A stretch of 64,000 bases of DNA from Luteibacter yeojuensis (lineage in GTDB: Bacteria; Pseudomonadota; Gammaproteobacteria; Xanthomonadales; Rhodanobacteraceae). The notes under the pieces are model-generated. The model was given only the letters and a program-made list of their open reading frames with translations. It did not search any database and was not told where the DNA came from. This document shows positions 1 through 64,000 of the stretch, piece after piece (the stretch's first letter is position 1; each line of letters opens with the position of its first letter). The DNA lies in NCBI RefSeq assembly GCF_000964085.1, contig NZ_JZRB01000029.1, forward strand, positions 36,397 to 100,396, read 5' to 3'. Both the position numbers and the translations under genes were made by a program.

Positions 1-428
1 GAGCGCGCGAAGGTGCTCCCTGATACCGTCAAATGCCTCTTCCCAGCTGCACCGGACATAGGTGTCGCTGTCCGTGGCGTAACGCATGGGTTCGGTGAGG
101 CGACCGGTCATTTCAAGGTCGTAGTCGGCCCATGTACGCAGTTCGGTAAGGGTATGTGCGCTGAAGAACTCTGGCGTACAGCGGTCGCTGGTGAGTTCCC
201 AGATGGTGGACTTGGCGCCGTTCTCGCAGAATTCGAACGCATGGGTGTGGGCGGGCTTTCCCCAGGCGCACGACGTGCACATGAAACCACGCGCCTTGTT
301 CTGGCGCCAGAGCGTGGACAACGTATGGTCTGGCCGTTCCCGCGCGAAGACCTTGGCCATGCCCGACACGGAGCCCCATCCGCCAGAAACGTGTTCTTCT
401 GGCTGCTCGTCTCGCCCGTCATCCGCCA
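1..428 (-). CDS. N-terminal ~142 codons of a FdhF/YdeP-family molybdopterin oxidoreductase. The gene continues past the window start, so it is absent from the ORF track, which has no in-window stop for it.
   Basis: My own translation of the minus strand from the ATG at 428: MADDGRDEQPEEHVSGGWGSVSGMAKVFARERPDHTLSTLWRQNKARGFMCTSCAWGKPAHTHAFEFCENGAKSTIWELTSDRCTPEFF... It is stop-free to position 1. The 'GGWG...' and 'F-x-C-x-x-C-A-W' pattern is typical of YdeP-family N-termini. Confidence 0.6.
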
Positions 429-564
429 TGGCCAATGCCCCGCATGAAAGATCTCATCATCCCGGCCGTCGCGTCGCCCCGGCGTCCGCATTCACCCACG
501 GCGCGTTCACGGCACGACGACTCCCATCACGTCGCAATGGGGGAAACTTAGCCAGAGCGCACCC

Positions 565-1671
565 ATGACGCCCCAGCCAGCATCCCCCGTCCGTTACTCG
601 CCCGCCCTTGAACATATCGACGATGACGAGGTGAGTGTGCACGCCGGTCTTGTCGAGCAGTTGGAGAAAATCGGCGATACCACCTACGCACACGGCCACC
701 ACGCCCTGCGCAGCGTGCACGCCAAGGGCCATGGGTTGCTCATCGGGTCGGTGACGATCCCCGACCACCTGCCGCCTGAACTCGCGCAGGGGCTGTTTGC
801 AAGCCCTGGCACGTATGACGCCGTGATTAGGCTTTCGACACCTGCCGGTGACGTACTCGACGACAACGTGTCGCTGCCGCGAGGCATGGCCGTGAAAATC
901 ATCGGGGTAGATGGAGAGCGCGTAGCCGCGTCGATGGAAGGGCGTACCCAGGATTTTGTCATGGTGAATGGCCCGGCCTTCGCCAAGCCCGACGCCAAGA
1001 GCTTCCTGCGCTCGCTTAAGCTGCTTGCAGCGACCACGGACAAGGGCGAGGTGCTCAAGCGTGCGTTGTCATCGACGCTGCGCGTGGTGGAGAAAGCGGT
1101 CGAGGGCGTTGGCGGAAAGAGCCCGGCACTCCTGACCATGGGCGGGCACCCCGAAACGCATATCCTCGGCGAGACGTTCTTCACGCAGGTCCCGCTGCGC
1201 TTTGGCGACTACGTTGCCAAGATCTCGTTTGCCCCCATCTCGCCGGCGCTGACGGCATTGACCGATGCACCGGTCGACCTGAAGGATCGGCCCGACGGGT
1301 TGCGGGAAGCGGTCGTGGACTTCTTCCGCGAAACAGGCGGCACGTGGGAAATCCGAGCGCAGCTCATGACCGATACCGAGAAAATGCCCGTTGAAGACGC
1401 GTCTGTGCCTTGGCCGGAGGACCACAGCCCCTACCGTGTCGTCGGCACCCTTACCGTGCCGCCGCAAGCCGCATGGGACGAGCAGAACATCCGCGCCATC
1501 GACGCCGCCACGTCGTTTAATCCCTGGCATGCCCTAGCCGCACACCAGCCGCTCGGTGGCGTGATGCGAGCGCGCCGAGTCGCATACGAAACCATGGCCC
1601 GCATCCGGCGCGAGCGCAATGGCACGCCTGTGCGGGAGCCCACGTCGCTTAATGACCTGCTCGCGACGTAA
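565..1671 (+). CDS. Catalase-related haem protein, a small catalase family protein.
   Basis: A 368 aa ORF with the 'LRSVHAKGHGLLIG' motif, which matches the catalase distal His/'HAKG' signature. Amino-acid composition is consistent with coding in a high-GC genome. Confidence 0.6.
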   Translation: MTPQPASPVRYSPALEHIDDDEVSVHAGLVEQLEKIGDTTYAHGHHALRSVHAKGHGLLIGSVTIPDHLPPELAQGLFASPGTYDAVIRLSTPAGDVLDDNVSLPRGMAVKIIGVDGERVAASMEGRTQDFVMVNGPAFAKPDAKSFLRSLKLLAATTDKGEVLKRALSSTLRVVEKAVEGVGGKSPALLTMGGHPETHILGETFFTQVPLRFGDYVAKISFAPISPALTALTDAPVDLKDRPDGLREAVVDFFRETGGTWEIRAQLMTDTEKMPVEDASVPWPEDHSPYRVVGTLTVPPQAAWDEQNIRAIDAATSFNPWHALAAHQPLGGVMRARRVAYETMARIRRERNGTPVREPTSLNDLLAT

Positions 1672-2177
1672 CGCCTCAAACGCGTCCGCAGCCGTTAACA
1701 AATCTTCTCGGCCAGGCTGACCATGGTCAGGGATATACGGCATCGACAGGCTACCTGCCGGCGGACGCCTGCTGGAAGGACCTAGGACGTCCCTGTGGCC
1801 TAACGACGGTGAGGCTGCGCTGTACCAATGCGTCGCTGGACCATGCTCGCAAGGCCTTCTGGTGAAGTGAAGGTGCGATCGATGGTTGCGGTGTGACAAA
1901 GCGCTGGTAACTCCCGTGACGCTTGGCGTCGCCGACCCTAGCCGCCACTGACACGCGCTAGCGCACGATGCCGCACTCTACCGTCGGCCGTCACCTGATT
2001 TTCATCGACGCTGGCTAGTCGGCGCCTATTGCTGCCTGGAAGGGTCAAGCTGCAATTGCTTGAGTTGGGATACACGGCTTAAGAATGTCCTCGTCGCCGC
2101 TCCCCTCCCTTAAAGACGTCCTCTTAGGCTGGATTATCTGCCGATCCCGGGGCGGATAGATTGATAAGCCTATGAAT

Positions 2178-2201
2178 TGATGACACATTTAAGTGTCATC
2201 A
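2178..2201. promoter_or_regulatory. Perfect 9-bp inverted repeat TGATGACAC-ATTTAA-GTGTCATCA in a low-GC non-coding stretch.
   Basis: Read directly from the sequence. It lies about 630 bp upstream of the PTH2-like gene start, in a region with no ORF. Confidence 0.35.
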
Positions 2202-2385
2202 ACGATGGACATCTTTAACTAGGTTCCGACATTGGCGCCAGAAACTAGGCCTCAAATCGAACGCCTGGCCAGCAACTCAACCGGATTGACTATGCATGCC
2301 AACGCCCCGCCCTGAACCTCGGTTGCGGTCGCCAAAGTTAGGCCGAGACGCTTCAGTTTTGGGCTGACATCGCCCGCAAGCAGCA

Positions 2386-2838
2386 TCACTTGATCATCGT
2401 ATAACGCTTCATGATGACCTCAACCTCATCGCGATATACCGGACCAACACCGAGCGCCGTCACAGTCGGCTCGCCGGTGAAGTGAGGCGGAACTTTGTGC
2501 CCGCGATCAATAACCAGGTGATGGGGCAGCTCTGCCTTCTGGAGGTCACGGTAAGCACGAACCAGAGTGGTTAGGCTTTTTGCATACATGACGAGCTTGG
2601 TGCCCTCACCGGTGCCCTTGTATTCCCCCGTGACCTCGGGACGTTGCATCAAGGCTTTCTCGTAAGCACTGGTGAACGCATGACCGCACTGAGCCGCCAG
2701 CTTCCCCGGACTCATTTCCAGATCGGCACGGCAGATGACATACATGTTCAGGGGCCGATAACCGGCGTGGAACTCAGCCATCGTGCGCTTGCGCTCTTCA
2801 AGCAGCTGCAGGATGTCGTCTTCGAGAGCAAGTTCCAT
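2386..2838 (-). CDS. PTH2-family peptidyl-tRNA hydrolase-like protein. The ORF-track entry extends to 2958, but the likely start is the internal Met at 2838.
   Basis: 'MSPGKLAAQCGHAFTSAY' matches the PTH2 'GKxAAQCxHA' core. The C-terminal 'HLVIDRGHK...PTVTALGVGP' matches the PTH2 C-terminus. The gene sits in a stretch of about 55% GC against a background of about 68%. Confidence 0.55.
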   Translation of the reverse strand: MELALEDDILQLLEERKRTMAEFHAGYRPLNMYVICRADLEMSPGKLAAQCGHAFTSAYEKALMQRPEVTGEYKGTGEGTKLVMYAKSLTTLVRAYRDLQKAELPHHLVIDRGHKVPPHFTGEPTVTALGVGPVYRDEVEVIMKRYTMIK

Positions 2839-3040
2839 GGCGTATGGCCTTCCCGGCAGTGTGTCGTTCCGTACATTAGCCGGACGCTGGAATTTATCCA
2901 GTCCAGTACCCGCAATCGATGCTAAGTTCGCCACCCGCGCAACCAACATTGAGACCACCCTGGTCGCTACATCACAAAATGCCCATCACCTTATTGCGAA
3001 TGATTCGCGTTCGCTATATCGTCCGCTTTTTACGCGCGGG

Positions 3041-3420
3041 CAATGCCAATGGCCTCGGTGGGTATTCTCAATTCGGTGCCCTCAGCCCTGCTCTGCGAGA
3101 TGTTCGGGGCCGCCGGCTTTGGCTTTGCCGTGCTTGATCTGGAGCATGTGCTCCTCTCACCAGGCGATCTGCAACATGTCATCCGGGCTTGCGAGCTCGG
3201 TGGTTACGAGCCATGAGTGCGGGTGCCGGAGGTCGATGCAAAGCTGATCGGCCGGGTGCTCGACGCCGGTGCCAGGGGCATCGTCATCCCACGACCGGAG
3301 ACCGCCGAGCAGGCCCACGCCGCGGTGCAGGCCGCGCACTTTCCGGCCCTGGGCACCCGCGGCATCAACCGCGGCGTGCTGCTGGCCGCCCGGCGCAGCC
3401 GCCGGCGTGAACTTGAACCC
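3041..3420 (+). pseudogene. Decayed HpcH/HpaI-family aldolase fragment, frameshifted and truncated.
   Basis: Two frames together give '...LCEMFGAAGFGFAVLDLEHVLLSPGDLQHVIRACELGGYEP*' followed by 'VRVPEVDAKLIGRVLDAGARGIVIPRPETAEQAHAAVQAAHFPALGTRG'. Joined, they recapitulate the HpcH/HpaI aldolase core (GFD..D.EH ... VRV ... LD.GA.GI.VP ... P.G.RG). There is an in-frame TGA near 3205, and the C-terminus is missing. Confidence 0.55.
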
Positions 3421-3442
3421 GTTAACCCTGAAGGATCGACCC

Positions 3443-5548
3443 GTGCGTGACACCCCCCGCCTGCTTGCCTTGAGCCTGGCCATCGCCTGTGCCCTGCCCG
3501 CCACCGCCCTCCGTGCCGCGGACGACGACCAGGCCATGCGCCAGAAAGCGAGCGACCTGCAGGCTATTACCGTGCAGGGCAATGTGCTGGGTGCATCGCG
3601 CACCGAAGACGTGCGCACCTACGCGGGCAGCCGCCAGGTCATCGCGCGCAAGGACCTCGACACCGGCGCCTACCGCTCGCTGGACGACGCCCTGCAGCAC
3701 GTGCCAGGCGTGAAGATCTTCGACGAGACCGGCACCGGTGTGCTGCCGCAGATCATGTTGCGCGGCCTTTACGAGAGCCGCAGTGGCCGCGTGCAGGTGC
3801 TCGAGGATGGCATACCGCTCTCGCTTGCCCCGTACGGCCAGACGAGCCTGTCGCTTTTCCCCGTGACGATGAACCAGATCGACCGCATCGACATCGTGCG
3901 CGGCGGCGCCGCCGTGCAGTACGGCCCGAACAACGTAGGCGGCGTGATCAACCTGGTAAGCAAGCCCATCCCGGAAACCTGGACCACCGTGCTTGGCGAG
4001 AAAGTGACGGCGGGTGGCAAGGGCAAATTCCTAAAGGACTCGTCGGTGAGCACCGGCGGCTACCTCACGCCGGATTTCGGCGTGCAAATGGATGCGGACT
4101 GGCTGAAGGGCCAGTACTGGCGCGACCACAGCGATACCGACGTGAAAAACGTGCGCCTGCGCACCGAGTGGTGGCTGGCCGATGACAAGGTGCTGAAGGC
4201 CGAGATCGGCCGCTACGTGGCCAACATGGATCTCGCGGGTGCCTTGTCGGTGGCCGATTACCGCGATAACCCCCGCGATGCGACACGCCCGCTGGATGAA
4301 TTCACCGGGCGCACCACGCGCAGCGCTGTTACCTACCAGCAGGACCTTGGGGCGTGGGCGCTGTTCGACAGTTCGCAGTTCGACTGGACGACGTTCGGCG
4401 CCGAGAGCACGCGCAATTTCGTCGTTGGCATGCGCCGGGCCTCCACGCAGACGTGGAGCCCCGACCTCCCGCCGCAGCTGCGCCAGAGCGCGCCGCGAGG
4501 GTTCAGCGTGTACGGCACGGAGCCACGCCTGTCGCTGCGCATCGACGGCGCCGTGAGCCAGCAATGGACCCTGGGCGTGCGCGCCGAGCGCGAGGATATC
4601 GACTTCCTTGTCGGCAACACGGGGCTGGATAACGGCGTCTACACCCTCGCGCGCAACTGGAAGTTCAGGGATCGTGCGTTCGCCGCCTATGTCAGCGATG
4701 CCATCGGTTTCATGGACGATCGCCTGACGGTGACGCCGGGCGTGCGCTTCGAGCACCTGGACTCGGATTACCACGACCTGGCCACGGGCCGCACCACGCA
4801 AAACAATATCCGCAACAGCCTGCCCGGCCTCACGGTGGGCTTCAAGGTATCGCCGCGCTGGTACGTCTATGCCGATGCGCAGCGCTCGCTGCGCGCGCCG
4901 CAGGTGACGCAGATCGTGTTCGGCGACAACCTGGATTCGGAACTGGCCTGGAACTACGAAGCGGGCATGCGATTCTTCCCGGCCGAAGGTACCAGCCTCA
5001 ACGTGGATGCCTACCGTATCGACTTCGACAAGCAGATCGCGCTGGACAACACCACGCGTACCTACGGCAACCTGGGCAAGACGCGCCACCAGGGTGTCGA
5101 AGCGCAGTTCGAGTGGTCGCCGGTGAAGGCGCTGAAGTTCGATCTCGGCTACGCCTATCTCGATGCGAAGCAGGAATCCGGGCAATACGCCGGCCAGCGC
5201 GTGCCGTATACCTCGCGTAACCAATACAACGTGGGCGCATCCTACGATCTCGGCGAGACCACGCTCGCGGTGAACGGCTACTACTTCAGCAAGGCGTTCA
5301 CCGACGCGGCGAACACGCCGGTGGAGAACGCCATCGCCTCGATCGGCCCCCTGCCCTCCTACGCGGTGTGGAACGCACAGGTGAGCCACGTCTTCCTGCG
5401 CGAAAAAACCAGCACCCTGAAGGGCACGCTGGCCGTGAACAACCTCGCCGACCACCGCTACTACTTCCGCGGCATCGACACCAGCCCCTGGGGTCGCGAG
5501 CCCGCACCGGGCCGCACCTTCACCGCAGGGGTGGAGCTGGCTTTCTAA
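3443..5548 (+). CDS. TonB-dependent outer-membrane receptor, siderophore/FecA-like. GTG start at 3443; the ORF-track N-terminal extension from 3269 is rejected.
   Basis: A signal peptide 'VRDTPRLLALSLAIACALPATALRA' preceded by AAGGA. The plug motif 'DRIDIVRGGAAVQYGPNNVGGVINLV' and a C-terminal aromatic '...GVELAF'. Confidence 0.8.
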   Translation: MRDTPRLLALSLAIACALPATALRAADDDQAMRQKASDLQAITVQGNVLGASRTEDVRTYAGSRQVIARKDLDTGAYRSLDDALQHVPGVKIFDETGTGVLPQIMLRGLYESRSGRVQVLEDGIPLSLAPYGQTSLSLFPVTMNQIDRIDIVRGGAAVQYGPNNVGGVINLVSKPIPETWTTVLGEKVTAGGKGKFLKDSSVSTGGYLTPDFGVQMDADWLKGQYWRDHSDTDVKNVRLRTEWWLADDKVLKAEIGRYVANMDLAGALSVADYRDNPRDATRPLDEFTGRTTRSAVTYQQDLGAWALFDSSQFDWTTFGAESTRNFVVGMRRASTQTWSPDLPPQLRQSAPRGFSVYGTEPRLSLRIDGAVSQQWTLGVRAEREDIDFLVGNTGLDNGVYTLARNWKFRDRAFAAYVSDAIGFMDDRLTVTPGVRFEHLDSDYHDLATGRTTQNNIRNSLPGLTVGFKVSPRWYVYADAQRSLRAPQVTQIVFGDNLDSELAWNYEAGMRFFPAEGTSLNVDAYRIDFDKQIALDNTTRTYGNLGKTRHQGVEAQFEWSPVKALKFDLGYAYLDAKQESGQYAGQRVPYTSRNQYNVGASYDLGETTLAVNGYYFSKAFTDAANTPVENAIASIGPLPSYAVWNAQVSHVFLREKTSTLKGTLAVNNLADHRYYFRGIDTSPWGREPAPGRTFTAGVELAF

Positions 5549-5562
5549 GCGCAAGCGACATC

Positions 5563-8500
5563 TCAGAAATCGTACGAGACGGCGACACGAACGTAACGCG
5601 GCTGCTGGCGGTAGACGACGCGTTGGTACGAATCCACCGGAACATCGTTGGTGCTGCCGTAACCGGAGTCGTACTGGATCGGGCGTTGTTTATTGAGGAT
5701 GTTGAACACGTAGAGGTTGAAAGCGAGTTTCTTCCCTGCCCATTCCGGACGGTACTCCAGGTTGCCCGACAACGTGTATTGCCACGGCGTGCGTCCAGCG
5801 CGGCCCGGCGGCTCGGGACGGCCATCGCAGAAGTAGTACGAGGTCTTGCCGTAGCCGGACGGGTCGCGATCCTCTGGCGGTAGATCAGGGCCACCAAAGG
5901 CGCCCAGGCAGCCCTTGGGCAGGCCCGACACGACGGCGAGGTTCGCGCCCAGCAGCCATTCCGACGCCATCTGCCAGTAGCCATTGAATTTGAACTGATG
6001 GCGCTGGTCGTTGGCCTGGTCGCCGTTGGAATACACCATCAGCGACGAGTAATCCCACGACGTCGTTGCGGCGATGTCGGACTGCCGGATATCCGATCGC
6101 ACCGGGCCCTCGGTGTTACCGAAGCTGTGCGAGTAGACGTAGTTGAACGAGCCGTACCACGTGCCGTCGAACGGGTGCTCGAGCGTGAACTCCAGGCCGG
6201 CGTACTTGCGCTTCAGATGCGGAAAGCCGAAATCGTCGTTGGTGACGTGCACGTTGTGGCGCGCGCCATCGTCGGTAAGCAGCGTGAAGTCGGAGGCCTT
6301 GCCCGGGTTGAAGATGTAGCAACTGGGGTTGGCATCGCTGAGCGCGTCGGTGTCCACGCCTTGCGCGCGGGCGGCCGCCTGGATGGTCCCCACGTCGCAT
6401 ACATCGTCCAGCGCGTTGCGCAGGTTGCGCACCACGCCCTTCACGCCGTAAACCCACTCCGGCCCCCACTGGTGCTGGAAGCCCAGCACGTATTCATCCT
6501 GGAATTCGGCCTTCAGGTGCCGCGCCGTCACCGTCTCCGGATCCGGCGCCGCGCCGGTCAATGCCGCGGCACTGCCGGCGACGGCGTGACCCGGCGGCAG
6601 GGCCGTCAGGCCACTTGGCGTGCCATCGGCGTTGATGCCGGTGTAGGTGAAGTACTCGTTGGTGAACAGGTTGCCACCGGCACCGCGAATGGCCACCGAG
6701 TTCGGCAGCGCGAGGTAGTAGCGTCCCACGTTGCCGAAGACCTTGAAGCTGGCATCGCCGCCGACGTCCCAGGCGAATCCGACACGCGGCGCCCACTGCG
6801 GCTTGGTCTGGCGGATGTACGCTTTGTGATCGGTGTTGTAGTTGGTGAACTGATCGTTGCGCAGGCCCAGCTTCAGGAGGAAGCGGTCGCTGACCTGCCA
6901 CGCGTCCTCGATGTACTGCGCCCGCTGCGTGGTCTGGGCCGAGGCCACCGCGCGATAACGGTAGCGCGAGACGTAATAGCCGTCCTCGCCGCCGGGGTAG
7001 CCAACCGGCGCCGGCACCCCGTTCTGGATGTCGATGGGCGCCGTCGGGTCGCCCGAGGCATTGGTGTAGATCCACCAGTAGCCGCCATCGGGACCGGACA
7101 CGATCGAGCCCTGGTCGGTGGCCACCGCCACCTGGTTGTCGATGCCGGCGCTGATGGTGTGGTCCCCCAGGTGCTCGCTCAGGTCGATGCGCAGGTTGCG
7201 CGTGCGGTTGGCGGCGGAGGGATCGTTCAAATACCCAAACGGCTGCGACCCGGGAAGCGGCACGCCGCCATTCAAGGCCGGGTTCTGGTTGCTCGCCCCG
7301 CTGATGAATACCTGGTCGGCGTCGTAGCCAGGGTACTGGGTGTAGTTCTTGTTCTTCAGCTTGCCGTACATCGCGCTCAACGTGAGGTCGTCGGTCAGGT
7401 AGCCGGTGTACTTCACGATGCCGATGTCGGTCGACGTCTTCGTGGGCGACGACTGCGCGCGGAAGGCGCCTTCGGTCTTGCTATCGTAGTCGTAGAAGAA
7501 CTGGTTGGCCTGGTAGGACTGCTTGCTCGACACCCCGGTGAATTCGAGGATGTGATTGTCGGTGATGTTCCAGTCGACCTTGGCGTACCAGCGCGGATCA
7601 CGGTAGCGGTATTCGGTCTCGTAGGGGCCGTCGATGCTGCCGATGCTGCTGCCCTGTTGCCGTTCGACCTCGTACGCGGCATAGAAGAACAGTTTGTCCT
7701 TGATCAGCGCGCCGCCGCCGTATCCGTTGATGATCTCCGACCAGCTCTTGTCCTCGCGGTTGTAGTCGTAGAGCTCGCCCTTTCGCTTGCCCTGGACGTA
7801 GTAACTATTCGCCGGCCCCGCGCGCAGTGAGCGCGGCAGCCACTGGATCTGTGCGCCGAAGTGCCACTCGTTGGTGCCATGCTTGCCCACCTGGCTGATC
7901 ACACCACCGTCGGAGCGCCCATATTGCGGACCGTAACCCGCGGTCAGGGTTTCCTGCTGATCGATGGCGCCATACGGAAGCTGCGTGCCACCCAAGTTGG
8001 TCAGTGGGTTCGAGGTGTTGAATCCGTTGATGTAATAGGCGTTCTCCGCGACCGACGAGCCGCTGAAGGCGACACCGCCGAACGCGGGATTGCCAGCCAC
8101 CGTGCCCGGGGCCAACAGGGCGACGGATTCGGCACTACGGGCGACGGGCAACTTGGCCAGCTCGGTGGCCGTGACGACGGAACGTGAGTCCACGCTGGTC
8201 GTATCGATCGCCGGGATGGCATTGGCCGAGACGGTTACCGCGGCGAGGTTTTCCGTCGAAGGGCCTGCGGCCGAGCTGGCTTCGGCGAAGGACACTTGCG
8301 TCGTCGTGCCCACGCGCAGCTGGATGTTGTCACGGGTTTCGACAGGCTTGCCATCGCGAAGCAACGTCACGCGGTAGATGCCGATGGGAAGCGATGCGGC
8401 CGTGAAGCGGCCACGCTCGTCCACGGGCACGTCGCGGCTGAAACCGGAACCCGGGTTTTCCACGCGAACGGATTCCCCGGCCGCCGCGGGCGCCGCGCCG

Positions 8501-8622
8501 CTGATGGTGCCGACCGTGGACTGGGCGAATACTGCCGGGCTTTCGATGCCCAGCAAGGCGACTGCGATGGCCGCGGCGATAACGCGCGCGCGGCAAGGCA
8601 TGGCATGGCGCATGGATGACAT
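5563..8622 (-). CDS. Oar-like TonB-dependent receptor with an N-terminal carboxypeptidase-regulatory-like domain.
   Basis: A 1019 aa protein with a signal peptide, followed by 'QSTVGTISG...VRVENPGSGFSRDVPVDERGRFTAASLPIGIYRVTLLRDGKPV' (CarbopepD_reg-like), a long β-barrel, and a C-terminal 'RVAVSYDF'. Confidence 0.8.
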   Translation of the reverse strand: MSSMRHAMPCRARVIAAAIAVALLGIESPAVFAQSTVGTISGAAPAAAGESVRVENPGSGFSRDVPVDERGRFTAASLPIGIYRVTLLRDGKPVETRDNIQLRVGTTTQVSFAEASSAAGPSTENLAAVTVSANAIPAIDTTSVDSRSVVTATELAKLPVARSAESVALLAPGTVAGNPAFGGVAFSGSSVAENAYYINGFNTSNPLTNLGGTQLPYGAIDQQETLTAGYGPQYGRSDGGVISQVGKHGTNEWHFGAQIQWLPRSLRAGPANSYYVQGKRKGELYDYNREDKSWSEIINGYGGGALIKDKLFFYAAYEVERQQGSSIGSIDGPYETEYRYRDPRWYAKVDWNITDNHILEFTGVSSKQSYQANQFFYDYDSKTEGAFRAQSSPTKTSTDIGIVKYTGYLTDDLTLSAMYGKLKNKNYTQYPGYDADQVFISGASNQNPALNGGVPLPGSQPFGYLNDPSAANRTRNLRIDLSEHLGDHTISAGIDNQVAVATDQGSIVSGPDGGYWWIYTNASGDPTAPIDIQNGVPAPVGYPGGEDGYYVSRYRYRAVASAQTTQRAQYIEDAWQVSDRFLLKLGLRNDQFTNYNTDHKAYIRQTKPQWAPRVGFAWDVGGDASFKVFGNVGRYYLALPNSVAIRGAGGNLFTNEYFTYTGINADGTPSGLTALPPGHAVAGSAAALTGAAPDPETVTARHLKAEFQDEYVLGFQHQWGPEWVYGVKGVVRNLRNALDDVCDVGTIQAAARAQGVDTDALSDANPSCYIFNPGKASDFTLLTDDGARHNVHVTNDDFGFPHLKRKYAGLEFTLEHPFDGTWYGSFNYVYSHSFGNTEGPVRSDIRQSDIAATTSWDYSSLMVYSNGDQANDQRHQFKFNGYWQMASEWLLGANLAVVSGLPKGCLGAFGGPDLPPEDRDPSGYGKTSYYFCDGRPEPPGRAGRTPWQYTLSGNLEYRPEWAGKKLAFNLYVFNILNKQRPIQYDSGYGSTNDVPVDSYQRVVYRQQPRYVRVAVSYDF

Positions 8623-8701
8623 ACGGTGAACCCCCGGATAAACCCCTGGACCGGCCCACGCCCCCTACGCGGTACCGACGGCCTGACGTGCGTGTTGGCA
8701 C

Positions 8702-8721
8702 CTCTCCGAATATTCGGAGAG
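8702..8721. promoter_or_regulatory. Perfect 20-bp palindrome CTCTCCGAATATTCGGAGAG upstream of the Oar-like TonB-dependent receptor gene.
   Basis: Read directly. It lies 80–100 bp upstream of the minus-strand start at 8622, in the 8623–8829 intergenic region. Confidence 0.4.
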
Positions 8722-8829
8722 TTACTATCGGATACCACGCAGTTTGCGGGAGCGCAACGGAGAGTTGTGAATCTGGGGCTATTAGTGCGTACCGCGTCTC
8801 AAGAAGCCAGGGGGTGCCGATGGCAGCAG

Positions 8830-9639
8830 CTACATGCCGGCGGAGTCGCGGGGCGCCCCAAATCGCTGGTGCAACAGCCGTTCACGCACGAAACGATAGG
8901 GAGGGCCGGCCCATCGTTTAAGCGGCTTCTTCACATTCCACTTGGCCCACTGCTTGAACCGGGCACCGCCGCCGGCGCCGGCAAGTGCCATGGCCACCGC
9001 AGGCGCATCGGCCTGCACCAGGGCGTAACGCCCCAAAACTGCGCAGCCACCGCGGCGCCATGCGCGCGTGGTGGGTTCCGACGTGAACAAGGTACGAATG
9101 CCGGAAGCCTCGGCCGCCTCTAGTACGGCCCTCGACATGAAACCACCTGGCACGGACGCTACCTGCACGCGCTCACCGAGTACGTCCTCCAGCGCCTCCA
9201 CGCTACGCCGCCACTCATCTCGCAGCGCGGCCGCATCGAGCCGGGAAATGTTCGCAGGATGCGTGTGCGAATGGCTGCCGACCAGGTGCCCTGCCCGGCG
9301 CAGCGCACGTAGGTCGTCGGCACTGACGAAGCCGGGCGTGCCGATGCGTGCTGTTGTGATGAAAAAACATCCACGCATTCCCCGCTCCACCATGGCCTCG
9401 CCCACGGCAACCGCGCTCGCACCGCCATCGTCGTAGGTCAGCAGGCAACCTTCGTAGCGCCCGGCGGCCACGGCTCCCGGCTCGGCAAACGTGGCGCCAA
9501 CAGCGCGAAGGCCGTCAAGATGGGCAAGGAAGTTGGTGGTATCGAGCTTGTAGTGCGCAGCCGCGCTGCCCAGGAACCCGCTGTCGTCCCAACGGCTGTC
9601 GGAAACCACGTCGTGGTACATCAGGCTGACGAGGCTCAT
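8830..9639 (-). CDS. Polysaccharide deacetylase (NodB-homology) family protein, ArnD-like.
   Basis: The motifs 'MYHDV', 'LTYDDG' and 'HSHTHP' are the NodB-domain metal and catalytic motifs. There is a 4-bp overlap with the upstream formyltransferase gene. Confidence 0.7.
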   Translation of the reverse strand: MSLVSLMYHDVVSDSRWDDSGFLGSAAAHYKLDTTNFLAHLDGLRAVGATFAEPGAVAAGRYEGCLLTYDDGGASAVAVGEAMVERGMRGCFFITTARIGTPGFVSADDLRALRRAGHLVGSHSHTHPANISRLDAAALRDEWRRSVEALEDVLGERVQVASVPGGFMSRAVLEAAEASGIRTLFTSEPTTRAWRRGGCAVLGRYALVQADAPAVAMALAGAGGGARFKQWAKWNVKKPLKRWAGPPYRFVRERLLHQRFGAPRDSAGM

Positions 9640-10448
9640 TCGGCGGCCACCGCAGCTGGTGCCGCCGTGCGGGCAGCACGTTTCCAGCGCAGGTAGCGGC
9701 TAAGCCACGGCTGGCCCCAGACGCCACTGGGGCGACCCGCCACATCGATCGGCCGCGCGGTACCCGCCACGATGTCGCGCATGCGCTGCGCCAGGGCATC
9801 GAGGTTATCGAGCACCACACGGTACTGCACGCGCACATGCGATTCGTTCGCTTCGTCGAAGGGATAGGTGTAGTAGCCGTAGATCGGACCGGTATCGATG
9901 CCGGCGTCGATGCGCAACAGCGTGAGCCCCACCTTGTCGAGGTCGCGCTCGGCCAGCGCCCAGAAGCACCCATGGGCGTTGCGGTATTCGGGGCAGATGC
10001 CGGGGTGCATCACCAGGCAGCCGTGCCGGGGCACGCGGTAGATCCGCTTCGAAAGAAGCTGCTTGCTGCGGGCGATCATGAGGTCGGGTTCGCACGCGGC
10101 GAGGAAACGGGCAACCTCCGGTGCATTGGCGCTGGAGACCCGTAGTTCCGGCACGCCCGCCACATCGTTGAAGCGCGCGCGAAGGTCGCCAAGGCGCTCG
10201 CCCATCCAGGCGTTGTCGGCCGCCGCCAACCGGAACCGGTAGTAGAACCGCATCGCAAGAACATCCAGGAAGCGCCATGGCCCTACCCGCTTGAGCTCGC
10301 GGCGCACGCGCGCGCGTTTCTGCTCGCCGGTTTCCTCGATCAGGACAAGGCCGGCCAGGTCGGAAAACGACGCCAGCCAGGCCGCCAGGCCCTGGCGGTC
10401 GAAGGCATCGTCGGCATGGCACATCAATACGGTGCGCATGGATCGCAC
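9636..10448 (-). CDS. Stand-alone formyltransferase-domain protein, Fmt/ArnA N-terminal-domain-like.
   Basis: 'LVMHPGICPEYRNAHGCFWAL' resembles the formyl-transferase 'H-P-S-L-L-P-x-x-R-G' region. At 270 aa it has no C-terminal dehydrogenase domain. It is translationally coupled to the deacetylase. Confidence 0.55.
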   Translation of the reverse strand: MRSMRTVLMCHADDAFDRQGLAAWLASFSDLAGLVLIEETGEQKRARVRRELKRVGPWRFLDVLAMRFYYRFRLAAADNAWMGERLGDLRARFNDVAGVPELRVSSANAPEVARFLAACEPDLMIARSKQLLSKRIYRVPRHGCLVMHPGICPEYRNAHGCFWALAERDLDKVGLTLLRIDAGIDTGPIYGYYTYPFDEANESHVRVQYRVVLDNLDALAQRMRDIVAGTARPIDVAGRPSGVWGQPWLSRYLRWKRAARTAAPAAVAAE

Positions 10449-10578
10449 TCAGTTTGGAGACGCCCTATTCTCGCGCCGCCCCGCCGGGCGCGCGATTGGT
10501 CGAAGGCACTATGCCGCGGCCATGGATGGCCCAAATGGCACTCCTGCCGCCCCGCCTCCATGGCCGAAGCTCAGCCCC

Positions 10579-11622
10579 ATGGCCCGCCGACCCGTCCTCC
10601 CACGCCTCGCGCTTACCGCCGCCACGCTGGTGGCCGTCACCGTCCTGGTGGTGCTTGCCGGCACCATCTACAACACCATCGCCCAGCACCGCCGGTTGGC
10701 CGAGGCACACGTGCCCGGGGCCTTCTACAAGATCCACGGGCACACGATGCATATTTACTGCACCGGCTCGGGGGAGCCGGCGATCGTGCTGGACACGGGC
10801 CTCGGCGATGATTTCACCAGCTGGCAGAAGGTGCAGCCCGAGCTGTCGAAGGTCACCCGGGTGTGCTCATACGATCGCAGCGGCTTTGGCTCCAGCGAAA
10901 TGACCGGCGGCCCCCACGATGCCGACACGCTCTCGGCCGCGCTGCACGACCTGGTCGCCGCGGCGGGCATCCGCAAGCCGTTCATCCTCATGGGCCACTC
11001 CATCGCCGGCATCTACCTCCGGAGCTACGCCAGCCATTACGAGGGCGACCTGGCCGGCCTGGTCTTCGTCGACGGCGCGACGCCGCTGCAGGATGAGCGG
11101 GTGCCACGAAGCGTCGTCGCCATCGAGGAGCACCAGCGCCGTGCCATGCCGTGGCAGAAGTTCCTGATGGCTATCGGGTGGTACCGGCTGCGGGGCGATT
11201 GCGACACCGTGCAATCCGGCTTCGAGGCCTTCGCGACCATCGTGCGCGCCTACAACTGCGCGCCGTCGCAATTCGACGCGATCGAGGCCGAGATTGACGC
11301 CGAACCCAGGTCAGGCCAGGAAACCGTGCACGCCGGCCCCTTCCCCCGCCTGCCCATCCTGATCTTTTCGCGCGACCCGGCGTCGCGGCCGCCGAACTGG
11401 CCCGAGCAGGTCGGCGCAGCCAACGCCAAGGTGTGGAACATCATGCAGGAGGAGACGAGGCAGCTCTCGCCGCAGAGTCGCCGCGTCATCGCCAGGGGCA
11501 GCGAGCACTACGTGCACGTGGACCGGCCCGAGCTGGTCATTGATGAAGTCAGGCGCTTCGTCGAATCCATCCGGGTGAAACGTATCCCGTATGCCGAGGC
11601 GCAGCCGACGGTCACCCGGTAG
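10579..11622 (+). CDS. Membrane-anchored α/β-hydrolase. The ORF-track start at 10291 is rejected; 10522 is an alternative start.
   Basis: An N-terminal TM helix 'LALTAATLVAVTVLVVLAGTIY', then 'IVLDTGLGDD', the nucleophile elbow 'GHSIAG', and a C-terminal His region. Confidence 0.65.
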   Translation: MARRPVLPRLALTAATLVAVTVLVVLAGTIYNTIAQHRRLAEAHVPGAFYKIHGHTMHIYCTGSGEPAIVLDTGLGDDFTSWQKVQPELSKVTRVCSYDRSGFGSSEMTGGPHDADTLSAALHDLVAAAGIRKPFILMGHSIAGIYLRSYASHYEGDLAGLVFVDGATPLQDERVPRSVVAIEEHQRRAMPWQKFLMAIGWYRLRGDCDTVQSGFEAFATIVRAYNCAPSQFDAIEAEIDAEPRSGQETVHAGPFPRLPILIFSRDPASRPPNWPEQVGAANAKVWNIMQEETRQLSPQSRRVIARGSEHYVHVDRPELVIDEVRRFVESIRVKRIPYAEAQPTVTR

Positions 11623-11786
11623 CCCACACGGCCGTAGAACGAAAGTCATATCGCCCCCTGCGCCATCGAGGCGTATGTTCCTGCGCTTGGGGGCGAACCA
11701 CCGCGCAGCCGCGGCAAGTGCGCCAAGCCAGCTGCCTCATCCACCGCTTACGATCGGCGCGGCACTACCGCGCGCCGCGGAGGCGC

Positions 11787-12485
11787 ATGGTGATGACACC
11801 GACCGCCGATAGTATGACGCGCAGCATATCAGTCCTGGGGCGCTTGGGCGTCTTTCCGGTGATGCGCTTGTCCCTTCCAGGCCGCCGCCTTCTTGCGTAC
11901 CTGGCATTGAAGCGGCAGCCGATGCCACGCGGCGTGGCCGCGGCGCAGCTCTGGCCCGACATGCCCGACGATGCGGCGCGTGCGAACCTGCGTCGCGCAC
12001 TCTGGCACGTTCCCGCTGGCTGGATCTGCGCACTCGGCGATGAGCTTGGCCTTGACGCCACCTGCGACCTCGCGACGGCACATGGGGTCGCCGCGCGTGC
12101 CCTCGCGGGCGATTCCGTGGCCCTTGGCGATATCGCCTTGTTGTCGAACGACATCCTGCCCGGGTGGTATGAAGAATGGGCCGTTGCCGAGCAGGATGCC
12201 TTCCACCTGCTGCGCGTACAGGCGCTCGAAGCGATCTGCCGGAGCATGTTGGCTGCCGGCCAGCTCGCCCTGGCGATCCAGGCCGGCGCGGCCGCGATTG
12301 CCGCGGATCCCTTGCGGGAATCGGCCGCGGAAGCCCTCATCGACGCGCACCTGGCGCAGCGCAACCGGTACGACGCGGTGCGGTGCTTTCGTTCACTCGC
12401 CGAGCGGCTTGACCGTGAGTTGGGCGTCGAGCCGGATCCGGCGCTAGCGGAGCGCGTCGTCGGTCTCGGCCGGGGTGGCTGTTAG
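11787..12485 (+). CDS. SARP-family transcriptional regulator, a winged-helix DNA-binding domain plus a BTAD domain.
   Basis: '...LLAYLALKRQPMPRGVAAAQLWPDMPDDAARANLRRALWHV' is the OmpR/SARP-type wHTH. The BTAD-like helical repeats end in '...RSLAERLDRELGVEPDPAL'. The likely start is ATG 11787. Confidence 0.55.
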   Translation: MVMTPTADSMTRSISVLGRLGVFPVMRLSLPGRRLLAYLALKRQPMPRGVAAAQLWPDMPDDAARANLRRALWHVPAGWICALGDELGLDATCDLATAHGVAARALAGDSVALGDIALLSNDILPGWYEEWAVAEQDAFHLLRVQALEAICRSMLAAGQLALAIQAGAAAIAADPLRESAAEALIDAHLAQRNRYDAVRCFRSLAERLDRELGVEPDPALAERVVGLGRGGC

Positions 12486-12646
12486 CGTTGCCGTGGACGG
12501 ATGGCGGACGCCAGGCGGACGCGACCGGCGGGTGGCGCGGACGGCGGGGCCACGTCGGTGGCACGTGCGGTTCACAACCGGGTGCATGGTCGTGGATGGC
12601 ACCTGTGATCGACTGCCTCCACCAGCCAAGGGCGTGGAGCGGTCCC

Positions 12647-15022
12647 ATGTCGATCGACCAGCAATCCGAGCGGAACCCGTTTGCCGAAGCCATCTACGCG
12701 CCGGAGGATGCGGCGCCTGCGACGGAATCGACCCCCTCGTTTGAAACGGGCCTCATGCCCTTCGCCGAATCGGGCGGCATGCCGGTCGCCGAGGCGGCGA
12801 CCGACCAGCGTCTCATGCAGGCCTTTGCGCAGCTTCGCGACGAGGCGTTTGACGAAGCGGTGGCCTTTCTCGCCGAAGAAACCGAGCAAGCGATTGCCGA
12901 TCGATTCACCGACGAATCCCCGGCATCCGTCGCCGAACGCGAGCGCTACGGCGACGCACAGCTCGCGGCCGTCCGCTTCGAGGCGCAGCAATACCTGTCG
13001 TCGCTCGAGGCTGGCCTCGCCGACGCCCACATCGACGCGCTCACCGACGAACAGCTCAGCGAAGCACTCGATCGCCTTGACCCGCAACCGGGCGAGCTGA
13101 CACCCGCGGGTGAAGAATTCCTCGGCTCGCTGATCAACAAGGCGAAGAGCGCGGTGAAGTTCGTCGCCAACGCCGCGAAGGGCGTGGGCTCGGTGGTGGG
13201 CAAGGTGGCGGGCACCTTGCTCGGGCCCGTGCTGCAAAAATTGCGTGGCCTCATCAACCCACTCCTGAAGCGCGTGCTTTCCATCGCCATCGGCCGCCTG
13301 CCCGCGGCCCTGCAGCCCAGTGCACGTGCACTGGCGAAGCAGATGGCATCGGAAACCTGGCAGGAAGGCCAGGCCGCCTACGAAGGCGATGCTTCGCCCG
13401 CCACGCTCGCGGATACCGCGGCACTGGCTGAATCCTTCGATGCCTCCCTCGCGGAAGCCCTCGTGGCGGACCCGGCCATGGGTTTCGCTGGCGAGAGCTA
13501 TGAGGATGCCGACCGCGAAGCCGCGCCCGATGGCCGCGCACTGGAGCGCCTTGCCGAAGCGCGCGGCGAACTCATCGACCGGATACGCACCGCCCAGGAC
13601 GAAGAGGACCTTGCCCCCGCGATCGAACAGTTCGTGCCAGCGCTTTTGGGTGCGCTTCGCATGGGCATCAAGCTCGTCGGACGGCCGAAGGTCGTGCAGT
13701 TCCTCGCGCGCTACCTTGGGCAGGTGATCCGCGGCTGGGTCGGCCCCACGCTGACGGGCCCCTTGTCCAACGCCATCGTCGACACCGGCCTGCGACTCGT
13801 GCAGCTGGAATCGTCGGAGGAAACGGGCGCCTCGCGTCGTGACGAGGCAGGCCCTGTCGCGCTGGCCAGTGTCGTCGAGGACACCACGCGGCGGCTGGCC
13901 GAAAGCGAGGAATACATCTTCGAGAACGAGGACCTCACGCAGCTGGCCACGGCCGCTGCGTTCGGCGAGGCCGTGGCCAGCCACTTCCCGCAGCGCTTCG
14001 TACGGCAGGCCTTGCGCCAGGCGCCGTCGCTGGGCGGCACGTTCATCAGCAAACGTCCGCGCAGCGTGCGCACGTACCGCAAGTACAGTCGCGTGCCGGA
14101 GGTGGAGGTCACGGCACAGATGGCCGATGCGCTGCCGAGCTTCGGCGGAACCACCGTCGGCGCCGTGCTGCGTGCGGCCGGCGCGACGTTCCCCGTGCGT
14201 GCGCGGATGCACATCTACGAGGCCGTCGCAGGTACCACGCTGCCGCGCATGTTGCGCGTGGACCGCGCCGGCGGCGGGACAAGCCATGCCGCGTCGTCAC
14301 AGGCACACCCGCTGACGCCCGAAGCCGCGGGCCTGCTGCTGCGCGAGCCGAAGCTGGGCGTCGCGACGGCGCCGGGCTTCCTTCAATCACGCCACAAGAT
14401 CGCCGTCGGCCAACGCTTCTACTTGCTCGAACCCACGGGTGCGGCCGGCGCGCTCGTGCTCTCCGAGGCCGCCACGCGAACGACGGCGGCACGGCTGGCC
14501 CCAAGCCGTGCGTGGACGGTCGTTAACCTGCGCCGCTCGAAGATCACGGTCGGCCTGTTCCTGTCCGAGGCCGACGCGCAGGGGATCGCCGAGGCGATCC
14601 GCCAGGGGCGTGGCCCCACCGCCCTGCTGCAGGCGTTGACCACCCTGTACCGCGCCGCGGCCCAACGCTCCGACGCCGCGCCGCACGGCCACCTGCGCAT
14701 CGTCCACGAGGACAGTGAAGACAACGAAGCACTCGCGCCGCCCGCCACCAGCGCCCTGCCCGCCCACCTCGTGGCCGTGTTGCGGCGGCGCCTCGAAAGC
14801 TGGGTGTTGCCCGCGCTTGCGGCGTGGGTGAAGGACAACAGCGAGGCGTTCGCCCGCGCGGCGGCGCACCCGGATGCGGGCGTCACCGTGAGGATCCGGC
14901 TGACGGCCGTGCCCGGCCTCGACGCCCTGGCGCAGGCCACGTCCCCCGCCGCGGCCGAGGCCGCGCTGCGTGGCTCGCCCGCCATCGCCATCAGCGTGGG
15001 TTCCGGGAGGGGCCAGAAATGA
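12647..15022 (+). CDS. Large hypothetical protein of 791 aa with no signal peptide, an acidic Ala/Glu-rich N-terminal third, and no recognisable domains.
   Basis: ATG at 12647 preceded by GGAGCGG. The ORF-track TTG start at 12488 adds an Arg/Gly-rich extension and is rejected. The stop overlaps the next start (ATGA at 15019–15022). Confidence 0.6.
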   Translation: MSIDQQSERNPFAEAIYAPEDAAPATESTPSFETGLMPFAESGGMPVAEAATDQRLMQAFAQLRDEAFDEAVAFLAEETEQAIADRFTDESPASVAERERYGDAQLAAVRFEAQQYLSSLEAGLADAHIDALTDEQLSEALDRLDPQPGELTPAGEEFLGSLINKAKSAVKFVANAAKGVGSVVGKVAGTLLGPVLQKLRGLINPLLKRVLSIAIGRLPAALQPSARALAKQMASETWQEGQAAYEGDASPATLADTAALAESFDASLAEALVADPAMGFAGESYEDADREAAPDGRALERLAEARGELIDRIRTAQDEEDLAPAIEQFVPALLGALRMGIKLVGRPKVVQFLARYLGQVIRGWVGPTLTGPLSNAIVDTGLRLVQLESSEETGASRRDEAGPVALASVVEDTTRRLAESEEYIFENEDLTQLATAAAFGEAVASHFPQRFVRQALRQAPSLGGTFISKRPRSVRTYRKYSRVPEVEVTAQMADALPSFGGTTVGAVLRAAGATFPVRARMHIYEAVAGTTLPRMLRVDRAGGGTSHAASSQAHPLTPEAAGLLLREPKLGVATAPGFLQSRHKIAVGQRFYLLEPTGAAGALVLSEAATRTTAARLAPSRAWTVVNLRRSKITVGLFLSEADAQGIAEAIRQGRGPTALLQALTTLYRAAAQRSDAAPHGHLRIVHEDSEDNEALAPPATSALPAHLVAVLRRRLESWVLPALAAWVKDNSEAFARAAAHPDAGVTVRIRLTAVPGLDALAQATSPAAAEAALRGSPAIAISVGSGRGQK

Positions 15023-16284
15023 CCCGCGTGGCGTCACTGGAGCACCACCTCGTCAGCGCCGACCTCGAGCGGCAGGTGGCGCACTGGCTGGCTGCGTCGC
15101 GCACGTTCCGCGATGCGGAGGATTTCGCTTCCCTCGGCGCGTGGCAGTCGGTCGAGCGCAACATCGGCATACCGCTACGGCGGCAGATGAACGCGACCGT
15201 CGAGGAACTCATCGCCCTGGGTGAAGCCACGGCCACGCTGATCGCAAAGGCACGCGCCAACCCTGCCTTGCTCGACGATGCGAAAGCCGCGGTGCAACGG
15301 TTCCGGCATCGCTACGTGCAGGTGGATACCACGCTCGATTTCCTCGGCGATGCCGTGAACTCACGCACCAGCCCATCGCTCTGCGCCACGTTATCGACCC
15401 TCGATCGCCTGGCCGTGGCAAGCATGGCGCCCGTGCTCCAGCGCGCGAACAAGCCCGTGCCGGCCGTGCTGGTGTACCAGGACAAAGGCACGGGTGCGTC
15501 GATCCTGCGTGCCGGGGTGCGCCTTTGGGCCCCTGGCACGATCATGCCCGTGGCCGCGATCAAGATCGTGCGCCACAACCTGTACCGGCCCACGTCGTTG
15601 TTCCACGAAACGGGGCACCAGGTGGCGTACCTCACGGGCTGGACGCCGGCCGTGCGGCAAGCCATCGCCGCCACCCTCGCCGACGACCCGCCCCTGCAGG
15701 CGATGTGGACGGCATGGGCGCCGGAGATCACGGCCGATGTGTATGCGTTCCTGCACACCGGGTACGCATCCGTGGCCGCGCTGTACGACGTCGTCGGGGA
15801 TGCACGGACGATCCTTGCGTGGCCCATCGGTGATCCACACCCGATAGGCTGGTTGCGCACGGCGCTGGGTTGTGCGTTTTCCAGGCAATGCTTCGGCGGC
15901 GACGGGCCCTGGACGCAGCTGCAGCGCGCGATGGAAGCCTGCCACCCGCTGGGCCACGCGGACGAGAGCGTGCAGCCCCTCCTTGCCCGGTCCATGGCGG
16001 CCATGCCCCGCATCGCCGCCGCGTGCCTTGCGGCACCCGTGCCCGCGCTGCGTGGCCGCCCCATGACCGATGTGCTCGACCCGCAGCGCGTTTCGCCCGC
16101 TGCGCTGGCCGAGCTTGAGCACTATGCCGGTGCCGCGCTGTGGACCTCCAGCCACTGGCGGCAGGCCGAGGGCATCCGCATCGTCGCCCTCGCCGGCTTG
16201 CGTGAGGCCGAACAACCTGAAACGGCGCCACGCTGGATCGAGCGGGCGCGCACCTGGTTCAACGCAGGAGCCCGCGCGGCATGA
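15019..16284 (+). CDS. HExxH-motif protein of 421 aa, a putative zinc metallopeptidase-like protein.
   Basis: 'LFHETGHQVAY' (H196-E-x-x-H200, nt 15604–15618) is the only recognisable motif. It is translationally coupled on both sides. Confidence 0.55.
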   Translation: MTRVASLEHHLVSADLERQVAHWLAASRTFRDAEDFASLGAWQSVERNIGIPLRRQMNATVEELIALGEATATLIAKARANPALLDDAKAAVQRFRHRYVQVDTTLDFLGDAVNSRTSPSLCATLSTLDRLAVASMAPVLQRANKPVPAVLVYQDKGTGASILRAGVRLWAPGTIMPVAAIKIVRHNLYRPTSLFHETGHQVAYLTGWTPAVRQAIAATLADDPPLQAMWTAWAPEITADVYAFLHTGYASVAALYDVVGDARTILAWPIGDPHPIGWLRTALGCAFSRQCFGGDGPWTQLQRAMEACHPLGHADESVQPLLARSMAAMPRIAAACLAAPVPALRGRPMTDVLDPQRVSPAALAELEHYAGAALWTSSHWRQAEGIRIVALAGLREAEQPETAPRWIERARTWFNAGARAA

Positions 16285-16634
16285 ACAAGCGAACGAGGAG
16301 AAGCGACATGCGACAGCAACCACCGGATGAGCCCCGCGCGGATAGCGTGGAAAGCCAGGAGCGACTGGCCGGCATGCAGCGCGAGATGGACGAGATGCGC
16401 GTGCTGGTACGCCAGCTGATCGGCACCAACGCCGTCGAGAACGTGCTGATCAACGGCTTCTGCAAGCTGTCGGCGCAGCTGGAACCACTCGCCGAACTGA
16501 CGCCGCCGCGACGCACCCCCATGGACCCGAAGGACATGGCGCGCCTGGCCCACGTTCGCGCGGAGCTGAAACGCCCGTCGTGGATCGGCACCGGCTCGCT
16601 CGAGCCCCCCCACCCATCCTGGAGCACGCCATGA
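16281..16634 (+). CDS. Small hypothetical protein of 117 aa, a possible chaperone or immunity-type partner.
   Basis: ATGA overlaps at both ends (16281–16284 and 16631–16634) place it inside the operon. It is charged and helical-looking. Confidence 0.45.
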   Translation: MNKRTRRSDMRQQPPDEPRADSVESQERLAGMQREMDEMRVLVRQLIGTNAVENVLINGFCKLSAQLEPLAELTPPRRTPMDPKDMARLAHVRAELKRPSWIGTGSLEPPHPSWSTP

Positions 16635-17737
16635 TCCAGCAGCTTATCCAGCGCATGGTCGACGCCGGCTACACCCAGAACGCCGCTGCGCTCGAAGTCC
16701 TGACCGCCGACCCGCTCGACCTCGCCCTGCACATGGAGCAGGTGTGGAACGCGGGCGGCCACCCTGTCGGCCCGGCCCGGCAAGCGCTGCTGGCCACCGG
16801 CAAGTTCGCCGCCTACGCGCCACCTGCCGGCAGCCGCGCCTGGGACCATCTCGGCTACAGCTATGCGCTGGAGAACACGCGGGCCGTGCAGATCCTGCGC
16901 CGCGTGGTGCGCGCCTTCCGTGCAGGCGAAACCCTCGGTATTCCGCTGGCGGATACGCAACGCTGGCTAGACGCCACGGAGTGCCTGCTGTTCGGTGCGG
17001 CGAACCCCCTCTCGCCGTGGCTGTCGACCAGCGAAGTGCGCCGCCCGGCCGAGGATGTGCGCCGCAACGCCTACGATCGCGTGTTCGGCGTGCAGCTCGC
17101 GTTCGGCACCGACGATAACCAGCCATCCACGTACGATCGGCCCAATGTCAGCAACGCCCAGTTCGTGCACCTTTTCGAAGAGCTGCTGTTCGAGGTGTGG
17201 CAGGCCATCTCCAACGTAAAAAACTCATCGGGCGTGAACTCGTCCGATGACGACCGCATCTACCGCATCGCCCAGGAACTGCAGTTCACGCTGCAATCGC
17301 GGCGGCAGCAGCAACTGCTCGACCGCGAGGAACTGGCCGCGGCAACCGCCCTTGGCTGGACCGAACTGAGCTTCAACGCCAACACGCCTTTCATCCGCGA
17401 TTGCGGGGTGACGGGCACGGACGAGGCCAGCCGCTGCAAGTCGCTCGGGCTGAAAGTGGGGTTGCCCGCGCACGGCAAGTCCGAGGCCATGTTTGCGATG
17501 GCACCGGACCTCTCGCTGTTCCTGCGTACCCTTGAATCCGATGTGGTGAAGAAAGGCACCGCGTGGGTGCTCTACCTCGACCAACCGCCTCCGGCGTCGC
17601 CACCCGGCGCGCCGACACCCATCGGCGAAGAGAGCCGTCGGCTTATCACCGAATGGGCCGCCGCGACGGGCAAGGACCTGAAAGTGCGTGCCAAGCCGGT
17701 CGATACCGCCCGTCCGCGGCTTGTCAGCGTGCAGTGA
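16631..17737 (+). CDS. Hypothetical protein of 368 aa.
   Basis: 'MIQQLIQRMVDAGY...'. It is coupled to the upstream small ORF and has no motif I recognise. Confidence 0.5.
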   Translation: MIQQLIQRMVDAGYTQNAAALEVLTADPLDLALHMEQVWNAGGHPVGPARQALLATGKFAAYAPPAGSRAWDHLGYSYALENTRAVQILRRVVRAFRAGETLGIPLADTQRWLDATECLLFGAANPLSPWLSTSEVRRPAEDVRRNAYDRVFGVQLAFGTDDNQPSTYDRPNVSNAQFVHLFEELLFEVWQAISNVKNSSGVNSSDDDRIYRIAQELQFTLQSRRQQQLLDREELAAATALGWTELSFNANTPFIRDCGVTGTDEASRCKSLGLKVGLPAHGKSEAMFAMAPDLSLFLRTLESDVVKKGTAWVLYLDQPPPASPPGAPTPIGEESRRLITEWAAATGKDLKVRAKPVDTARPRLVSVQ

Positions 17738-17750
17738 GGAATGACCCACC

Positions 17751-26782: not shown

Positions 26783-27879
26783 CGCGTCCGTTCAATAGCT
26801 GCACCGCCCTTGTGATGGCCCTCGGCCTCGCCCTCGCAACGCCCTCGCAGGCGCTCGCCGCCGAGGGTGGCAACCCGCTGATCCTCGATGCGAAGGAGAT
26901 CAAAGAAGACGGGATCACGCTAGGCCATGCCGAGGCGCGCACGATCACCGACCAGGTCCGCGCCCCCGGTGAGGTCACGGTGGATGCGTATTCCACCGCG
27001 TTGGTATCGCCGCGCGTCGCCTCGCAGGTGGTGGCCCGCAAGGTGAAGCTCGGCGATGTCGTCAAGGCAGGCCAGCCGCTCGTCGTGCTCTCCAGCGTCG
27101 ACGTCGCTGAAACCCAGGGCCAACTCATCGTCGCGAGCCAGGACTGGGCGCGCGTCGCGTCCCTCGGGCCGCAGGCCGTGTCCGCGCGCCGCTATAACGA
27201 AGCACTCGTGCAGCGCGACCAGGCAAGGGCGAAGCTGAAGGTCTATGGCATGTCCGATGGGCAGATCAGTGCACTCGTGAAACGAGGCTCGTCGGCGGCC
27301 GATGGCAGCTTCGAACTGCTCGCGCCGCGGGACGGCCGCGTCACGACCGACGATTTCGTGGTGGGCGAACGCATCGAACCCGGCCGCACGTTGTTCACCG
27401 TGGTCGCGGAATCCTCCGTGTGGGTGGAGGCACGGCTTGCCCCCGCCATGGCCGAGCAGGCCCGGCCCGACGCCGCGGCCACCATCGTTGCCCACGGCAT
27501 CGAGCTCAAGGGCACCGTCATCCAGCGCTCGCACCAGACGGACGAGAAGACCCGCACCGTCGCGGTTCGCATCAAGGTCACGAACGACAAGGACCTGTTG
27601 CACCCGGGCGAACTGGTCGAAGCCCGCATCGACATCGCCTCGCAGAGCCGGCCATTGGCGGTACCGGCCGAGGCCGTGGTGCTGCTGCAGAACCAGGCCA
27701 CCGTGTTCGTGAAGGGCAAGGCACCGGGCCAGTTCGAGCCGCTGGCGATCGAGGTGGGCGAAACCCGTGACGGTTGGACGGAAGTAAAGGCGGGCCTTCA
27801 GGCCGGCACGCCCTACGTCACCAAGGGAGCGTTCGCGCTCAAGGCACGCATCCTGCGCGCGCAGCTGGGGGACGAGTGA
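26779..27879 (+). CDS. czcB: RND efflux membrane-fusion (periplasmic adaptor) protein, CzcB-like.
   Basis: 'MTRPFNSCTALVMALGLALA...' is a signal/anchor sequence. It has HlyD-type composition and ATGA coupling on both sides. Confidence 0.7.
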   Translation: MTRPFNSCTALVMALGLALATPSQALAAEGGNPLILDAKEIKEDGITLGHAEARTITDQVRAPGEVTVDAYSTALVSPRVASQVVARKVKLGDVVKAGQPLVVLSSVDVAETQGQLIVASQDWARVASLGPQAVSARRYNEALVQRDQARAKLKVYGMSDGQISALVKRGSSAADGSFELLAPRDGRVTTDDFVVGERIEPGRTLFTVVAESSVWVEARLAPAMAEQARPDAAATIVAHGIELKGTVIQRSHQTDEKTRTVAVRIKVTNDKDLLHPGELVEARIDIASQSRPLAVPAEAVVLLQNQATVFVKGKAPGQFEPLAIEVGETRDGWTEVKAGLQAGTPYVTKGAFALKARILRAQLGDE

Positions 27880-30800
27880 TGCTCGAACGCCTCGTTGCCC
27901 TCGCCCTTAAGTACAAGGTCCTCGTCGTCATCGCCTTCGTGGTGGTCGCCGCCCTCGGCTACCAGGCGGTGCGGACGCTTCCCATCGACGCCTTCCCGGA
28001 TGTGACCCCAGTGCAGGTCAACGTCTACACCGAGGCCTCCGGGCTTGCCTCGGAGGACGTGGAACAGCTGCTCACCACGCCGGTCGAATCGGCGCTCGCC
28101 GGCCTGCCCAAGGTGCAGGACATACGCTCGGTGAGCCTGTTCGGGCTGTCGTATGTCTCCGTCTATTTCGATGACGACATGGACATCTACTTCGCCCGCC
28201 AGCTCGTGAATGAGCGCCTGCAGCAGGTCGGCGAGCGGCTACCGGCCGGCTACGGCAAGCCCGAGATGGGCCCCAACACGTCCGGTCTTGGCCAAGTGTT
28301 CTGGTACACGGTCGAACGCGCCGATGAAACGTTGAAGCACCAGCCGTCGGACATGGACCTGCGCACGCTGCAGGACTGGACCGTTCGCCTCATCCTGCGC
28401 ACCGCGCCGGGCGTCGACGATGTCACCTCGTGGGGCGGCCAGGAAAAGCAGTACCAGGTGCGCATCGACCCGCTGAAGCTCATCGCGCATGGGCTTGGCT
28501 TCAAGGACGTGATGCAGGCGCTCGAAGCGAACAATGCCCAGGTCGGCGGCAATGTCATCGATGTTGGCCGCGAGCAATACCTCGTGCGCGGCCTGGGCCT
28601 GGTAAAGAACAGCAGAGACATCGGCAACATCGTGCTGACGAGCGACGATGGCACGCCCATCTATGTACGCGACGTCGCTACCGTGACCGAAGCCGGCGCG
28701 CCGCGTACCGGCGCCGTCACCCGCGATGGCAAGGAGGTGGTGATGGGCCAGGCGCTCTCCCGCATCGGCGAGAACGCCAAGAGCGTGGTCGATGCCGTGA
28801 AGGCCAGGCTCGATACCGTGAAGCAAGCCTTGCCCGAAGGCACCGTGGTGAAGCCGGTCTACGAACGCACCGACCTGGTCAACGCGGCCGTCGGCACGGC
28901 GGTACGCGCGCTGGTCGAGGGCTCGGTCCTCGTCGCACTCATCCTGTTCCTGTTCCTGGGCGAACTGCGCAGCGCGCTGATCGTGGTGGTGACGCTGCCG
29001 CTGGCGATGCTCATCGCCTTCATCTGCATGGAGAAGGCCGGTCTCTCCGCCAACCTGATGTCGCTGGCAGGCCTGGCCATCGGTATCGGCATGATGGTGG
29101 ATGGCGCGGTGGTGATGGTGGAGAACGCCTTCCGCATCATGGCCGAGCGGATGGCGCACGGGGAGAAAGTCGACAAGACGGCCGCCGTGCTGCAGGCCGC
29201 CCGCGAAGTGGCGGCACCCATCGCCTTCGCCATCCTCATCATCATCGTGGTGTTCCTGCCCCTGTTCAGCCTGCAGGGTCTGGAGGGCAAGATGTTCAAG
29301 CCCATGGCCTTCAACATCAGCTTCGCCATGGCCGGCTCGCTGCTCCTGGCCCTGACCCTCATCCCGGTGCTGGCCGCCGTCGTCCTGAAGCCGAAGGCGG
29401 AAAAAGACACCCGGCTGGTTACCTACCTGAAGCGGGGCTATGCGAGGGTGCTGGCGTGGTCGCTCGGCCATCGCAAGGCGGTGATCGGCATGGCCGCCGC
29501 CGCGCTCGTCGGTGCGCTCGCCCTCTTCCCGTTCCTCGGCAAGGAGTTCATGCCGAACCTGCGGGAAGGCGCGATCATGTGGCGCATCACGTCGATCCCT
29601 TCGGCGTCGCTCGAGGAATCGATCGACATCTCCCGGCGCGTGGCCGACCGGATCAAGGCGACGTTCCCTGAAGTGGACACGACACTGGCGATGATCGGCC
29701 GCGCCGAAAAAGGCGAGACCGCCGACGTGAATTACATGGAGGTGTACACGCCGCTCAAGCCCAGGGAACAATGGCGTGACGGCGAAACCATCGAGTCGAT
29801 CCAGCAGGCCATGCAGCGGGAACTGGAGGCGAGCCTGCCGACCGCCGTGGTGAGCTACACCCAGCCGATCCAGATGCGCATCGAGGAGCTGATCTCCGGC
29901 GTGCGTGCCACCCTGGCGTTGAAGCTCTATGGGAACGACCTCGGCGAGCTCGACCGCTTGGGCGCGAAAGCGAAGGGCGTGCTCGCCAGCGTGCCCGGCG
30001 TCGCGGACCTGGCCCTGGAGGCCAACATTGGCAAGCCACAGGTGCGCATCGAGGTCGACCGCGATGCGCTGGCCCGCTACGGCCTGAATGCCGAAAACAT
30101 CCTCACGGTGGTGCGCAACGGCATCGGCGGCGAGCCCATCGGCGCGGTGCTCGATGGCGTGAAGCGTTTCGACATGACGGTGCGGCTGGACGACGCCAGC
30201 AAGGCATCCGTCCAGGCCATCGAACGCATCCCGTTGCGCACCCCGTCCGGCGCGCTCGTGCAGCTCAGCCAGGTGGCGACGATCAGCACGGCCGAAGGCT
30301 ACTCATTCATCCGCCGTGAGCAGCTGCAGCGGTACGCGGTGATCCAGATGGACGTGCGCGGCCGCGACATCGATGGCTTCGTGCAGGAAGCCAACGCGGC
30401 GCTGGCGAAGGCCGTGCCACTGCCCGCGGGCTACTACACCGCATGGGGCGGCGCCTTCGAAAACCAGCAACGCGCCTTGAAGCGGCTGGCGATCATCGTG
30501 CCCGCGACCATCTTCTTCATCTTCATCCTGCTGTACACCGCCTTCAACTCGGTGCGCTACGCCGGCCTCATCCTGGCCAACGTACCGTTCGCTACCATCG
30601 GCGGCATCGTCGGCCTGTTCGTGACCGGGCAGTACCTGTCCGTGCCCTCTGCCATCGGCTTCATCGCCGTGTTCGGCGTGGCCATGCTCAATGGCATCGT
30701 CCTGGTCAGCTTCCTCAATGAGCAGCAGGCGGCTGGCTTTTCGGTACGGGAGTCGGTGGTCCGCGGCACGGCCCTTCGCTTGCGGCCCGTGCTGATGACC

Positions 30801-30983
30801 GCCAGCGTCGCGATCCTGGGCCTGGTGCCCATGCTGCTTTCCAGCGGCGTGGGGGCCGAAACACAGCGCCCCCTGGCAACCGTGGTGGTCGGTGGCCTCA
30901 TCACGTCCACGCTGTTGACGCTGGTGCTGCTGCCCGTGCTGTACGACTGGATGGAAGGCAAGCGCACCGGGCGCCGCGACTAG
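27879..30983 (+). CDS. czcA: Heavy-metal efflux RND pump, CusA/CzcA family.
   Basis: 'MLERLVALALKYKVLVV...' is the CzcA-type N-terminus. It is a 1034 aa protein with a 12-TM RND architecture. Confidence 0.8.
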   Translation: MLERLVALALKYKVLVVIAFVVVAALGYQAVRTLPIDAFPDVTPVQVNVYTEASGLASEDVEQLLTTPVESALAGLPKVQDIRSVSLFGLSYVSVYFDDDMDIYFARQLVNERLQQVGERLPAGYGKPEMGPNTSGLGQVFWYTVERADETLKHQPSDMDLRTLQDWTVRLILRTAPGVDDVTSWGGQEKQYQVRIDPLKLIAHGLGFKDVMQALEANNAQVGGNVIDVGREQYLVRGLGLVKNSRDIGNIVLTSDDGTPIYVRDVATVTEAGAPRTGAVTRDGKEVVMGQALSRIGENAKSVVDAVKARLDTVKQALPEGTVVKPVYERTDLVNAAVGTAVRALVEGSVLVALILFLFLGELRSALIVVVTLPLAMLIAFICMEKAGLSANLMSLAGLAIGIGMMVDGAVVMVENAFRIMAERMAHGEKVDKTAAVLQAAREVAAPIAFAILIIIVVFLPLFSLQGLEGKMFKPMAFNISFAMAGSLLLALTLIPVLAAVVLKPKAEKDTRLVTYLKRGYARVLAWSLGHRKAVIGMAAAALVGALALFPFLGKEFMPNLREGAIMWRITSIPSASLEESIDISRRVADRIKATFPEVDTTLAMIGRAEKGETADVNYMEVYTPLKPREQWRDGETIESIQQAMQRELEASLPTAVVSYTQPIQMRIEELISGVRATLALKLYGNDLGELDRLGAKAKGVLASVPGVADLALEANIGKPQVRIEVDRDALARYGLNAENILTVVRNGIGGEPIGAVLDGVKRFDMTVRLDDASKASVQAIERIPLRTPSGALVQLSQVATISTAEGYSFIRREQLQRYAVIQMDVRGRDIDGFVQEANAALAKAVPLPAGYYTAWGGAFENQQRALKRLAIIVPATIFFIFILLYTAFNSVRYAGLILANVPFATIGGIVGLFVTGQYLSVPSAIGFIAVFGVAMLNGIVLVSFLNEQQAAGFSVRESVVRGTALRLRPVLMTASVAILGLVPMLLSSGVGAETQRPLATVVVGGLITSTLLTLVLLPVLYDWMEGKRTGRRD

Positions 30984-31004
30984 CGGCGCCCGGGCACCCA
31001 CCCG

Positions 31005-32996
31005 TCAGGCCTGGGTGGCCGGCGGGTGGTCGGCGTCCAGCACGCCGGCATCCACCCGCTGGGCCAGCAACGAGCTGGCCAGCTGGATCAGCGAACCCAG
31101 CCCCGAACCAGCGGCATCGCCACCGCCCAGCGCGATCTTCGGCACGATGGCGATCTTGCCGTCGCGGATGGCGTCGGCGAACTGGGCACCCAGCGTGTTG
31201 ATAAGCTGCAGGCGTGCGCCCTCGCCCGTCAACGCCTGCGACTTGGCCTGGATGGCCTCGGCTTCCGCCTTACCCACCGCGGCGATGGCCGACGCACGGC
31301 CGTCACCCTCGGCGGACAAGCGGCGGCGCTCGGCGTCGGCATCGATGCCGATGACGTTCGCGCGCTTGGTCGCTTCCACCACGTTGGCCTCGCCGACGTT
31401 CTTCTTGATTTCGATGTGGATCATCGAATTGGTGAGCTCGGCCTGGATATCCGTCTTGGCACGCGCCTCGCGCAGCGAGCGCTCCTTGGCCGCCGACTGC
31501 TCCTGCAGCTCAAACGTCGCCACCTGCTCGATCGCCACCTGGCGGTCGCGCAGCTGGTTGAGGATCGCGTCGATGCGCGCGCCCGATGCGTTTCCACCGC
31601 TGCCGTGCGGCGTACCGATCAGTACTTCCTGCAGTTCCAGGTTGTAGGCCGCGAAGCGGCCCATCATCTCGACGCCCGCCACCTGCTGGATATCGGCACG
31701 GTTCTGGATCAGCTCGATAAGCGTCTTGGTCTGGCCGATATTCTTGAAGTAGGCGCTGACCATCGGGTCGAGCGTCTGGTCGACAAGGCGCTTGATGTCG
31801 CCGAAGCGTTGCACCACCAGCGGAGCCTTGCGGTAGTCGATATGCACGACGACCGACAGCGGCAGCAACGGCTCGAACGCATCCTTCGTGATCAGGGACA
31901 CCTCCGACAGGTTCTCGTCGAACTTATGCAGGTTGGTCACCTCCGGCGTCCATTTCAGGATGAAGTTGGTGGTCGGCACGAGCTGGATCTTGCCGGCGTA
32001 GGTGTTGAACGCGTACTTGCCCGGCAGCAGCGGCTCCTTCCACACGCCGCGGCACGTGTTGTCGACCAGCTCGCCGTGCGAATAGCCCTCGCCCGAACGG
32101 TCGGTGCCGATGGTGCCGATGTACGACACCACCACGCCGACGAAGCCCACGGGCACGACGGTCTTGGCGATGTAGTCCACGGTGGCGAACAGGCGGTTGA
32201 TGTAATACGTGCCTTCCACCAGCACCTGGTGCTGGCGGCCACGGTTGCCGCCGGCGCGCAGGAACGCGTCGATGTTCTGGAAGTTGTTGTGGAAGGTGGC
32301 CTTGTCCGCGGTGTCCTGGCCCACGCGCGGGGCCACGATCTCGTCCGGCGGCAGCACCGGGCCGTCGTGTACCGTGACCACGCCGAGCATGTCGTTGCTG
32401 CTGTCGTCGGCTTGCGCGGCGGCGTTCTGGCGGCGGCCGCCGATGATGACCGGCTCGAAGCCGCCGCGCTCGGCCAGCACGCTGCCCATGCGGTCGATGG
32501 TGCCGCGCTCTTCTTCGGAGAGCAGCAGGCCATGCACGCGCGACGCCGTGATGATGGCGAACTGCGCTACGTTGATGGCATAGGTACCTTCGCGCAGCAC
32601 CATGCGCTGCGGGCCCTTCTGGCCACCGTTGCGCAGGAAGGCGTCCACGTCGCCGATGCCGGCAGGCACGGTGCGGCCCAGCGCCTGGCCTTCTTCCAGG
32701 TCGAGGCCGTCGCGGGCGAACACGTAGCCGAGCTCACCCTGCGGGATGGTGACGAGGTCCACCTTGTGCACGCGCCACTGGAACGGCACGAAGTAGTGCA
32801 GGCCACCGCGCAGCACGGTGGGCTGGTAGCCCACCTCGCCGTTGAGCGCGATCAGGCCCTGCTTGACCGAGGGGGCACCCCACAGGCGTTCGACGACGCC
32901 GACGCGGTCGTTGGGGATGTAGACGATGACATTGGAGATAAGAACGAGCGCGATCAGTAAGACGACGGCAACTGCGATTGCAATAAGCCAGGTCAT
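31005..32996 (-). CDS. Flotillin-family (SPFH/band-7) protein, YqiK-like.
   Basis: An N-terminal TM segment, the SPFH domain, and a long C-terminal coiled-coil with Ala/Glu repeats. Confidence 0.7.
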   Translation of the reverse strand: MTWLIAIAVAVVLLIALVLISNVIVYIPNDRVGVVERLWGAPSVKQGLIALNGEVGYQPTVLRGGLHYFVPFQWRVHKVDLVTIPQGELGYVFARDGLDLEEGQALGRTVPAGIGDVDAFLRNGGQKGPQRMVLREGTYAINVAQFAIITASRVHGLLLSEEERGTIDRMGSVLAERGGFEPVIIGGRRQNAAAQADDSSNDMLGVVTVHDGPVLPPDEIVAPRVGQDTADKATFHNNFQNIDAFLRAGGNRGRQHQVLVEGTYYINRLFATVDYIAKTVVPVGFVGVVVSYIGTIGTDRSGEGYSHGELVDNTCRGVWKEPLLPGKYAFNTYAGKIQLVPTTNFILKWTPEVTNLHKFDENLSEVSLITKDAFEPLLPLSVVVHIDYRKAPLVVQRFGDIKRLVDQTLDPMVSAYFKNIGQTKTLIELIQNRADIQQVAGVEMMGRFAAYNLELQEVLIGTPHGSGGNASGARIDAILNQLRDRQVAIEQVATFELQEQSAAKERSLREARAKTDIQAELTNSMIHIEIKKNVGEANVVEATKRANVIGIDADAERRRLSAEGDGRASAIAAVGKAEAEAIQAKSQALTGEGARLQLINTLGAQFADAIRDGKIAIVPKIALGGGDAAGSGLGSLIQLASSLLAQRVDAGVLDADHPPATQA

Positions 32997-33102
32997 GGCT
33001 GCATGTCCTCATGCGGTGGGTGGAAAACAAGGCGCACGAAACCGGCCCGCGCCATGCAAGGCGCGGCGGCGTGCGTGGGAATCAGGGATGGGGCGCTACG
33101 CG

Positions 33103-33786
33103 TTACCCGATGAAGTCGGCGAGCGAAGCCTGCGCGTCGATCACGTTGCGCCCCATCACGTCGAGTTCCTCGACGATATTGGCAAGCGGCGAGCGCGCGG
33201 AAAGCTGGCCGAACAGGATGTACTGCGAACCCACCAGGCCGATGTTGGTCAGCGGCATGTCGGGGCCCAGCCTCAGGCAGGCTTCGTTGAAACGCAGCGG
33301 ATCCGACACCGCGCGCTGCTCGCACAGCGGCGCGGTCATCAGGATTTCGAACTCGGATACCACCAGATGCACGCGCTGGCCGGCATGGCTCGCGAGTGCC
33401 AGCTCGATGAAGGCCGGCGTGGCGTGCAGCCACACGCCCGAGAACTGCGGCTGCTTTGCGGCGTGATCCTGGAGCGCCTCGTAGAGACGCTGGGTTGTCC
33501 ACTTGTGGTTCATGGCCTGCGTATCCATGCCAGCGACCAGACGCTCGGTCTGCTCGTTGCGTTGGTGGCGCAGGAACTCACGAACCAGCCCCTGCTCCCG
33601 TTCGGTCATGTAGATCCGGGGGATCGTCATGCCCAGTTGCGCCATCCTGTCGCGGAACGCCTTCTGGCGTTTCGCACCGGTGGTCGCTGGCTTCGTGGGT
33701 GGCATGGGGTTAGTGGATCGGCTCGTGGTGGAAGGCGTTACGCCTAACGTGACGCGTAACATACGCCGACCTTGGGTGCTACACAA
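33103..33786 (-). CDS. Hypothetical protein upstream of the flotillin gene; the start is uncertain.
   Basis: An ORF of reasonable composition, '...AKRQKAFRDRMAQLGMTIPRIYMTEREQGLVREFL...'. Confidence 0.4.
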   Translation of the reverse strand: MCSTQGRRMLRVTLGVTPSTTSRSTNPMPPTKPATTGAKRQKAFRDRMAQLGMTIPRIYMTEREQGLVREFLRHQRNEQTERLVAGMDTQAMNHKWTTQRLYEALQDHAAKQPQFSGVWLHATPAFIELALASHAGQRVHLVVSEFEILMTAPLCEQRAVSDPLRFNEACLRLGPDMPLTNIGLVGSQYILFGQLSARSPLANIVEELDVMGRNVIDAQASLADFIG

Positions 33787-33854
33787 TCACATCCATGACG
33801 CCGCGGGCGCCCGGGTGCTAACGTCGCCGCCAACCACCTGCTCAAGGACCGACG

Positions 33855-35099
33855 ATGGGCCTCCTCGACCTGTTCAAGCGCAAGCTGACCCACGACGATT
33901 TCGCGGCCATGGTGATCCGGCGCGCCCGTGAAAAGGGCAACCCGAGGAAGGCGGACTACGATGCGCCAGGCTTCTGCATCGCGTTCGAGCTCGCCGATGG
34001 CCGGCCCTTCACGATGAACCTGCACAACGCCTACCGCGACACGCTCGCGGTAGCGCCGGGCAAGCGCAACGCTGTGATCGACACCTACCTGGCAAGCCTC
34101 CTCGAGGCCCCGCGGGAAGAAAGCCCCGAAGAGACCATCGCGAGCCTCATGCCCACCATCCGCGACACGGCCATGTTCGCGTGGGGCGCGTTGCAGGGCC
34201 GGCTGGCTGGCTTCCCGGCGGGCGATAACGACACGTGCCTGCGCGAGTTCGTTGGCGATCTCTCGGTCGCCCTCGTCGTCGATTCCGAACACGCCACGCG
34301 CTCGGCCAACCGCGCCACCCTCGAAAAATGTGGCCTGGGCCTCGATGCCGCCTTTGCGCAAGCGCTCGCCAACCTGCGCGAGCGCACCGACGACGCCGGC
34401 ATGCAACGCCATGGCAACGTGTGGACCTCGTCGTGGCACGACGTCTTCGATGCCTCGCGCCTGCTGCTCACCGACATGATCCACCGCCTGCCCGTGCGTG
34501 GCGCGCCGGTCGCCGCTATTCCCACGCGTAACCATCTGTTCGTTACCGGCAGCCTGGATGACGAGGGTATCGCGGCCATGGCCTCGGTCGCGGCGGATGT
34601 CCTGGAGAACGACACACGCCCCTTGAGCGAGCAACTTCTCGTGCTCAGGGACGGCACCTGGTACCCCTACGAGGGCGCGCTGCCTTCGGCCACCGCCGCA
34701 CGCCTCACCATGGCACGCTACAAGCGGCTCGACGGCATCCACGCCGACCAGAAGGCGCTGCTCGAGAAGATCCACGAAAAAGAGGGAGAGGACGTCTTTG
34801 TCGCGTCCTTCCGCGCCGTGCAGGACACCACGACGGGGGAAATCTCCAGCTCGGGGCAATGGACGCGGGGCGTGGCGACACTCCTGCCGCACGCGGATTA
34901 CCTGCGCCTGTGGTGCAAGGAGCGCCACGAAATGATGGATGTGCCCTGGGCTGCCGCGGCGGAGCTGATCCCCGCGCTCACCACGCCGGAGCCGGCGCTT
35001 TCGCCGCGCCGCTACAGGGTCAGCGTGTTCCCCGACGACGCCACGTACGCCGCATTGAAAGCCAGGGCCGCGGTGGTCCGGGAAATCCAGCCGGGCTAG
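33855..35099 (+). CDS. DUF1444/UPF0354-family protein.
   Basis: 'MGLLDLFKRK...' is the family-typical N-terminus. The composition is balanced. The opposite-strand ORF 33744..34928 is Arg/Gly-rich and rejected. Confidence 0.55.
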   Translation: MGLLDLFKRKLTHDDFAAMVIRRAREKGNPRKADYDAPGFCIAFELADGRPFTMNLHNAYRDTLAVAPGKRNAVIDTYLASLLEAPREESPEETIASLMPTIRDTAMFAWGALQGRLAGFPAGDNDTCLREFVGDLSVALVVDSEHATRSANRATLEKCGLGLDAAFAQALANLRERTDDAGMQRHGNVWTSSWHDVFDASRLLLTDMIHRLPVRGAPVAAIPTRNHLFVTGSLDDEGIAAMASVAADVLENDTRPLSEQLLVLRDGTWYPYEGALPSATAARLTMARYKRLDGIHADQKALLEKIHEKEGEDVFVASFRAVQDTTTGEISSSGQWTRGVATLLPHADYLRLWCKERHEMMDVPWAAAAELIPALTTPEPALSPRRYRVSVFPDDATYAALKARAAVVREIQPG

Positions 35100-35123
35100 G
35101 CGCCCGGCTGGATCCCTGCCCGC

Positions 35124-35630
35124 TTACTCGAGGTCGCCCAGCTTCGCGTTCTTGCCCGGCTCCTTGAGCCATTCGCCGACGTCTTCGCCGATTTCGTTCG
35201 TGATGCGCGACAGCACCGCGCAGCTGCCCTTGAAGCCGCCGAACGCGCCGCCCATGGAAATGCGGCGATCCTTGAAGCTACCGACGACCTGGCCGTCGAC
35301 AACCAGCTTGCCCTTCACGCCCATGGACTTGTGGTGGCCCATGAATGCGTTGCCATCGGCCACGGCCTCGTAGATCTCCAGCTCCATGACACGGCCCTGC
35401 GCCGGCGCCGCGTCGGTGGCCGCGTAGGACACCTCGATGCCGTTTTCCTTCGCATGCTTCGCAATGGCCGCGGGCAGCTCGTCGTCGAGCTTGCACTCGT
35501 CGAGCACGGACTTGGGGATATCGGCGTCTTCGTTGAAGGTCACCGGCTTCTTGATCGTGACGGCATCGCCTGCGAATGCGGCCGGGGCCACCACCAGCAT
35601 CGCCATCGCGGCGACGAACTGCTTCCTCAT
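35124..35630 (-). CDS. Small periplasmic hypothetical protein.
   Basis: A signal peptide 'MRKQFVAAMAMLVVAPAAFAGDA'. The likely start is the internal Met at 35630, not the ORF-track start at 35783. Confidence 0.5.
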   Translation of the reverse strand: MRKQFVAAMAMLVVAPAAFAGDAVTIKKPVTFNEDADIPKSVLDECKLDDELPAAIAKHAKENGIEVSYAATDAAPAQGRVMELEIYEAVADGNAFMGHHKSMGVKGKLVVDGQVVGSFKDRRISMGGAFGGFKGSCAVLSRITNEIGEDVGEWLKEPGKNAKLGDLE

Positions 35631-35749
35631 GTACTTCTCCTTGTCTTCGATACACGCCAGCTTGACGTAGCGCCCTCGCCCTATCGGCTGGGGCGCGTTG
35701 AACTTTAAAGTTTCTTCGGGCTCTTCGGGCACTGCGGAGAATGCGGGGG

Positions 35750-36545
35750 GCGTGGGTCGGTTCATTCGCGTTCGCGAATGCATGGCTTTAGCGGCTTGCG
35801 CCGCCTCAAGCTGGTGGGTGGCCGCGGGTCGGGGGCGGGCAGGCCCTTGGGGCCGCCAGTCGCGGACCTACGGACCGGGCCGTAGCGACGCTTTGGCGAT
35901 AACCGTTGCGCATGGCGGCCCTCCGCTCATGTCGGCCCCAAGGGCCTGCCCGCCCCCGAGTCGGTACGCCGCGTTTCGTGTGGCACAAGCCGGTGCTGCG
36001 TAGTGCCTGGCAGTTTAGCCACGGCGCGTCTTAGCGAGCGTCGTCGCATACGTGCGTGACGAGACCGGCGCGCGCGGCGTGGACCACGACGTATCGTGCG
36101 GCGGTCCCGACACCGCATCGCAAAACTCACCCGTGTGTCTGCGCTGTTCCCGGCGTTCGATGGCGCTGTTGGCACAGGGGCCCCAAGAGAATTTCGCGCC
36201 ATCGAGCATGGCCATCGTCGCCTCCCGCCGCAATCACGATGTCGCCCGACTTGGGAGATACGCTCCGAGACACATGCTTGTGCCCCACGAAACCGGGCGC
36301 GTGGACTCGGTGGCGGGTGGGTTCCTGGGGCCGACATGAGCGGAGGGCCGCGCAACGTCGCGTCATGGCGATAGCGCCGCTACCGCCCGGTCCGAAGGTC
36401 CGCGACTGGCGGACCCAGGGGCCCACCCGCCGCCGACTCGCGACACGCCACCAGCCTTAGGCGGCGCAAGCCGCTCAACGCACGCATTCGCTTCAGCGAA
36501 TGAACCGGTAAAGAAGCATCGCCAGCAAGCTGGCTCCTACAGGTG
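35750..36545. repeat. Complex nested imperfect palindrome. Two inverted arms of about 240 bp (35753–36000 and 36270–36490) sit around a roughly 270-bp core. Each arm starts with the palindromic unit TTCATTCGCnnnnGCGAATGAA, and a REP-like tail follows at 36485–36545. The whole looks like a MITE or REP cluster.
   Basis: I compared the two arms by reverse-complementing them by eye. Long matching blocks include 'GGCGGCCCTCCGCTCATGTCGGCCCC' and 'GCTTGTGCC(A/C)CACGAAAC'. The left arm also contains an internal inverted pair, GGGCGGGCAGGCCCTTGGGGCCG / CGGCCCCAAGGGCCTGCCCGCCC. Confidence 0.6.
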
Positions 36546-36575
36546 AGGCGGTGCGCGAATGCACGGCGGACTGCG

Positions 36576-37589
36576 TTAGAGCCTCGTGGTGCCGCGTGGA
36601 ACCAGGCGGCATGGCACCGTGATGCGCGGGTTGGCGGGTTCGTCCACGAGCAGCTCCACGCTACCCCGCGCCAGTGCCTCCATGTCCTGGTGGAACGTGG
36701 TGAGCTCGTACGCGCGCCACCCGGCCATCGGGATATCGTCGAAGCCCACCACCTGGATATCGCCGGGCACGCTGAGTCCGAACGCCTGGCGGATGGCATC
36801 CATGGCGCCCAGCGCGACAAGGTCGTTGACGCAGAACATGCCGTCCGGGCGGCTGCCGGCCGACAGCAGCTCGACGGCCGCGGCATGGCCTTCCTCGTAG
36901 CTGAAGCCGGCGAGCACGCGCTCGGGTTTCCGCCGGCCCCGCTCCTCGAGGCGCTTGAGGAAGCCGCGCTCACGCTCGCTCTGCGCCTGGCTGTCGCGTC
37001 CCGCGAGGTAGGCGATGCGCTTGCAACCACCGTCGACCAGCACGTCGGCCGCGACGCCGCCGGCGGCGCGGTTGTCGGTGGAAACCGTGCGCATGTTGCC
37101 CACCCGCTTGGAATTCACCGCGACGATGGGAATGCCGGCGCTTTCCAGCTTCCGCGCGACCTTTGCCGAATGGATCGCCATGGCGCTGATCACGCCATCG
37201 ATGCGGTAGCGGGAGAGCTCGCCCACGATGTCGTTGAGGTTGTCGTCGCTGGCCGTGTCTACCAGCATGATCTCCAGCCGGCGCTCGCGCAGCAGCCCGG
37301 TAACGCAGCGCAGGAACTCGGTGAAGAACGGGTTGTAGAAGCCACCCACCACCACCGCGATGATGCCGGAACGCCCCGTCTGCAGGATGCCCGGCAGCGC
37401 GTTGGGGCGGTAGTTGAGCTCGGCGGCGGCTTTCATGACGCGCTCACGCACCGGGGCGGAAACTGCGGCCGCGCCCGCACTGAAGACGCGCGACACCGTG
37501 GACTGCGAGACCCCGGCAAGGCGCGCGACGGCGGTGGACGAAGCCTGGGGGCGCGTGGCGCCAGGCGGGTTCGGCGGGGTGCGTGACAT
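36576..37589 (-). CDS. LacI-family transcriptional regulator.
   Basis: An N-terminal HTH 'VARLAGVSQSTVSRVF' and a periplasmic-binding-fold C-terminus. It is divergent from the PQQ dehydrogenase gene. Confidence 0.8.
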   Translation of the reverse strand: MSRTPPNPPGATRPQASSTAVARLAGVSQSTVSRVFSAGAAAVSAPVRERVMKAAAELNYRPNALPGILQTGRSGIIAVVVGGFYNPFFTEFLRCVTGLLRERRLEIMLVDTASDDNLNDIVGELSRYRIDGVISAMAIHSAKVARKLESAGIPIVAVNSKRVGNMRTVSTDNRAAGGVAADVLVDGGCKRIAYLAGRDSQAQSERERGFLKRLEERGRRKPERVLAGFSYEEGHAAAVELLSAGSRPDGMFCVNDLVALGAMDAIRQAFGLSVPGDIQVVGFDDIPMAGWRAYELTTFHQDMEALARGSVELLVDEPANPRITVPCRLVPRGTTRL

Positions 37590-37697
37590 GTGACGAGGTT
37601 AGCATTTCCTTGCCTACGAACCTTCTCAGGCGTATCGTTGAATAGCTATGCAGGGGCGTAACGCCTCCCCTCTATCCACTCCTCAACGAGGAACGAC

Positions 37698-40163
37698 ATG
37701 AACACATACGAAGGTGCCCTCGCACGCTGGGGCAGGCGTTTGCTTGCGCTCGTGCTGGGCGTATTTGGCCTCTTCATGGTCATCGGCGGCGTCCAGCTGA
37801 TCACCCTTGCCGGCAACTGGTACTACGCCATCGCCGGCCTGCTCAGCCTGGCCAGCGCCATTGCCCTGGGCCGTCGCCGCACCAGCGCCACGCTCTGGTT
37901 CGGCATCCTTTTCGTCCTTACGCTCGTCTGGACGATCTGGGAAGCGGGCACGGACTACTGGGGCTGGGTGCCGCGTTTCGCGCTCATGCTCATCTTCGCC
38001 ATCTGGTTCTCGCTGCTGCTGACGAACCTTCACCACGGCCTGTCGCGCGCCACCGCCCGCGCAGCCACCACCGTGCTCGTGCTCGCCTTCCTCGTGGCCG
38101 GTGGCCTGGCGTTCGTGCCGCACCATGTCACGCCGGCGAGCAACATGCCGGCCGCGGGCGCCGACCCGTTCGTGGCCGACACCGGCCCGAGCACCGAGAG
38201 TGGCATCCCCTCCACCGACTGGCCCGCCTACGGTGGCAACCAGGCGGCGCAGCGCTACACCTCGGCCACGCAGATCACCCCGGCCAACGTGAAAGACCTG
38301 AAGGTGGCGTGGACCGCCCAGGTGGGCGACGTGCCGACCGATACGCGCTGGGGCGTGCAGAACACCCCGCTGAAGATCGGCAACATGCTGTATGTGTGCG
38401 GCTACCTCAACAAGGTGGAAGCGCTGGACGCCGCCACGGGCGAAAAGAAGTGGGAATTCGACCCGGGCATCACGCCCAAGTCGGTGCCCTACACCCCGTC
38501 GTGCCGCTCGATGAGCTTCTGGCAGGACCCGGCCAGCACCACGGCTGCGGCCACCACCGGCACGCCCGATGCCGCCGCGCCCGCCACCGCGGCCGGCGCC
38601 ATGTGTGGCCGCCGCATCATCGTCGGCACGCTCGACGCCCGCGTCATCGAACTCGATGCGCAGACCGGCAAGCGCTGCACCGACTTCGGCACCAACGGCG
38701 AAGTGAGCCTCACCGTCGACATGGGCAAGGTCTACCACGGCTACGTGGCCATCACCTCGCCGCCTGTCGTCATCCGCGACACCATTGTCGTGGGCCACAC
38801 CACGGTCGACGGCCAGCGCGCGTTCGGCCCCGCCGGCGTCACCAAGGCGTACAACGTCAAGACGGGTGAGCTGAAGTGGGCATGGGATGCGGCCGACCCG
38901 ATGAACCCGGCCCCGCGCCAGGGCGACGACCTGTACAAGCGCGGTTCGCCCGATGTGTGGACCTCGTTCACCGGTGACAACAAGCTGGGCCTCGTCTTCC
39001 TGCCGGTGGCCAACGCCTCGGGCGATTACTACTCCAGCAGCCGCACGCCGGACGAGCTGAAGTACTCACCGTCGCTGACCGCGCTGGATGTCGAAACCGG
39101 CATGCCGCGCTGGACGTTCCAGAACACGCACCACGACGTGTGGGACTACGACCCGGGCTCGCCGCCCACTCTGCTCGACTACCCGCAGGCCGATGGCACC
39201 AAGGTGCCGGCGATCATCTTCCCGACGAAGAACGGCGAGTTCTACGTGCTCAACCGCGAGACCGGCAAATCGCTGTTCGGTGTCGAAGAGCGCCCGGTGC
39301 CGCAGGGCGGCCTGGAGCCGGCCGCGCGCAGCGCCACGCAACCGTTCTCGAAGTTCAACTCGGTGGCCCAACCGGACCTGAAGCCCGAGAACATGTGGGG
39401 CATCACGCCGCTCGACCAGTTGGTGTGCCGCATCCAGTTCGCGCAGGCCGACTACCGCGGCAAGTTCACGCCGCCGGATACCAAGCACCCGATCATCGAC
39501 TACCCGGGCTACAACGGTGGCGTCGACTGGGGTGGCGTGTCGTTCGACCCGGCTCGCGGCGTCATCATCGCGAACTACAACGACATGCCTAACTACGTGA
39601 AGCTCGTGACCCGCGCCGAAGCCGACAAGCGCGGCTGGAAGGCCCGTGACATCCTCAACGACCCGGTGCAGGAAGCGCGTGCCGAAGGCGCGGGCGATCC
39701 GCAGGAAGGCATCCCTGTAGCGGTGGACGTCAACGCCGGCTGGCAGCTACCCGCCACGGGCATGCTCTGCAAGGAGCCGCCGTACGGTGGCATCCGCGCC
39801 ATCGATATCCGCGACGGCCGCACCGTATGGGACCGCCCGTTCGGCACCGCGCGTGAGAACGGCCCGTTCGGCCTGCCCACCGGCCTGCCGATCCAGATCG
39901 GTACGCCGAACAACGGCGGCTCGGTCATCACGAAGTCGGGCCTGGTGTTCATCGCCGCGGCTACCGACAACCTGATCCGCGCCATCGACATCACGACGGG
40001 CGAGACGATCTGGTCGGCGCCGCTGCCGGCGGGTGCCCAGGCGATGCCGATGGTGTACGAGCAGGATGGCCGTGAGTTCGTGGTCATCACGGCCACGGGC
40101 CACCACTTCATGCATACCCCGAAGGGCAACTTCGTCGTCGCGTACGCGCTGCCGAAGCACTAA
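37698..40163 (+). CDS. Membrane-bound PQQ-dependent dehydrogenase, glucose/quinate dehydrogenase family.
   Basis: Five N-terminal TM helices, then β-propeller PQQ repeats ('W..D...G...W', 'DG..VPAIIFPTKNGEFYVLNRETGK'). It is an 821 aa protein. Confidence 0.8.
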   Translation: MNTYEGALARWGRRLLALVLGVFGLFMVIGGVQLITLAGNWYYAIAGLLSLASAIALGRRRTSATLWFGILFVLTLVWTIWEAGTDYWGWVPRFALMLIFAIWFSLLLTNLHHGLSRATARAATTVLVLAFLVAGGLAFVPHHVTPASNMPAAGADPFVADTGPSTESGIPSTDWPAYGGNQAAQRYTSATQITPANVKDLKVAWTAQVGDVPTDTRWGVQNTPLKIGNMLYVCGYLNKVEALDAATGEKKWEFDPGITPKSVPYTPSCRSMSFWQDPASTTAAATTGTPDAAAPATAAGAMCGRRIIVGTLDARVIELDAQTGKRCTDFGTNGEVSLTVDMGKVYHGYVAITSPPVVIRDTIVVGHTTVDGQRAFGPAGVTKAYNVKTGELKWAWDAADPMNPAPRQGDDLYKRGSPDVWTSFTGDNKLGLVFLPVANASGDYYSSSRTPDELKYSPSLTALDVETGMPRWTFQNTHHDVWDYDPGSPPTLLDYPQADGTKVPAIIFPTKNGEFYVLNRETGKSLFGVEERPVPQGGLEPAARSATQPFSKFNSVAQPDLKPENMWGITPLDQLVCRIQFAQADYRGKFTPPDTKHPIIDYPGYNGGVDWGGVSFDPARGVIIANYNDMPNYVKLVTRAEADKRGWKARDILNDPVQEARAEGAGDPQEGIPVAVDVNAGWQLPATGMLCKEPPYGGIRAIDIRDGRTVWDRPFGTARENGPFGLPTGLPIQIGTPNNGGSVITKSGLVFIAAATDNLIRAIDITTGETIWSAPLPAGAQAMPMVYEQDGREFVVITATGHHFMHTPKGNFVVAYALPKH

Positions 40164-40183
40164 GCACAAGGCTTGGGAAGAAC

Positions 40184-40228
40184 GCCCCGGCGGCCAGGCA
40201 CATGCCTGGTCGCCGGAGCGTTTTTTTA
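40184..40228 (+). terminator. Rho-independent terminator after the PQQ dehydrogenase gene.
   Basis: GC-rich stem CCGGCGGCCAGGCA-catg-TGCCTGGTCGCCGG followed by TTTTTTTAT. Confidence 0.7.
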
Positions 40229-40249
40229 TGCGTTCGCGCACCGCCCTAA

Positions 40250-40310
40250 CTGTGGGAGCCAGCTTGCTGGCGATGCTTCTTTACCGGTTCATTCGCGAAC
40301 GCGAATGAAC
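40250..40310. repeat. REP-like palindromic element, CTGTGGGAGCCAGCTTGCTGGCGATGC...GGTTCATTCGCGAACGCGAATGAACC. It is a copy of the unit at 36485–36545 in reverse orientation.
   Basis: Direct comparison with 36485–36545. The 'GGAGCCAGCTTGCTGGCGA' core resembles Pseudomonas/Xanthomonas REP. Confidence 0.6.
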
Positions 40311-40360
40311 CGATGCCACGCACGCGGCTAACCCGATGGTTCGCGTAGACCCTTACTTCG

Positions 40361-41086
40361 CTAACGCTTCGCCACGTACCCCTTACGCGCCATCGTTGCC
40401 TCAACCGCGGCCTCGACATCCGCGATGACCTTCGCCAGCGGCTGGTCCGCATCGATGTCGACGACATGCGCGCCGCTGTACTTCAGCAGTGGTGTCACTT
40501 CGATCTTGCGCCGCAGGGCGTCGCGGCGATGGTCGGGCTTGCGCTGGCACGCGACATCGAGGCTGACGTTGAGGCGAAGCACCAGGTCGGGCCTGTAGCC
40601 CGCCATCCAGTCGAACACCTTGCGCTCATGGCGTGCCATGCGCACGACGGCCCACGAGCCTTGCGTGGTGTCGGGGAAGCCGGGGCCGTCGTAGGCACCG
40701 GGGATCTCCACCTGCGGGAAGCGATCGGTGACGACGATGAGGCCGCGTTTGCGCATGGCCAGCATGCGCTTGAAGCGGCGCTGGCGGCGCAGGGTGAACG
40801 CACTGATGACCAGCGAGGGCAGGAATTCCGGCTGCTTGCCGTCCTTGATGCGATCGTTGACGCCATCGGATTTGCGGCGGATGAGGCGATCGATGGCAGG
40901 CCCGATGAGCGGCCACCTTGCCATCGCCCGGCCGATGTTGCCTGACTGCTTGCCGAGATGCGCCTGCCCGGCGGGGCCATAGCGGGTGATCCACTGGGCG
41001 ACGTGTTCGGACACGGTCGATTTGCCCGAGCCATCGGTACCGATGATGGCGATGAGGGGCGCGAGGGTGTCAGCGTTCGCCGGCAT
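40361..41086 (-). CDS. P-loop nucleotide-kinase-like protein (Tmk/CoaE-like), paralog 1 of 3.
   Basis: Walker A 'IIGTDGSGKSTV' and 'VVTDRFPQVE' (DR[YF] motif), 241 aa. Confidence 0.55.
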   Translation of the reverse strand: MPANADTLAPLIAIIGTDGSGKSTVSEHVAQWITRYGPAGQAHLGKQSGNIGRAMARWPLIGPAIDRLIRRKSDGVNDRIKDGKQPEFLPSLVISAFTLRRQRRFKRMLAMRKRGLIVVTDRFPQVEIPGAYDGPGFPDTTQGSWAVVRMARHERKVFDWMAGYRPDLVLRLNVSLDVACQRKPDHRRDALRRKIEVTPLLKYSGAHVVDIDADQPLAKVIADVEAAVEATMARKGYVAKR

Positions 41087-41197
41087 GCATGTTCCACGTT
41101 CAAGAGGGAGTCAAAACGCCTCGCTGCGTGGACGAACCCGCCAGCCGGGGCATAACATAACTGTCATCTTAAGCAATCAAGCCACGGTAGGCCTAGC

Positions 41198-41914
41198 GTG
41201 TCGCAACGCCCCCCACCCTCTTCCCGCCTGCCCATCATCGCCCTAACCGGTTGCGATGGCTCGGGAAAATCCACGCTGGCGGCCGGCCTTGTCGACCACC
41301 TCGGCCGCTCCGTGCGCGTCGAGCAGGTGTACCTGGGCCAGGCCTCGGGGCGCATCGGCGAGTGGGTTCGCGGGTTGCCGCTCATCGGTGGGCCCGTGGG
41401 CCGTTACCTTGTCGGCAAGTCCGACAAGGTGCATGACAAGCCGAAGCTCGCGCCGGGCGCCGTCACCGCGCTGGCCATCTACCTGCTATCGCGCGGGCGT
41501 GCCCGCCATCTCCGCCGCGCGCTTGCGCTTTGCGAAGCCGGCACCGTGGTGGTCACCGACCGCTACCCGCAGGATGAAGTGCCTGGCTTCCTGTTCGACG
41601 GCCCGGAGCTTGCGAAGACCACCGGCGGCAGCTGGTGGGTGCGTTGGCTGCGCGAGCGCGAGCGCCGCCTTTACGCATGGATGGTGGGCTACGTGCCCGC
41701 GCTTGTCATCCGCCTCAACGTGGATGAGGCCACCGCGCACGCGCGCAAGCCCGACCACAAGCTCTCGTCGCTGCGGGCCAAGATCGCCACCCTACCCGGC
41801 CTCACGTTCAACGGCGCAAGCATCCTCGACCTTGATGGGCGCGATAGCGCACCCCATGTGCTGGATGCCGCATTGCGCGCCGCGCACGCGGCACTCGCCC
41901 CAGCGCCGCACTGA
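41198..41914 (+). CDS. P-loop nucleotide-kinase-like protein, paralog 2.
   Basis: 'IALTGCDGSGKSTLA' and 'VVTDRYPQDE'. It aligns colinearly with paralogs 1 and 3. Confidence 0.55.
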   Translation: MSQRPPPSSRLPIIALTGCDGSGKSTLAAGLVDHLGRSVRVEQVYLGQASGRIGEWVRGLPLIGGPVGRYLVGKSDKVHDKPKLAPGAVTALAIYLLSRGRARHLRRALALCEAGTVVVTDRYPQDEVPGFLFDGPELAKTTGGSWWVRWLRERERRLYAWMVGYVPALVIRLNVDEATAHARKPDHKLSSLRAKIATLPGLTFNGASILDLDGRDSAPHVLDAALRAAHAALAPAPH

Positions 41915-41921
41915 ACGCCCC

Positions 41922-42650
41922 ATGGACATGCCTAGCCAAGACGCCCCGTTCCCGCCTGTCGCCGGCCTCATCGCCGTCGTCGGTTGCGATGGCACGGGCA
42001 AATCGACCATCACGCACGAACTCGTGGCGCGCCTCGCGCCGCGCACGCGCGTGGTGCGCCGTTACCTGGGGCTTATTTCCGGCGAGAGCGGCGCGAAGAT
42101 CAAGGAGCTGCCGCTCATCGGCCCGCGCCTTGAAAAGCGCCTGGCCGCCAAGGCCGCGCACGCACAGGACATGAAGAACGCCGCGCCCGGGTTCTGGGGC
42201 GCGCTCATCATGGTGGGCCTCTCCTACTGGCGCGCCGCGCACCTGCGCCGCGTCTGCCGCCTGGCCGAATCGGGCACGCTCGTCATCACCGATCGCTACC
42301 CGCAAGCCGAGGCCAGCGGTTTCCGCTACGACGGCCCCGGCCTGGGCGTGGCGCGCAGCAACTCGTGGCTGGTGCGCAAGCTGGCCGAACGCGAGGTGCG
42401 CCTGTACCAGCGCATGGCGCGCTACCGCCCCAGCCTCGTCATCAAGCTCAACATCGACGTGGCCACGGCGTATGCGCGCAAGCCCGACCACAGCCGCTCG
42501 GAACTCGCCGACAAGATCGCCGTGATGGCGCGCCTGCGTTACAACGGCGCGCCGCTGGTCGAGATCGATACGCGCGCGCCGCTCGCCGACGTGCTGCACC
42601 ACGCGCTGGATGCCGTCACGCGTGCCACCCCTGCCCTCGAGACGCCATGA
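41922..42650 (+). CDS. P-loop nucleotide-kinase-like protein, paralog 3. It is the internal segment of ORF-track entry 41256..42650, whose upstream part is an out-of-frame artefact over paralog 2.
   Basis: 'VVGCDGTGKSTI' and 'VITDRYPQAE'. ATG at 41922, 8 bp after the stop of paralog 2. Confidence 0.55.
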   Translation: MDMPSQDAPFPPVAGLIAVVGCDGTGKSTITHELVARLAPRTRVVRRYLGLISGESGAKIKELPLIGPRLEKRLAAKAAHAQDMKNAAPGFWGALIMVGLSYWRAAHLRRVCRLAESGTLVITDRYPQAEASGFRYDGPGLGVARSNSWLVRKLAEREVRLYQRMARYRPSLVIKLNIDVATAYARKPDHSRSELADKIAVMARLRYNGAPLVEIDTRAPLADVLHHALDAVTRATPALETP

Positions 42651-43402
42651 ACACCACACCGATGGAAACCCCGCAGGCGCCGCTGTGGCGCCGGTTGCTG
42701 ATCCGCGGCGGCAAGCGTTTCCTGCGCTGGAGCGGCGATTTCGAGGCGAAGCATTCGCTGGTGGCCACCACGCCCGTGCTCGACAACGGCACGTTCGACT
42801 GGGTGCCCCGCCTGGAAGCCGCATGGCCCGAGATCCGCGCCGAACTCGACCATATCCTCGAGCACCCCGAGGACATCCCGGCTTTCCATCAGATATCCCC
42901 CGACCAGAAGCGCATCTCCAAGGGCGATAACTGGAAAACCTTTGGTTTCTACGTCTACGGCAAGCGCGTGGACGAGAACTGCGCCGTGTGCCCCAGGACG
43001 GCCGCCGTACTCGATACGCTGCCCGGCATGCGCAGCGCGATGTTCTCGATCCTGAAGCCCGGGTACCACATCGCCCCCCACAAGGGGCCCACCCGGGCGG
43101 TCATCCGGGCCCACCTCGGCGTCATGGTGCCGAAAGACTGGCGTAACGTTTGGATCAGGGTCCACGACCAGTTCCTGCACTGGCACGAGGGCAAGGTCGT
43201 GCTATTCGACGACAGTTATGAGCACGAGGTTAAGAACGACACGGACGAGCTCCGGGCCGTGCTTTTCATCGATATCGACCGCCCCATGGACAAGCTCGGA
43301 ACCGCCTTTAACCGATTGATTTTCTGGCTTATCCAGGCATCGCCGTATGTGCGCCAGCCGCTGAAGAACATCCAGGCCTGGGGCCGTGCCAGGGGCCGGT
43401 GA
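42647..43402 (+). CDS. Aspartyl/asparaginyl β-hydroxylase-family Fe(II)/2OG dioxygenase, LpxO/OlsC-like lipid hydroxylase.
   Basis: 'SILKPGYHIAPHKGP' and a later His, matching the Asp β-hydroxylase His-x-Asp...His region. ATGA coupling to paralog 3 of the kinases. Confidence 0.6.
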   Translation: MNTTPMETPQAPLWRRLLIRGGKRFLRWSGDFEAKHSLVATTPVLDNGTFDWVPRLEAAWPEIRAELDHILEHPEDIPAFHQISPDQKRISKGDNWKTFGFYVYGKRVDENCAVCPRTAAVLDTLPGMRSAMFSILKPGYHIAPHKGPTRAVIRAHLGVMVPKDWRNVWIRVHDQFLHWHEGKVVLFDDSYEHEVKNDTDELRAVLFIDIDRPMDKLGTAFNRLIFWLIQASPYVRQPLKNIQAWGRARGR

Positions 43403-43591
43403 TTCGGCTTCCCCTAGGCAGCGGTTCACAAAAAAAATACAATTTTTGCCCTGAAAGACTTGCGAAACTCTGAGTAAATTCTTAGCATACGTCTAATTAG
43501 AGGACCGCTGGGTTTAGTAATGCCCACGTAACACCTCGGTCTTTTTCCGGATCACCGGCGAGACGTTCGCAGAGAAGCAAGCGAAAAGCCC

Positions 43592-45352
43592 ATGAGTGCA
43601 GACGGTTCCATCCCGAATCGTGGCGTCAGCGCCACGCCCACGCACAACACGGTGCCCCTGCGCCGTGCTGACTTCGCGACGCTCGCCGACGCGCTCGATT
43701 ACGCGGCGAAGGGTGTCACGGGTGCGAATTTCCATGCCGGCGGCAAGCTGGTCACAGCCATGCCCTATCGCGCCCTGCGCGTGCAGGCCATGGACCTGGC
43801 CCGCCGCCTCGCATCGCTGGCCTTGCCGCGCGGTTCGCGCGTCGCCATCGTCGCGGAAACCTCGCCCGAATTCGTCAGGTTCTTCTTCGCCTGCCAGTAC
43901 ATCGGCCTCGTGCCGGTGGCGCTGCCGTCGACGATCAACCTGGGCGGCCACGATGCCTTCGTGCACAAGATGCGCGGCATGCTCGAAGCGTGCGGCGCCG
44001 CCGTGGCCGTGGCGTCGGAGTCGTTCCAGCGTTTCCTCGAGGAAGCCGTGCGCGGCCTCGACATCGTGATGTGGGGCGAGCCGTCGGCCTTCGATAGCCT
44101 GCCGCTCGACAGCGCGCCGCTGCAGCCCACCGGCGAAGACGAAGTGGCCTACCTGCAGTTCACCTCGGGCAGCACCGGCACGCCCAAGGCGGCGGTGATC
44201 ACCGAGCGCGCGCTGATGGCCAACCTGCGTGGCTCCAGCGACGATGGCCTGGCGTTGCGCGACGACGATCGCTTCGTGTCGTGGCTGCCGTTCTACCATG
44301 ACATGGGCCTGGTCGGCTGCCTGCTCACCGTGATGGCCGCGCAGCGCTCCATCGACTACCTCGATACGCGCGAATTCGCGATGCGCCCGCGCCGCTGGCT
44401 CGAACTCATGAGCCAGTCGAAGGCCACCATCGCCTACAGCCCGCCGTTCGGCTACGACATGTGCGCGCGCCGCGTGCGCCCGGGCGACATCGCCTCGTAC
44501 GATCTCTCGCACTGGCGTGCCGCCGGCATCGGTGCCGAGCCGATCATGCCGAACGTGCCCGCGCGTTTCGCCGAGCTGCTCGCGCCTGCCGGCTTCGACG
44601 CGAAGGCGTTCGTGCCGTCCTATGGCATGGCCGAAGCGTCGCTGGCCGTCAGCTTCGCACCGGTGGGCCGTGGCGTCGTCGTCGACTGGCTCGACCCCGT
44701 CGAGCTATCTGAAAACCTGCGCGCCCGGCCGATGCCGGAGGGCCGCGGCACGCCGTTCGTGCGCTGCGGCGCCGCCATCGCGGGCCACGCCATGGAGATT
44801 CGCGACGACGCGGGCAACGTGCTTGCCGAGCGCCGCGTGGGCCGCATCATGGTGCGTGGCCCCAGCCTCATGTCGGGCTATTTCCTGCAGCCGGCCAAGT
44901 CGGCGCAGGTGCTGTCGGCCGATGGCTGGCTCGATACCGGCGATGTCGGCTACATGGTCGACGGCGAAGTGGCGATCACGGGCCGGCACAAGGACATGAT
45001 CATCATCAACGGCCGCAACATCTGGCCGCAGGATATCGAGCACATCGTGGAACGCCAGCCCGAGCTGCGTTCGCAGGATGCCTCGGCGTTCGGCGTGCCC
45101 GGCGCGAATGGCACCGAGACCGCCGTGGTGGTCGTCCAGTGCAACACCGACGATGTGGCCGTCCGCACCGCCCTCGTGCAGCGCGTGCGCCGCGAGATCT
45201 TCGAGGCCCTGGCCATCGACTGCATCATCGAGCTGGTGCCGCGCCACACGCTGCCACGCACCTCGTCGGGCAAGCTCTCGCGCTCGGCCACGCGTAGCGG
45301 TTACCTCGAGCGCCAGGCACTCATGCAGGTACCGTTGGCCTCTGGGGCGTGA
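43592..45352 (+). CDS. Fatty acyl-AMP ligase / acyl-ACP synthetase (ANL superfamily).
   Basis: 'YLQFTSGSTGTPKAAVIT' (AMP-binding motif I), 'YGMAEA' and 'SSGKLSR'. An AT-rich promoter region lies upstream. Confidence 0.75.
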   Translation: MSADGSIPNRGVSATPTHNTVPLRRADFATLADALDYAAKGVTGANFHAGGKLVTAMPYRALRVQAMDLARRLASLALPRGSRVAIVAETSPEFVRFFFACQYIGLVPVALPSTINLGGHDAFVHKMRGMLEACGAAVAVASESFQRFLEEAVRGLDIVMWGEPSAFDSLPLDSAPLQPTGEDEVAYLQFTSGSTGTPKAAVITERALMANLRGSSDDGLALRDDDRFVSWLPFYHDMGLVGCLLTVMAAQRSIDYLDTREFAMRPRRWLELMSQSKATIAYSPPFGYDMCARRVRPGDIASYDLSHWRAAGIGAEPIMPNVPARFAELLAPAGFDAKAFVPSYGMAEASLAVSFAPVGRGVVVDWLDPVELSENLRARPMPEGRGTPFVRCGAAIAGHAMEIRDDAGNVLAERRVGRIMVRGPSLMSGYFLQPAKSAQVLSADGWLDTGDVGYMVDGEVAITGRHKDMIIINGRNIWPQDIEHIVERQPELRSQDASAFGVPGANGTETAVVVVQCNTDDVAVRTALVQRVRREIFEALAIDCIIELVPRHTLPRTSSGKLSRSATRSGYLERQALMQVPLASGA

Positions 45353-46287
45353 CAACGGTCGCGCTCACGGGCGCCACCGGGTTCATCGGCGCGGCCCTTT
45401 GCGATGCCCTGGTGCAGGCGGGTTACCACGTCCGCGCGTTGTACCGTCCGCGCAATGGCCGGGTGATGCACAGCACGCCCGGCGTGAAATGGGTCGCGGG
45501 TGACCTCGGGGACGATGACGCGCTGGCCGCCCTCGTGCAGGATGCCGAGGTGGTGGTCCATTGCGCGGGCAGTGTCCGCGGGGCCACCCGGGACGCGTTC
45601 GACCGAGTGAACGAACAGGGCACGCTGCGCGTGGCGCAGGCCGCCGTGCGCGGTGGCGCGGCCCGGCGTTTCCTGCTCATCTCGTCGCTGGCCGCGCGCG
45701 AGCCGCAGTTGTCGGATTACTCGCGCAGCAAGCACCTCGGCGAACAGGCGCTGGCCGCGAACGCGGGCGCGATGCAGTGGGCGGCGATCCGCCCGCCTGC
45801 CGTCTACGGCCCCGGCGACAAGGAGATGCTGCCGCTGTTCGAGGGCATGGCCAAGGGCCTGGCGCCGATCCCCGGCGACGGCAAGGGCCGCTTCTCGATG
45901 ATCCACGTGGCGGACCTGGCCTCGGCGGTCTGCGCGTGGGTCGGCCAGCCCGGGGCAAGCGGCGCGATCTACGAGATCGACGACGGCCACCCGCGCGGGT
46001 ACGACTGGGACACGGTGCTCGCCACCGCGTCGGCCGTGTTGCGCGGCGGCGCGCCCATCCGCCGGCTCACCATCCCGGTGCCCGTGCTGCGCACCATCGC
46101 GGCGGTGAACCGCACCGCGGCCCGCGTGTTCGGCTACGCGCCCATGCTGACGCCGGGGAAGGTGCGCGAGGTGACCCACGCCGATTGGGTGGGCCACGAC
46201 AACAACATATTCATGCAAGCGACGGGGTGGCACCCCGTCGTCTCATTCGAACAAGGTCTAGCGGCATTGAGTGGAGTATCCCGGTGA
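45349..46287 (+). CDS. NAD-dependent epimerase/dehydratase (SDR) family protein, a CerR-like ketoreductase candidate.
   Basis: 'VALTGATGFIGAALCDAL' (Rossmann). 4-bp overlap with the FAAL. Confidence 0.7.
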   Translation: MTTVALTGATGFIGAALCDALVQAGYHVRALYRPRNGRVMHSTPGVKWVAGDLGDDDALAALVQDAEVVVHCAGSVRGATRDAFDRVNEQGTLRVAQAAVRGGAARRFLLISSLAAREPQLSDYSRSKHLGEQALAANAGAMQWAAIRPPAVYGPGDKEMLPLFEGMAKGLAPIPGDGKGRFSMIHVADLASAVCAWVGQPGASGAIYEIDDGHPRGYDWDTVLATASAVLRGGAPIRRLTIPVPVLRTIAAVNRTAARVFGYAPMLTPGKVREVTHADWVGHDNNIFMQATGWHPVVSFEQGLAALSGVSR

Positions 46288-46535
46288 ACCATCAGGACGT
46301 CGTGGCACAGCTCGTCGACATCGTCACCCCCATGGCCGAAGGGCGCGTGGCCAACATCACCGCGGACACCGGGCTCACCGGTGAGCTCGCGTTCGATTCG
46401 CTGAAGGTCATGGACCTGATGCTGGCGGTGGAAGACCATTTCGATATTTCCGTGCCGGTGAACGCGCTGGCCGATATCCGCACCGTGGGTGAGCTGGCCA
46501 CGCTTATCGAAACCGTGGCGGGCAAGCACGCATGA
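46284..46535 (+). CDS. Acyl carrier protein, GTG start.
   Basis: 'LAFDSLKVMDLM' carries the DSL phosphopantetheine site. It is an 83 aa protein coupled at both ends. Confidence 0.65.
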   Translation: MNHQDVVAQLVDIVTPMAEGRVANITADTGLTGELAFDSLKVMDLMLAVEDHFDISVPVNALADIRTVGELATLIETVAGKHA

Positions 46536-47716
46536 GGGAGAACCCGCGGCTGCAGGCGGTGCGTGCCGTGCGCCAGGAACTGGCCACGCTGGGCATCGAC
46601 CCGTTCGGCACCCAGATCGACGAGATCATCACCCCAACCGAAGGGCTGATCCACGGGCGCCGCACCATCCTCGCCGGCACCAACAACTACCTCGGGCTCA
46701 CGTTCGACGCCGATACCATCGGCGCGGCGCGCGAGGCGCTGGACCACGCGGGCACGGGCACCACGGGCTCGCGCATGGCCAACGGCAGCTACGCCGGCCA
46801 CCGTGCGCTCGAGACCGAGCTGGCCGAGTACTACGGCAAGCGCGACGGCATCGTGTTCTCCACGGGCTACCAGGCCAACCTGGGCATGATCTCGGCGCTG
46901 GCCGGCCCGGGCGATACGGTGATGATCGACGCCGACAGCCACGCCAGCATCTACGATGGCTGCAAGCTGAGCGGCGCCGACACCATCCGCTTCCGCCACA
47001 ACGACGCCGCCGACCTGGGCAAGCGCCTGCGCCGCCTTGGCGACAAGGCCGCCGGCACGCTGGTGGTGGTCGAGGGCGTGTACAGCATGCTCGGCGATCG
47101 CGCGCCGCTGCGCGAATTCGTCGACGTGGCGAAGCAGTACGGTGCCGTGCTGATGGTCGACGAGGCCCACTCGCTGGGCGTGCTCGGCGCGAAGGGCCGC
47201 GGCGTGGCCGAAGAAGCCGGCGTGCTCGACGAGGTGGATTACATCGTCGGCACCTTCAGCAAGAGCCTCGGCAACACCGGCGGCTTCTGCGTGGGCGATT
47301 CGGCCGACATGGACGTGCTGCGCTACGCCAGCCGCCCCTACGTGTTCACCGCCTCGCTGCCGCCGGCGACCATCGCCGCGACGCGCCAGGCGCTGCGCAA
47401 GCTGGCCGCGGCGGACGACCTCCGCCAGCGCCTGCGCGAGAACGCCGAACGCCTGCATGCCGGCCTGGCGAAGCTGGGCTTCCGCCTCGGCGCGGCCCCC
47501 AATGCCGTCGTCGCCGTGCTGGCGGGCGAGAAGCTCGAGGCCCTGCGCTTCTGGGACCACCTGCTGAAGCAGGGCGTGTACGTGAACGTGATGGTGCCGC
47601 CGGCCACGCCCAGCGACGAATCCCTGCTCCGCTGCAGCGTCAGCGCCGCCCACACCCCGGCGCAGATCGACGCCATTTGCGCCGCGTTTGCCAGCTGGCC
47701 GGGCGCGAGAGTGTAA
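46532..47716 (+). CDS. Serine palmitoyltransferase-like α-oxoamine synthase, PLP-dependent.
   Basis: 'GTFSKSLG' is the PLP lysine. It is a 394 aa protein with the AOS-family layout (BioF/KBL/Spt). Its context with ACP, acyl-ACP synthetase and SDR favours Spt. Confidence 0.7.
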   Translation: MRENPRLQAVRAVRQELATLGIDPFGTQIDEIITPTEGLIHGRRTILAGTNNYLGLTFDADTIGAAREALDHAGTGTTGSRMANGSYAGHRALETELAEYYGKRDGIVFSTGYQANLGMISALAGPGDTVMIDADSHASIYDGCKLSGADTIRFRHNDAADLGKRLRRLGDKAAGTLVVVEGVYSMLGDRAPLREFVDVAKQYGAVLMVDEAHSLGVLGAKGRGVAEEAGVLDEVDYIVGTFSKSLGNTGGFCVGDSADMDVLRYASRPYVFTASLPPATIAATRQALRKLAAADDLRQRLRENAERLHAGLAKLGFRLGAAPNAVVAVLAGEKLEALRFWDHLLKQGVYVNVMVPPATPSDESLLRCSVSAAHTPAQIDAICAAFASWPGARV

Positions 47717-47744
47717 TAACCATGGTCCACGCCGCGATCCGACG

Positions 47745-49082
47745 ATGAAGCACTGGTTCTCCGACGGCGCGTTCCGCGCCATCGTGCGCAACGCGACTTA
47801 CCTGGGTTCGAGCAACGTCATTGGCGCGCTGCTCGGCCTGCTTGCGCTCGCGTGCGCGGGCCGGGCCATGACGCCCGAGCTGTTCGGCACCCTTGTGGTG
47901 GTGCAGGCCTACGCCAAGAGCGTCAGCGATTTCGTCAAGTTCCAGACCTGGCAGTTTGTCGTCCAGTTCGGCACCCCCGCCCTCGCCCACCGCGACCTCG
48001 GCCGCTTCCGCGACGTAGCCAGTTTCTCGTTCGGCCTGGACCTCGCCAGTGGCGTCATCGCCATGGTCGGCGGCATGGCCCTGCTGCCGCTGCTGGGCCA
48101 TGCGGTGGGCATCACGCCGCAGGATTTCTGGTGGGCGCTGGGCTACTGCACGCTCATCCCCACGATGACCGCGGCGACGCCCACCGGCATACTGCGCGCC
48201 ATCGACCGCTTCGACCTCATCGCCGTACAGCAGGGCATCACGCCGTTCCTGCGCGCCATCGGCAGCGTCATCGCCTACTACGGCCACCTCGGTTTCCCGG
48301 GTTTTATCGCCACGTGGTATGTCTCGAGCCTGGCGGGCGACGGCACGCTGTGGTGGTTCGCGGTGCGCGAACTGCGCCGCCAGGATATCCACCATGCGTT
48401 GCGCCCGGGCCTGTTCGGCGTGGCGCGCCGCATCAAGGGCGCGTGGGATTTCGTCTGGACCACCAACTTCGCGCACTCGATCTGGTCGGCGCGCAACGCG
48501 GGCACCAACGTGCTCGTGGGCATCGTGCTGGGCCCGGCCGCCGCGGGTGTGTTCAAGGTGGCGCTGACCTTCTTCGATGCCGCCGGCACGCCGGCCTCGC
48601 TGATGCAGAAAAGCTTCTACCCCGAGGTGCGCCGCCTCGACCCCACCACCACGCGCCCGTGGAAGCTCGGCCTGCGCTCGGCGGCGCTCGCCGGCGGCCT
48701 GGGCATCCTCGTCGCGTTGCTGGTCATCCTGGTGGGCAAGCCACTCATCGGCGGCGTGTTCGGCAAGCAATACCTCGAGGCGTACGACATCCTCCAGGTG
48801 ATGTCCGCCGCGCTGGTCGTCTCCATGGCCGGCTTCCCGCTCGAATCGCTGCTCTACATCGCCAGCCGCCAGCGTGCCGCGCTGGTGGCCCAGGCCCTCG
48901 CCGCCGTGGTGTACGTCGTGCTGCTGGTCGCCCTCGCCCACGCCATGGGCATCATGGGCGCCGCCATCGCGTACTTCGCGGGCCAGTGCCTCGAGGCCGG
49001 CTTCTCGCTCATACCCACGGTGGCCGCCTACCGGCGGCGCCACACGCTGTCGTACTACTCGCCCGGGGAGGCCCGCCCATGA
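47745..49082 (+). CDS. Polytopic membrane protein, Wzx/MurJ-like oligosaccharide or lipid flippase family (MOP superfamily).
   Basis: About 12 hydrophobic helices and 445 aa. ATG at 47745. Confidence 0.5.
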   Translation: MKHWFSDGAFRAIVRNATYLGSSNVIGALLGLLALACAGRAMTPELFGTLVVVQAYAKSVSDFVKFQTWQFVVQFGTPALAHRDLGRFRDVASFSFGLDLASGVIAMVGGMALLPLLGHAVGITPQDFWWALGYCTLIPTMTAATPTGILRAIDRFDLIAVQQGITPFLRAIGSVIAYYGHLGFPGFIATWYVSSLAGDGTLWWFAVRELRRQDIHHALRPGLFGVARRIKGAWDFVWTTNFAHSIWSARNAGTNVLVGIVLGPAAAGVFKVALTFFDAAGTPASLMQKSFYPEVRRLDPTTTRPWKLGLRSAALAGGLGILVALLVILVGKPLIGGVFGKQYLEAYDILQVMSAALVVSMAGFPLESLLYIASRQRAALVAQALAAVVYVVLLVALAHAMGIMGAAIAYFAGQCLEAGFSLIPTVAAYRRRHTLSYYSPGEARP

Positions 49083-49918
49083 ACGCGTACCAGGGCCTTC
49101 GCTGGCAACGGTTCCCGAAAGAAACGCTGCGCCGCCTGTTCGACGCCGTGGACACCGACGATGTGGTCGATGCCCACACCGCGCTGCCCGACCCCATCGT
49201 CCTGGCGTGCCCGCAGGAATGGATCGAGCGCTGCTACGCCCTGTGCCTGCAGTTCTGGGAAGACGGCTTCACCCGCGCCGAGCTGCTCCAGCTCGTGGAG
49301 AAACTGCTGCGCAACGAAGGCCTCAGCGCCGATGAGCGCCTGCAGTACAAGCACATCCGCGCCCGCTACAAGCACCTGCGCTTCGCGCAGCGCCTGTACG
49401 GCAAGCACCACCGGTCGGGCTTCGTGTTCGACCTCACCACGCGGGTGATGGGCCACCTGCAGGATGCGTTCCGCGGCGGCAACCGCGGCGGCGTGGTGCG
49501 CCAGGGCCTGAAGCTGAAGCTGCTGCTCTCGCGGCCGGTGTGGCGCATGGTGCGCCGCGGCCTCGTCAACACGGTGCTCGACGACGAGGCCGGCTTCGTC
49601 GCGTTCCAGCAGGCCGAGATGCGCCGGTTGCGCAAGGCCATGGTGCGCACCTCGTTCGCCGGCGACCAGTTCCACACCGTGCGCAAGATCGTCAGCATGC
49701 AGGTGTCGTACTACGACACGCTGCGCTCGTTCGGCCCGAACGAGCACGCGTTCCGCATGTCACGCTTCCTCGCGGCCATCAACGGCCTCATGGGCTACCG
49801 CCATGACGAGATGGTGGCCGACGACATGTCGGGGCGGCGCGACTACAACACGCCCACGCCGCTGGCCACGCAGACGCGGACGCGCATCGAAACCCTTATC
49901 GCGCACTACCCGCTCTAG
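49079..49918 (+). CDS. Hypothetical protein of 279 aa, the last gene of the lipid operon.
   Basis: ATGA overlap with the flippase stop. It is Arg-rich and helical, with no recognised motif. Confidence 0.45.
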   Translation: MNAYQGLRWQRFPKETLRRLFDAVDTDDVVDAHTALPDPIVLACPQEWIERCYALCLQFWEDGFTRAELLQLVEKLLRNEGLSADERLQYKHIRARYKHLRFAQRLYGKHHRSGFVFDLTTRVMGHLQDAFRGGNRGGVVRQGLKLKLLLSRPVWRMVRRGLVNTVLDDEAGFVAFQQAEMRRLRKAMVRTSFAGDQFHTVRKIVSMQVSYYDTLRSFGPNEHAFRMSRFLAAINGLMGYRHDEMVADDMSGRRDYNTPTPLATQTRTRIETLIAHYPL

Positions 49919-51231
49919 GGCTGCCAGCCGCCACCCAGGGCCAGGATGAGGTCCACGCTGGCGCCGAGGCGCCGGCGGCGCAGCTCGAAGTCCCCACGGC
50001 CTGCCGTAACCGCGGCATTGGCGGCATCGACCACGGTGGTGTAATCGGCCACGCCCTCGCGGTACTGGTTCTGCACGACGCGATCGGATTCGGCCGCGGC
50101 CGCCGCGGCTTTCGCTTGCAGCTCCGCGGCGCTTGCCAGGGTCGAGGTATCGACGAGGCCATCCTCCACTTCGCGGTAGGCGTCGAGCACCGTCTGCCGG
50201 TAATTGGCCACGGCTTCGTCGTATGCGGCGTTGGCGTGCTGCTCGTTGCCCTCGAGGCGGCCACCGGCGAACAGCGGTGCCTTCGCGTCCACGGTGCCGG
50301 TCGGGCCCCGGCGCACGCCGATGCCGGCCGCAAGGCTGATCGACGGCAGGGTCTGCGCCTTGGCGACGCCACGGCCCGCGCTGGCGGCGGCCATGCGCCG
50401 TTCGCTGGCCACCACGTCAGGGCGGCGTTCGAGCAGCGTGGCCGGCACGCCCGCGGGGATCTCGGGCACGGCCGTATCGAACGGCGCGGGGGCGATCGTA
50501 AATGACTCCGGTGGCTGGCCCAGCATCACGGCGATGGCATGCTCGAGCTTGGCGCGCGCGCTGCGCGCATCGGCCAGCTGCAGCTGCGCATTGCTCGCGC
50601 GCACCAGCGCGTCGGCCACGTTGGCGCGGGAGACCTGGCCCTGCGCGTACTGGTTCTGCGCCATCTCGTGCCACTTCAGGCCCGCCTCGGCGGCGTGCTC
50701 GAGCAGCGGCAGCGCCGCGTCCTCGGCCCGCAGCGCGAAGTAGCTCTGCACCACGCGCGCCTGCATCGACAGCGTGGCACCGGCGAGGTCCGCACTGCTT
50801 GCCTGCGCGAGCGCGCGATGGGCTTCGACATCGCGGCGGATGCGGCCCCACAGGTCGAGGTCCCAGCTCACGCCGACGCCGAAGTCGTTCTCGTTGCGGC
50901 GGCCGGATTTGAGCGAGCCCAGGCCCACCTCGGGGTACGCGGCGCCCTGCGCTTCCTTCACCAGCGCATCGGCCTCGCGCACGCGCGCGGCCGCGGCGGC
51001 AAGCGACGGGTTGTTCACGGCCACCTGGGCGACCAGGGCATCGAGTGCCGGGTCGTGGTAGATGGCCCACCACGTGCCCGCGGGTAGCGGCGTCGCGGTG
51101 GCCGCGGCCTGCGCTTCCTTGAACGCGGCGGGCGTCGCGACGCCCGGCCGCACATAGTCGGGGCCGACCGTGCAGGCGCCGAGCGCGACGACCGAGCCGG
51201 CCACCAGCCAGGGGCGGAGGAAGGTCTTCAT
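49915..51231 (-). CDS. RND efflux outer-membrane lipoprotein, NodT/OprM family.
   Basis: The lipobox 'VVALGAC' and OEP repeats. It overlaps the upstream pump gene by 4 bp. Confidence 0.75.
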   Translation of the reverse strand: MKTFLRPWLVAGSVVALGACTVGPDYVRPGVATPAAFKEAQAAATATPLPAGTWWAIYHDPALDALVAQVAVNNPSLAAAAARVREADALVKEAQGAAYPEVGLGSLKSGRRNENDFGVGVSWDLDLWGRIRRDVEAHRALAQASSADLAGATLSMQARVVQSYFALRAEDAALPLLEHAAEAGLKWHEMAQNQYAQGQVSRANVADALVRASNAQLQLADARSARAKLEHAIAVMLGQPPESFTIAPAPFDTAVPEIPAGVPATLLERRPDVVASERRMAAASAGRGVAKAQTLPSISLAAGIGVRRGPTGTVDAKAPLFAGGRLEGNEQHANAAYDEAVANYRQTVLDAYREVEDGLVDTSTLASAAELQAKAAAAAAESDRVVQNQYREGVADYTTVVDAANAAVTAGRGDFELRRRRLGASVDLILALGGGWQP

Positions 51232-54200
51232 GCGGGGCGGCGGGCGCCGGACTGCTGCAGCCATTGGCTTGTCCATCTGCTGAAACGATCAAGGTAGAGG
51301 TACACCACCGGCGTGGTGTAAAGGGTGAGGAGCTGGCTCACCACCAGGCCACCGCCCATGGCGATGCCCAGGGGCTGGTGCATCTCGGCGCCGTTGCCGC
51401 GCGAGACCGCGAGCGGCACGGCGGCCACCATCACCGCCAGCGTGGTCATCAGGATGGGCCGGAAGCGCAGGCGGCACGCTTCCTGGATGGCCTCCAGCGG
51501 TGCCAGGCGGCCGTCGCGGCTCGCCACCAGGGCGAAGTCCACCATCATGATGGCGTTCTTCATGACGATGCCGGTGAGCGCGAAGATGCCGACAAGGGCG
51601 ATCACGTCCAGGTCGGTGCCGAACAGCAGCAGCGCGAACACCGCGCCCACCGCCGCCGAAGGCAAGGTCGAGAGGATGGTCACCGGGTGCATGCAGCTCT
51701 CGTAGAGGATGCCGAGCACGATGAACAGCGTCAGGAAGGCGGCCACGATGAGCGCTGGCTCGCTGTCCGCCACCTGGCGCGCCGCGCCGGCCGAACCCTG
51801 GAAGCTGCCACGCACCGCGCTCGGCACCGCGAGCGACCCCACGGCACGTTCGATGGCCTGCGAGGCCCTGGCCAGCGAAACCCCGGGCGCACGGTCGAAC
51901 GACACGGTCGCGGCGACAGCCTGCCCGTAGTGCGCGATATCCAGCGGCGTGTCGAAGGCACGCACGCTGCCGACGGCGAGCAGCGGCACGCTGCCACCCC
52001 CGGCCGCGGGCACGCGCAGCGCGTCGAACGCCTGCGCCGAACGCGCCTGCCCGGCGGCGACACCCATCAGCACGGGCACCTGGTCGGCGGCCGTGAACAC
52101 GGTCGCGACGCGGCGGTCGGCGAAGGCGTCGTGCAGCACCCCGTCGATGCCGGCCACCGTGAGGCCGGCCAGCGCAGCGGCGTCACGGTCGATGTCGATG
52201 GAGGTGGCGGCACCCGTGGCGCCTGCGCCGCCATGCACGTTGCGCAGCTCGGGCAGGCGTGCCATGGCCTCGACGATGCGCGGCGCCCACTGGCGCAGCA
52301 ATGCCGCGGAATCAGCCTGGATGGTGTACTCGCTGGAGGCGCGGCTGCGGCGGCCACCCACGCGGATGTTCTGCACCGAGGTGACGGTGGCGACGCCCCC
52401 TGCCCCCCCGGCGAGTTTCTGGTTTAGGCGCGCGGCGACATCGTCGGCGCTGGCATCGCGCTCGCCGACCGGCTTCAGGGTGACGAATAACGAGCCCTCG
52501 CCCCCTTCGAGGTAGCCGCCCACGGCGCCCACGGCGGGGTCGGCGCGCACGGTGGCGACGAAGCGCGCGAAGCCTGCCTTCGCCACGTCGAAGGCGGCGC
52601 TGCCGCCCGCGTCGAAGTCACCCGTCAGCTCGCCGGTATCCTGGCGCGGGAAGAAGCCCTTCGGCACCACGACATAGAGCCACACGCTGAGCACGATGAC
52701 GCCCAGCAACGAAAGCATCGTGAGTGGCGCGTGGCGAAGGGCCCGCGCCAGCGAGCGCATGTAGGCCGCCTGCAGGCGCGCGAGTGTGTCGTTGACCCGG
52801 CGGAACACCAGGCCATGCGCGGGCGTGGCACGCGACGGGCGCAGCCACAGGGCGCAGGCCATGGGCACGACGGTGAGCGAGACCACCAGCGAGACGGCGA
52901 TGACGGTGGCGATGGTGACCGAGAATTCGCGGACGAACAGGCCCACGTACCCGCCCATGAACAGCAGCGGGATGAAGACGGCGATGAGCACCGCGCTCAT
53001 CGAGACGACCGTGAGCCCCACCTCGCCGGCGCCGATGCGCGCGGCATCCCGCGGCGGCACGCCCGCCTCGAGGTGGCGGGCGATGTTCTCGACCACCACG
53101 ACGGCATCATCGACGGCAAAGCCCACGGCGATGGTCAGCGCCATCAGCGAGAGGATATCGAGGCTGTAGCCCAGCGCCTGCATCACCACCATGGCGCCGA
53201 GCAGCGCGATGGGCGCGACGGCGCTGGCAATGAGCGCGGCGCGCCAGTCGCGCAGGAAAACCAGCATGACGACCACCACCAGCACCACGGCCAGGGCCAG
53301 CGTGTGCTCCGCGGAACGCAGCGAGGCCCGCACGGTGGTGGCACGGTCGACGATGACACCCACGTGCATGTCGCCCGGCAGCGACGCGCGCAGCGCGGGC
53401 AGGCGCTGCGTGACGCCGTCGATCACGGCGATGGTGTTCGCCCCCGGCTTGTGCCGCACCAGGGCCAGCACCGCCGGTTCGCCGTTGGCGACGCCGAGCG
53501 TGCGCGGGTCGCGCACATCGTCCGCCACGCTCGCGATATCGCCCAGGCGCACGCTGGCGCCACCGTGGTGGGCGACGACCAGGCCGCGGAAGGCCTGCGC
53601 CGAATCGAGCTGGCCGTTCATGGCCACCTGCAACGCGCGGCCACCGGCCTCGACCACGCCGGTGGGGGTATGCGTGACGGCACCGCCCACGGCGCGGCGC
53701 ACGTCGGCGAACGACACGCCGCGCTGGTCCATCGCCGCCGGGTCCAGGGCGATGCGGAACGCGGGTACCGAGCTGCCGACGAGTTCCACGTCGCCGACGC
53801 CGTCGACCTGGGCCAGCGCCTGCGTGAACGTCGTGGACGCCACCGCGTACATCTGCGCGGGCGTGGCCTGCCGCGACGTCAGCGACAGCACCAGCACCGG
53901 CGCGTCGGCCGAGCTCACTTCGCGGTAGGCCGGGCTGCCGGCCATGTCCGGCGGCAGGTCGCCGCGCGCGGCGTTGAGCGCCGCCTGCACGTCGCGTGCG
54001 GCACCCACGCTGCTGCGCGAGAGATCGAAGGCCAGGCGGATATCGGTCTGCCCCGCCGTGTTCACCGAGGTCATCTCGGTGAGCCCCGCGATGCGCCCCA
54101 GCGAGCGCTCGAGCGGGGTCGCCACGGCGGCCACCATCGTCGCGGGGCTCGCGCCAGGCAGCGACGCCGAGACCTTGATGGTCGGCACGTTCACTTCAGG

Positions 54201-54311
54201 CATCGAGGCGATGGGCAGCAGGCGCCACGCCACCGCACCGGCGATCACCAGGCCCAGGCACAGCAGCGTCGTCGCCACCGGCCGGTCGATGAACAGCCGC
54301 GAGAGGTTCAC
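51228..54311 (-). CDS. mdtC: RND multidrug efflux permease, MdtC-like.
   Basis: 'MNLSRLFIDRPVATTLL' and 1027 aa. Confidence 0.8.
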   Translation of the reverse strand: MNLSRLFIDRPVATTLLCLGLVIAGAVAWRLLPIASMPEVNVPTIKVSASLPGASPATMVAAVATPLERSLGRIAGLTEMTSVNTAGQTDIRLAFDLSRSSVGAARDVQAALNAARGDLPPDMAGSPAYREVSSADAPVLVLSLTSRQATPAQMYAVASTTFTQALAQVDGVGDVELVGSSVPAFRIALDPAAMDQRGVSFADVRRAVGGAVTHTPTGVVEAGGRALQVAMNGQLDSAQAFRGLVVAHHGGASVRLGDIASVADDVRDPRTLGVANGEPAVLALVRHKPGANTIAVIDGVTQRLPALRASLPGDMHVGVIVDRATTVRASLRSAEHTLALAVVLVVVVMLVFLRDWRAALIASAVAPIALLGAMVVMQALGYSLDILSLMALTIAVGFAVDDAVVVVENIARHLEAGVPPRDAARIGAGEVGLTVVSMSAVLIAVFIPLLFMGGYVGLFVREFSVTIATVIAVSLVVSLTVVPMACALWLRPSRATPAHGLVFRRVNDTLARLQAAYMRSLARALRHAPLTMLSLLGVIVLSVWLYVVVPKGFFPRQDTGELTGDFDAGGSAAFDVAKAGFARFVATVRADPAVGAVGGYLEGGEGSLFVTLKPVGERDASADDVAARLNQKLAGGAGGVATVTSVQNIRVGGRRSRASSEYTIQADSAALLRQWAPRIVEAMARLPELRNVHGGAGATGAATSIDIDRDAAALAGLTVAGIDGVLHDAFADRRVATVFTAADQVPVLMGVAAGQARSAQAFDALRVPAAGGGSVPLLAVGSVRAFDTPLDIAHYGQAVAATVSFDRAPGVSLARASQAIERAVGSLAVPSAVRGSFQGSAGAARQVADSEPALIVAAFLTLFIVLGILYESCMHPVTILSTLPSAAVGAVFALLLFGTDLDVIALVGIFALTGIVMKNAIMMVDFALVASRDGRLAPLEAIQEACRLRFRPILMTTLAVMVAAVPLAVSRGNGAEMHQPLGIAMGGGLVVSQLLTLYTTPVVYLYLDRFSRWTSQWLQQSGARRPA

Positions 54312-57300
54312 GGCGCGGCCCTGCCCTGGCGGCGCGCATGCAGCACGCGCTCGAACGCGAGGTAGATGACCGGCGTGGTGAACAGGGTCAGCAGCTGGCT
54401 CACCACCAGGCCCCAGAACACGCCCACGCCCAGCGGGTGGCGCAGCTCGGCGCCCATGCCGCCGCCCAGCATGAGCGGCAGCGCGCCGACCATGGCCGCG
54501 AGCGTGGTCATGATGATGGGCCGGAAGCGCAGCAGGCTGGCCTGCACGATGGCGTCGCGCGGGCTGAGCCCCTGGCGGCGCTGCGCATCGATGGCGAAAT
54601 CGATGAGCATGATCGCGTTCTTCTGCACGATGCCGATAAGCAGGATCACGCCGATGAGGGAGATCACGTCGAGCTCGAAGCCGCCGATCAGCAGCGCCAG
54701 CAGCGCGCCGATGGCCGCCGGCGGCAGCGTGGAGAGGATGGTCAGCGGGTGGATGAAGCTCTCGTAGAGCACGCCCAGCACGATGTAGACGGTGATAAGC
54801 GTCGCCAGGATGAGCCAGGCCTGGCCCTGCCGTGACGCCGCGAAGGCCTCGGCCGCGCCCTGCCAGCGCAACTGCACGTTATCAGGCAGCTTCATGCCGC
54901 GCCGCGCGCCGTCGACCACCTTCATGGCACCGCCCAGCGACGTGCCACCAGCGAGATCGAACGACACCATGGCCGACGGCACCTGGTCGAGGCGCGTGAC
55001 GATGAGCGGCGCCGTGCGCTCGCTGACACTGGCGATGGACGTGAGCGGCACGAGCGTGGCCGCGCCGTCGTCGGCCTTGCCCGGCACGTACACGCCGTTC
55101 ATGGCCGACGCGGCGTCGCCAGCCGCGGGCTGCGCCTCGAGGACCACCCGGCGGGGATGGGGCAGCGACAGCAACGAGCCGACCTGGCGCTGGCCGAAGG
55201 CGTCGTACAACGCATCGCCCACGGCCGCCGCGGTGATGCCGTAGCGGCTGGCCAGGTCCTGGTCCACGTCGACGTAAAGCTGCAGGCCGCGATCCTGCTG
55301 GTCGGTGGCGACATGGCCGAGCGCGCCTTCGCGGCCCAGCCGCTCGACCACCCTGGGCACCGCGGCGGCCAGCTGCGCGGGATCGGCGCTTTCCAGCGAA
55401 AAGACATACTGGCCGCGGCTCACGCGGTCGTCCAGGGTCAGCTCGGGCACGGGTTGCAGGTGGAGGCTGATGCCCCCTACCTTCCGCGCCGCTTCGTCGA
55501 GGCGCCGGATAACCGCGCCGGCGCGGTCGCGCTCGCTGAGCGGCTTCAGGTGCACCAGCAGTTCACCGGTGTTGGGTGCCGCCGCGCCGCCCGTGCCGCC
55601 GATGAACGAGGCGACGCCCGCCACGGCGGGATCCTTGCGGATGGCCTCGGCCAGCGCACGCTGGCGCTGGCCCATGGCCTGGAACGACACGCCCGGCGCC
55701 GCCTGCGCGATGCCCTGCAGGTCGCCGCTATCCTGCGCGGGGAACAGGCCGCGCGGCATCACCACGAACAACACGATGGCGAGCACGGTCATGCCGCCGA
55801 CGAGCAGCAAGGTGGCCGGCTGCCGCGCGAGCACCCACGCCAGGCCGCGCTCGTAGCGCGCCAGGATGCCGTCCACCCACGTGCGGCGGCCGGGCACGGC
55901 ATGGCCCTCGGCGTTGGCCAGCGGCTTGCGCAGCAGGCGCGCGCACATCATCGGCGTGAGCGTCAGCGACACCACGCCGGAAATGAGGATGGCCACGGCC
56001 AGGGTCACCGCGAACTCGCGGAACAGCCGGCCCACCAGGCCACCCATGAACAGCAGCGGGATCAGCACCGCGACGAGCGAGACGGTGAGCGACACGATGG
56101 TGAACGCGATCTGCCGCGAGCCCGCGAGCGCCGCGGCCAGCGGTGTTTCGCCCGCTTCGATATAGCGCGAGATGTTCTCGATCATGACGATGGCGTCGTC
56201 GACCATGAAGCCCGTGGCCACGATCAGCGCCATGAGGGTGAGGTTGTTGATCGAGAAACCGGCCAGGTACATCACCGCGAACGTGCCGATGAGCGACAAT
56301 GGCACCACCACGCCCGGGATGATCGTGGCCGCGCCACCGCCCAGGAACGCGTAGATGACCAGCACCACGAGCACGACGGCGAACAGCAGTTCCACCTGCA
56401 CGTCGCGGACGGCCGCGCGGACGGTTTCGGTGCGATCGGTGACCACGGCCACGTCGACGGCCGCGGGCAGCGTCGTCTTCAACTGCGGCAGCACGCGCTG
56501 GATGCGGTCGACCACGTCGACGACGTTGGCGCCCGGCTGGCGGCGGATGCGCAGCACGATGGCCGGGGCGCCATCGGTCCACGCACCCACGCGCGCATCT
56601 TCCGCGCCATCGCTGACGCGCGCGACATCGCCCAGGCGCACCACGGCGCCCTCGTGGTGGCCGACCACGAGGGCGCGGAACCCCTCCACCGTGTCTACCG
56701 GGTGGTTCAGCGCGATAGCCGAGGAGCGCTCCGGGCCCTCGAGCGTGCCCTTGGCCTGGTTCGAGTTGGCGGCGCGGATGGCTTCGCGCACGTCGCCCAG
56801 CGACATGTCGTGCGAGCGCAGCCGGATCGGGTCGGCCTGCACCACCACGGCGGGCTGCTGGCCGCCGTCGATGCCGACCAGGCCGACGCCGCCCACCTGC
56901 GAGAGCTTTGGCACAAGGCGCGTTTCCGCCAGTTCGCGCACGGTGCGCAGCGGCAGCGTGGGCGAGGTGAGCGCGAGCGTCATCACCGGCGCGTCGGCGG
57001 GGTTCACCTTGCGGTAGATGGGCGGCTGCGCCACGTCCGGCGGCAGCAGCGGCGTCGCCGCGTTCAGGGCCGCCTGCACTTCCTGTTCGGCCACGTCCAG
57101 CGGCAAGTCGAGGTTGAAGCGCAGCGTGATGCTCGATGCGCCCGGCGCGCTCGTCGATGCCATCTGGCCAAGGCCCGGCATCTGGCCGAGCTGGCGTTCC
57201 AGCGGCGCCGTGATCGATGTGGCCACCACCTGGGGGCTGGCGCCCGGGTATGTCGTGGCCACTTCGATCGTGGGGAAGTCGACCTCGGGCAGTGCCGAGA

Positions 57301-57400
57301 CGGACAGGAACCGGTAGCCGAACAGGCCCACGAGCAGCACGGCGAGGGCCAGCAGCGACGTCGCCACCGGCCGGTCGATGAAGAGGCGCGACGGGTTCAC
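54308..57400 (-). CDS. mdtB: RND multidrug efflux permease, MdtB-like, GTG start.
   Basis: 'VNPSRLFIDRPVATSLL'. The GTGA overlap with the mdtA stop argues against the ORF-track Met 15 codons upstream. Confidence 0.75.
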   Translation of the reverse strand: MNPSRLFIDRPVATSLLALAVLLVGLFGYRFLSVSALPEVDFPTIEVATTYPGASPQVVATSITAPLERQLGQMPGLGQMASTSAPGASSITLRFNLDLPLDVAEQEVQAALNAATPLLPPDVAQPPIYRKVNPADAPVMTLALTSPTLPLRTVRELAETRLVPKLSQVGGVGLVGIDGGQQPAVVVQADPIRLRSHDMSLGDVREAIRAANSNQAKGTLEGPERSSAIALNHPVDTVEGFRALVVGHHEGAVVRLGDVARVSDGAEDARVGAWTDGAPAIVLRIRRQPGANVVDVVDRIQRVLPQLKTTLPAAVDVAVVTDRTETVRAAVRDVQVELLFAVVLVVLVIYAFLGGGAATIIPGVVVPLSLIGTFAVMYLAGFSINNLTLMALIVATGFMVDDAIVMIENISRYIEAGETPLAAALAGSRQIAFTIVSLTVSLVAVLIPLLFMGGLVGRLFREFAVTLAVAILISGVVSLTLTPMMCARLLRKPLANAEGHAVPGRRTWVDGILARYERGLAWVLARQPATLLLVGGMTVLAIVLFVVMPRGLFPAQDSGDLQGIAQAAPGVSFQAMGQRQRALAEAIRKDPAVAGVASFIGGTGGAAAPNTGELLVHLKPLSERDRAGAVIRRLDEAARKVGGISLHLQPVPELTLDDRVSRGQYVFSLESADPAQLAAAVPRVVERLGREGALGHVATDQQDRGLQLYVDVDQDLASRYGITAAAVGDALYDAFGQRQVGSLLSLPHPRRVVLEAQPAAGDAASAMNGVYVPGKADDGAATLVPLTSIASVSERTAPLIVTRLDQVPSAMVSFDLAGGTSLGGAMKVVDGARRGMKLPDNVQLRWQGAAEAFAASRQGQAWLILATLITVYIVLGVLYESFIHPLTILSTLPPAAIGALLALLIGGFELDVISLIGVILLIGIVQKNAIMLIDFAIDAQRRQGLSPRDAIVQASLLRFRPIIMTTLAAMVGALPLMLGGGMGAELRHPLGVGVFWGLVVSQLLTLFTTPVIYLAFERVLHARRQGRAAP

Positions 57401-58599
57401 GGGTGGCCGGCGGAGGCGGCCGTGGCGGGGGCGTCGGCGGGGCACGCGATGGCCGCGGCGGGCGCCGGGGCCGCTTCGGCCGCGGCCGTGGCGTTTACCG
57501 GGGTGCCGTTACGCAGGCGGTCCGCGCCTTCGACGACGACCTGCGCACCAGCGGCGAGGCCGGCGCGGATGACGGTGGCCCCGGTATCGCCCGGGCCGGT
57601 TTCGACGGCCACGGTCTTCACGGTCTTGTCGGGCTGCACCACGTAGACAAACGCGCCCTGGGCACCCTGCTGGATGGCCGCGGTGGGCACGAGGACCGCC
57701 GATGGCACGGCCTCCACCACCAGCTTCGCGGTGACGAACTGGTTTGCCAGCAACGTGTTATCGGTGTTTGCGAAACCGGCTTCGAGGCGCACCGTGCCCG
57801 TGGCGGGGTCGACCTGGTTATTGGCGGCGAGCAGCCGGCCGGTGGCCAACGGGCGCGTGGTGTCGTCGCCGTACGCGGCCACCGGGATGCAGGCGCCCTC
57901 GCGCAGGCGGGCCAGTACGTGCGGGGCGTCCTGGACCGATACGGCGAAGGTGACCTTGCTGGGCTGCGACTGCGTGATGGTGGCGATGCCCTGTGCATCA
58001 CCCGGGCCCACGAGGTTGCCCGGGTCGACGCGGCGCAGGCCCACCGTGCCGCTGATGGGCGCGGTGATGCGCGCGCCCGACACCTGCAGGTTGGCCGTGC
58101 CGATGCGGCCCTGCGCGGATTTCACCTCGCCGGCGTACTGCCGCACCAATGCCTGCTGGTCGGCGACGCGCTGGCGCGAGATGGAATCCTGCGTGAGCAG
58201 CGCCTGGTAATGCTTCAAGGTCTCCTGCGCATTGGCCAGCTGGGCCTGGCTGCGGGCCAGGTCGCCGTTGGCCAGTTCCAGCTGCGCCTGCGACGAGCGC
58301 GGGTCGAGTTCGGCCAGCACGTCGCCCTTCTTCACCTGCTGGCCACCCGTGAACGCCACGCGGGTGAGCTCGCCATCCACGCGGCTGCGCACCACCACGC
58401 TGTTCGACGGCACGACGGTGCCCGGCTGCGAGCGCGTCACGTCGAACCGGCCCTCGCGGGCGGCGGCGGTGGTGACGGGCACGGCCTGGGCATCGGCCGC
58501 GCCGCTGGACGCCGAGCGGTGCGTGAGCCACCACGCCAGCGCCGCCACGATGACGACGATGATGACGATGACGCCGGCGCGCGGGGATGCTTTGCTCAT
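57397..58599 (-). CDS. mdtA: RND efflux membrane-fusion protein, MdtA-like.
   Basis: An N-terminal anchor, an HlyD-family coiled-coil and a β-barrel. Confidence 0.75.
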   Translation of the reverse strand: MSKASPRAGVIVIIVVIVAALAWWLTHRSASSGAADAQAVPVTTAAAREGRFDVTRSQPGTVVPSNSVVVRSRVDGELTRVAFTGGQQVKKGDVLAELDPRSSQAQLELANGDLARSQAQLANAQETLKHYQALLTQDSISRQRVADQQALVRQYAGEVKSAQGRIGTANLQVSGARITAPISGTVGLRRVDPGNLVGPGDAQGIATITQSQPSKVTFAVSVQDAPHVLARLREGACIPVAAYGDDTTRPLATGRLLAANNQVDPATGTVRLEAGFANTDNTLLANQFVTAKLVVEAVPSAVLVPTAAIQQGAQGAFVYVVQPDKTVKTVAVETGPGDTGATVIRAGLAAGAQVVVEGADRLRNGTPVNATAAAEAAPAPAAAIACPADAPATAASAGHP

Positions 58600-59800
58600 G
58601 GCAGGGTCTTCTCGTAGACGCGGTAGCGCTTGTAGTCACGGCCGCCGATGGTCTCGACGATGTTCCGCATGCCTTCGTTATCCTCGAGGATCCACGACAG
58701 CTCCACCTGTTCCACGCCGCGCGCGACAAGGTGGTGGCGCACGGCGTCGATGACGAGGAAGGCCAGGCCCGGGCCGAGCGGCGTGTTGTGGAAGGCGCGG
58801 CGGACGCCCATGAGCGGCACGCGCGAGCTCTTGGGGAAACGCTTCTTCAGGCCCCACAGCAGCTTCACCCAGTTGAAGGGCAGCAGCTTGCCGTCGAAAT
58901 CCCGGATCACCTCGTTGACGTTGGGCAGCGCGGCGATGAACGCGGCCGGCTTGCCATCCACCTCGGCGATCTGGATGAGTTCCGGCGCGATGAGCAGCTT
59001 CAGGCTGTGCCCGAGGTCCTTGAACTCGGCCTCGGTGAACGGCACGAAGCCCCAGTTATCGGCCCACGCATCGTTGAAGATCTCGCGCAGCGTGGCCAGC
59101 TCCTCGTCGTAGCGCGAGGCATCCAGCGGGCGCACGCGCACCGGCTGCTTCGAGCTGCGCAGCAGGCGGTCCATGACCTTCGGCGCCGGGAAATCCGGCG
59201 CGATCATGTAGGCCAGCATGTCCTTGGCCTTGGTGAAGCCGTGGCGCTCGATGTGCTTGCCGTAGTACGGCTTGGCGTGGCCCATCATGAACACCGGCGG
59301 CGTGTCGAAGCCATCGACCAGCAGGCCTACCTCATCGTTGATGGAAAGGCTAAGCGGGCCGCGCACGCGCTTGATGCCTTCCTGGCGCAGCCAGCCCTCG
59401 GCCGCTTCGAACAGGGCACCGAAGGTCTCGGCGTTGTCTTCGGCATCGAGCATGCCGAAGAAACCGGTGGCGTCCTCGTAGCGCTCGAGGTGGAGGTAAT
59501 CGATCTGCGCGCTGATGCGCCCCACCGGCGTGTCGCCGCGGTAGGCCACCCAGCCCATCCACCGCGCGTGCTGGAACCAGGGGTTCGTCTTGGCGCCGAG
59601 GTGCAGCCGGCGCTCGAGCAGCAGCGGCGAGACCCATGCCGGGTCGGAACCGAGGATGGCGCCGGGGACTTTCAGGAACGGCCCCAGGCCCGACTTCTTC
59701 GTGACCGGGGTGATACGCAATGGGGCGGGTGTGTTCAAGGCCAGGGTTCCGTGGATAAAGCGGACGACGCAATGACACACAAGTGTAATCAGCGCCGCGC
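58596..59800 (-). CDS. FemAB/GNAT-like acyltransferase (Acetyltransf_6-like) with an uncertain N-terminus. It is the first gene of the mdtABC-OMF operon.
   Basis: '...PLMGVRRAFHNTPLGPGLAFLVIDAVRHH...ELSWILEDNEGM' looks like a GNAT core. ATGA overlap with mdtA. The ORF-track start at 59966 would overlap the divergent gene at 59902. Confidence 0.45.
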
Positions 59801-59901
59801 CGAATTGGTACACCCATGGGTATAGGAAACTCGGGAACCAACGACCACGCCACGCGTTCTCAGCTCCATCGCCACGGAATGCTTCGGCCAGGGAAGGGGT
59901 T

Positions 59902-60585
59902 ATGACGCAACGGGAACGTCGTTTCTCGATCCGCCGCACGGCGGCCATCGCCACCGCCACCGCCATCCACGCCGCCCTCCTGATCGCCCTGCTCCGGCCG
60001 GCCCCTTACCGGATCGACATCGTCCGCCTGGCACGCGAATCGTCCTCGACACTCGCGTTGCGGTTCGTCGCCAGGGCCCGGCCAATCACCGTGCACCCAT
60101 ACCTGCCAGCCAAGGCACCGCACGCGACGACCACGATAGCCAGGTCGCTACGCACGCGGCAGCCCGCGGCCACCAGCGCTGCACCCCCCACGGTGAGTTC
60201 GCTGGCGCCCGCATCGCCATCGGCGCCCGTGCCCATGCCCATGCTCATGCCCATGCGAACGGAGACCGCGCCACCCCTGGGCGACGGCGGCTTCCAGCAG
60301 CGCCTGCAGGCGGCGCAACACGCGGGCGACGTGCGCGGCGTACCCGGCTCCGGCCGCCAGCGCGCACCTGGCCTTGCCCTCGTCGACCCACGCACGCAGG
60401 GCGTGGCTGGCGCGGTGCGGACGTTGCAGCGCCTCTTTGGCGTGAAGGAGAAAGCCTGCGTGGATGTCGACCGTCTCGGCACGTTGACCATCGATGAGCT
60501 GGTCGCACGGCATGTCACGCCGACCGAACTGAAAACCATGGTGGAAAAGTACGGCTGCAACGAGCCGCCCGGCCTGCACTTCTAG
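59902..60585 (+). CDS. Hypothetical membrane-anchored Ala/Pro-rich protein.
   Basis: The RBS GGGAAGGGG, one TM segment, a 'PMPMLMPM' low-complexity stretch and a structured-looking C-terminus. Confidence 0.4.
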   Translation: MTQRERRFSIRRTAAIATATAIHAALLIALLRPAPYRIDIVRLARESSSTLALRFVARARPITVHPYLPAKAPHATTTIARSLRTRQPAATSAAPPTVSSLAPASPSAPVPMPMLMPMRTETAPPLGDGGFQQRLQAAQHAGDVRGVPGSGRQRAPGLALVDPRTQGVAGAVRTLQRLFGVKEKACVDVDRLGTLTIDELVARHVTPTELKTMVEKYGCNEPPGLHF

Positions 60586-60609
60586 GGATCGCGCCCGAAA
60601 TGCGTCACC

Positions 60610-61503
60610 ATGCGCGGCATGAATGACGCCAAAGCCCCAACCGGCGCCCTCGCGGCGCTGGGCGCCACCGTCGTGATCTGGGCCTTCAGCTGGATCGTGA
60701 TGAAGCTCGTGCTTCAGTACGCGGGCCCCTTCGACTTTTCCGCGCTGCGCTACACGCTGGGCGCCGCGGTGTTGTTCGTCGTGCTCGTGGTGACGCGCCG
60801 ACCGCTCGCGCCGCCGCCGCTGGCCGGCACCGTCGTCACCGGCGTGGCGCAGACCGCGGCGTTCCAGGGCCTCGGTCAGTTCGCACTGACCGCCGGCGGT
60901 ACGGGCCACGTGGTGTTGCTCGCGTATGCCATGCCGTTCTGGGCGGTGCTGCTCGCCTGGCTGTTGCTCGGCGAACGGCCACTCCGTCGGCACTGGCTCG
61001 GGCTGGCGCTTGCCGCGGTGGGGCTGACGTGTGTCATCGCCCCGTGGGCCGGCCTCGGCAACCCGGCAAGCACGGCCTATGCCCTGCTCGGCGGCGTCTG
61101 CTGGGCACTCGGCACCGTCACCAGCAAGCGCATGTTCCAGCGCCACCAGCCTGATCCGCTCACCTTCACGGCATGGCAGATGGCGTTCGGCGCCCTGGCG
61201 CTTGCCATCGTCGCGTTCCTCGTGCCGCAGCGGACGATCGCCTGGACGCCCGCGTTCATCGCCGGCCTGGCCTATTCCGTGATCCTCGCAACCAGCGTGG
61301 CCTGGACGTTGTGGCTGCTCGTCGTCCGCAAGTTGCCTACTGCCGTGGCCTCGGTATCGTCGCTGGCCGTGCCGGTGCTGAGCGTGCTGATGGCATGGGT
61401 GGTTCTCGACGAGAAGCCCACGCCCAGCGAGTGGCTGGGCATGGGCTTCATCGTGGCGGGCCTCGTCGCGGTCAGCGGCGTGGTAGTGAAGCGGCGCGCG
61501 TGA
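60610..61503 (+). CDS. DMT-superfamily (EamA) transporter.
   Basis: Ten hydrophobic helices and the duplicated EamA layout. Confidence 0.7.
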   Translation: MRGMNDAKAPTGALAALGATVVIWAFSWIVMKLVLQYAGPFDFSALRYTLGAAVLFVVLVVTRRPLAPPPLAGTVVTGVAQTAAFQGLGQFALTAGGTGHVVLLAYAMPFWAVLLAWLLLGERPLRRHWLGLALAAVGLTCVIAPWAGLGNPASTAYALLGGVCWALGTVTSKRMFQRHQPDPLTFTAWQMAFGALALAIVAFLVPQRTIAWTPAFIAGLAYSVILATSVAWTLWLLVVRKLPTAVASVSSLAVPVLSVLMAWVVLDEKPTPSEWLGMGFIVAGLVAVSGVVVKRRA

Positions 61504-61509
61504 GCTCGA

Positions 61510-62823
61510 TCACGGCGTGGCCGAGCTCACCCGCCACACCGTGTTGCCCACGTCGTCGGCGATCAGCAGCGCGCCGTCCTTGTCGAACACCACGCCCACG
61601 GGCGCGCCATACAGTTCCTTCTCGTCCTTCGAATGGAAGCCGCTGACCAGGGTTTCCGGCTTGCCGACGGGCTTGCCGCCCTGGAACGCGACGAACACCA
61701 CTTCGTAGCCGCTAAGCGGTGACCGGTCCCAGCTGCCGTGCTCGCCGATGAAAGCGCCCTGCTGGTACTTCGCCGGCAACGCGTTCTTCTGCGACAGCAG
61801 CACGCCAAGCGCCGCGACGTGCGACCCGAGGGCGTAATCCGGCCGGATGGCGGATGCCACCTTGGCGGGATCCTGCGGCATGACGCGGGTATCGACGTTC
61901 TGGCCGTAGTAGCTGTAGGGCCAGCCGTAGAACGCGCCCTCCTTCACCGAGGTGAGGTAATCGGGCACCAGGTCGGCGCCGATCTCGTCGCGCTCGTTGG
62001 CGATGGCCCACAGCGTGTTCGTCGTCGCGTCCCACGCCAGGCCCGTGGGGTTGCGGATGCCCGAAGCGAAGATGCGGCTGCCCCGCGAGGCCACGTCCAC
62101 CTCCAGCACGTTCGCGCGGCGGTACTCGATCTCCATGCCGTTCTCGGTGATGTTGCTGTTCGAGCCCACGCCCACGTAGAGCTTGGTGCCATCGGCATTG
62201 GCCTGCAGCGCCTTGGTCCAGTGGTGGTTGACGGTCGATGGCAGGTCGGTGAAGAACGTGCCCGGCGCTTTGATTTCCGTCTCGCCCTCCTGGTAGGGGA
62301 AGGTCACGATGGCATCGGTGTTGGCGACGTAGAGCGTGTTGCCGATCAGCTGGATGCCGAACGGCGAGTGCAGGCCCTGGATGAAGGTGTGCTTCTCCCA
62401 CTCGCCCGCCCCGCCCTTGCGCAGCAGCGTGACCTGGTTGCCACCCTTGGCGCCCTTGCCCGATTCGTTCTTCACCATGCCGGCGATGAGCTGCTTCGGC
62501 GTGGTCACGGCCTCTTCCCCGGGCCCGTTCGATTCCACCACGAGCACGTCGCCATTGGGCAGGGTCAGCAACTGGCGGGGGTGCTTGAGGTCGCCGGCGA
62601 TCTTCTCGATCTTCAGGCCCGGCGCCACGGTGGGCATGGCGCCCTGCTTCCACCCCACGTACTTCGGCACCTGCATCGGCGGTACCAGGAAGCGCTGGGC
62701 CTTGGGCAACGAGGGGTCGCCACCGGATTGCTGGGCGGCGGTCTGTGAGGCCTTCTCGTCGCAGGCGCCCAACAGGGCGGCACAGGCCATGGCGATGGCG
62801 TAACAGGCGAGGCGCTTAGACAT
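61510..62823 (-). CDS. Soluble PQQ-dependent sugar dehydrogenase (sorbosone/glucose dehydrogenase-B family) lipoprotein.
   Basis: The lipobox 'LLGAC' and β-propeller repeats ('GDVLVVESNGPGE', 'GLAWD', 'HVAALG'). The start is at the internal Met, 62823. Confidence 0.7.
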   Translation of the reverse strand: MSKRLACYAIAMACAALLGACDEKASQTAAQQSGGDPSLPKAQRFLVPPMQVPKYVGWKQGAMPTVAPGLKIEKIAGDLKHPRQLLTLPNGDVLVVESNGPGEEAVTTPKQLIAGMVKNESGKGAKGGNQVTLLRKGGAGEWEKHTFIQGLHSPFGIQLIGNTLYVANTDAIVTFPYQEGETEIKAPGTFFTDLPSTVNHHWTKALQANADGTKLYVGVGSNSNITENGMEIEYRRANVLEVDVASRGSRIFASGIRNPTGLAWDATTNTLWAIANERDEIGADLVPDYLTSVKEGAFYGWPYSYYGQNVDTRVMPQDPAKVASAIRPDYALGSHVAALGVLLSQKNALPAKYQQGAFIGEHGSWDRSPLSGYEVVFVAFQGGKPVGKPETLVSGFHSKDEKELYGAPVGVVFDKDGALLIADDVGNTVWRVSSATP

Positions 62824-63259
62824 GGCGGTACTCCCGGCGGGCCGGGAAGCGCACGGCGATGATGACCTGGCCAATGGCGATCAGCAGCACGGTGAGGGCC
62901 GAGAGCCACACACCGCCCGGGATGATGGCGTAGGCGTCCCGGCTGTGCACGAAAGCATTGAGGATGGCGGCCACGATGGCGACGAAGTTCAGCCAGAAGT
63001 CGACGTGGTCGGCGTGGGTGCTGGTGCGCCGGGAGGTAATCCACACCTGGGTGAGGTTGACGAGCCGCGGGATGATGGCGAAAACCAGGCCCATGGCCAC
63101 GAGCCACGCCGCCCCCTTGGCCCACAGGATGGTGCCCGACCTGGCGTAGATGATGTCGAAGACCAGGCCGGCCACGAAGAAGCCGAAGGGTATGGGGTTG
63201 AGCACGCTGTACACAGCGTTGGCCACGGCCGAGCGGCCGGGCGCGACAGGAACGTTCAT
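62816..63259 (-). CDS. Small integral membrane protein, DUF2231-like.
   Basis: The likely start is the Met at 63259 (MNVPVAPGRSAVANAVYSVLNPIPFGFFVAGLVF...), giving four TM helices. Confidence 0.45.
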   Translation of the reverse strand: MNVPVAPGRSAVANAVYSVLNPIPFGFFVAGLVFDIIYARSGTILWAKGAAWLVAMGLVFAIIPRLVNLTQVWITSRRTSTHADHVDFWLNFVAIVAAILNAFVHSRDAYAIIPGGVWLSALTVLLIAIGQVIIAVRFPARREYRHV

Positions 63260-63393
63260 GGGGCGACCTCTCCGTGCGGGCCGCCGGCGGCGGCGCCATC
63301 GGGTTGGTGTAACGCCCGCCATGTGCAGGCTCTGTATGGGCGGCGGGAAGCGCCAGGCCGGGGAAACCGCCAACCCCGTCACACCTTTGGCCG

Positions 63394-63441
63394 TCTATAC
63401 CTCCGAAAAATTCGTATTACAAATTCGTATAGACATACGAA
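63394..63441. promoter_or_regulatory. Overlapping palindromes TCTATAC...GTATAGA and TTCGTAT-AGAC-ATACGAA in the AT-rich promoter region of the second Oar-like TonB-dependent receptor.
   Basis: Read directly. It lies about 175 bp upstream of the ATG at 63616. Confidence 0.35.
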
Positions 63442-63615
63442 CTGGCCTACGGTAAATCTCAATGACGTCTATTTGGATCGTGATAAATAGGCGTTTCCAT
63501 GATGGAGCCGGGGGACGGGAGCCTGAAAGCTCTTACATAACGCATTGCCATGCGAGGGGCGTGGCGATACGGCCCCGTGCTGCCATTTTCCAGGGGTTTT
63601 GCATTCGGGGAACGC

Positions 63616-64000
63616 ATGAAGAAGCACGTTGGCTATAGCACGCTCTGTCGCAGGACCACCCTGGCCGCCGCCGTCCTGGCCGGCCTCGCGACCGCACCGG
63701 CCGCCTTCGCACAGTCCACCACCGGCAACATCAGCGGTACCGTGCCGGCCGGTGCCAACCAGACCATCGTGGTCGAAGGCTCCACCGGCGTCCGCCGTGA
63801 AGTGCAGCCCGATCCGCGTGGTAAGTATTCCGCCTCCAACCTGCCGCTCGGCAGCTACACGGTCACCCTGCTGCGTGACGGCACGGCCGTCGATACCCGC
63901 AAGAACGTGGGCCTGCGCGTGGGCCAGAGCACCGACGTGAGCTTCGACGCGGCCACGGCCAATGCCGGGGATGCCACGTCGCTGTCTGGCGTCACCGTCA
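63616..64000 (+). CDS. Oar-like TonB-dependent receptor. The N-terminus is partial because the gene runs off the window end. It is a paralog of 5563..8622.
   Basis: 'MKKHVGYSTLCRRTTLAAAVLAGLATAPAAFAQSTTGNISGTVPAG...GSYTVTLLRDGTAVDTR' aligns with the N-terminus of the other Oar-like receptor. Confidence 0.7.
   Translation, partial: MKKHVGYSTLCRRTTLAAAVLAGLATAPAAFAQSTTGNISGTVPAGANQTIVVEGSTGVRREVQPDPRGKYSASNLPLGSYTVTLLRDGTAVDTRKNVGLRVGQSTDVSFDAATANAGDATSLSGVTV

What the first reader, a model, noticed from the sequence alone, without database searches (positions are those of the whole stretch)
58596..59800. FemAB/GNAT-like acyltransferase translated as the leader gene of an mdtABC-OMF RND efflux operon
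Its stop overlaps the mdtA start (ATGA), so an N-acyltransferase-like enzyme is made in step with a tripartite exporter. This arrangement is seen for N-acyl-amino-acid and lipid-like signal or antibiotic exporters, and it is also the enzyme class of bacterial ceramide synthase. The N-terminal boundary is unclear because the long ORF-track start overlaps the divergent gene at 59902.
Basis: inference. Interest (0 to 1): 0.5.

Follow-up and report, generated by a model that had tools for sequence, protein, structure and literature searches.

The report
Ceramide synthase gene fused to efflux pump
The acyltransferase is the bacterial ceramide synthase of a complete sphingolipid gene cluster, and it is made together with a three-part envelope-spanning pump that sits where other bacteria keep their sphingolipid transporter, so the pump is a testable candidate for a second route that carries these lipids to the cell surface.

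Summary
A minus-strand gene ends at 58596, and its TGA overlaps the ATG of mdtA (ATGA). All four junctions of the operon (acyltransferase, mdtA, mdtB, mdtC, NodT-type outer-membrane factor) are 4-nt overlaps. The true start is most likely TTG 59738 (380 aa), not 59800 or 59966.

The protein has a tandem-GNAT fold and belongs to the bacterial ceramide synthase (bCerS, Caulobacter CC_1154) family. The other four ceramide genes lie in the same window: acyl-ACP synthetase, CerR, ACP and Spt at 43592-47716. They converge on the pump operon.

In 80 related genome loci:
- 48 carry Spt, CerR or the synthetase nearby.
- 50 carry LptF/LptG paralogues, the sphingolipid transporter reported for Caulobacter in 2026.
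- 5 carry an MdtABC-type pump.
- None carries both.

In betaproteobacterial loci the pump occupies exactly the slot that LptF2G2 fills elsewhere. Luteibacter, Rhodanobacter, Fulvimonas and one Burkholderia share the window's direct bCerS-mdtA adjacency.

Best reading (inferred, about 0.6): the pump exports the cluster's ceramide-type lipid in place of LptF2G2. No paper in the searchable library links an RND pump to bacterial sphingolipids. I rate it a new variant of a known kind.

The parts
58596..59738 (-). bCerS-family tandem-GNAT N-acyltransferase (bacterial ceramide synthase homologue), 380 aa. First gene of the operon. Its stop overlaps the mdtA start (ATGA).
   Evidence: homologues 379-390 aa. 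(AF2 pLDDT 95.7). (tandem-GNAT fold). (synteny with spt/cerR/acs, MobA-like and LptFG genes). (the Caulobacter bcerS 3' primer matches 58602-58621 at 19/20 nt).
57397..58599 (-). MdtA/MuxA-type periplasmic adaptor (membrane fusion protein), 400 aa, with an N-terminal membrane anchor.
   Evidence: NF008589, 308 bits, below the 391 cut-off; TIGR01730 passes. (a subfamily at >=55% identity in Rhodanobacteraceae and one Burkholderia).
54308..57400 (-). MdtB/MuxB-type RND permease, 1032 aa. GTG start overlaps the mdtA stop (GTGA).
   Evidence: (55% identity to E. coli MdtB). (the TM4 DD pair and the TM10 K are conserved).
51228..54311 (-). MdtC-type RND permease, 1027 aa. GTGA overlap with mdtB.
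   Evidence: (47% identity to E. coli MdtC, 41% to the window's MdtB)..
49915..51231 (-). NodT-family outer-membrane factor lipoprotein. ATG overlaps the mdtC stop (ATGA). Lipobox LGAC.
   Evidence: TIGR01845, 308.8 bits > 210..
49079..49918 (+). orf279: a conserved all-helical protein of unknown function. ATGA-coupled to the Wzx-like gene. Its stop overlaps the OMF stop (CTAG).
   Evidence: (370 homologues, including Sphingobium and Sodalis). (always directly after the Wzx-like gene). (confident model, no significant PDB match).
47745..49082 (+). Wzx/MOP-type flippase homologue (Polysacc_synt), the counterpart of Caulobacter CC_1166. Candidate inner-membrane flippase.
   Evidence: Text S1 of PMC11324152.
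46532..47716 (+). Serine palmitoyltransferase (Spt).
   Evidence: NF047599 equivalog, 614 bits > 500 cut-off..
46284..46520 (+). Dedicated acyl carrier protein (AcpR-like). GTGA overlap with cerR.
45349..46287 (+). CerR-like NAD(P)-dependent epimerase/dehydrogenase-family reductase.
43592..45352 (+). Fatty acyl-AMP ligase / acyl-ACP synthetase (AasR-like).
   Evidence: NF006624, 752 bits > 600..
42647..43402 (+). OlsC/LpxO-like lipid acyl 2-hydroxylase (Asp_Arg_Hydrox).
41922..42650 (+). P-loop dTMP-kinase-like paralogue Kin3 (function unknown).
41198..41914 (+). P-loop dTMP-kinase-like paralogue Kin2.
40361..41086 (-). P-loop dTMP-kinase-like paralogue Kin1. Its orthologue sits directly upstream of bCerS in Burkholderia sp. 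22PA0106 and Fulvimonas.
59739..59901 (.). Intergenic region between the bCerS start and the divergent orf227. Presumed promoter region of the operon.
   Evidence: no sigma-70 consensus match and no terminator. (no Rfam family).

Best explanation
The gene at 58596-59738 (minus strand) encodes the bacterial ceramide synthase (bCerS) of a complete sphingolipid locus spanning about 40361-59738. That locus also holds Spt, a dedicated ACP, its acyl-ACP synthetase, CerR, an OlsC/LpxO-like hydroxylase, a Wzx-like flippase, three P-loop kinase-like paralogues and orf279.

bCerS is the first cistron of a five-gene operon, bCerS-mdtA-mdtB-mdtC-omf, in which every junction is a 4-nt start/stop overlap. 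The enzyme and an MdtB/MdtC-type tripartite RND pump are therefore transcribed together and very probably translated in step.

Proposed mechanism (inferred):
1. In the cytoplasm, Spt condenses serine with acyl-ACP and bCerS N-acylates the long-chain base.
2. The Wzx-like protein flips the lipid to the periplasmic leaflet of the inner membrane.
3. The MdtABC-OMF pump picks the lipid up there, as RND pumps do with their substrates, and delivers it through the outer-membrane channel to the outer membrane or cell surface.

In this model the pump does the job that the LptB-LptF2-LptG2 ABC transporter does in Caulobacter.

What is shown: gene identities, operon architecture, conservation of the linkage, and the mutually exclusive and positionally equivalent placement of LptF2G2 and MdtABC-OMF in related loci. 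What is inferred: the pump's substrate and its destination.
For: Identity as bCerS:
- The fold is tandem GNAT.
- Of 80 genome loci with 50-68% identical homologues, 48 carry Spt, CerR or the synthetase within 10 kb. 50 carry LptF/LptG paralogues. 51 of the 86 loci clustered (85 fetched loci plus the window) carry a MobA-like gene (the CC_1153 type) directly downstream.
- This is the published layout of Caulobacter CC_1152-1168 and of N. eutropha Neut_1100-1106, where Neut_1100 is the CC_1154 orthologue (PMC11324152 S2 Table). The same gene order appears in loci L071 and L076.
- The 3' primer used to clone Caulobacter bcerS matches the 3' end of the window gene at 19 of 20 nt, in frame: VYEKAL versus VYEKTL.
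- The window holds the other four ceramide genes, and Spt passes the NCBIfam equivalog cut-off.

Operon: ATGA, GTGA, GTGA and ATGA overlaps.

Linkage to the pump:
- The same bCerS-to-MdtA adjacency occurs in L. aegosomaticola, Rhodanobacter sp. L36, a Rhodanobacter MAG, a Fulvimonas MAG and Burkholderia sp. 22PA0106.
- In betaproteobacterial MAGs (L008, L010, L011, L019, L089) the order is Spt-ACP-CerR-ACS, then divergently bCerS-NTPtransferase-(NTPtransferase)-MdtA-B-C-OMF-Metallophos-Tam41. This is the exact slot held by LptF-LptG in L078, L047, L030 and Nitrosomonas.
- No RND-linked locus has LptFG within 10 kb or anywhere in the 64-kb window, and no LptFG locus has an Mdt-type pump.
- Sodalis sp. 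C49 has the same Wzx-orf279, Spt-cluster, bCerS and kinase-like gene set but with LptF/LptG beside it.

The pump looks functional: the proton-relay residues are conserved.

Literature: sphingolipid transport was called unknown in 2024 (PMC11087976, PMC11324152). LptF2G2 was proposed in April 2026 for Caulobacter (bioRxiv 10.64898/2026.04.12.717747). That preprint has no occurrence of 'RND' or 'efflux'.
Against: - There are no expression data and no lipid data. The substrate is inferred from gene context only.
- All RND-linked bCerS genes fall in one clade of the bCerS tree. The exclusivity with LptFG may therefore reflect only one or two evolutionary events, not many independent ones.
- Three members of that clade show neither transporter in the available flank: Methylotenera L003, L007 and L009.
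- MdtA homologues of similar identity (50-51%) occur in unlinked housekeeping contexts (L090, L091). The betaproteobacterial linked pumps cluster with those.
- I could not check whether these genomes carry a second LptFG pair elsewhere.
- To my knowledge, a two-chain membrane lipid is not an established substrate of tripartite RND pumps.
- An internal promoter within bCerS cannot be excluded.
Confidence: 0.6

Rival explanations
1. The pump is an ordinary MdtABC/MuxABC-type multidrug or envelope-stress efflux pump. It shares an operon with bCerS only for co-regulation, for example because outer-membrane lipid remodelling and efflux are both switched on under envelope stress. It does not transport the sphingolipid.
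For: - The subunits are 55% and 47% identical to E. coli MdtB and MdtC.
- Equally similar pumps occur without any sphingolipid genes (L090, L091).
- In L. aegosomaticola an OmpR-type regulator and a histidine kinase lie divergent from bCerS. This recalls BaeSR control of mdtABC in E. coli (gene order; the regulatory link is from my own knowledge).
Against: - Co-regulation alone does not explain why the pump takes the exact position of LptF2G2 inside betaproteobacterial sphingolipid loci, flanked on both sides by head-group genes.
- It does not explain why RND-linked loci always lack LptFG.
- It does not explain why bCerS and the pump appear together in a Burkholderia whose pump groups with Rhodanobacteraceae.
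Confidence: 0.2
2. The pump handles a pathway product, but not for building the outer membrane. It would be a relief valve for toxic free long-chain bases (3-ketosphinganine, sphinganine), or it would secrete a ceramide-derived molecule into the medium or into vesicles as a surfactant, signal or antimicrobial.
For: - The tight coupling is to bCerS specifically, not to the head-group genes.
- RND pumps typically expel amphiphiles to the outside.
- The window's locus lacks the ceramide-phosphoglycerate head-group genes found in most loci, so the product may be unusual.
Against: - The positional replacement of LptF2G2, a transporter implicated in delivery to the outer membrane, argues for an equivalent role.
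- Betaproteobacterial RND loci do keep head-group genes: NTP transferases, Metallophos and Tam41.
Confidence: 0.15
3. The acyltransferase does not act on sphingoid bases here. It makes another N-acyl amine, such as an N-acyl amino acid, that the pump exports.
For: - Neither Pfam nor NCBIfam has a model that names the protein.
- In Burkholderia sp. 22PA0106 no Spt is seen in the 8 kb upstream that could be read.
Against: - The protein is 63-68% identical to homologues that sit divergent to Spt-ACP-CerR-ACS.
- The complete ceramide gene set is in the window and converges on this operon.
- The same layout occurs in Rhodanobacter sp. L36 and Fulvimonas.
- No hit at E <= 0.01 to any other Pfam acyltransferase family, which would include the OlsB- and FemAB-type families.
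Confidence: 0.03

Closest known systems
Caulobacter crescentus sphingolipid locus (CC_1152-CC_1168 / ccna_01210-01226), with bCerS (CC_1154) next to lptG2-lptF2
   Same: - The same five ceramide genes: AasR-type synthetase, CerR, AcpR, Spt and bCerS.
- A Wzx-type putative flippase (CC_1166-like).
- bCerS lies beside genes for an envelope lipid transporter (PMC11324152; bioRxiv 10.64898/2026.04.12.717747).
   Different: - The transporter next to bCerS is a tripartite MdtABC-OMF RND pump, not LptF2/LptG2.
- The ceramide-phosphoglycerate genes are not in the window: the CC_1153, 1159, 1160 and 1161 types (MobA-like, CDP-OH transferase, DAGK-type kinase, Tam41-like).
- In their place there are three P-loop kinase-like paralogues, an OlsC/LpxO-like hydroxylase and orf279.
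MdtABC-TolC of E. coli / MuxABC-OpmB of Pseudomonas (heteromeric RND multidrug pumps)
   Same: - Adaptor plus two paralogous RND permeases in B-then-C order.
- 55% and 47% identity to E. coli MdtB and MdtC.
- Conserved proton-relay residues.
- Its own NodT-type OMF, as in MuxABC-OpmB (the OpmB comparison is from my own knowledge).
   Different: - All three subunits score below the NCBIfam equivalog cut-offs.
- The operon is led by and overlaps a lipid-biosynthesis gene, and is embedded in a sphingolipid locus.
- There is no mdtD or baeSR downstream (compare).
Dedicated envelope-lipid exporters: HpnN (hopanoids), MmpL3 (trehalose monomycolate), DevBCA-HgdD (heterocyst glycolipids). Comparison made from my own knowledge.
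   Same: An RND-family or tripartite exporter encoded with the biosynthetic genes of a structural envelope lipid, and proposed to move that lipid outward from the inner membrane.
   Different: - HpnN and MmpL3 are single RND proteins without an adaptor/OMF channel.
- DevBCA-HgdD is ABC-driven.
- A hydrophobe/amphiphile-efflux-type heteromeric MdtBC pump for a sphingolipid has not been described in the papers I could search.
Tandem-GNAT N-acyltransferases of known structure (glucosamine N-acetyltransferase 5kf1, MAB_4324 7q3a, MshD 1ozp, CBG 2wpw)
   Same: A two-GNAT-domain fold. Foldseek E 6e-15 to 2e-13, TM 0.57-0.63.
   Different: - Only 12-16% sequence identity.
- No sequence-level PDB hit.
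- These enzymes use acetyl-CoA on sugars or thiols, whereas bCerS uses long acyl chains on a sphingoid base (PMC11087976).

Membership tests
Bacterial ceramide synthase (bCerS; CC_1154/CCNA_01212 family) | Full-length sequence homology to the experimentally characterised Caulobacter bCerS | tested here: inconclusive
Two indirect links exist. First, the gene-specific part of the published bcerS reverse primer matches window 58602-58621 at 19/20 nt, in frame at the C-terminus. Second, homologues in Nitrosomonas loci have the gene order of Neut_1100-1106, and Neut_1100 is the published CC_1154 orthologue (41% identity, E 5e-105).
Bacterial ceramide synthase (bCerS; CC_1154/CCNA_01212 family) | Genomic association with spt, cerR, the dedicated ACP and its synthetase | tested here: met
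   All four genes are in the window at 43592-47716. Of 80 related genome loci, 48 carry at least one of Spt, CerR or ACS within 10 kb, and 29 carry all three.
Bacterial ceramide synthase (bCerS; CC_1154/CCNA_01212 family) | GNAT-superfamily acyl-CoA N-acyltransferase fold, soluble, with no transmembrane segment | tested here: met
   AF2 pLDDT 95.7 and a tandem-GNAT fold. A subthreshold Acetyltransf_1 hit. No long hydrophobic segment is visible in the sequence.
Bacterial ceramide synthase (bCerS; CC_1154/CCNA_01212 family) | N-acylation of 3-ketosphinganine or sphinganine | not testable with these tools
   Needs an enzyme assay or mutant lipidomics.
MdtABC / MuxABC-OpmB heteromeric RND pump | Adaptor followed by two paralogous RND permeases (B-type, then C-type) | tested here: met
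   Best NCBIfam hits are MdtA/MuxA, MdtB/MuxB and MdtC respectively. In the NJ tree each permease falls with its E. coli namesake. Identities are 55% and 47% to the E. coli subunits and 41% between the two window paralogues.
MdtABC / MuxABC-OpmB heteromeric RND pump | Scores above the curated equivalog cut-offs (NF008589, NF007798, NF007905) | tested here: not met
   308.2 < 391, 1320.8 < 1584 and 1117.8 < 1774. It belongs to the wider family but is not an equivalog by NCBI's thresholds.
MdtABC / MuxABC-OpmB heteromeric RND pump | Proton-relay residues (TM4 Asp-Asp, TM10 Lys) intact | tested here: met
   VDDA and (Q/M)KN motifs are present in both subunits.
MdtABC / MuxABC-OpmB heteromeric RND pump | Multidrug efflux activity | not testable with these tools
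   Needs MIC or efflux assays.
FemAB/FemX aminoacyl-tRNA-dependent peptidyltransferases | Match to the FemAB family profile and close structural similarity to FemX | tested here: not met
   No FemAB Pfam hit at E <= 0.01. FemX structures align only at TM 0.39-0.42, ranked below more than 30 tandem-GNAT acetyltransferase chains.
LptB2-LptF2-LptG2 sphingolipid transporter locus type | LptF/LptG paralogues encoded in the sphingolipid locus | tested here: not met
   tblastn with 12 LptF/G-like queries finds nothing in the 64-kb window or in any RND-linked locus. It finds them in 50 of 80 other loci.

The most novel reading that the evidence does not exclude
MdtABC-OMF pumps of this type are dedicated sphingolipid exporters. 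[quoted passage not shown] It would be a second, mechanistically unrelated solution to bacterial sphingolipid trafficking. It would also be a 'multidrug-type' RND pump whose native substrate is a membrane lipid.
Probability: 0.45. Interest if true: 0.8.

Novelty: new variant of a known kind. Interest (0 to 1): 0.62.

Why it matters
[quoted passage not shown] As of April 2026 it has a single candidate answer, LptF2G2 with LptB in Caulobacter.

This locus, and its relatives in cultured Luteibacter and Rhodanobacter strains, offers a second candidate of a different machine class. The genetic prediction is clean: the pump should be dispensable only when spt is inactive, and its loss should trap ceramide in the inner membrane.

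It would also give a physiological substrate to a branch of the MdtABC/MuxABC pumps, whose native roles are poorly defined. It extends predicted sphingolipid production to Rhodanobacteraceae, which are common soil and rhizosphere bacteria. I found no paper in the held library reporting sphingolipids in Luteibacter, Rhodanobacter or Dyella.

Tried and rejected
- **Database names for the protein.** Pfam, NCBIfam and PDB sequence searches gave nothing usable: a subthreshold Acetyltransf_1 hit, no NCBIfam family, and a chance EF-hand hit. The source annotation 'dATP pyrophosphohydrolase' on some homologues is not supported by the GNAT fold.
- **The long ORF.** The 456-aa ORF starting at 59966 was rejected on homologue lengths.
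- **The upstream neighbour.** The minus-strand ORF 60006-60560 was rejected as junk-like. The plus-strand orf227 looks more like a real gene, but neither is conserved in related loci.
- **Genome scan.** The first scan with a 64-sequence alignment failed for lack of a conserved stretch. It worked with 18 sequences.
- **Promoter, terminator and Rfam scans.** Nothing was found around the 5' end.
- **The original Nat Chem Biol bCerS paper.** PMC8891067 is not held, so I could not make a full-length comparison with CCNA_01212.
- **Independent recruitment of the pump.** I considered that the pump had been recruited many times independently. The bCerS tree shows a single clade instead, so I do not claim this.
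- **orf279.** The model is confident but has no significant structural match. The best meaningful hit is a CHAD-domain protein at TM 0.41, E 0.5.
Full report
**The observation**

On the minus strand an ORF ends with TGA at 58596-58598, and the ATG of the next gene is at 58597-58599 ('ctgccATGAgc'). The downstream genes are:
- an MdtA/MuxA-type adaptor, 57397-58599
- an MdtB/MuxB-type RND permease
- an MdtC-type RND permease
- a NodT-type outer-membrane factor

Reading the junctions directly shows that all are 4-nt overlaps:
- mdtA/mdtB, GTGA at 57397-57400
- mdtB/mdtC, GTGA at 54308-54311
- mdtC/omf, ATGA at 51228-51231

The 456-aa ORF that reaches 59966 is not the gene. More than 100 close homologues are 379-390 aa and align from 'LNTPAPLRITPV'. 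This places the start at TTG 59738 (380 aa). It leaves 163 bp before the divergent orf227 at 59902.

**What the protein is**

Curated libraries do not name it:
- Pfam gives only a subthreshold Acetyltransf_1 hit (19.2 bits against a 20.7 cut-off).
- NCBIfam gives nothing.
- There is no sequence relative in the PDB.

The family is nevertheless large. There are 6,582 representatives of 50%-identity clusters at E <= 1e-3.

An AlphaFold model built on 64 sequences is very confident (pLDDT 95.7, pTM 0.92). It is a tandem-GNAT fold. The best matches are tandem-GNAT N-acetyltransferases such as 5kf1, 7q3a, 2wpw and MshD (TM 0.57-0.63). FemX aligns only at TM about 0.41.

**Identification as bacterial ceramide synthase (bCerS)**

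*Synteny elsewhere.* A Methylotenera homologue (65% identical) lies divergent to an AMP-ligase, an epimerase-family reductase, an ACP and an alpha-oxoamine synthase.

*The same genes are in the window.* A tblastn of those proteins against the window found all of them on the plus strand at 43592-47716. There:
- Spt passes the NCBIfam serine palmitoyltransferase equivalog cut-off (614 bits against 500).
- The ligase passes the fatty acyl-AMP ligase model (752 bits against 600).

*Related loci.* A scan of one genome per species returned 80 loci with 50-68% identical homologues. Among these:
- 48 carry Spt, CerR or the synthetase within 10 kb, and 29 carry all three.
- 50 carry LptF/LptG paralogues.
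- 75 carry one or the other.

Clustering all neighbouring ORFs over the 85 loci fetched by then plus the window, and annotating the largest clusters, gave a MobA-like nucleotidyltransferase directly downstream in 51 loci. It also gave LptF_LptG, Tam41-like, DAGK-type kinase, CDP-alcohol phosphatidyltransferase, a metallophosphoesterase and an MsbA-like ABC protein.

*Match to the published loci.* This is the published content of the Caulobacter locus CC_1152-CC_1168. CC_1153 is MobA-like, CC_1155/1156 are LptG2/F2, CC_1160 is the ceramide kinase, CC_1161 is Tam41-like and CC_1166 is Wzx-like (Text S1 of PMC11324152).

The order bCerS, MobA-like, LptF, LptG, transferase, kinase, Tam41 in loci L071 and L076 equals Neut_1100-1106 of N. 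eutropha. There, Neut_1100 is the listed orthologue of CC_1154 (41% identity, E 5e-105; S2D Table).

*A short direct link.* The gene-specific part of the reverse primer used to clone Caulobacter bcerS (EK1200/EK1313, supplement of PMC11087976) matches window 58602-58621 at 19 of 20 nt. No match occurred in 100 shuffles. The primer encodes the C-terminus VYEKAL, against VYEKTL in the window protein.

I could not obtain the full CCNA_01212 sequence, so full-length homology is not shown directly.

**The locus as a whole**

The window's sphingolipid locus runs from about 40361 to 59738.

Minus strand, left end: Kin1.

Plus strand, in order:
- Kin2
- Kin3
- an OlsC/LpxO-like hydroxylase
- a 190-bp gap
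- acyl-ACP synthetase
- CerR
- ACP
- Spt
- a Wzx-like flippase
- orf279

Several of these plus-strand junctions are also 4-nt overlaps.

This operon converges on omf-mdtC-mdtB-mdtA-bCerS. The two terminal stop codons overlap in a CTAG at 49915-49918.

The window lacks both the ceramide-phosphoglycerate head-group genes and any LptF/LptG homologue. The first 24 kb hold unrelated genes.

**Is the link between bCerS and the pump conserved?**

The same direct adjacency, with the Wzx-orf279-Spt operon converging on it where the flank allows, is seen in:
- L. aegosomaticola, again with 4-nt overlaps
- the isolate Rhodanobacter sp. L36
- a Rhodanobacter MAG
- a Fulvimonas MAG
- Burkholderia sp. 22PA0106, where a Kin1 orthologue precedes bCerS

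Twenty contig lengths are shared between the top-120 homologue lists of bCerS and MdtA. This suggests many more co-occurrences in metagenomes.

From the pump's side, MdtA homologues above about 55% identity are all from these taxa. Below that comes a plateau of generic MdtA/MuxA proteins at about 50%. Of four plateau or near-plateau proteins examined:
- one (a Burkholderiales MAG, L089) lies inside a sphingolipid locus
- one (Fulvimonas) matches the window's layout
- two (L090, L091) are in unrelated housekeeping contexts

**Positional replacement of LptF2G2**

The common architecture, seen in L078, L047 and L030, is:

Spt-(ACP)-CerR-ACS, then divergently bCerS-NTPt1-(NTPt2)-LptF-LptG-(Metallophos)-CDP-OH-transferase-kinase-Tam41.

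In L008 and L089 it is:

Spt-ACP-CerR-ACS, then divergently bCerS-NTPt1-(NTPt2)-MdtA-MdtB-MdtC-OMF-(Metallophos)-Tam41.

The four-gene pump therefore occupies the slot of the two Lpt genes, with sphingolipid genes on both sides. Across all loci, none has both transporter types.

A second comparison comes from Sodalis sp. C49. It has the Rhodanobacteraceae-type accessory set (Wzx-orf279, a Kin homologue, the Spt cluster and bCerS) but with LptF/LptG beside it.

Two caveats apply:
- In a neighbour-joining tree, all RND-linked bCerS proteins form one clade. That clade also holds three loci with neither transporter in view. The exclusivity may therefore rest on one or two events.
- In the permease tree, the Rhodanobacteraceae-plus-Burkholderia pumps form their own clade. 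The betaproteobacterial linked pumps group with unlinked ones. That is compatible with either two recruitments or later exchange.

These are rough distance trees.

**Mechanism**

*Shown:*
- the identities of the genes
- the overlap-coupled operon
- conserved proton-relay residues in both permeases
- a lipobox on the OMF and a membrane anchor on MdtA
- the comparative pattern described above

*From the literature:*
- Spt and bCerS act in the cytoplasm.
- CerR is periplasmic in Caulobacter.
- The lipids end up in the outer membrane.
- Their transport was unknown until LptF2G2 with LptB was implicated in 2026 (PMC11087976; PMC11324152; bioRxiv 10.64898/2026.04.12.717747).

*Inferred:* after N-acylation by bCerS and flipping by the Wzx-like protein (or by the MsbA-like ABC protein in the betaproteobacterial loci), the MdtABC-OMF pump takes the lipid from the periplasmic leaflet and moves it to the outer membrane or the surface.

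Rivals:
- The pump is merely co-regulated.
- It acts as a relief valve or secretion route for long-chain bases or a ceramide derivative.
- The enzyme makes a non-sphingolipid product. This is least likely.

**Comparison with what is known, and novelty**

The enzyme is a new member of a known family. The pathway is known.

What I could not find described is an RND pump as part of a bacterial sphingolipid locus. Full-text searches returned nothing relevant. These combined sphingolipid or ceramide terms with RND, efflux or transporter terms. The 2026 transport preprint contains no occurrence of 'RND' or 'efflux'.

The library is incomplete, because papers in subscription journals are mostly missing.

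I rate the finding a new variant of a known kind, with interest 0.62. The open question it touches is recognised and recent. The prediction can be tested directly in cultured strains. All the functional evidence, however, is contextual.

Noticed in passing
window 40361-41086 (-), 41198-41914 (+), 41922-42650 (+): There are three paralogous P-loop proteins of about 240 aa with only subthreshold dTMP-kinase hits. The three-paralogue set recurs next to Wzx-orf279 in Sphingobium cloacae and next to bCerS in Fulvimonas. Single homologues occur in Burkholderia sp. 22PA0106, Methylotenera and Sodalis loci. They may be an uncharacterised family of lipid or head-group kinases tied to sphingolipid loci.
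   Followed up: partly
window 49079-49918 (+): orf279 always follows the Wzx-like flippase gene with a 4-nt overlap. It is found in Luteibacter, Rhodanobacter, Sodalis and Sphingobium. It is a small family (370 homologues), all-helical, and confidently modelled (pLDDT 92.6), but has no significant PDB match. The best meaningful hit is a CHAD-domain protein at TM 0.41. Its function is unknown.
   Followed up: partly
window 49915-49918: The stop codons of the two convergent operons (orf279 TAG on the plus strand, omf TAG on the minus strand) overlap in the palindrome CTAG. This leaves no intergenic space for terminators, so convergent transcription must collide or read through.
   Followed up: no
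window 42647-43402 (+): An Asp/Arg beta-hydroxylase-family protein is closest to the ornithine-lipid 2-hydroxylase OlsC and to LpxO (both below cut-off). This suggests that the ceramide carries a 2-hydroxy acyl chain.
   Followed up: partly
window 25508-30983 (+): A second, unrelated RND system lies here: OEP, HlyD-type adaptor and ACR_tran permease in outer-membrane-protein-first order. Its permease is 24-26% identical to the Mdt permeases. It is probably a heavy-metal-type efflux system.
   Followed up: no
L086 7727-9861 (Luteibacter aegosomaticola): In the sister species an OmpR-family response regulator and a histidine kinase lie divergent from bCerS. In the window that position holds the unconserved orf227 (59902-60585). 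The upstream regulatory neighbourhood is therefore not conserved, even within the genus.
   Followed up: no
proteins P0017, P0282, P0402: A genome labelled 'Bacillus sp. NP157' carries bCerS, MdtA and orf279 at 72-81% identity to this window. The organism label is almost certainly wrong, and the genome is Rhodanobacteraceae-like.
   Followed up: no
proteins P0122 (784 aa), P0147 (630 aa), P0217 (940 aa): Some representatives of the bCerS family are fused to additional N- or C-terminal regions. P0122 has two matched stretches, which may be a tandem duplication. I did not examine them.
   Followed up: no
The bCerS family has no Pfam or NCBIfam model despite thousands of members. It is annotated variously as hypothetical protein, N-acetyltransferase or 'dATP pyrophosphohydrolase'.
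   Followed up: partly
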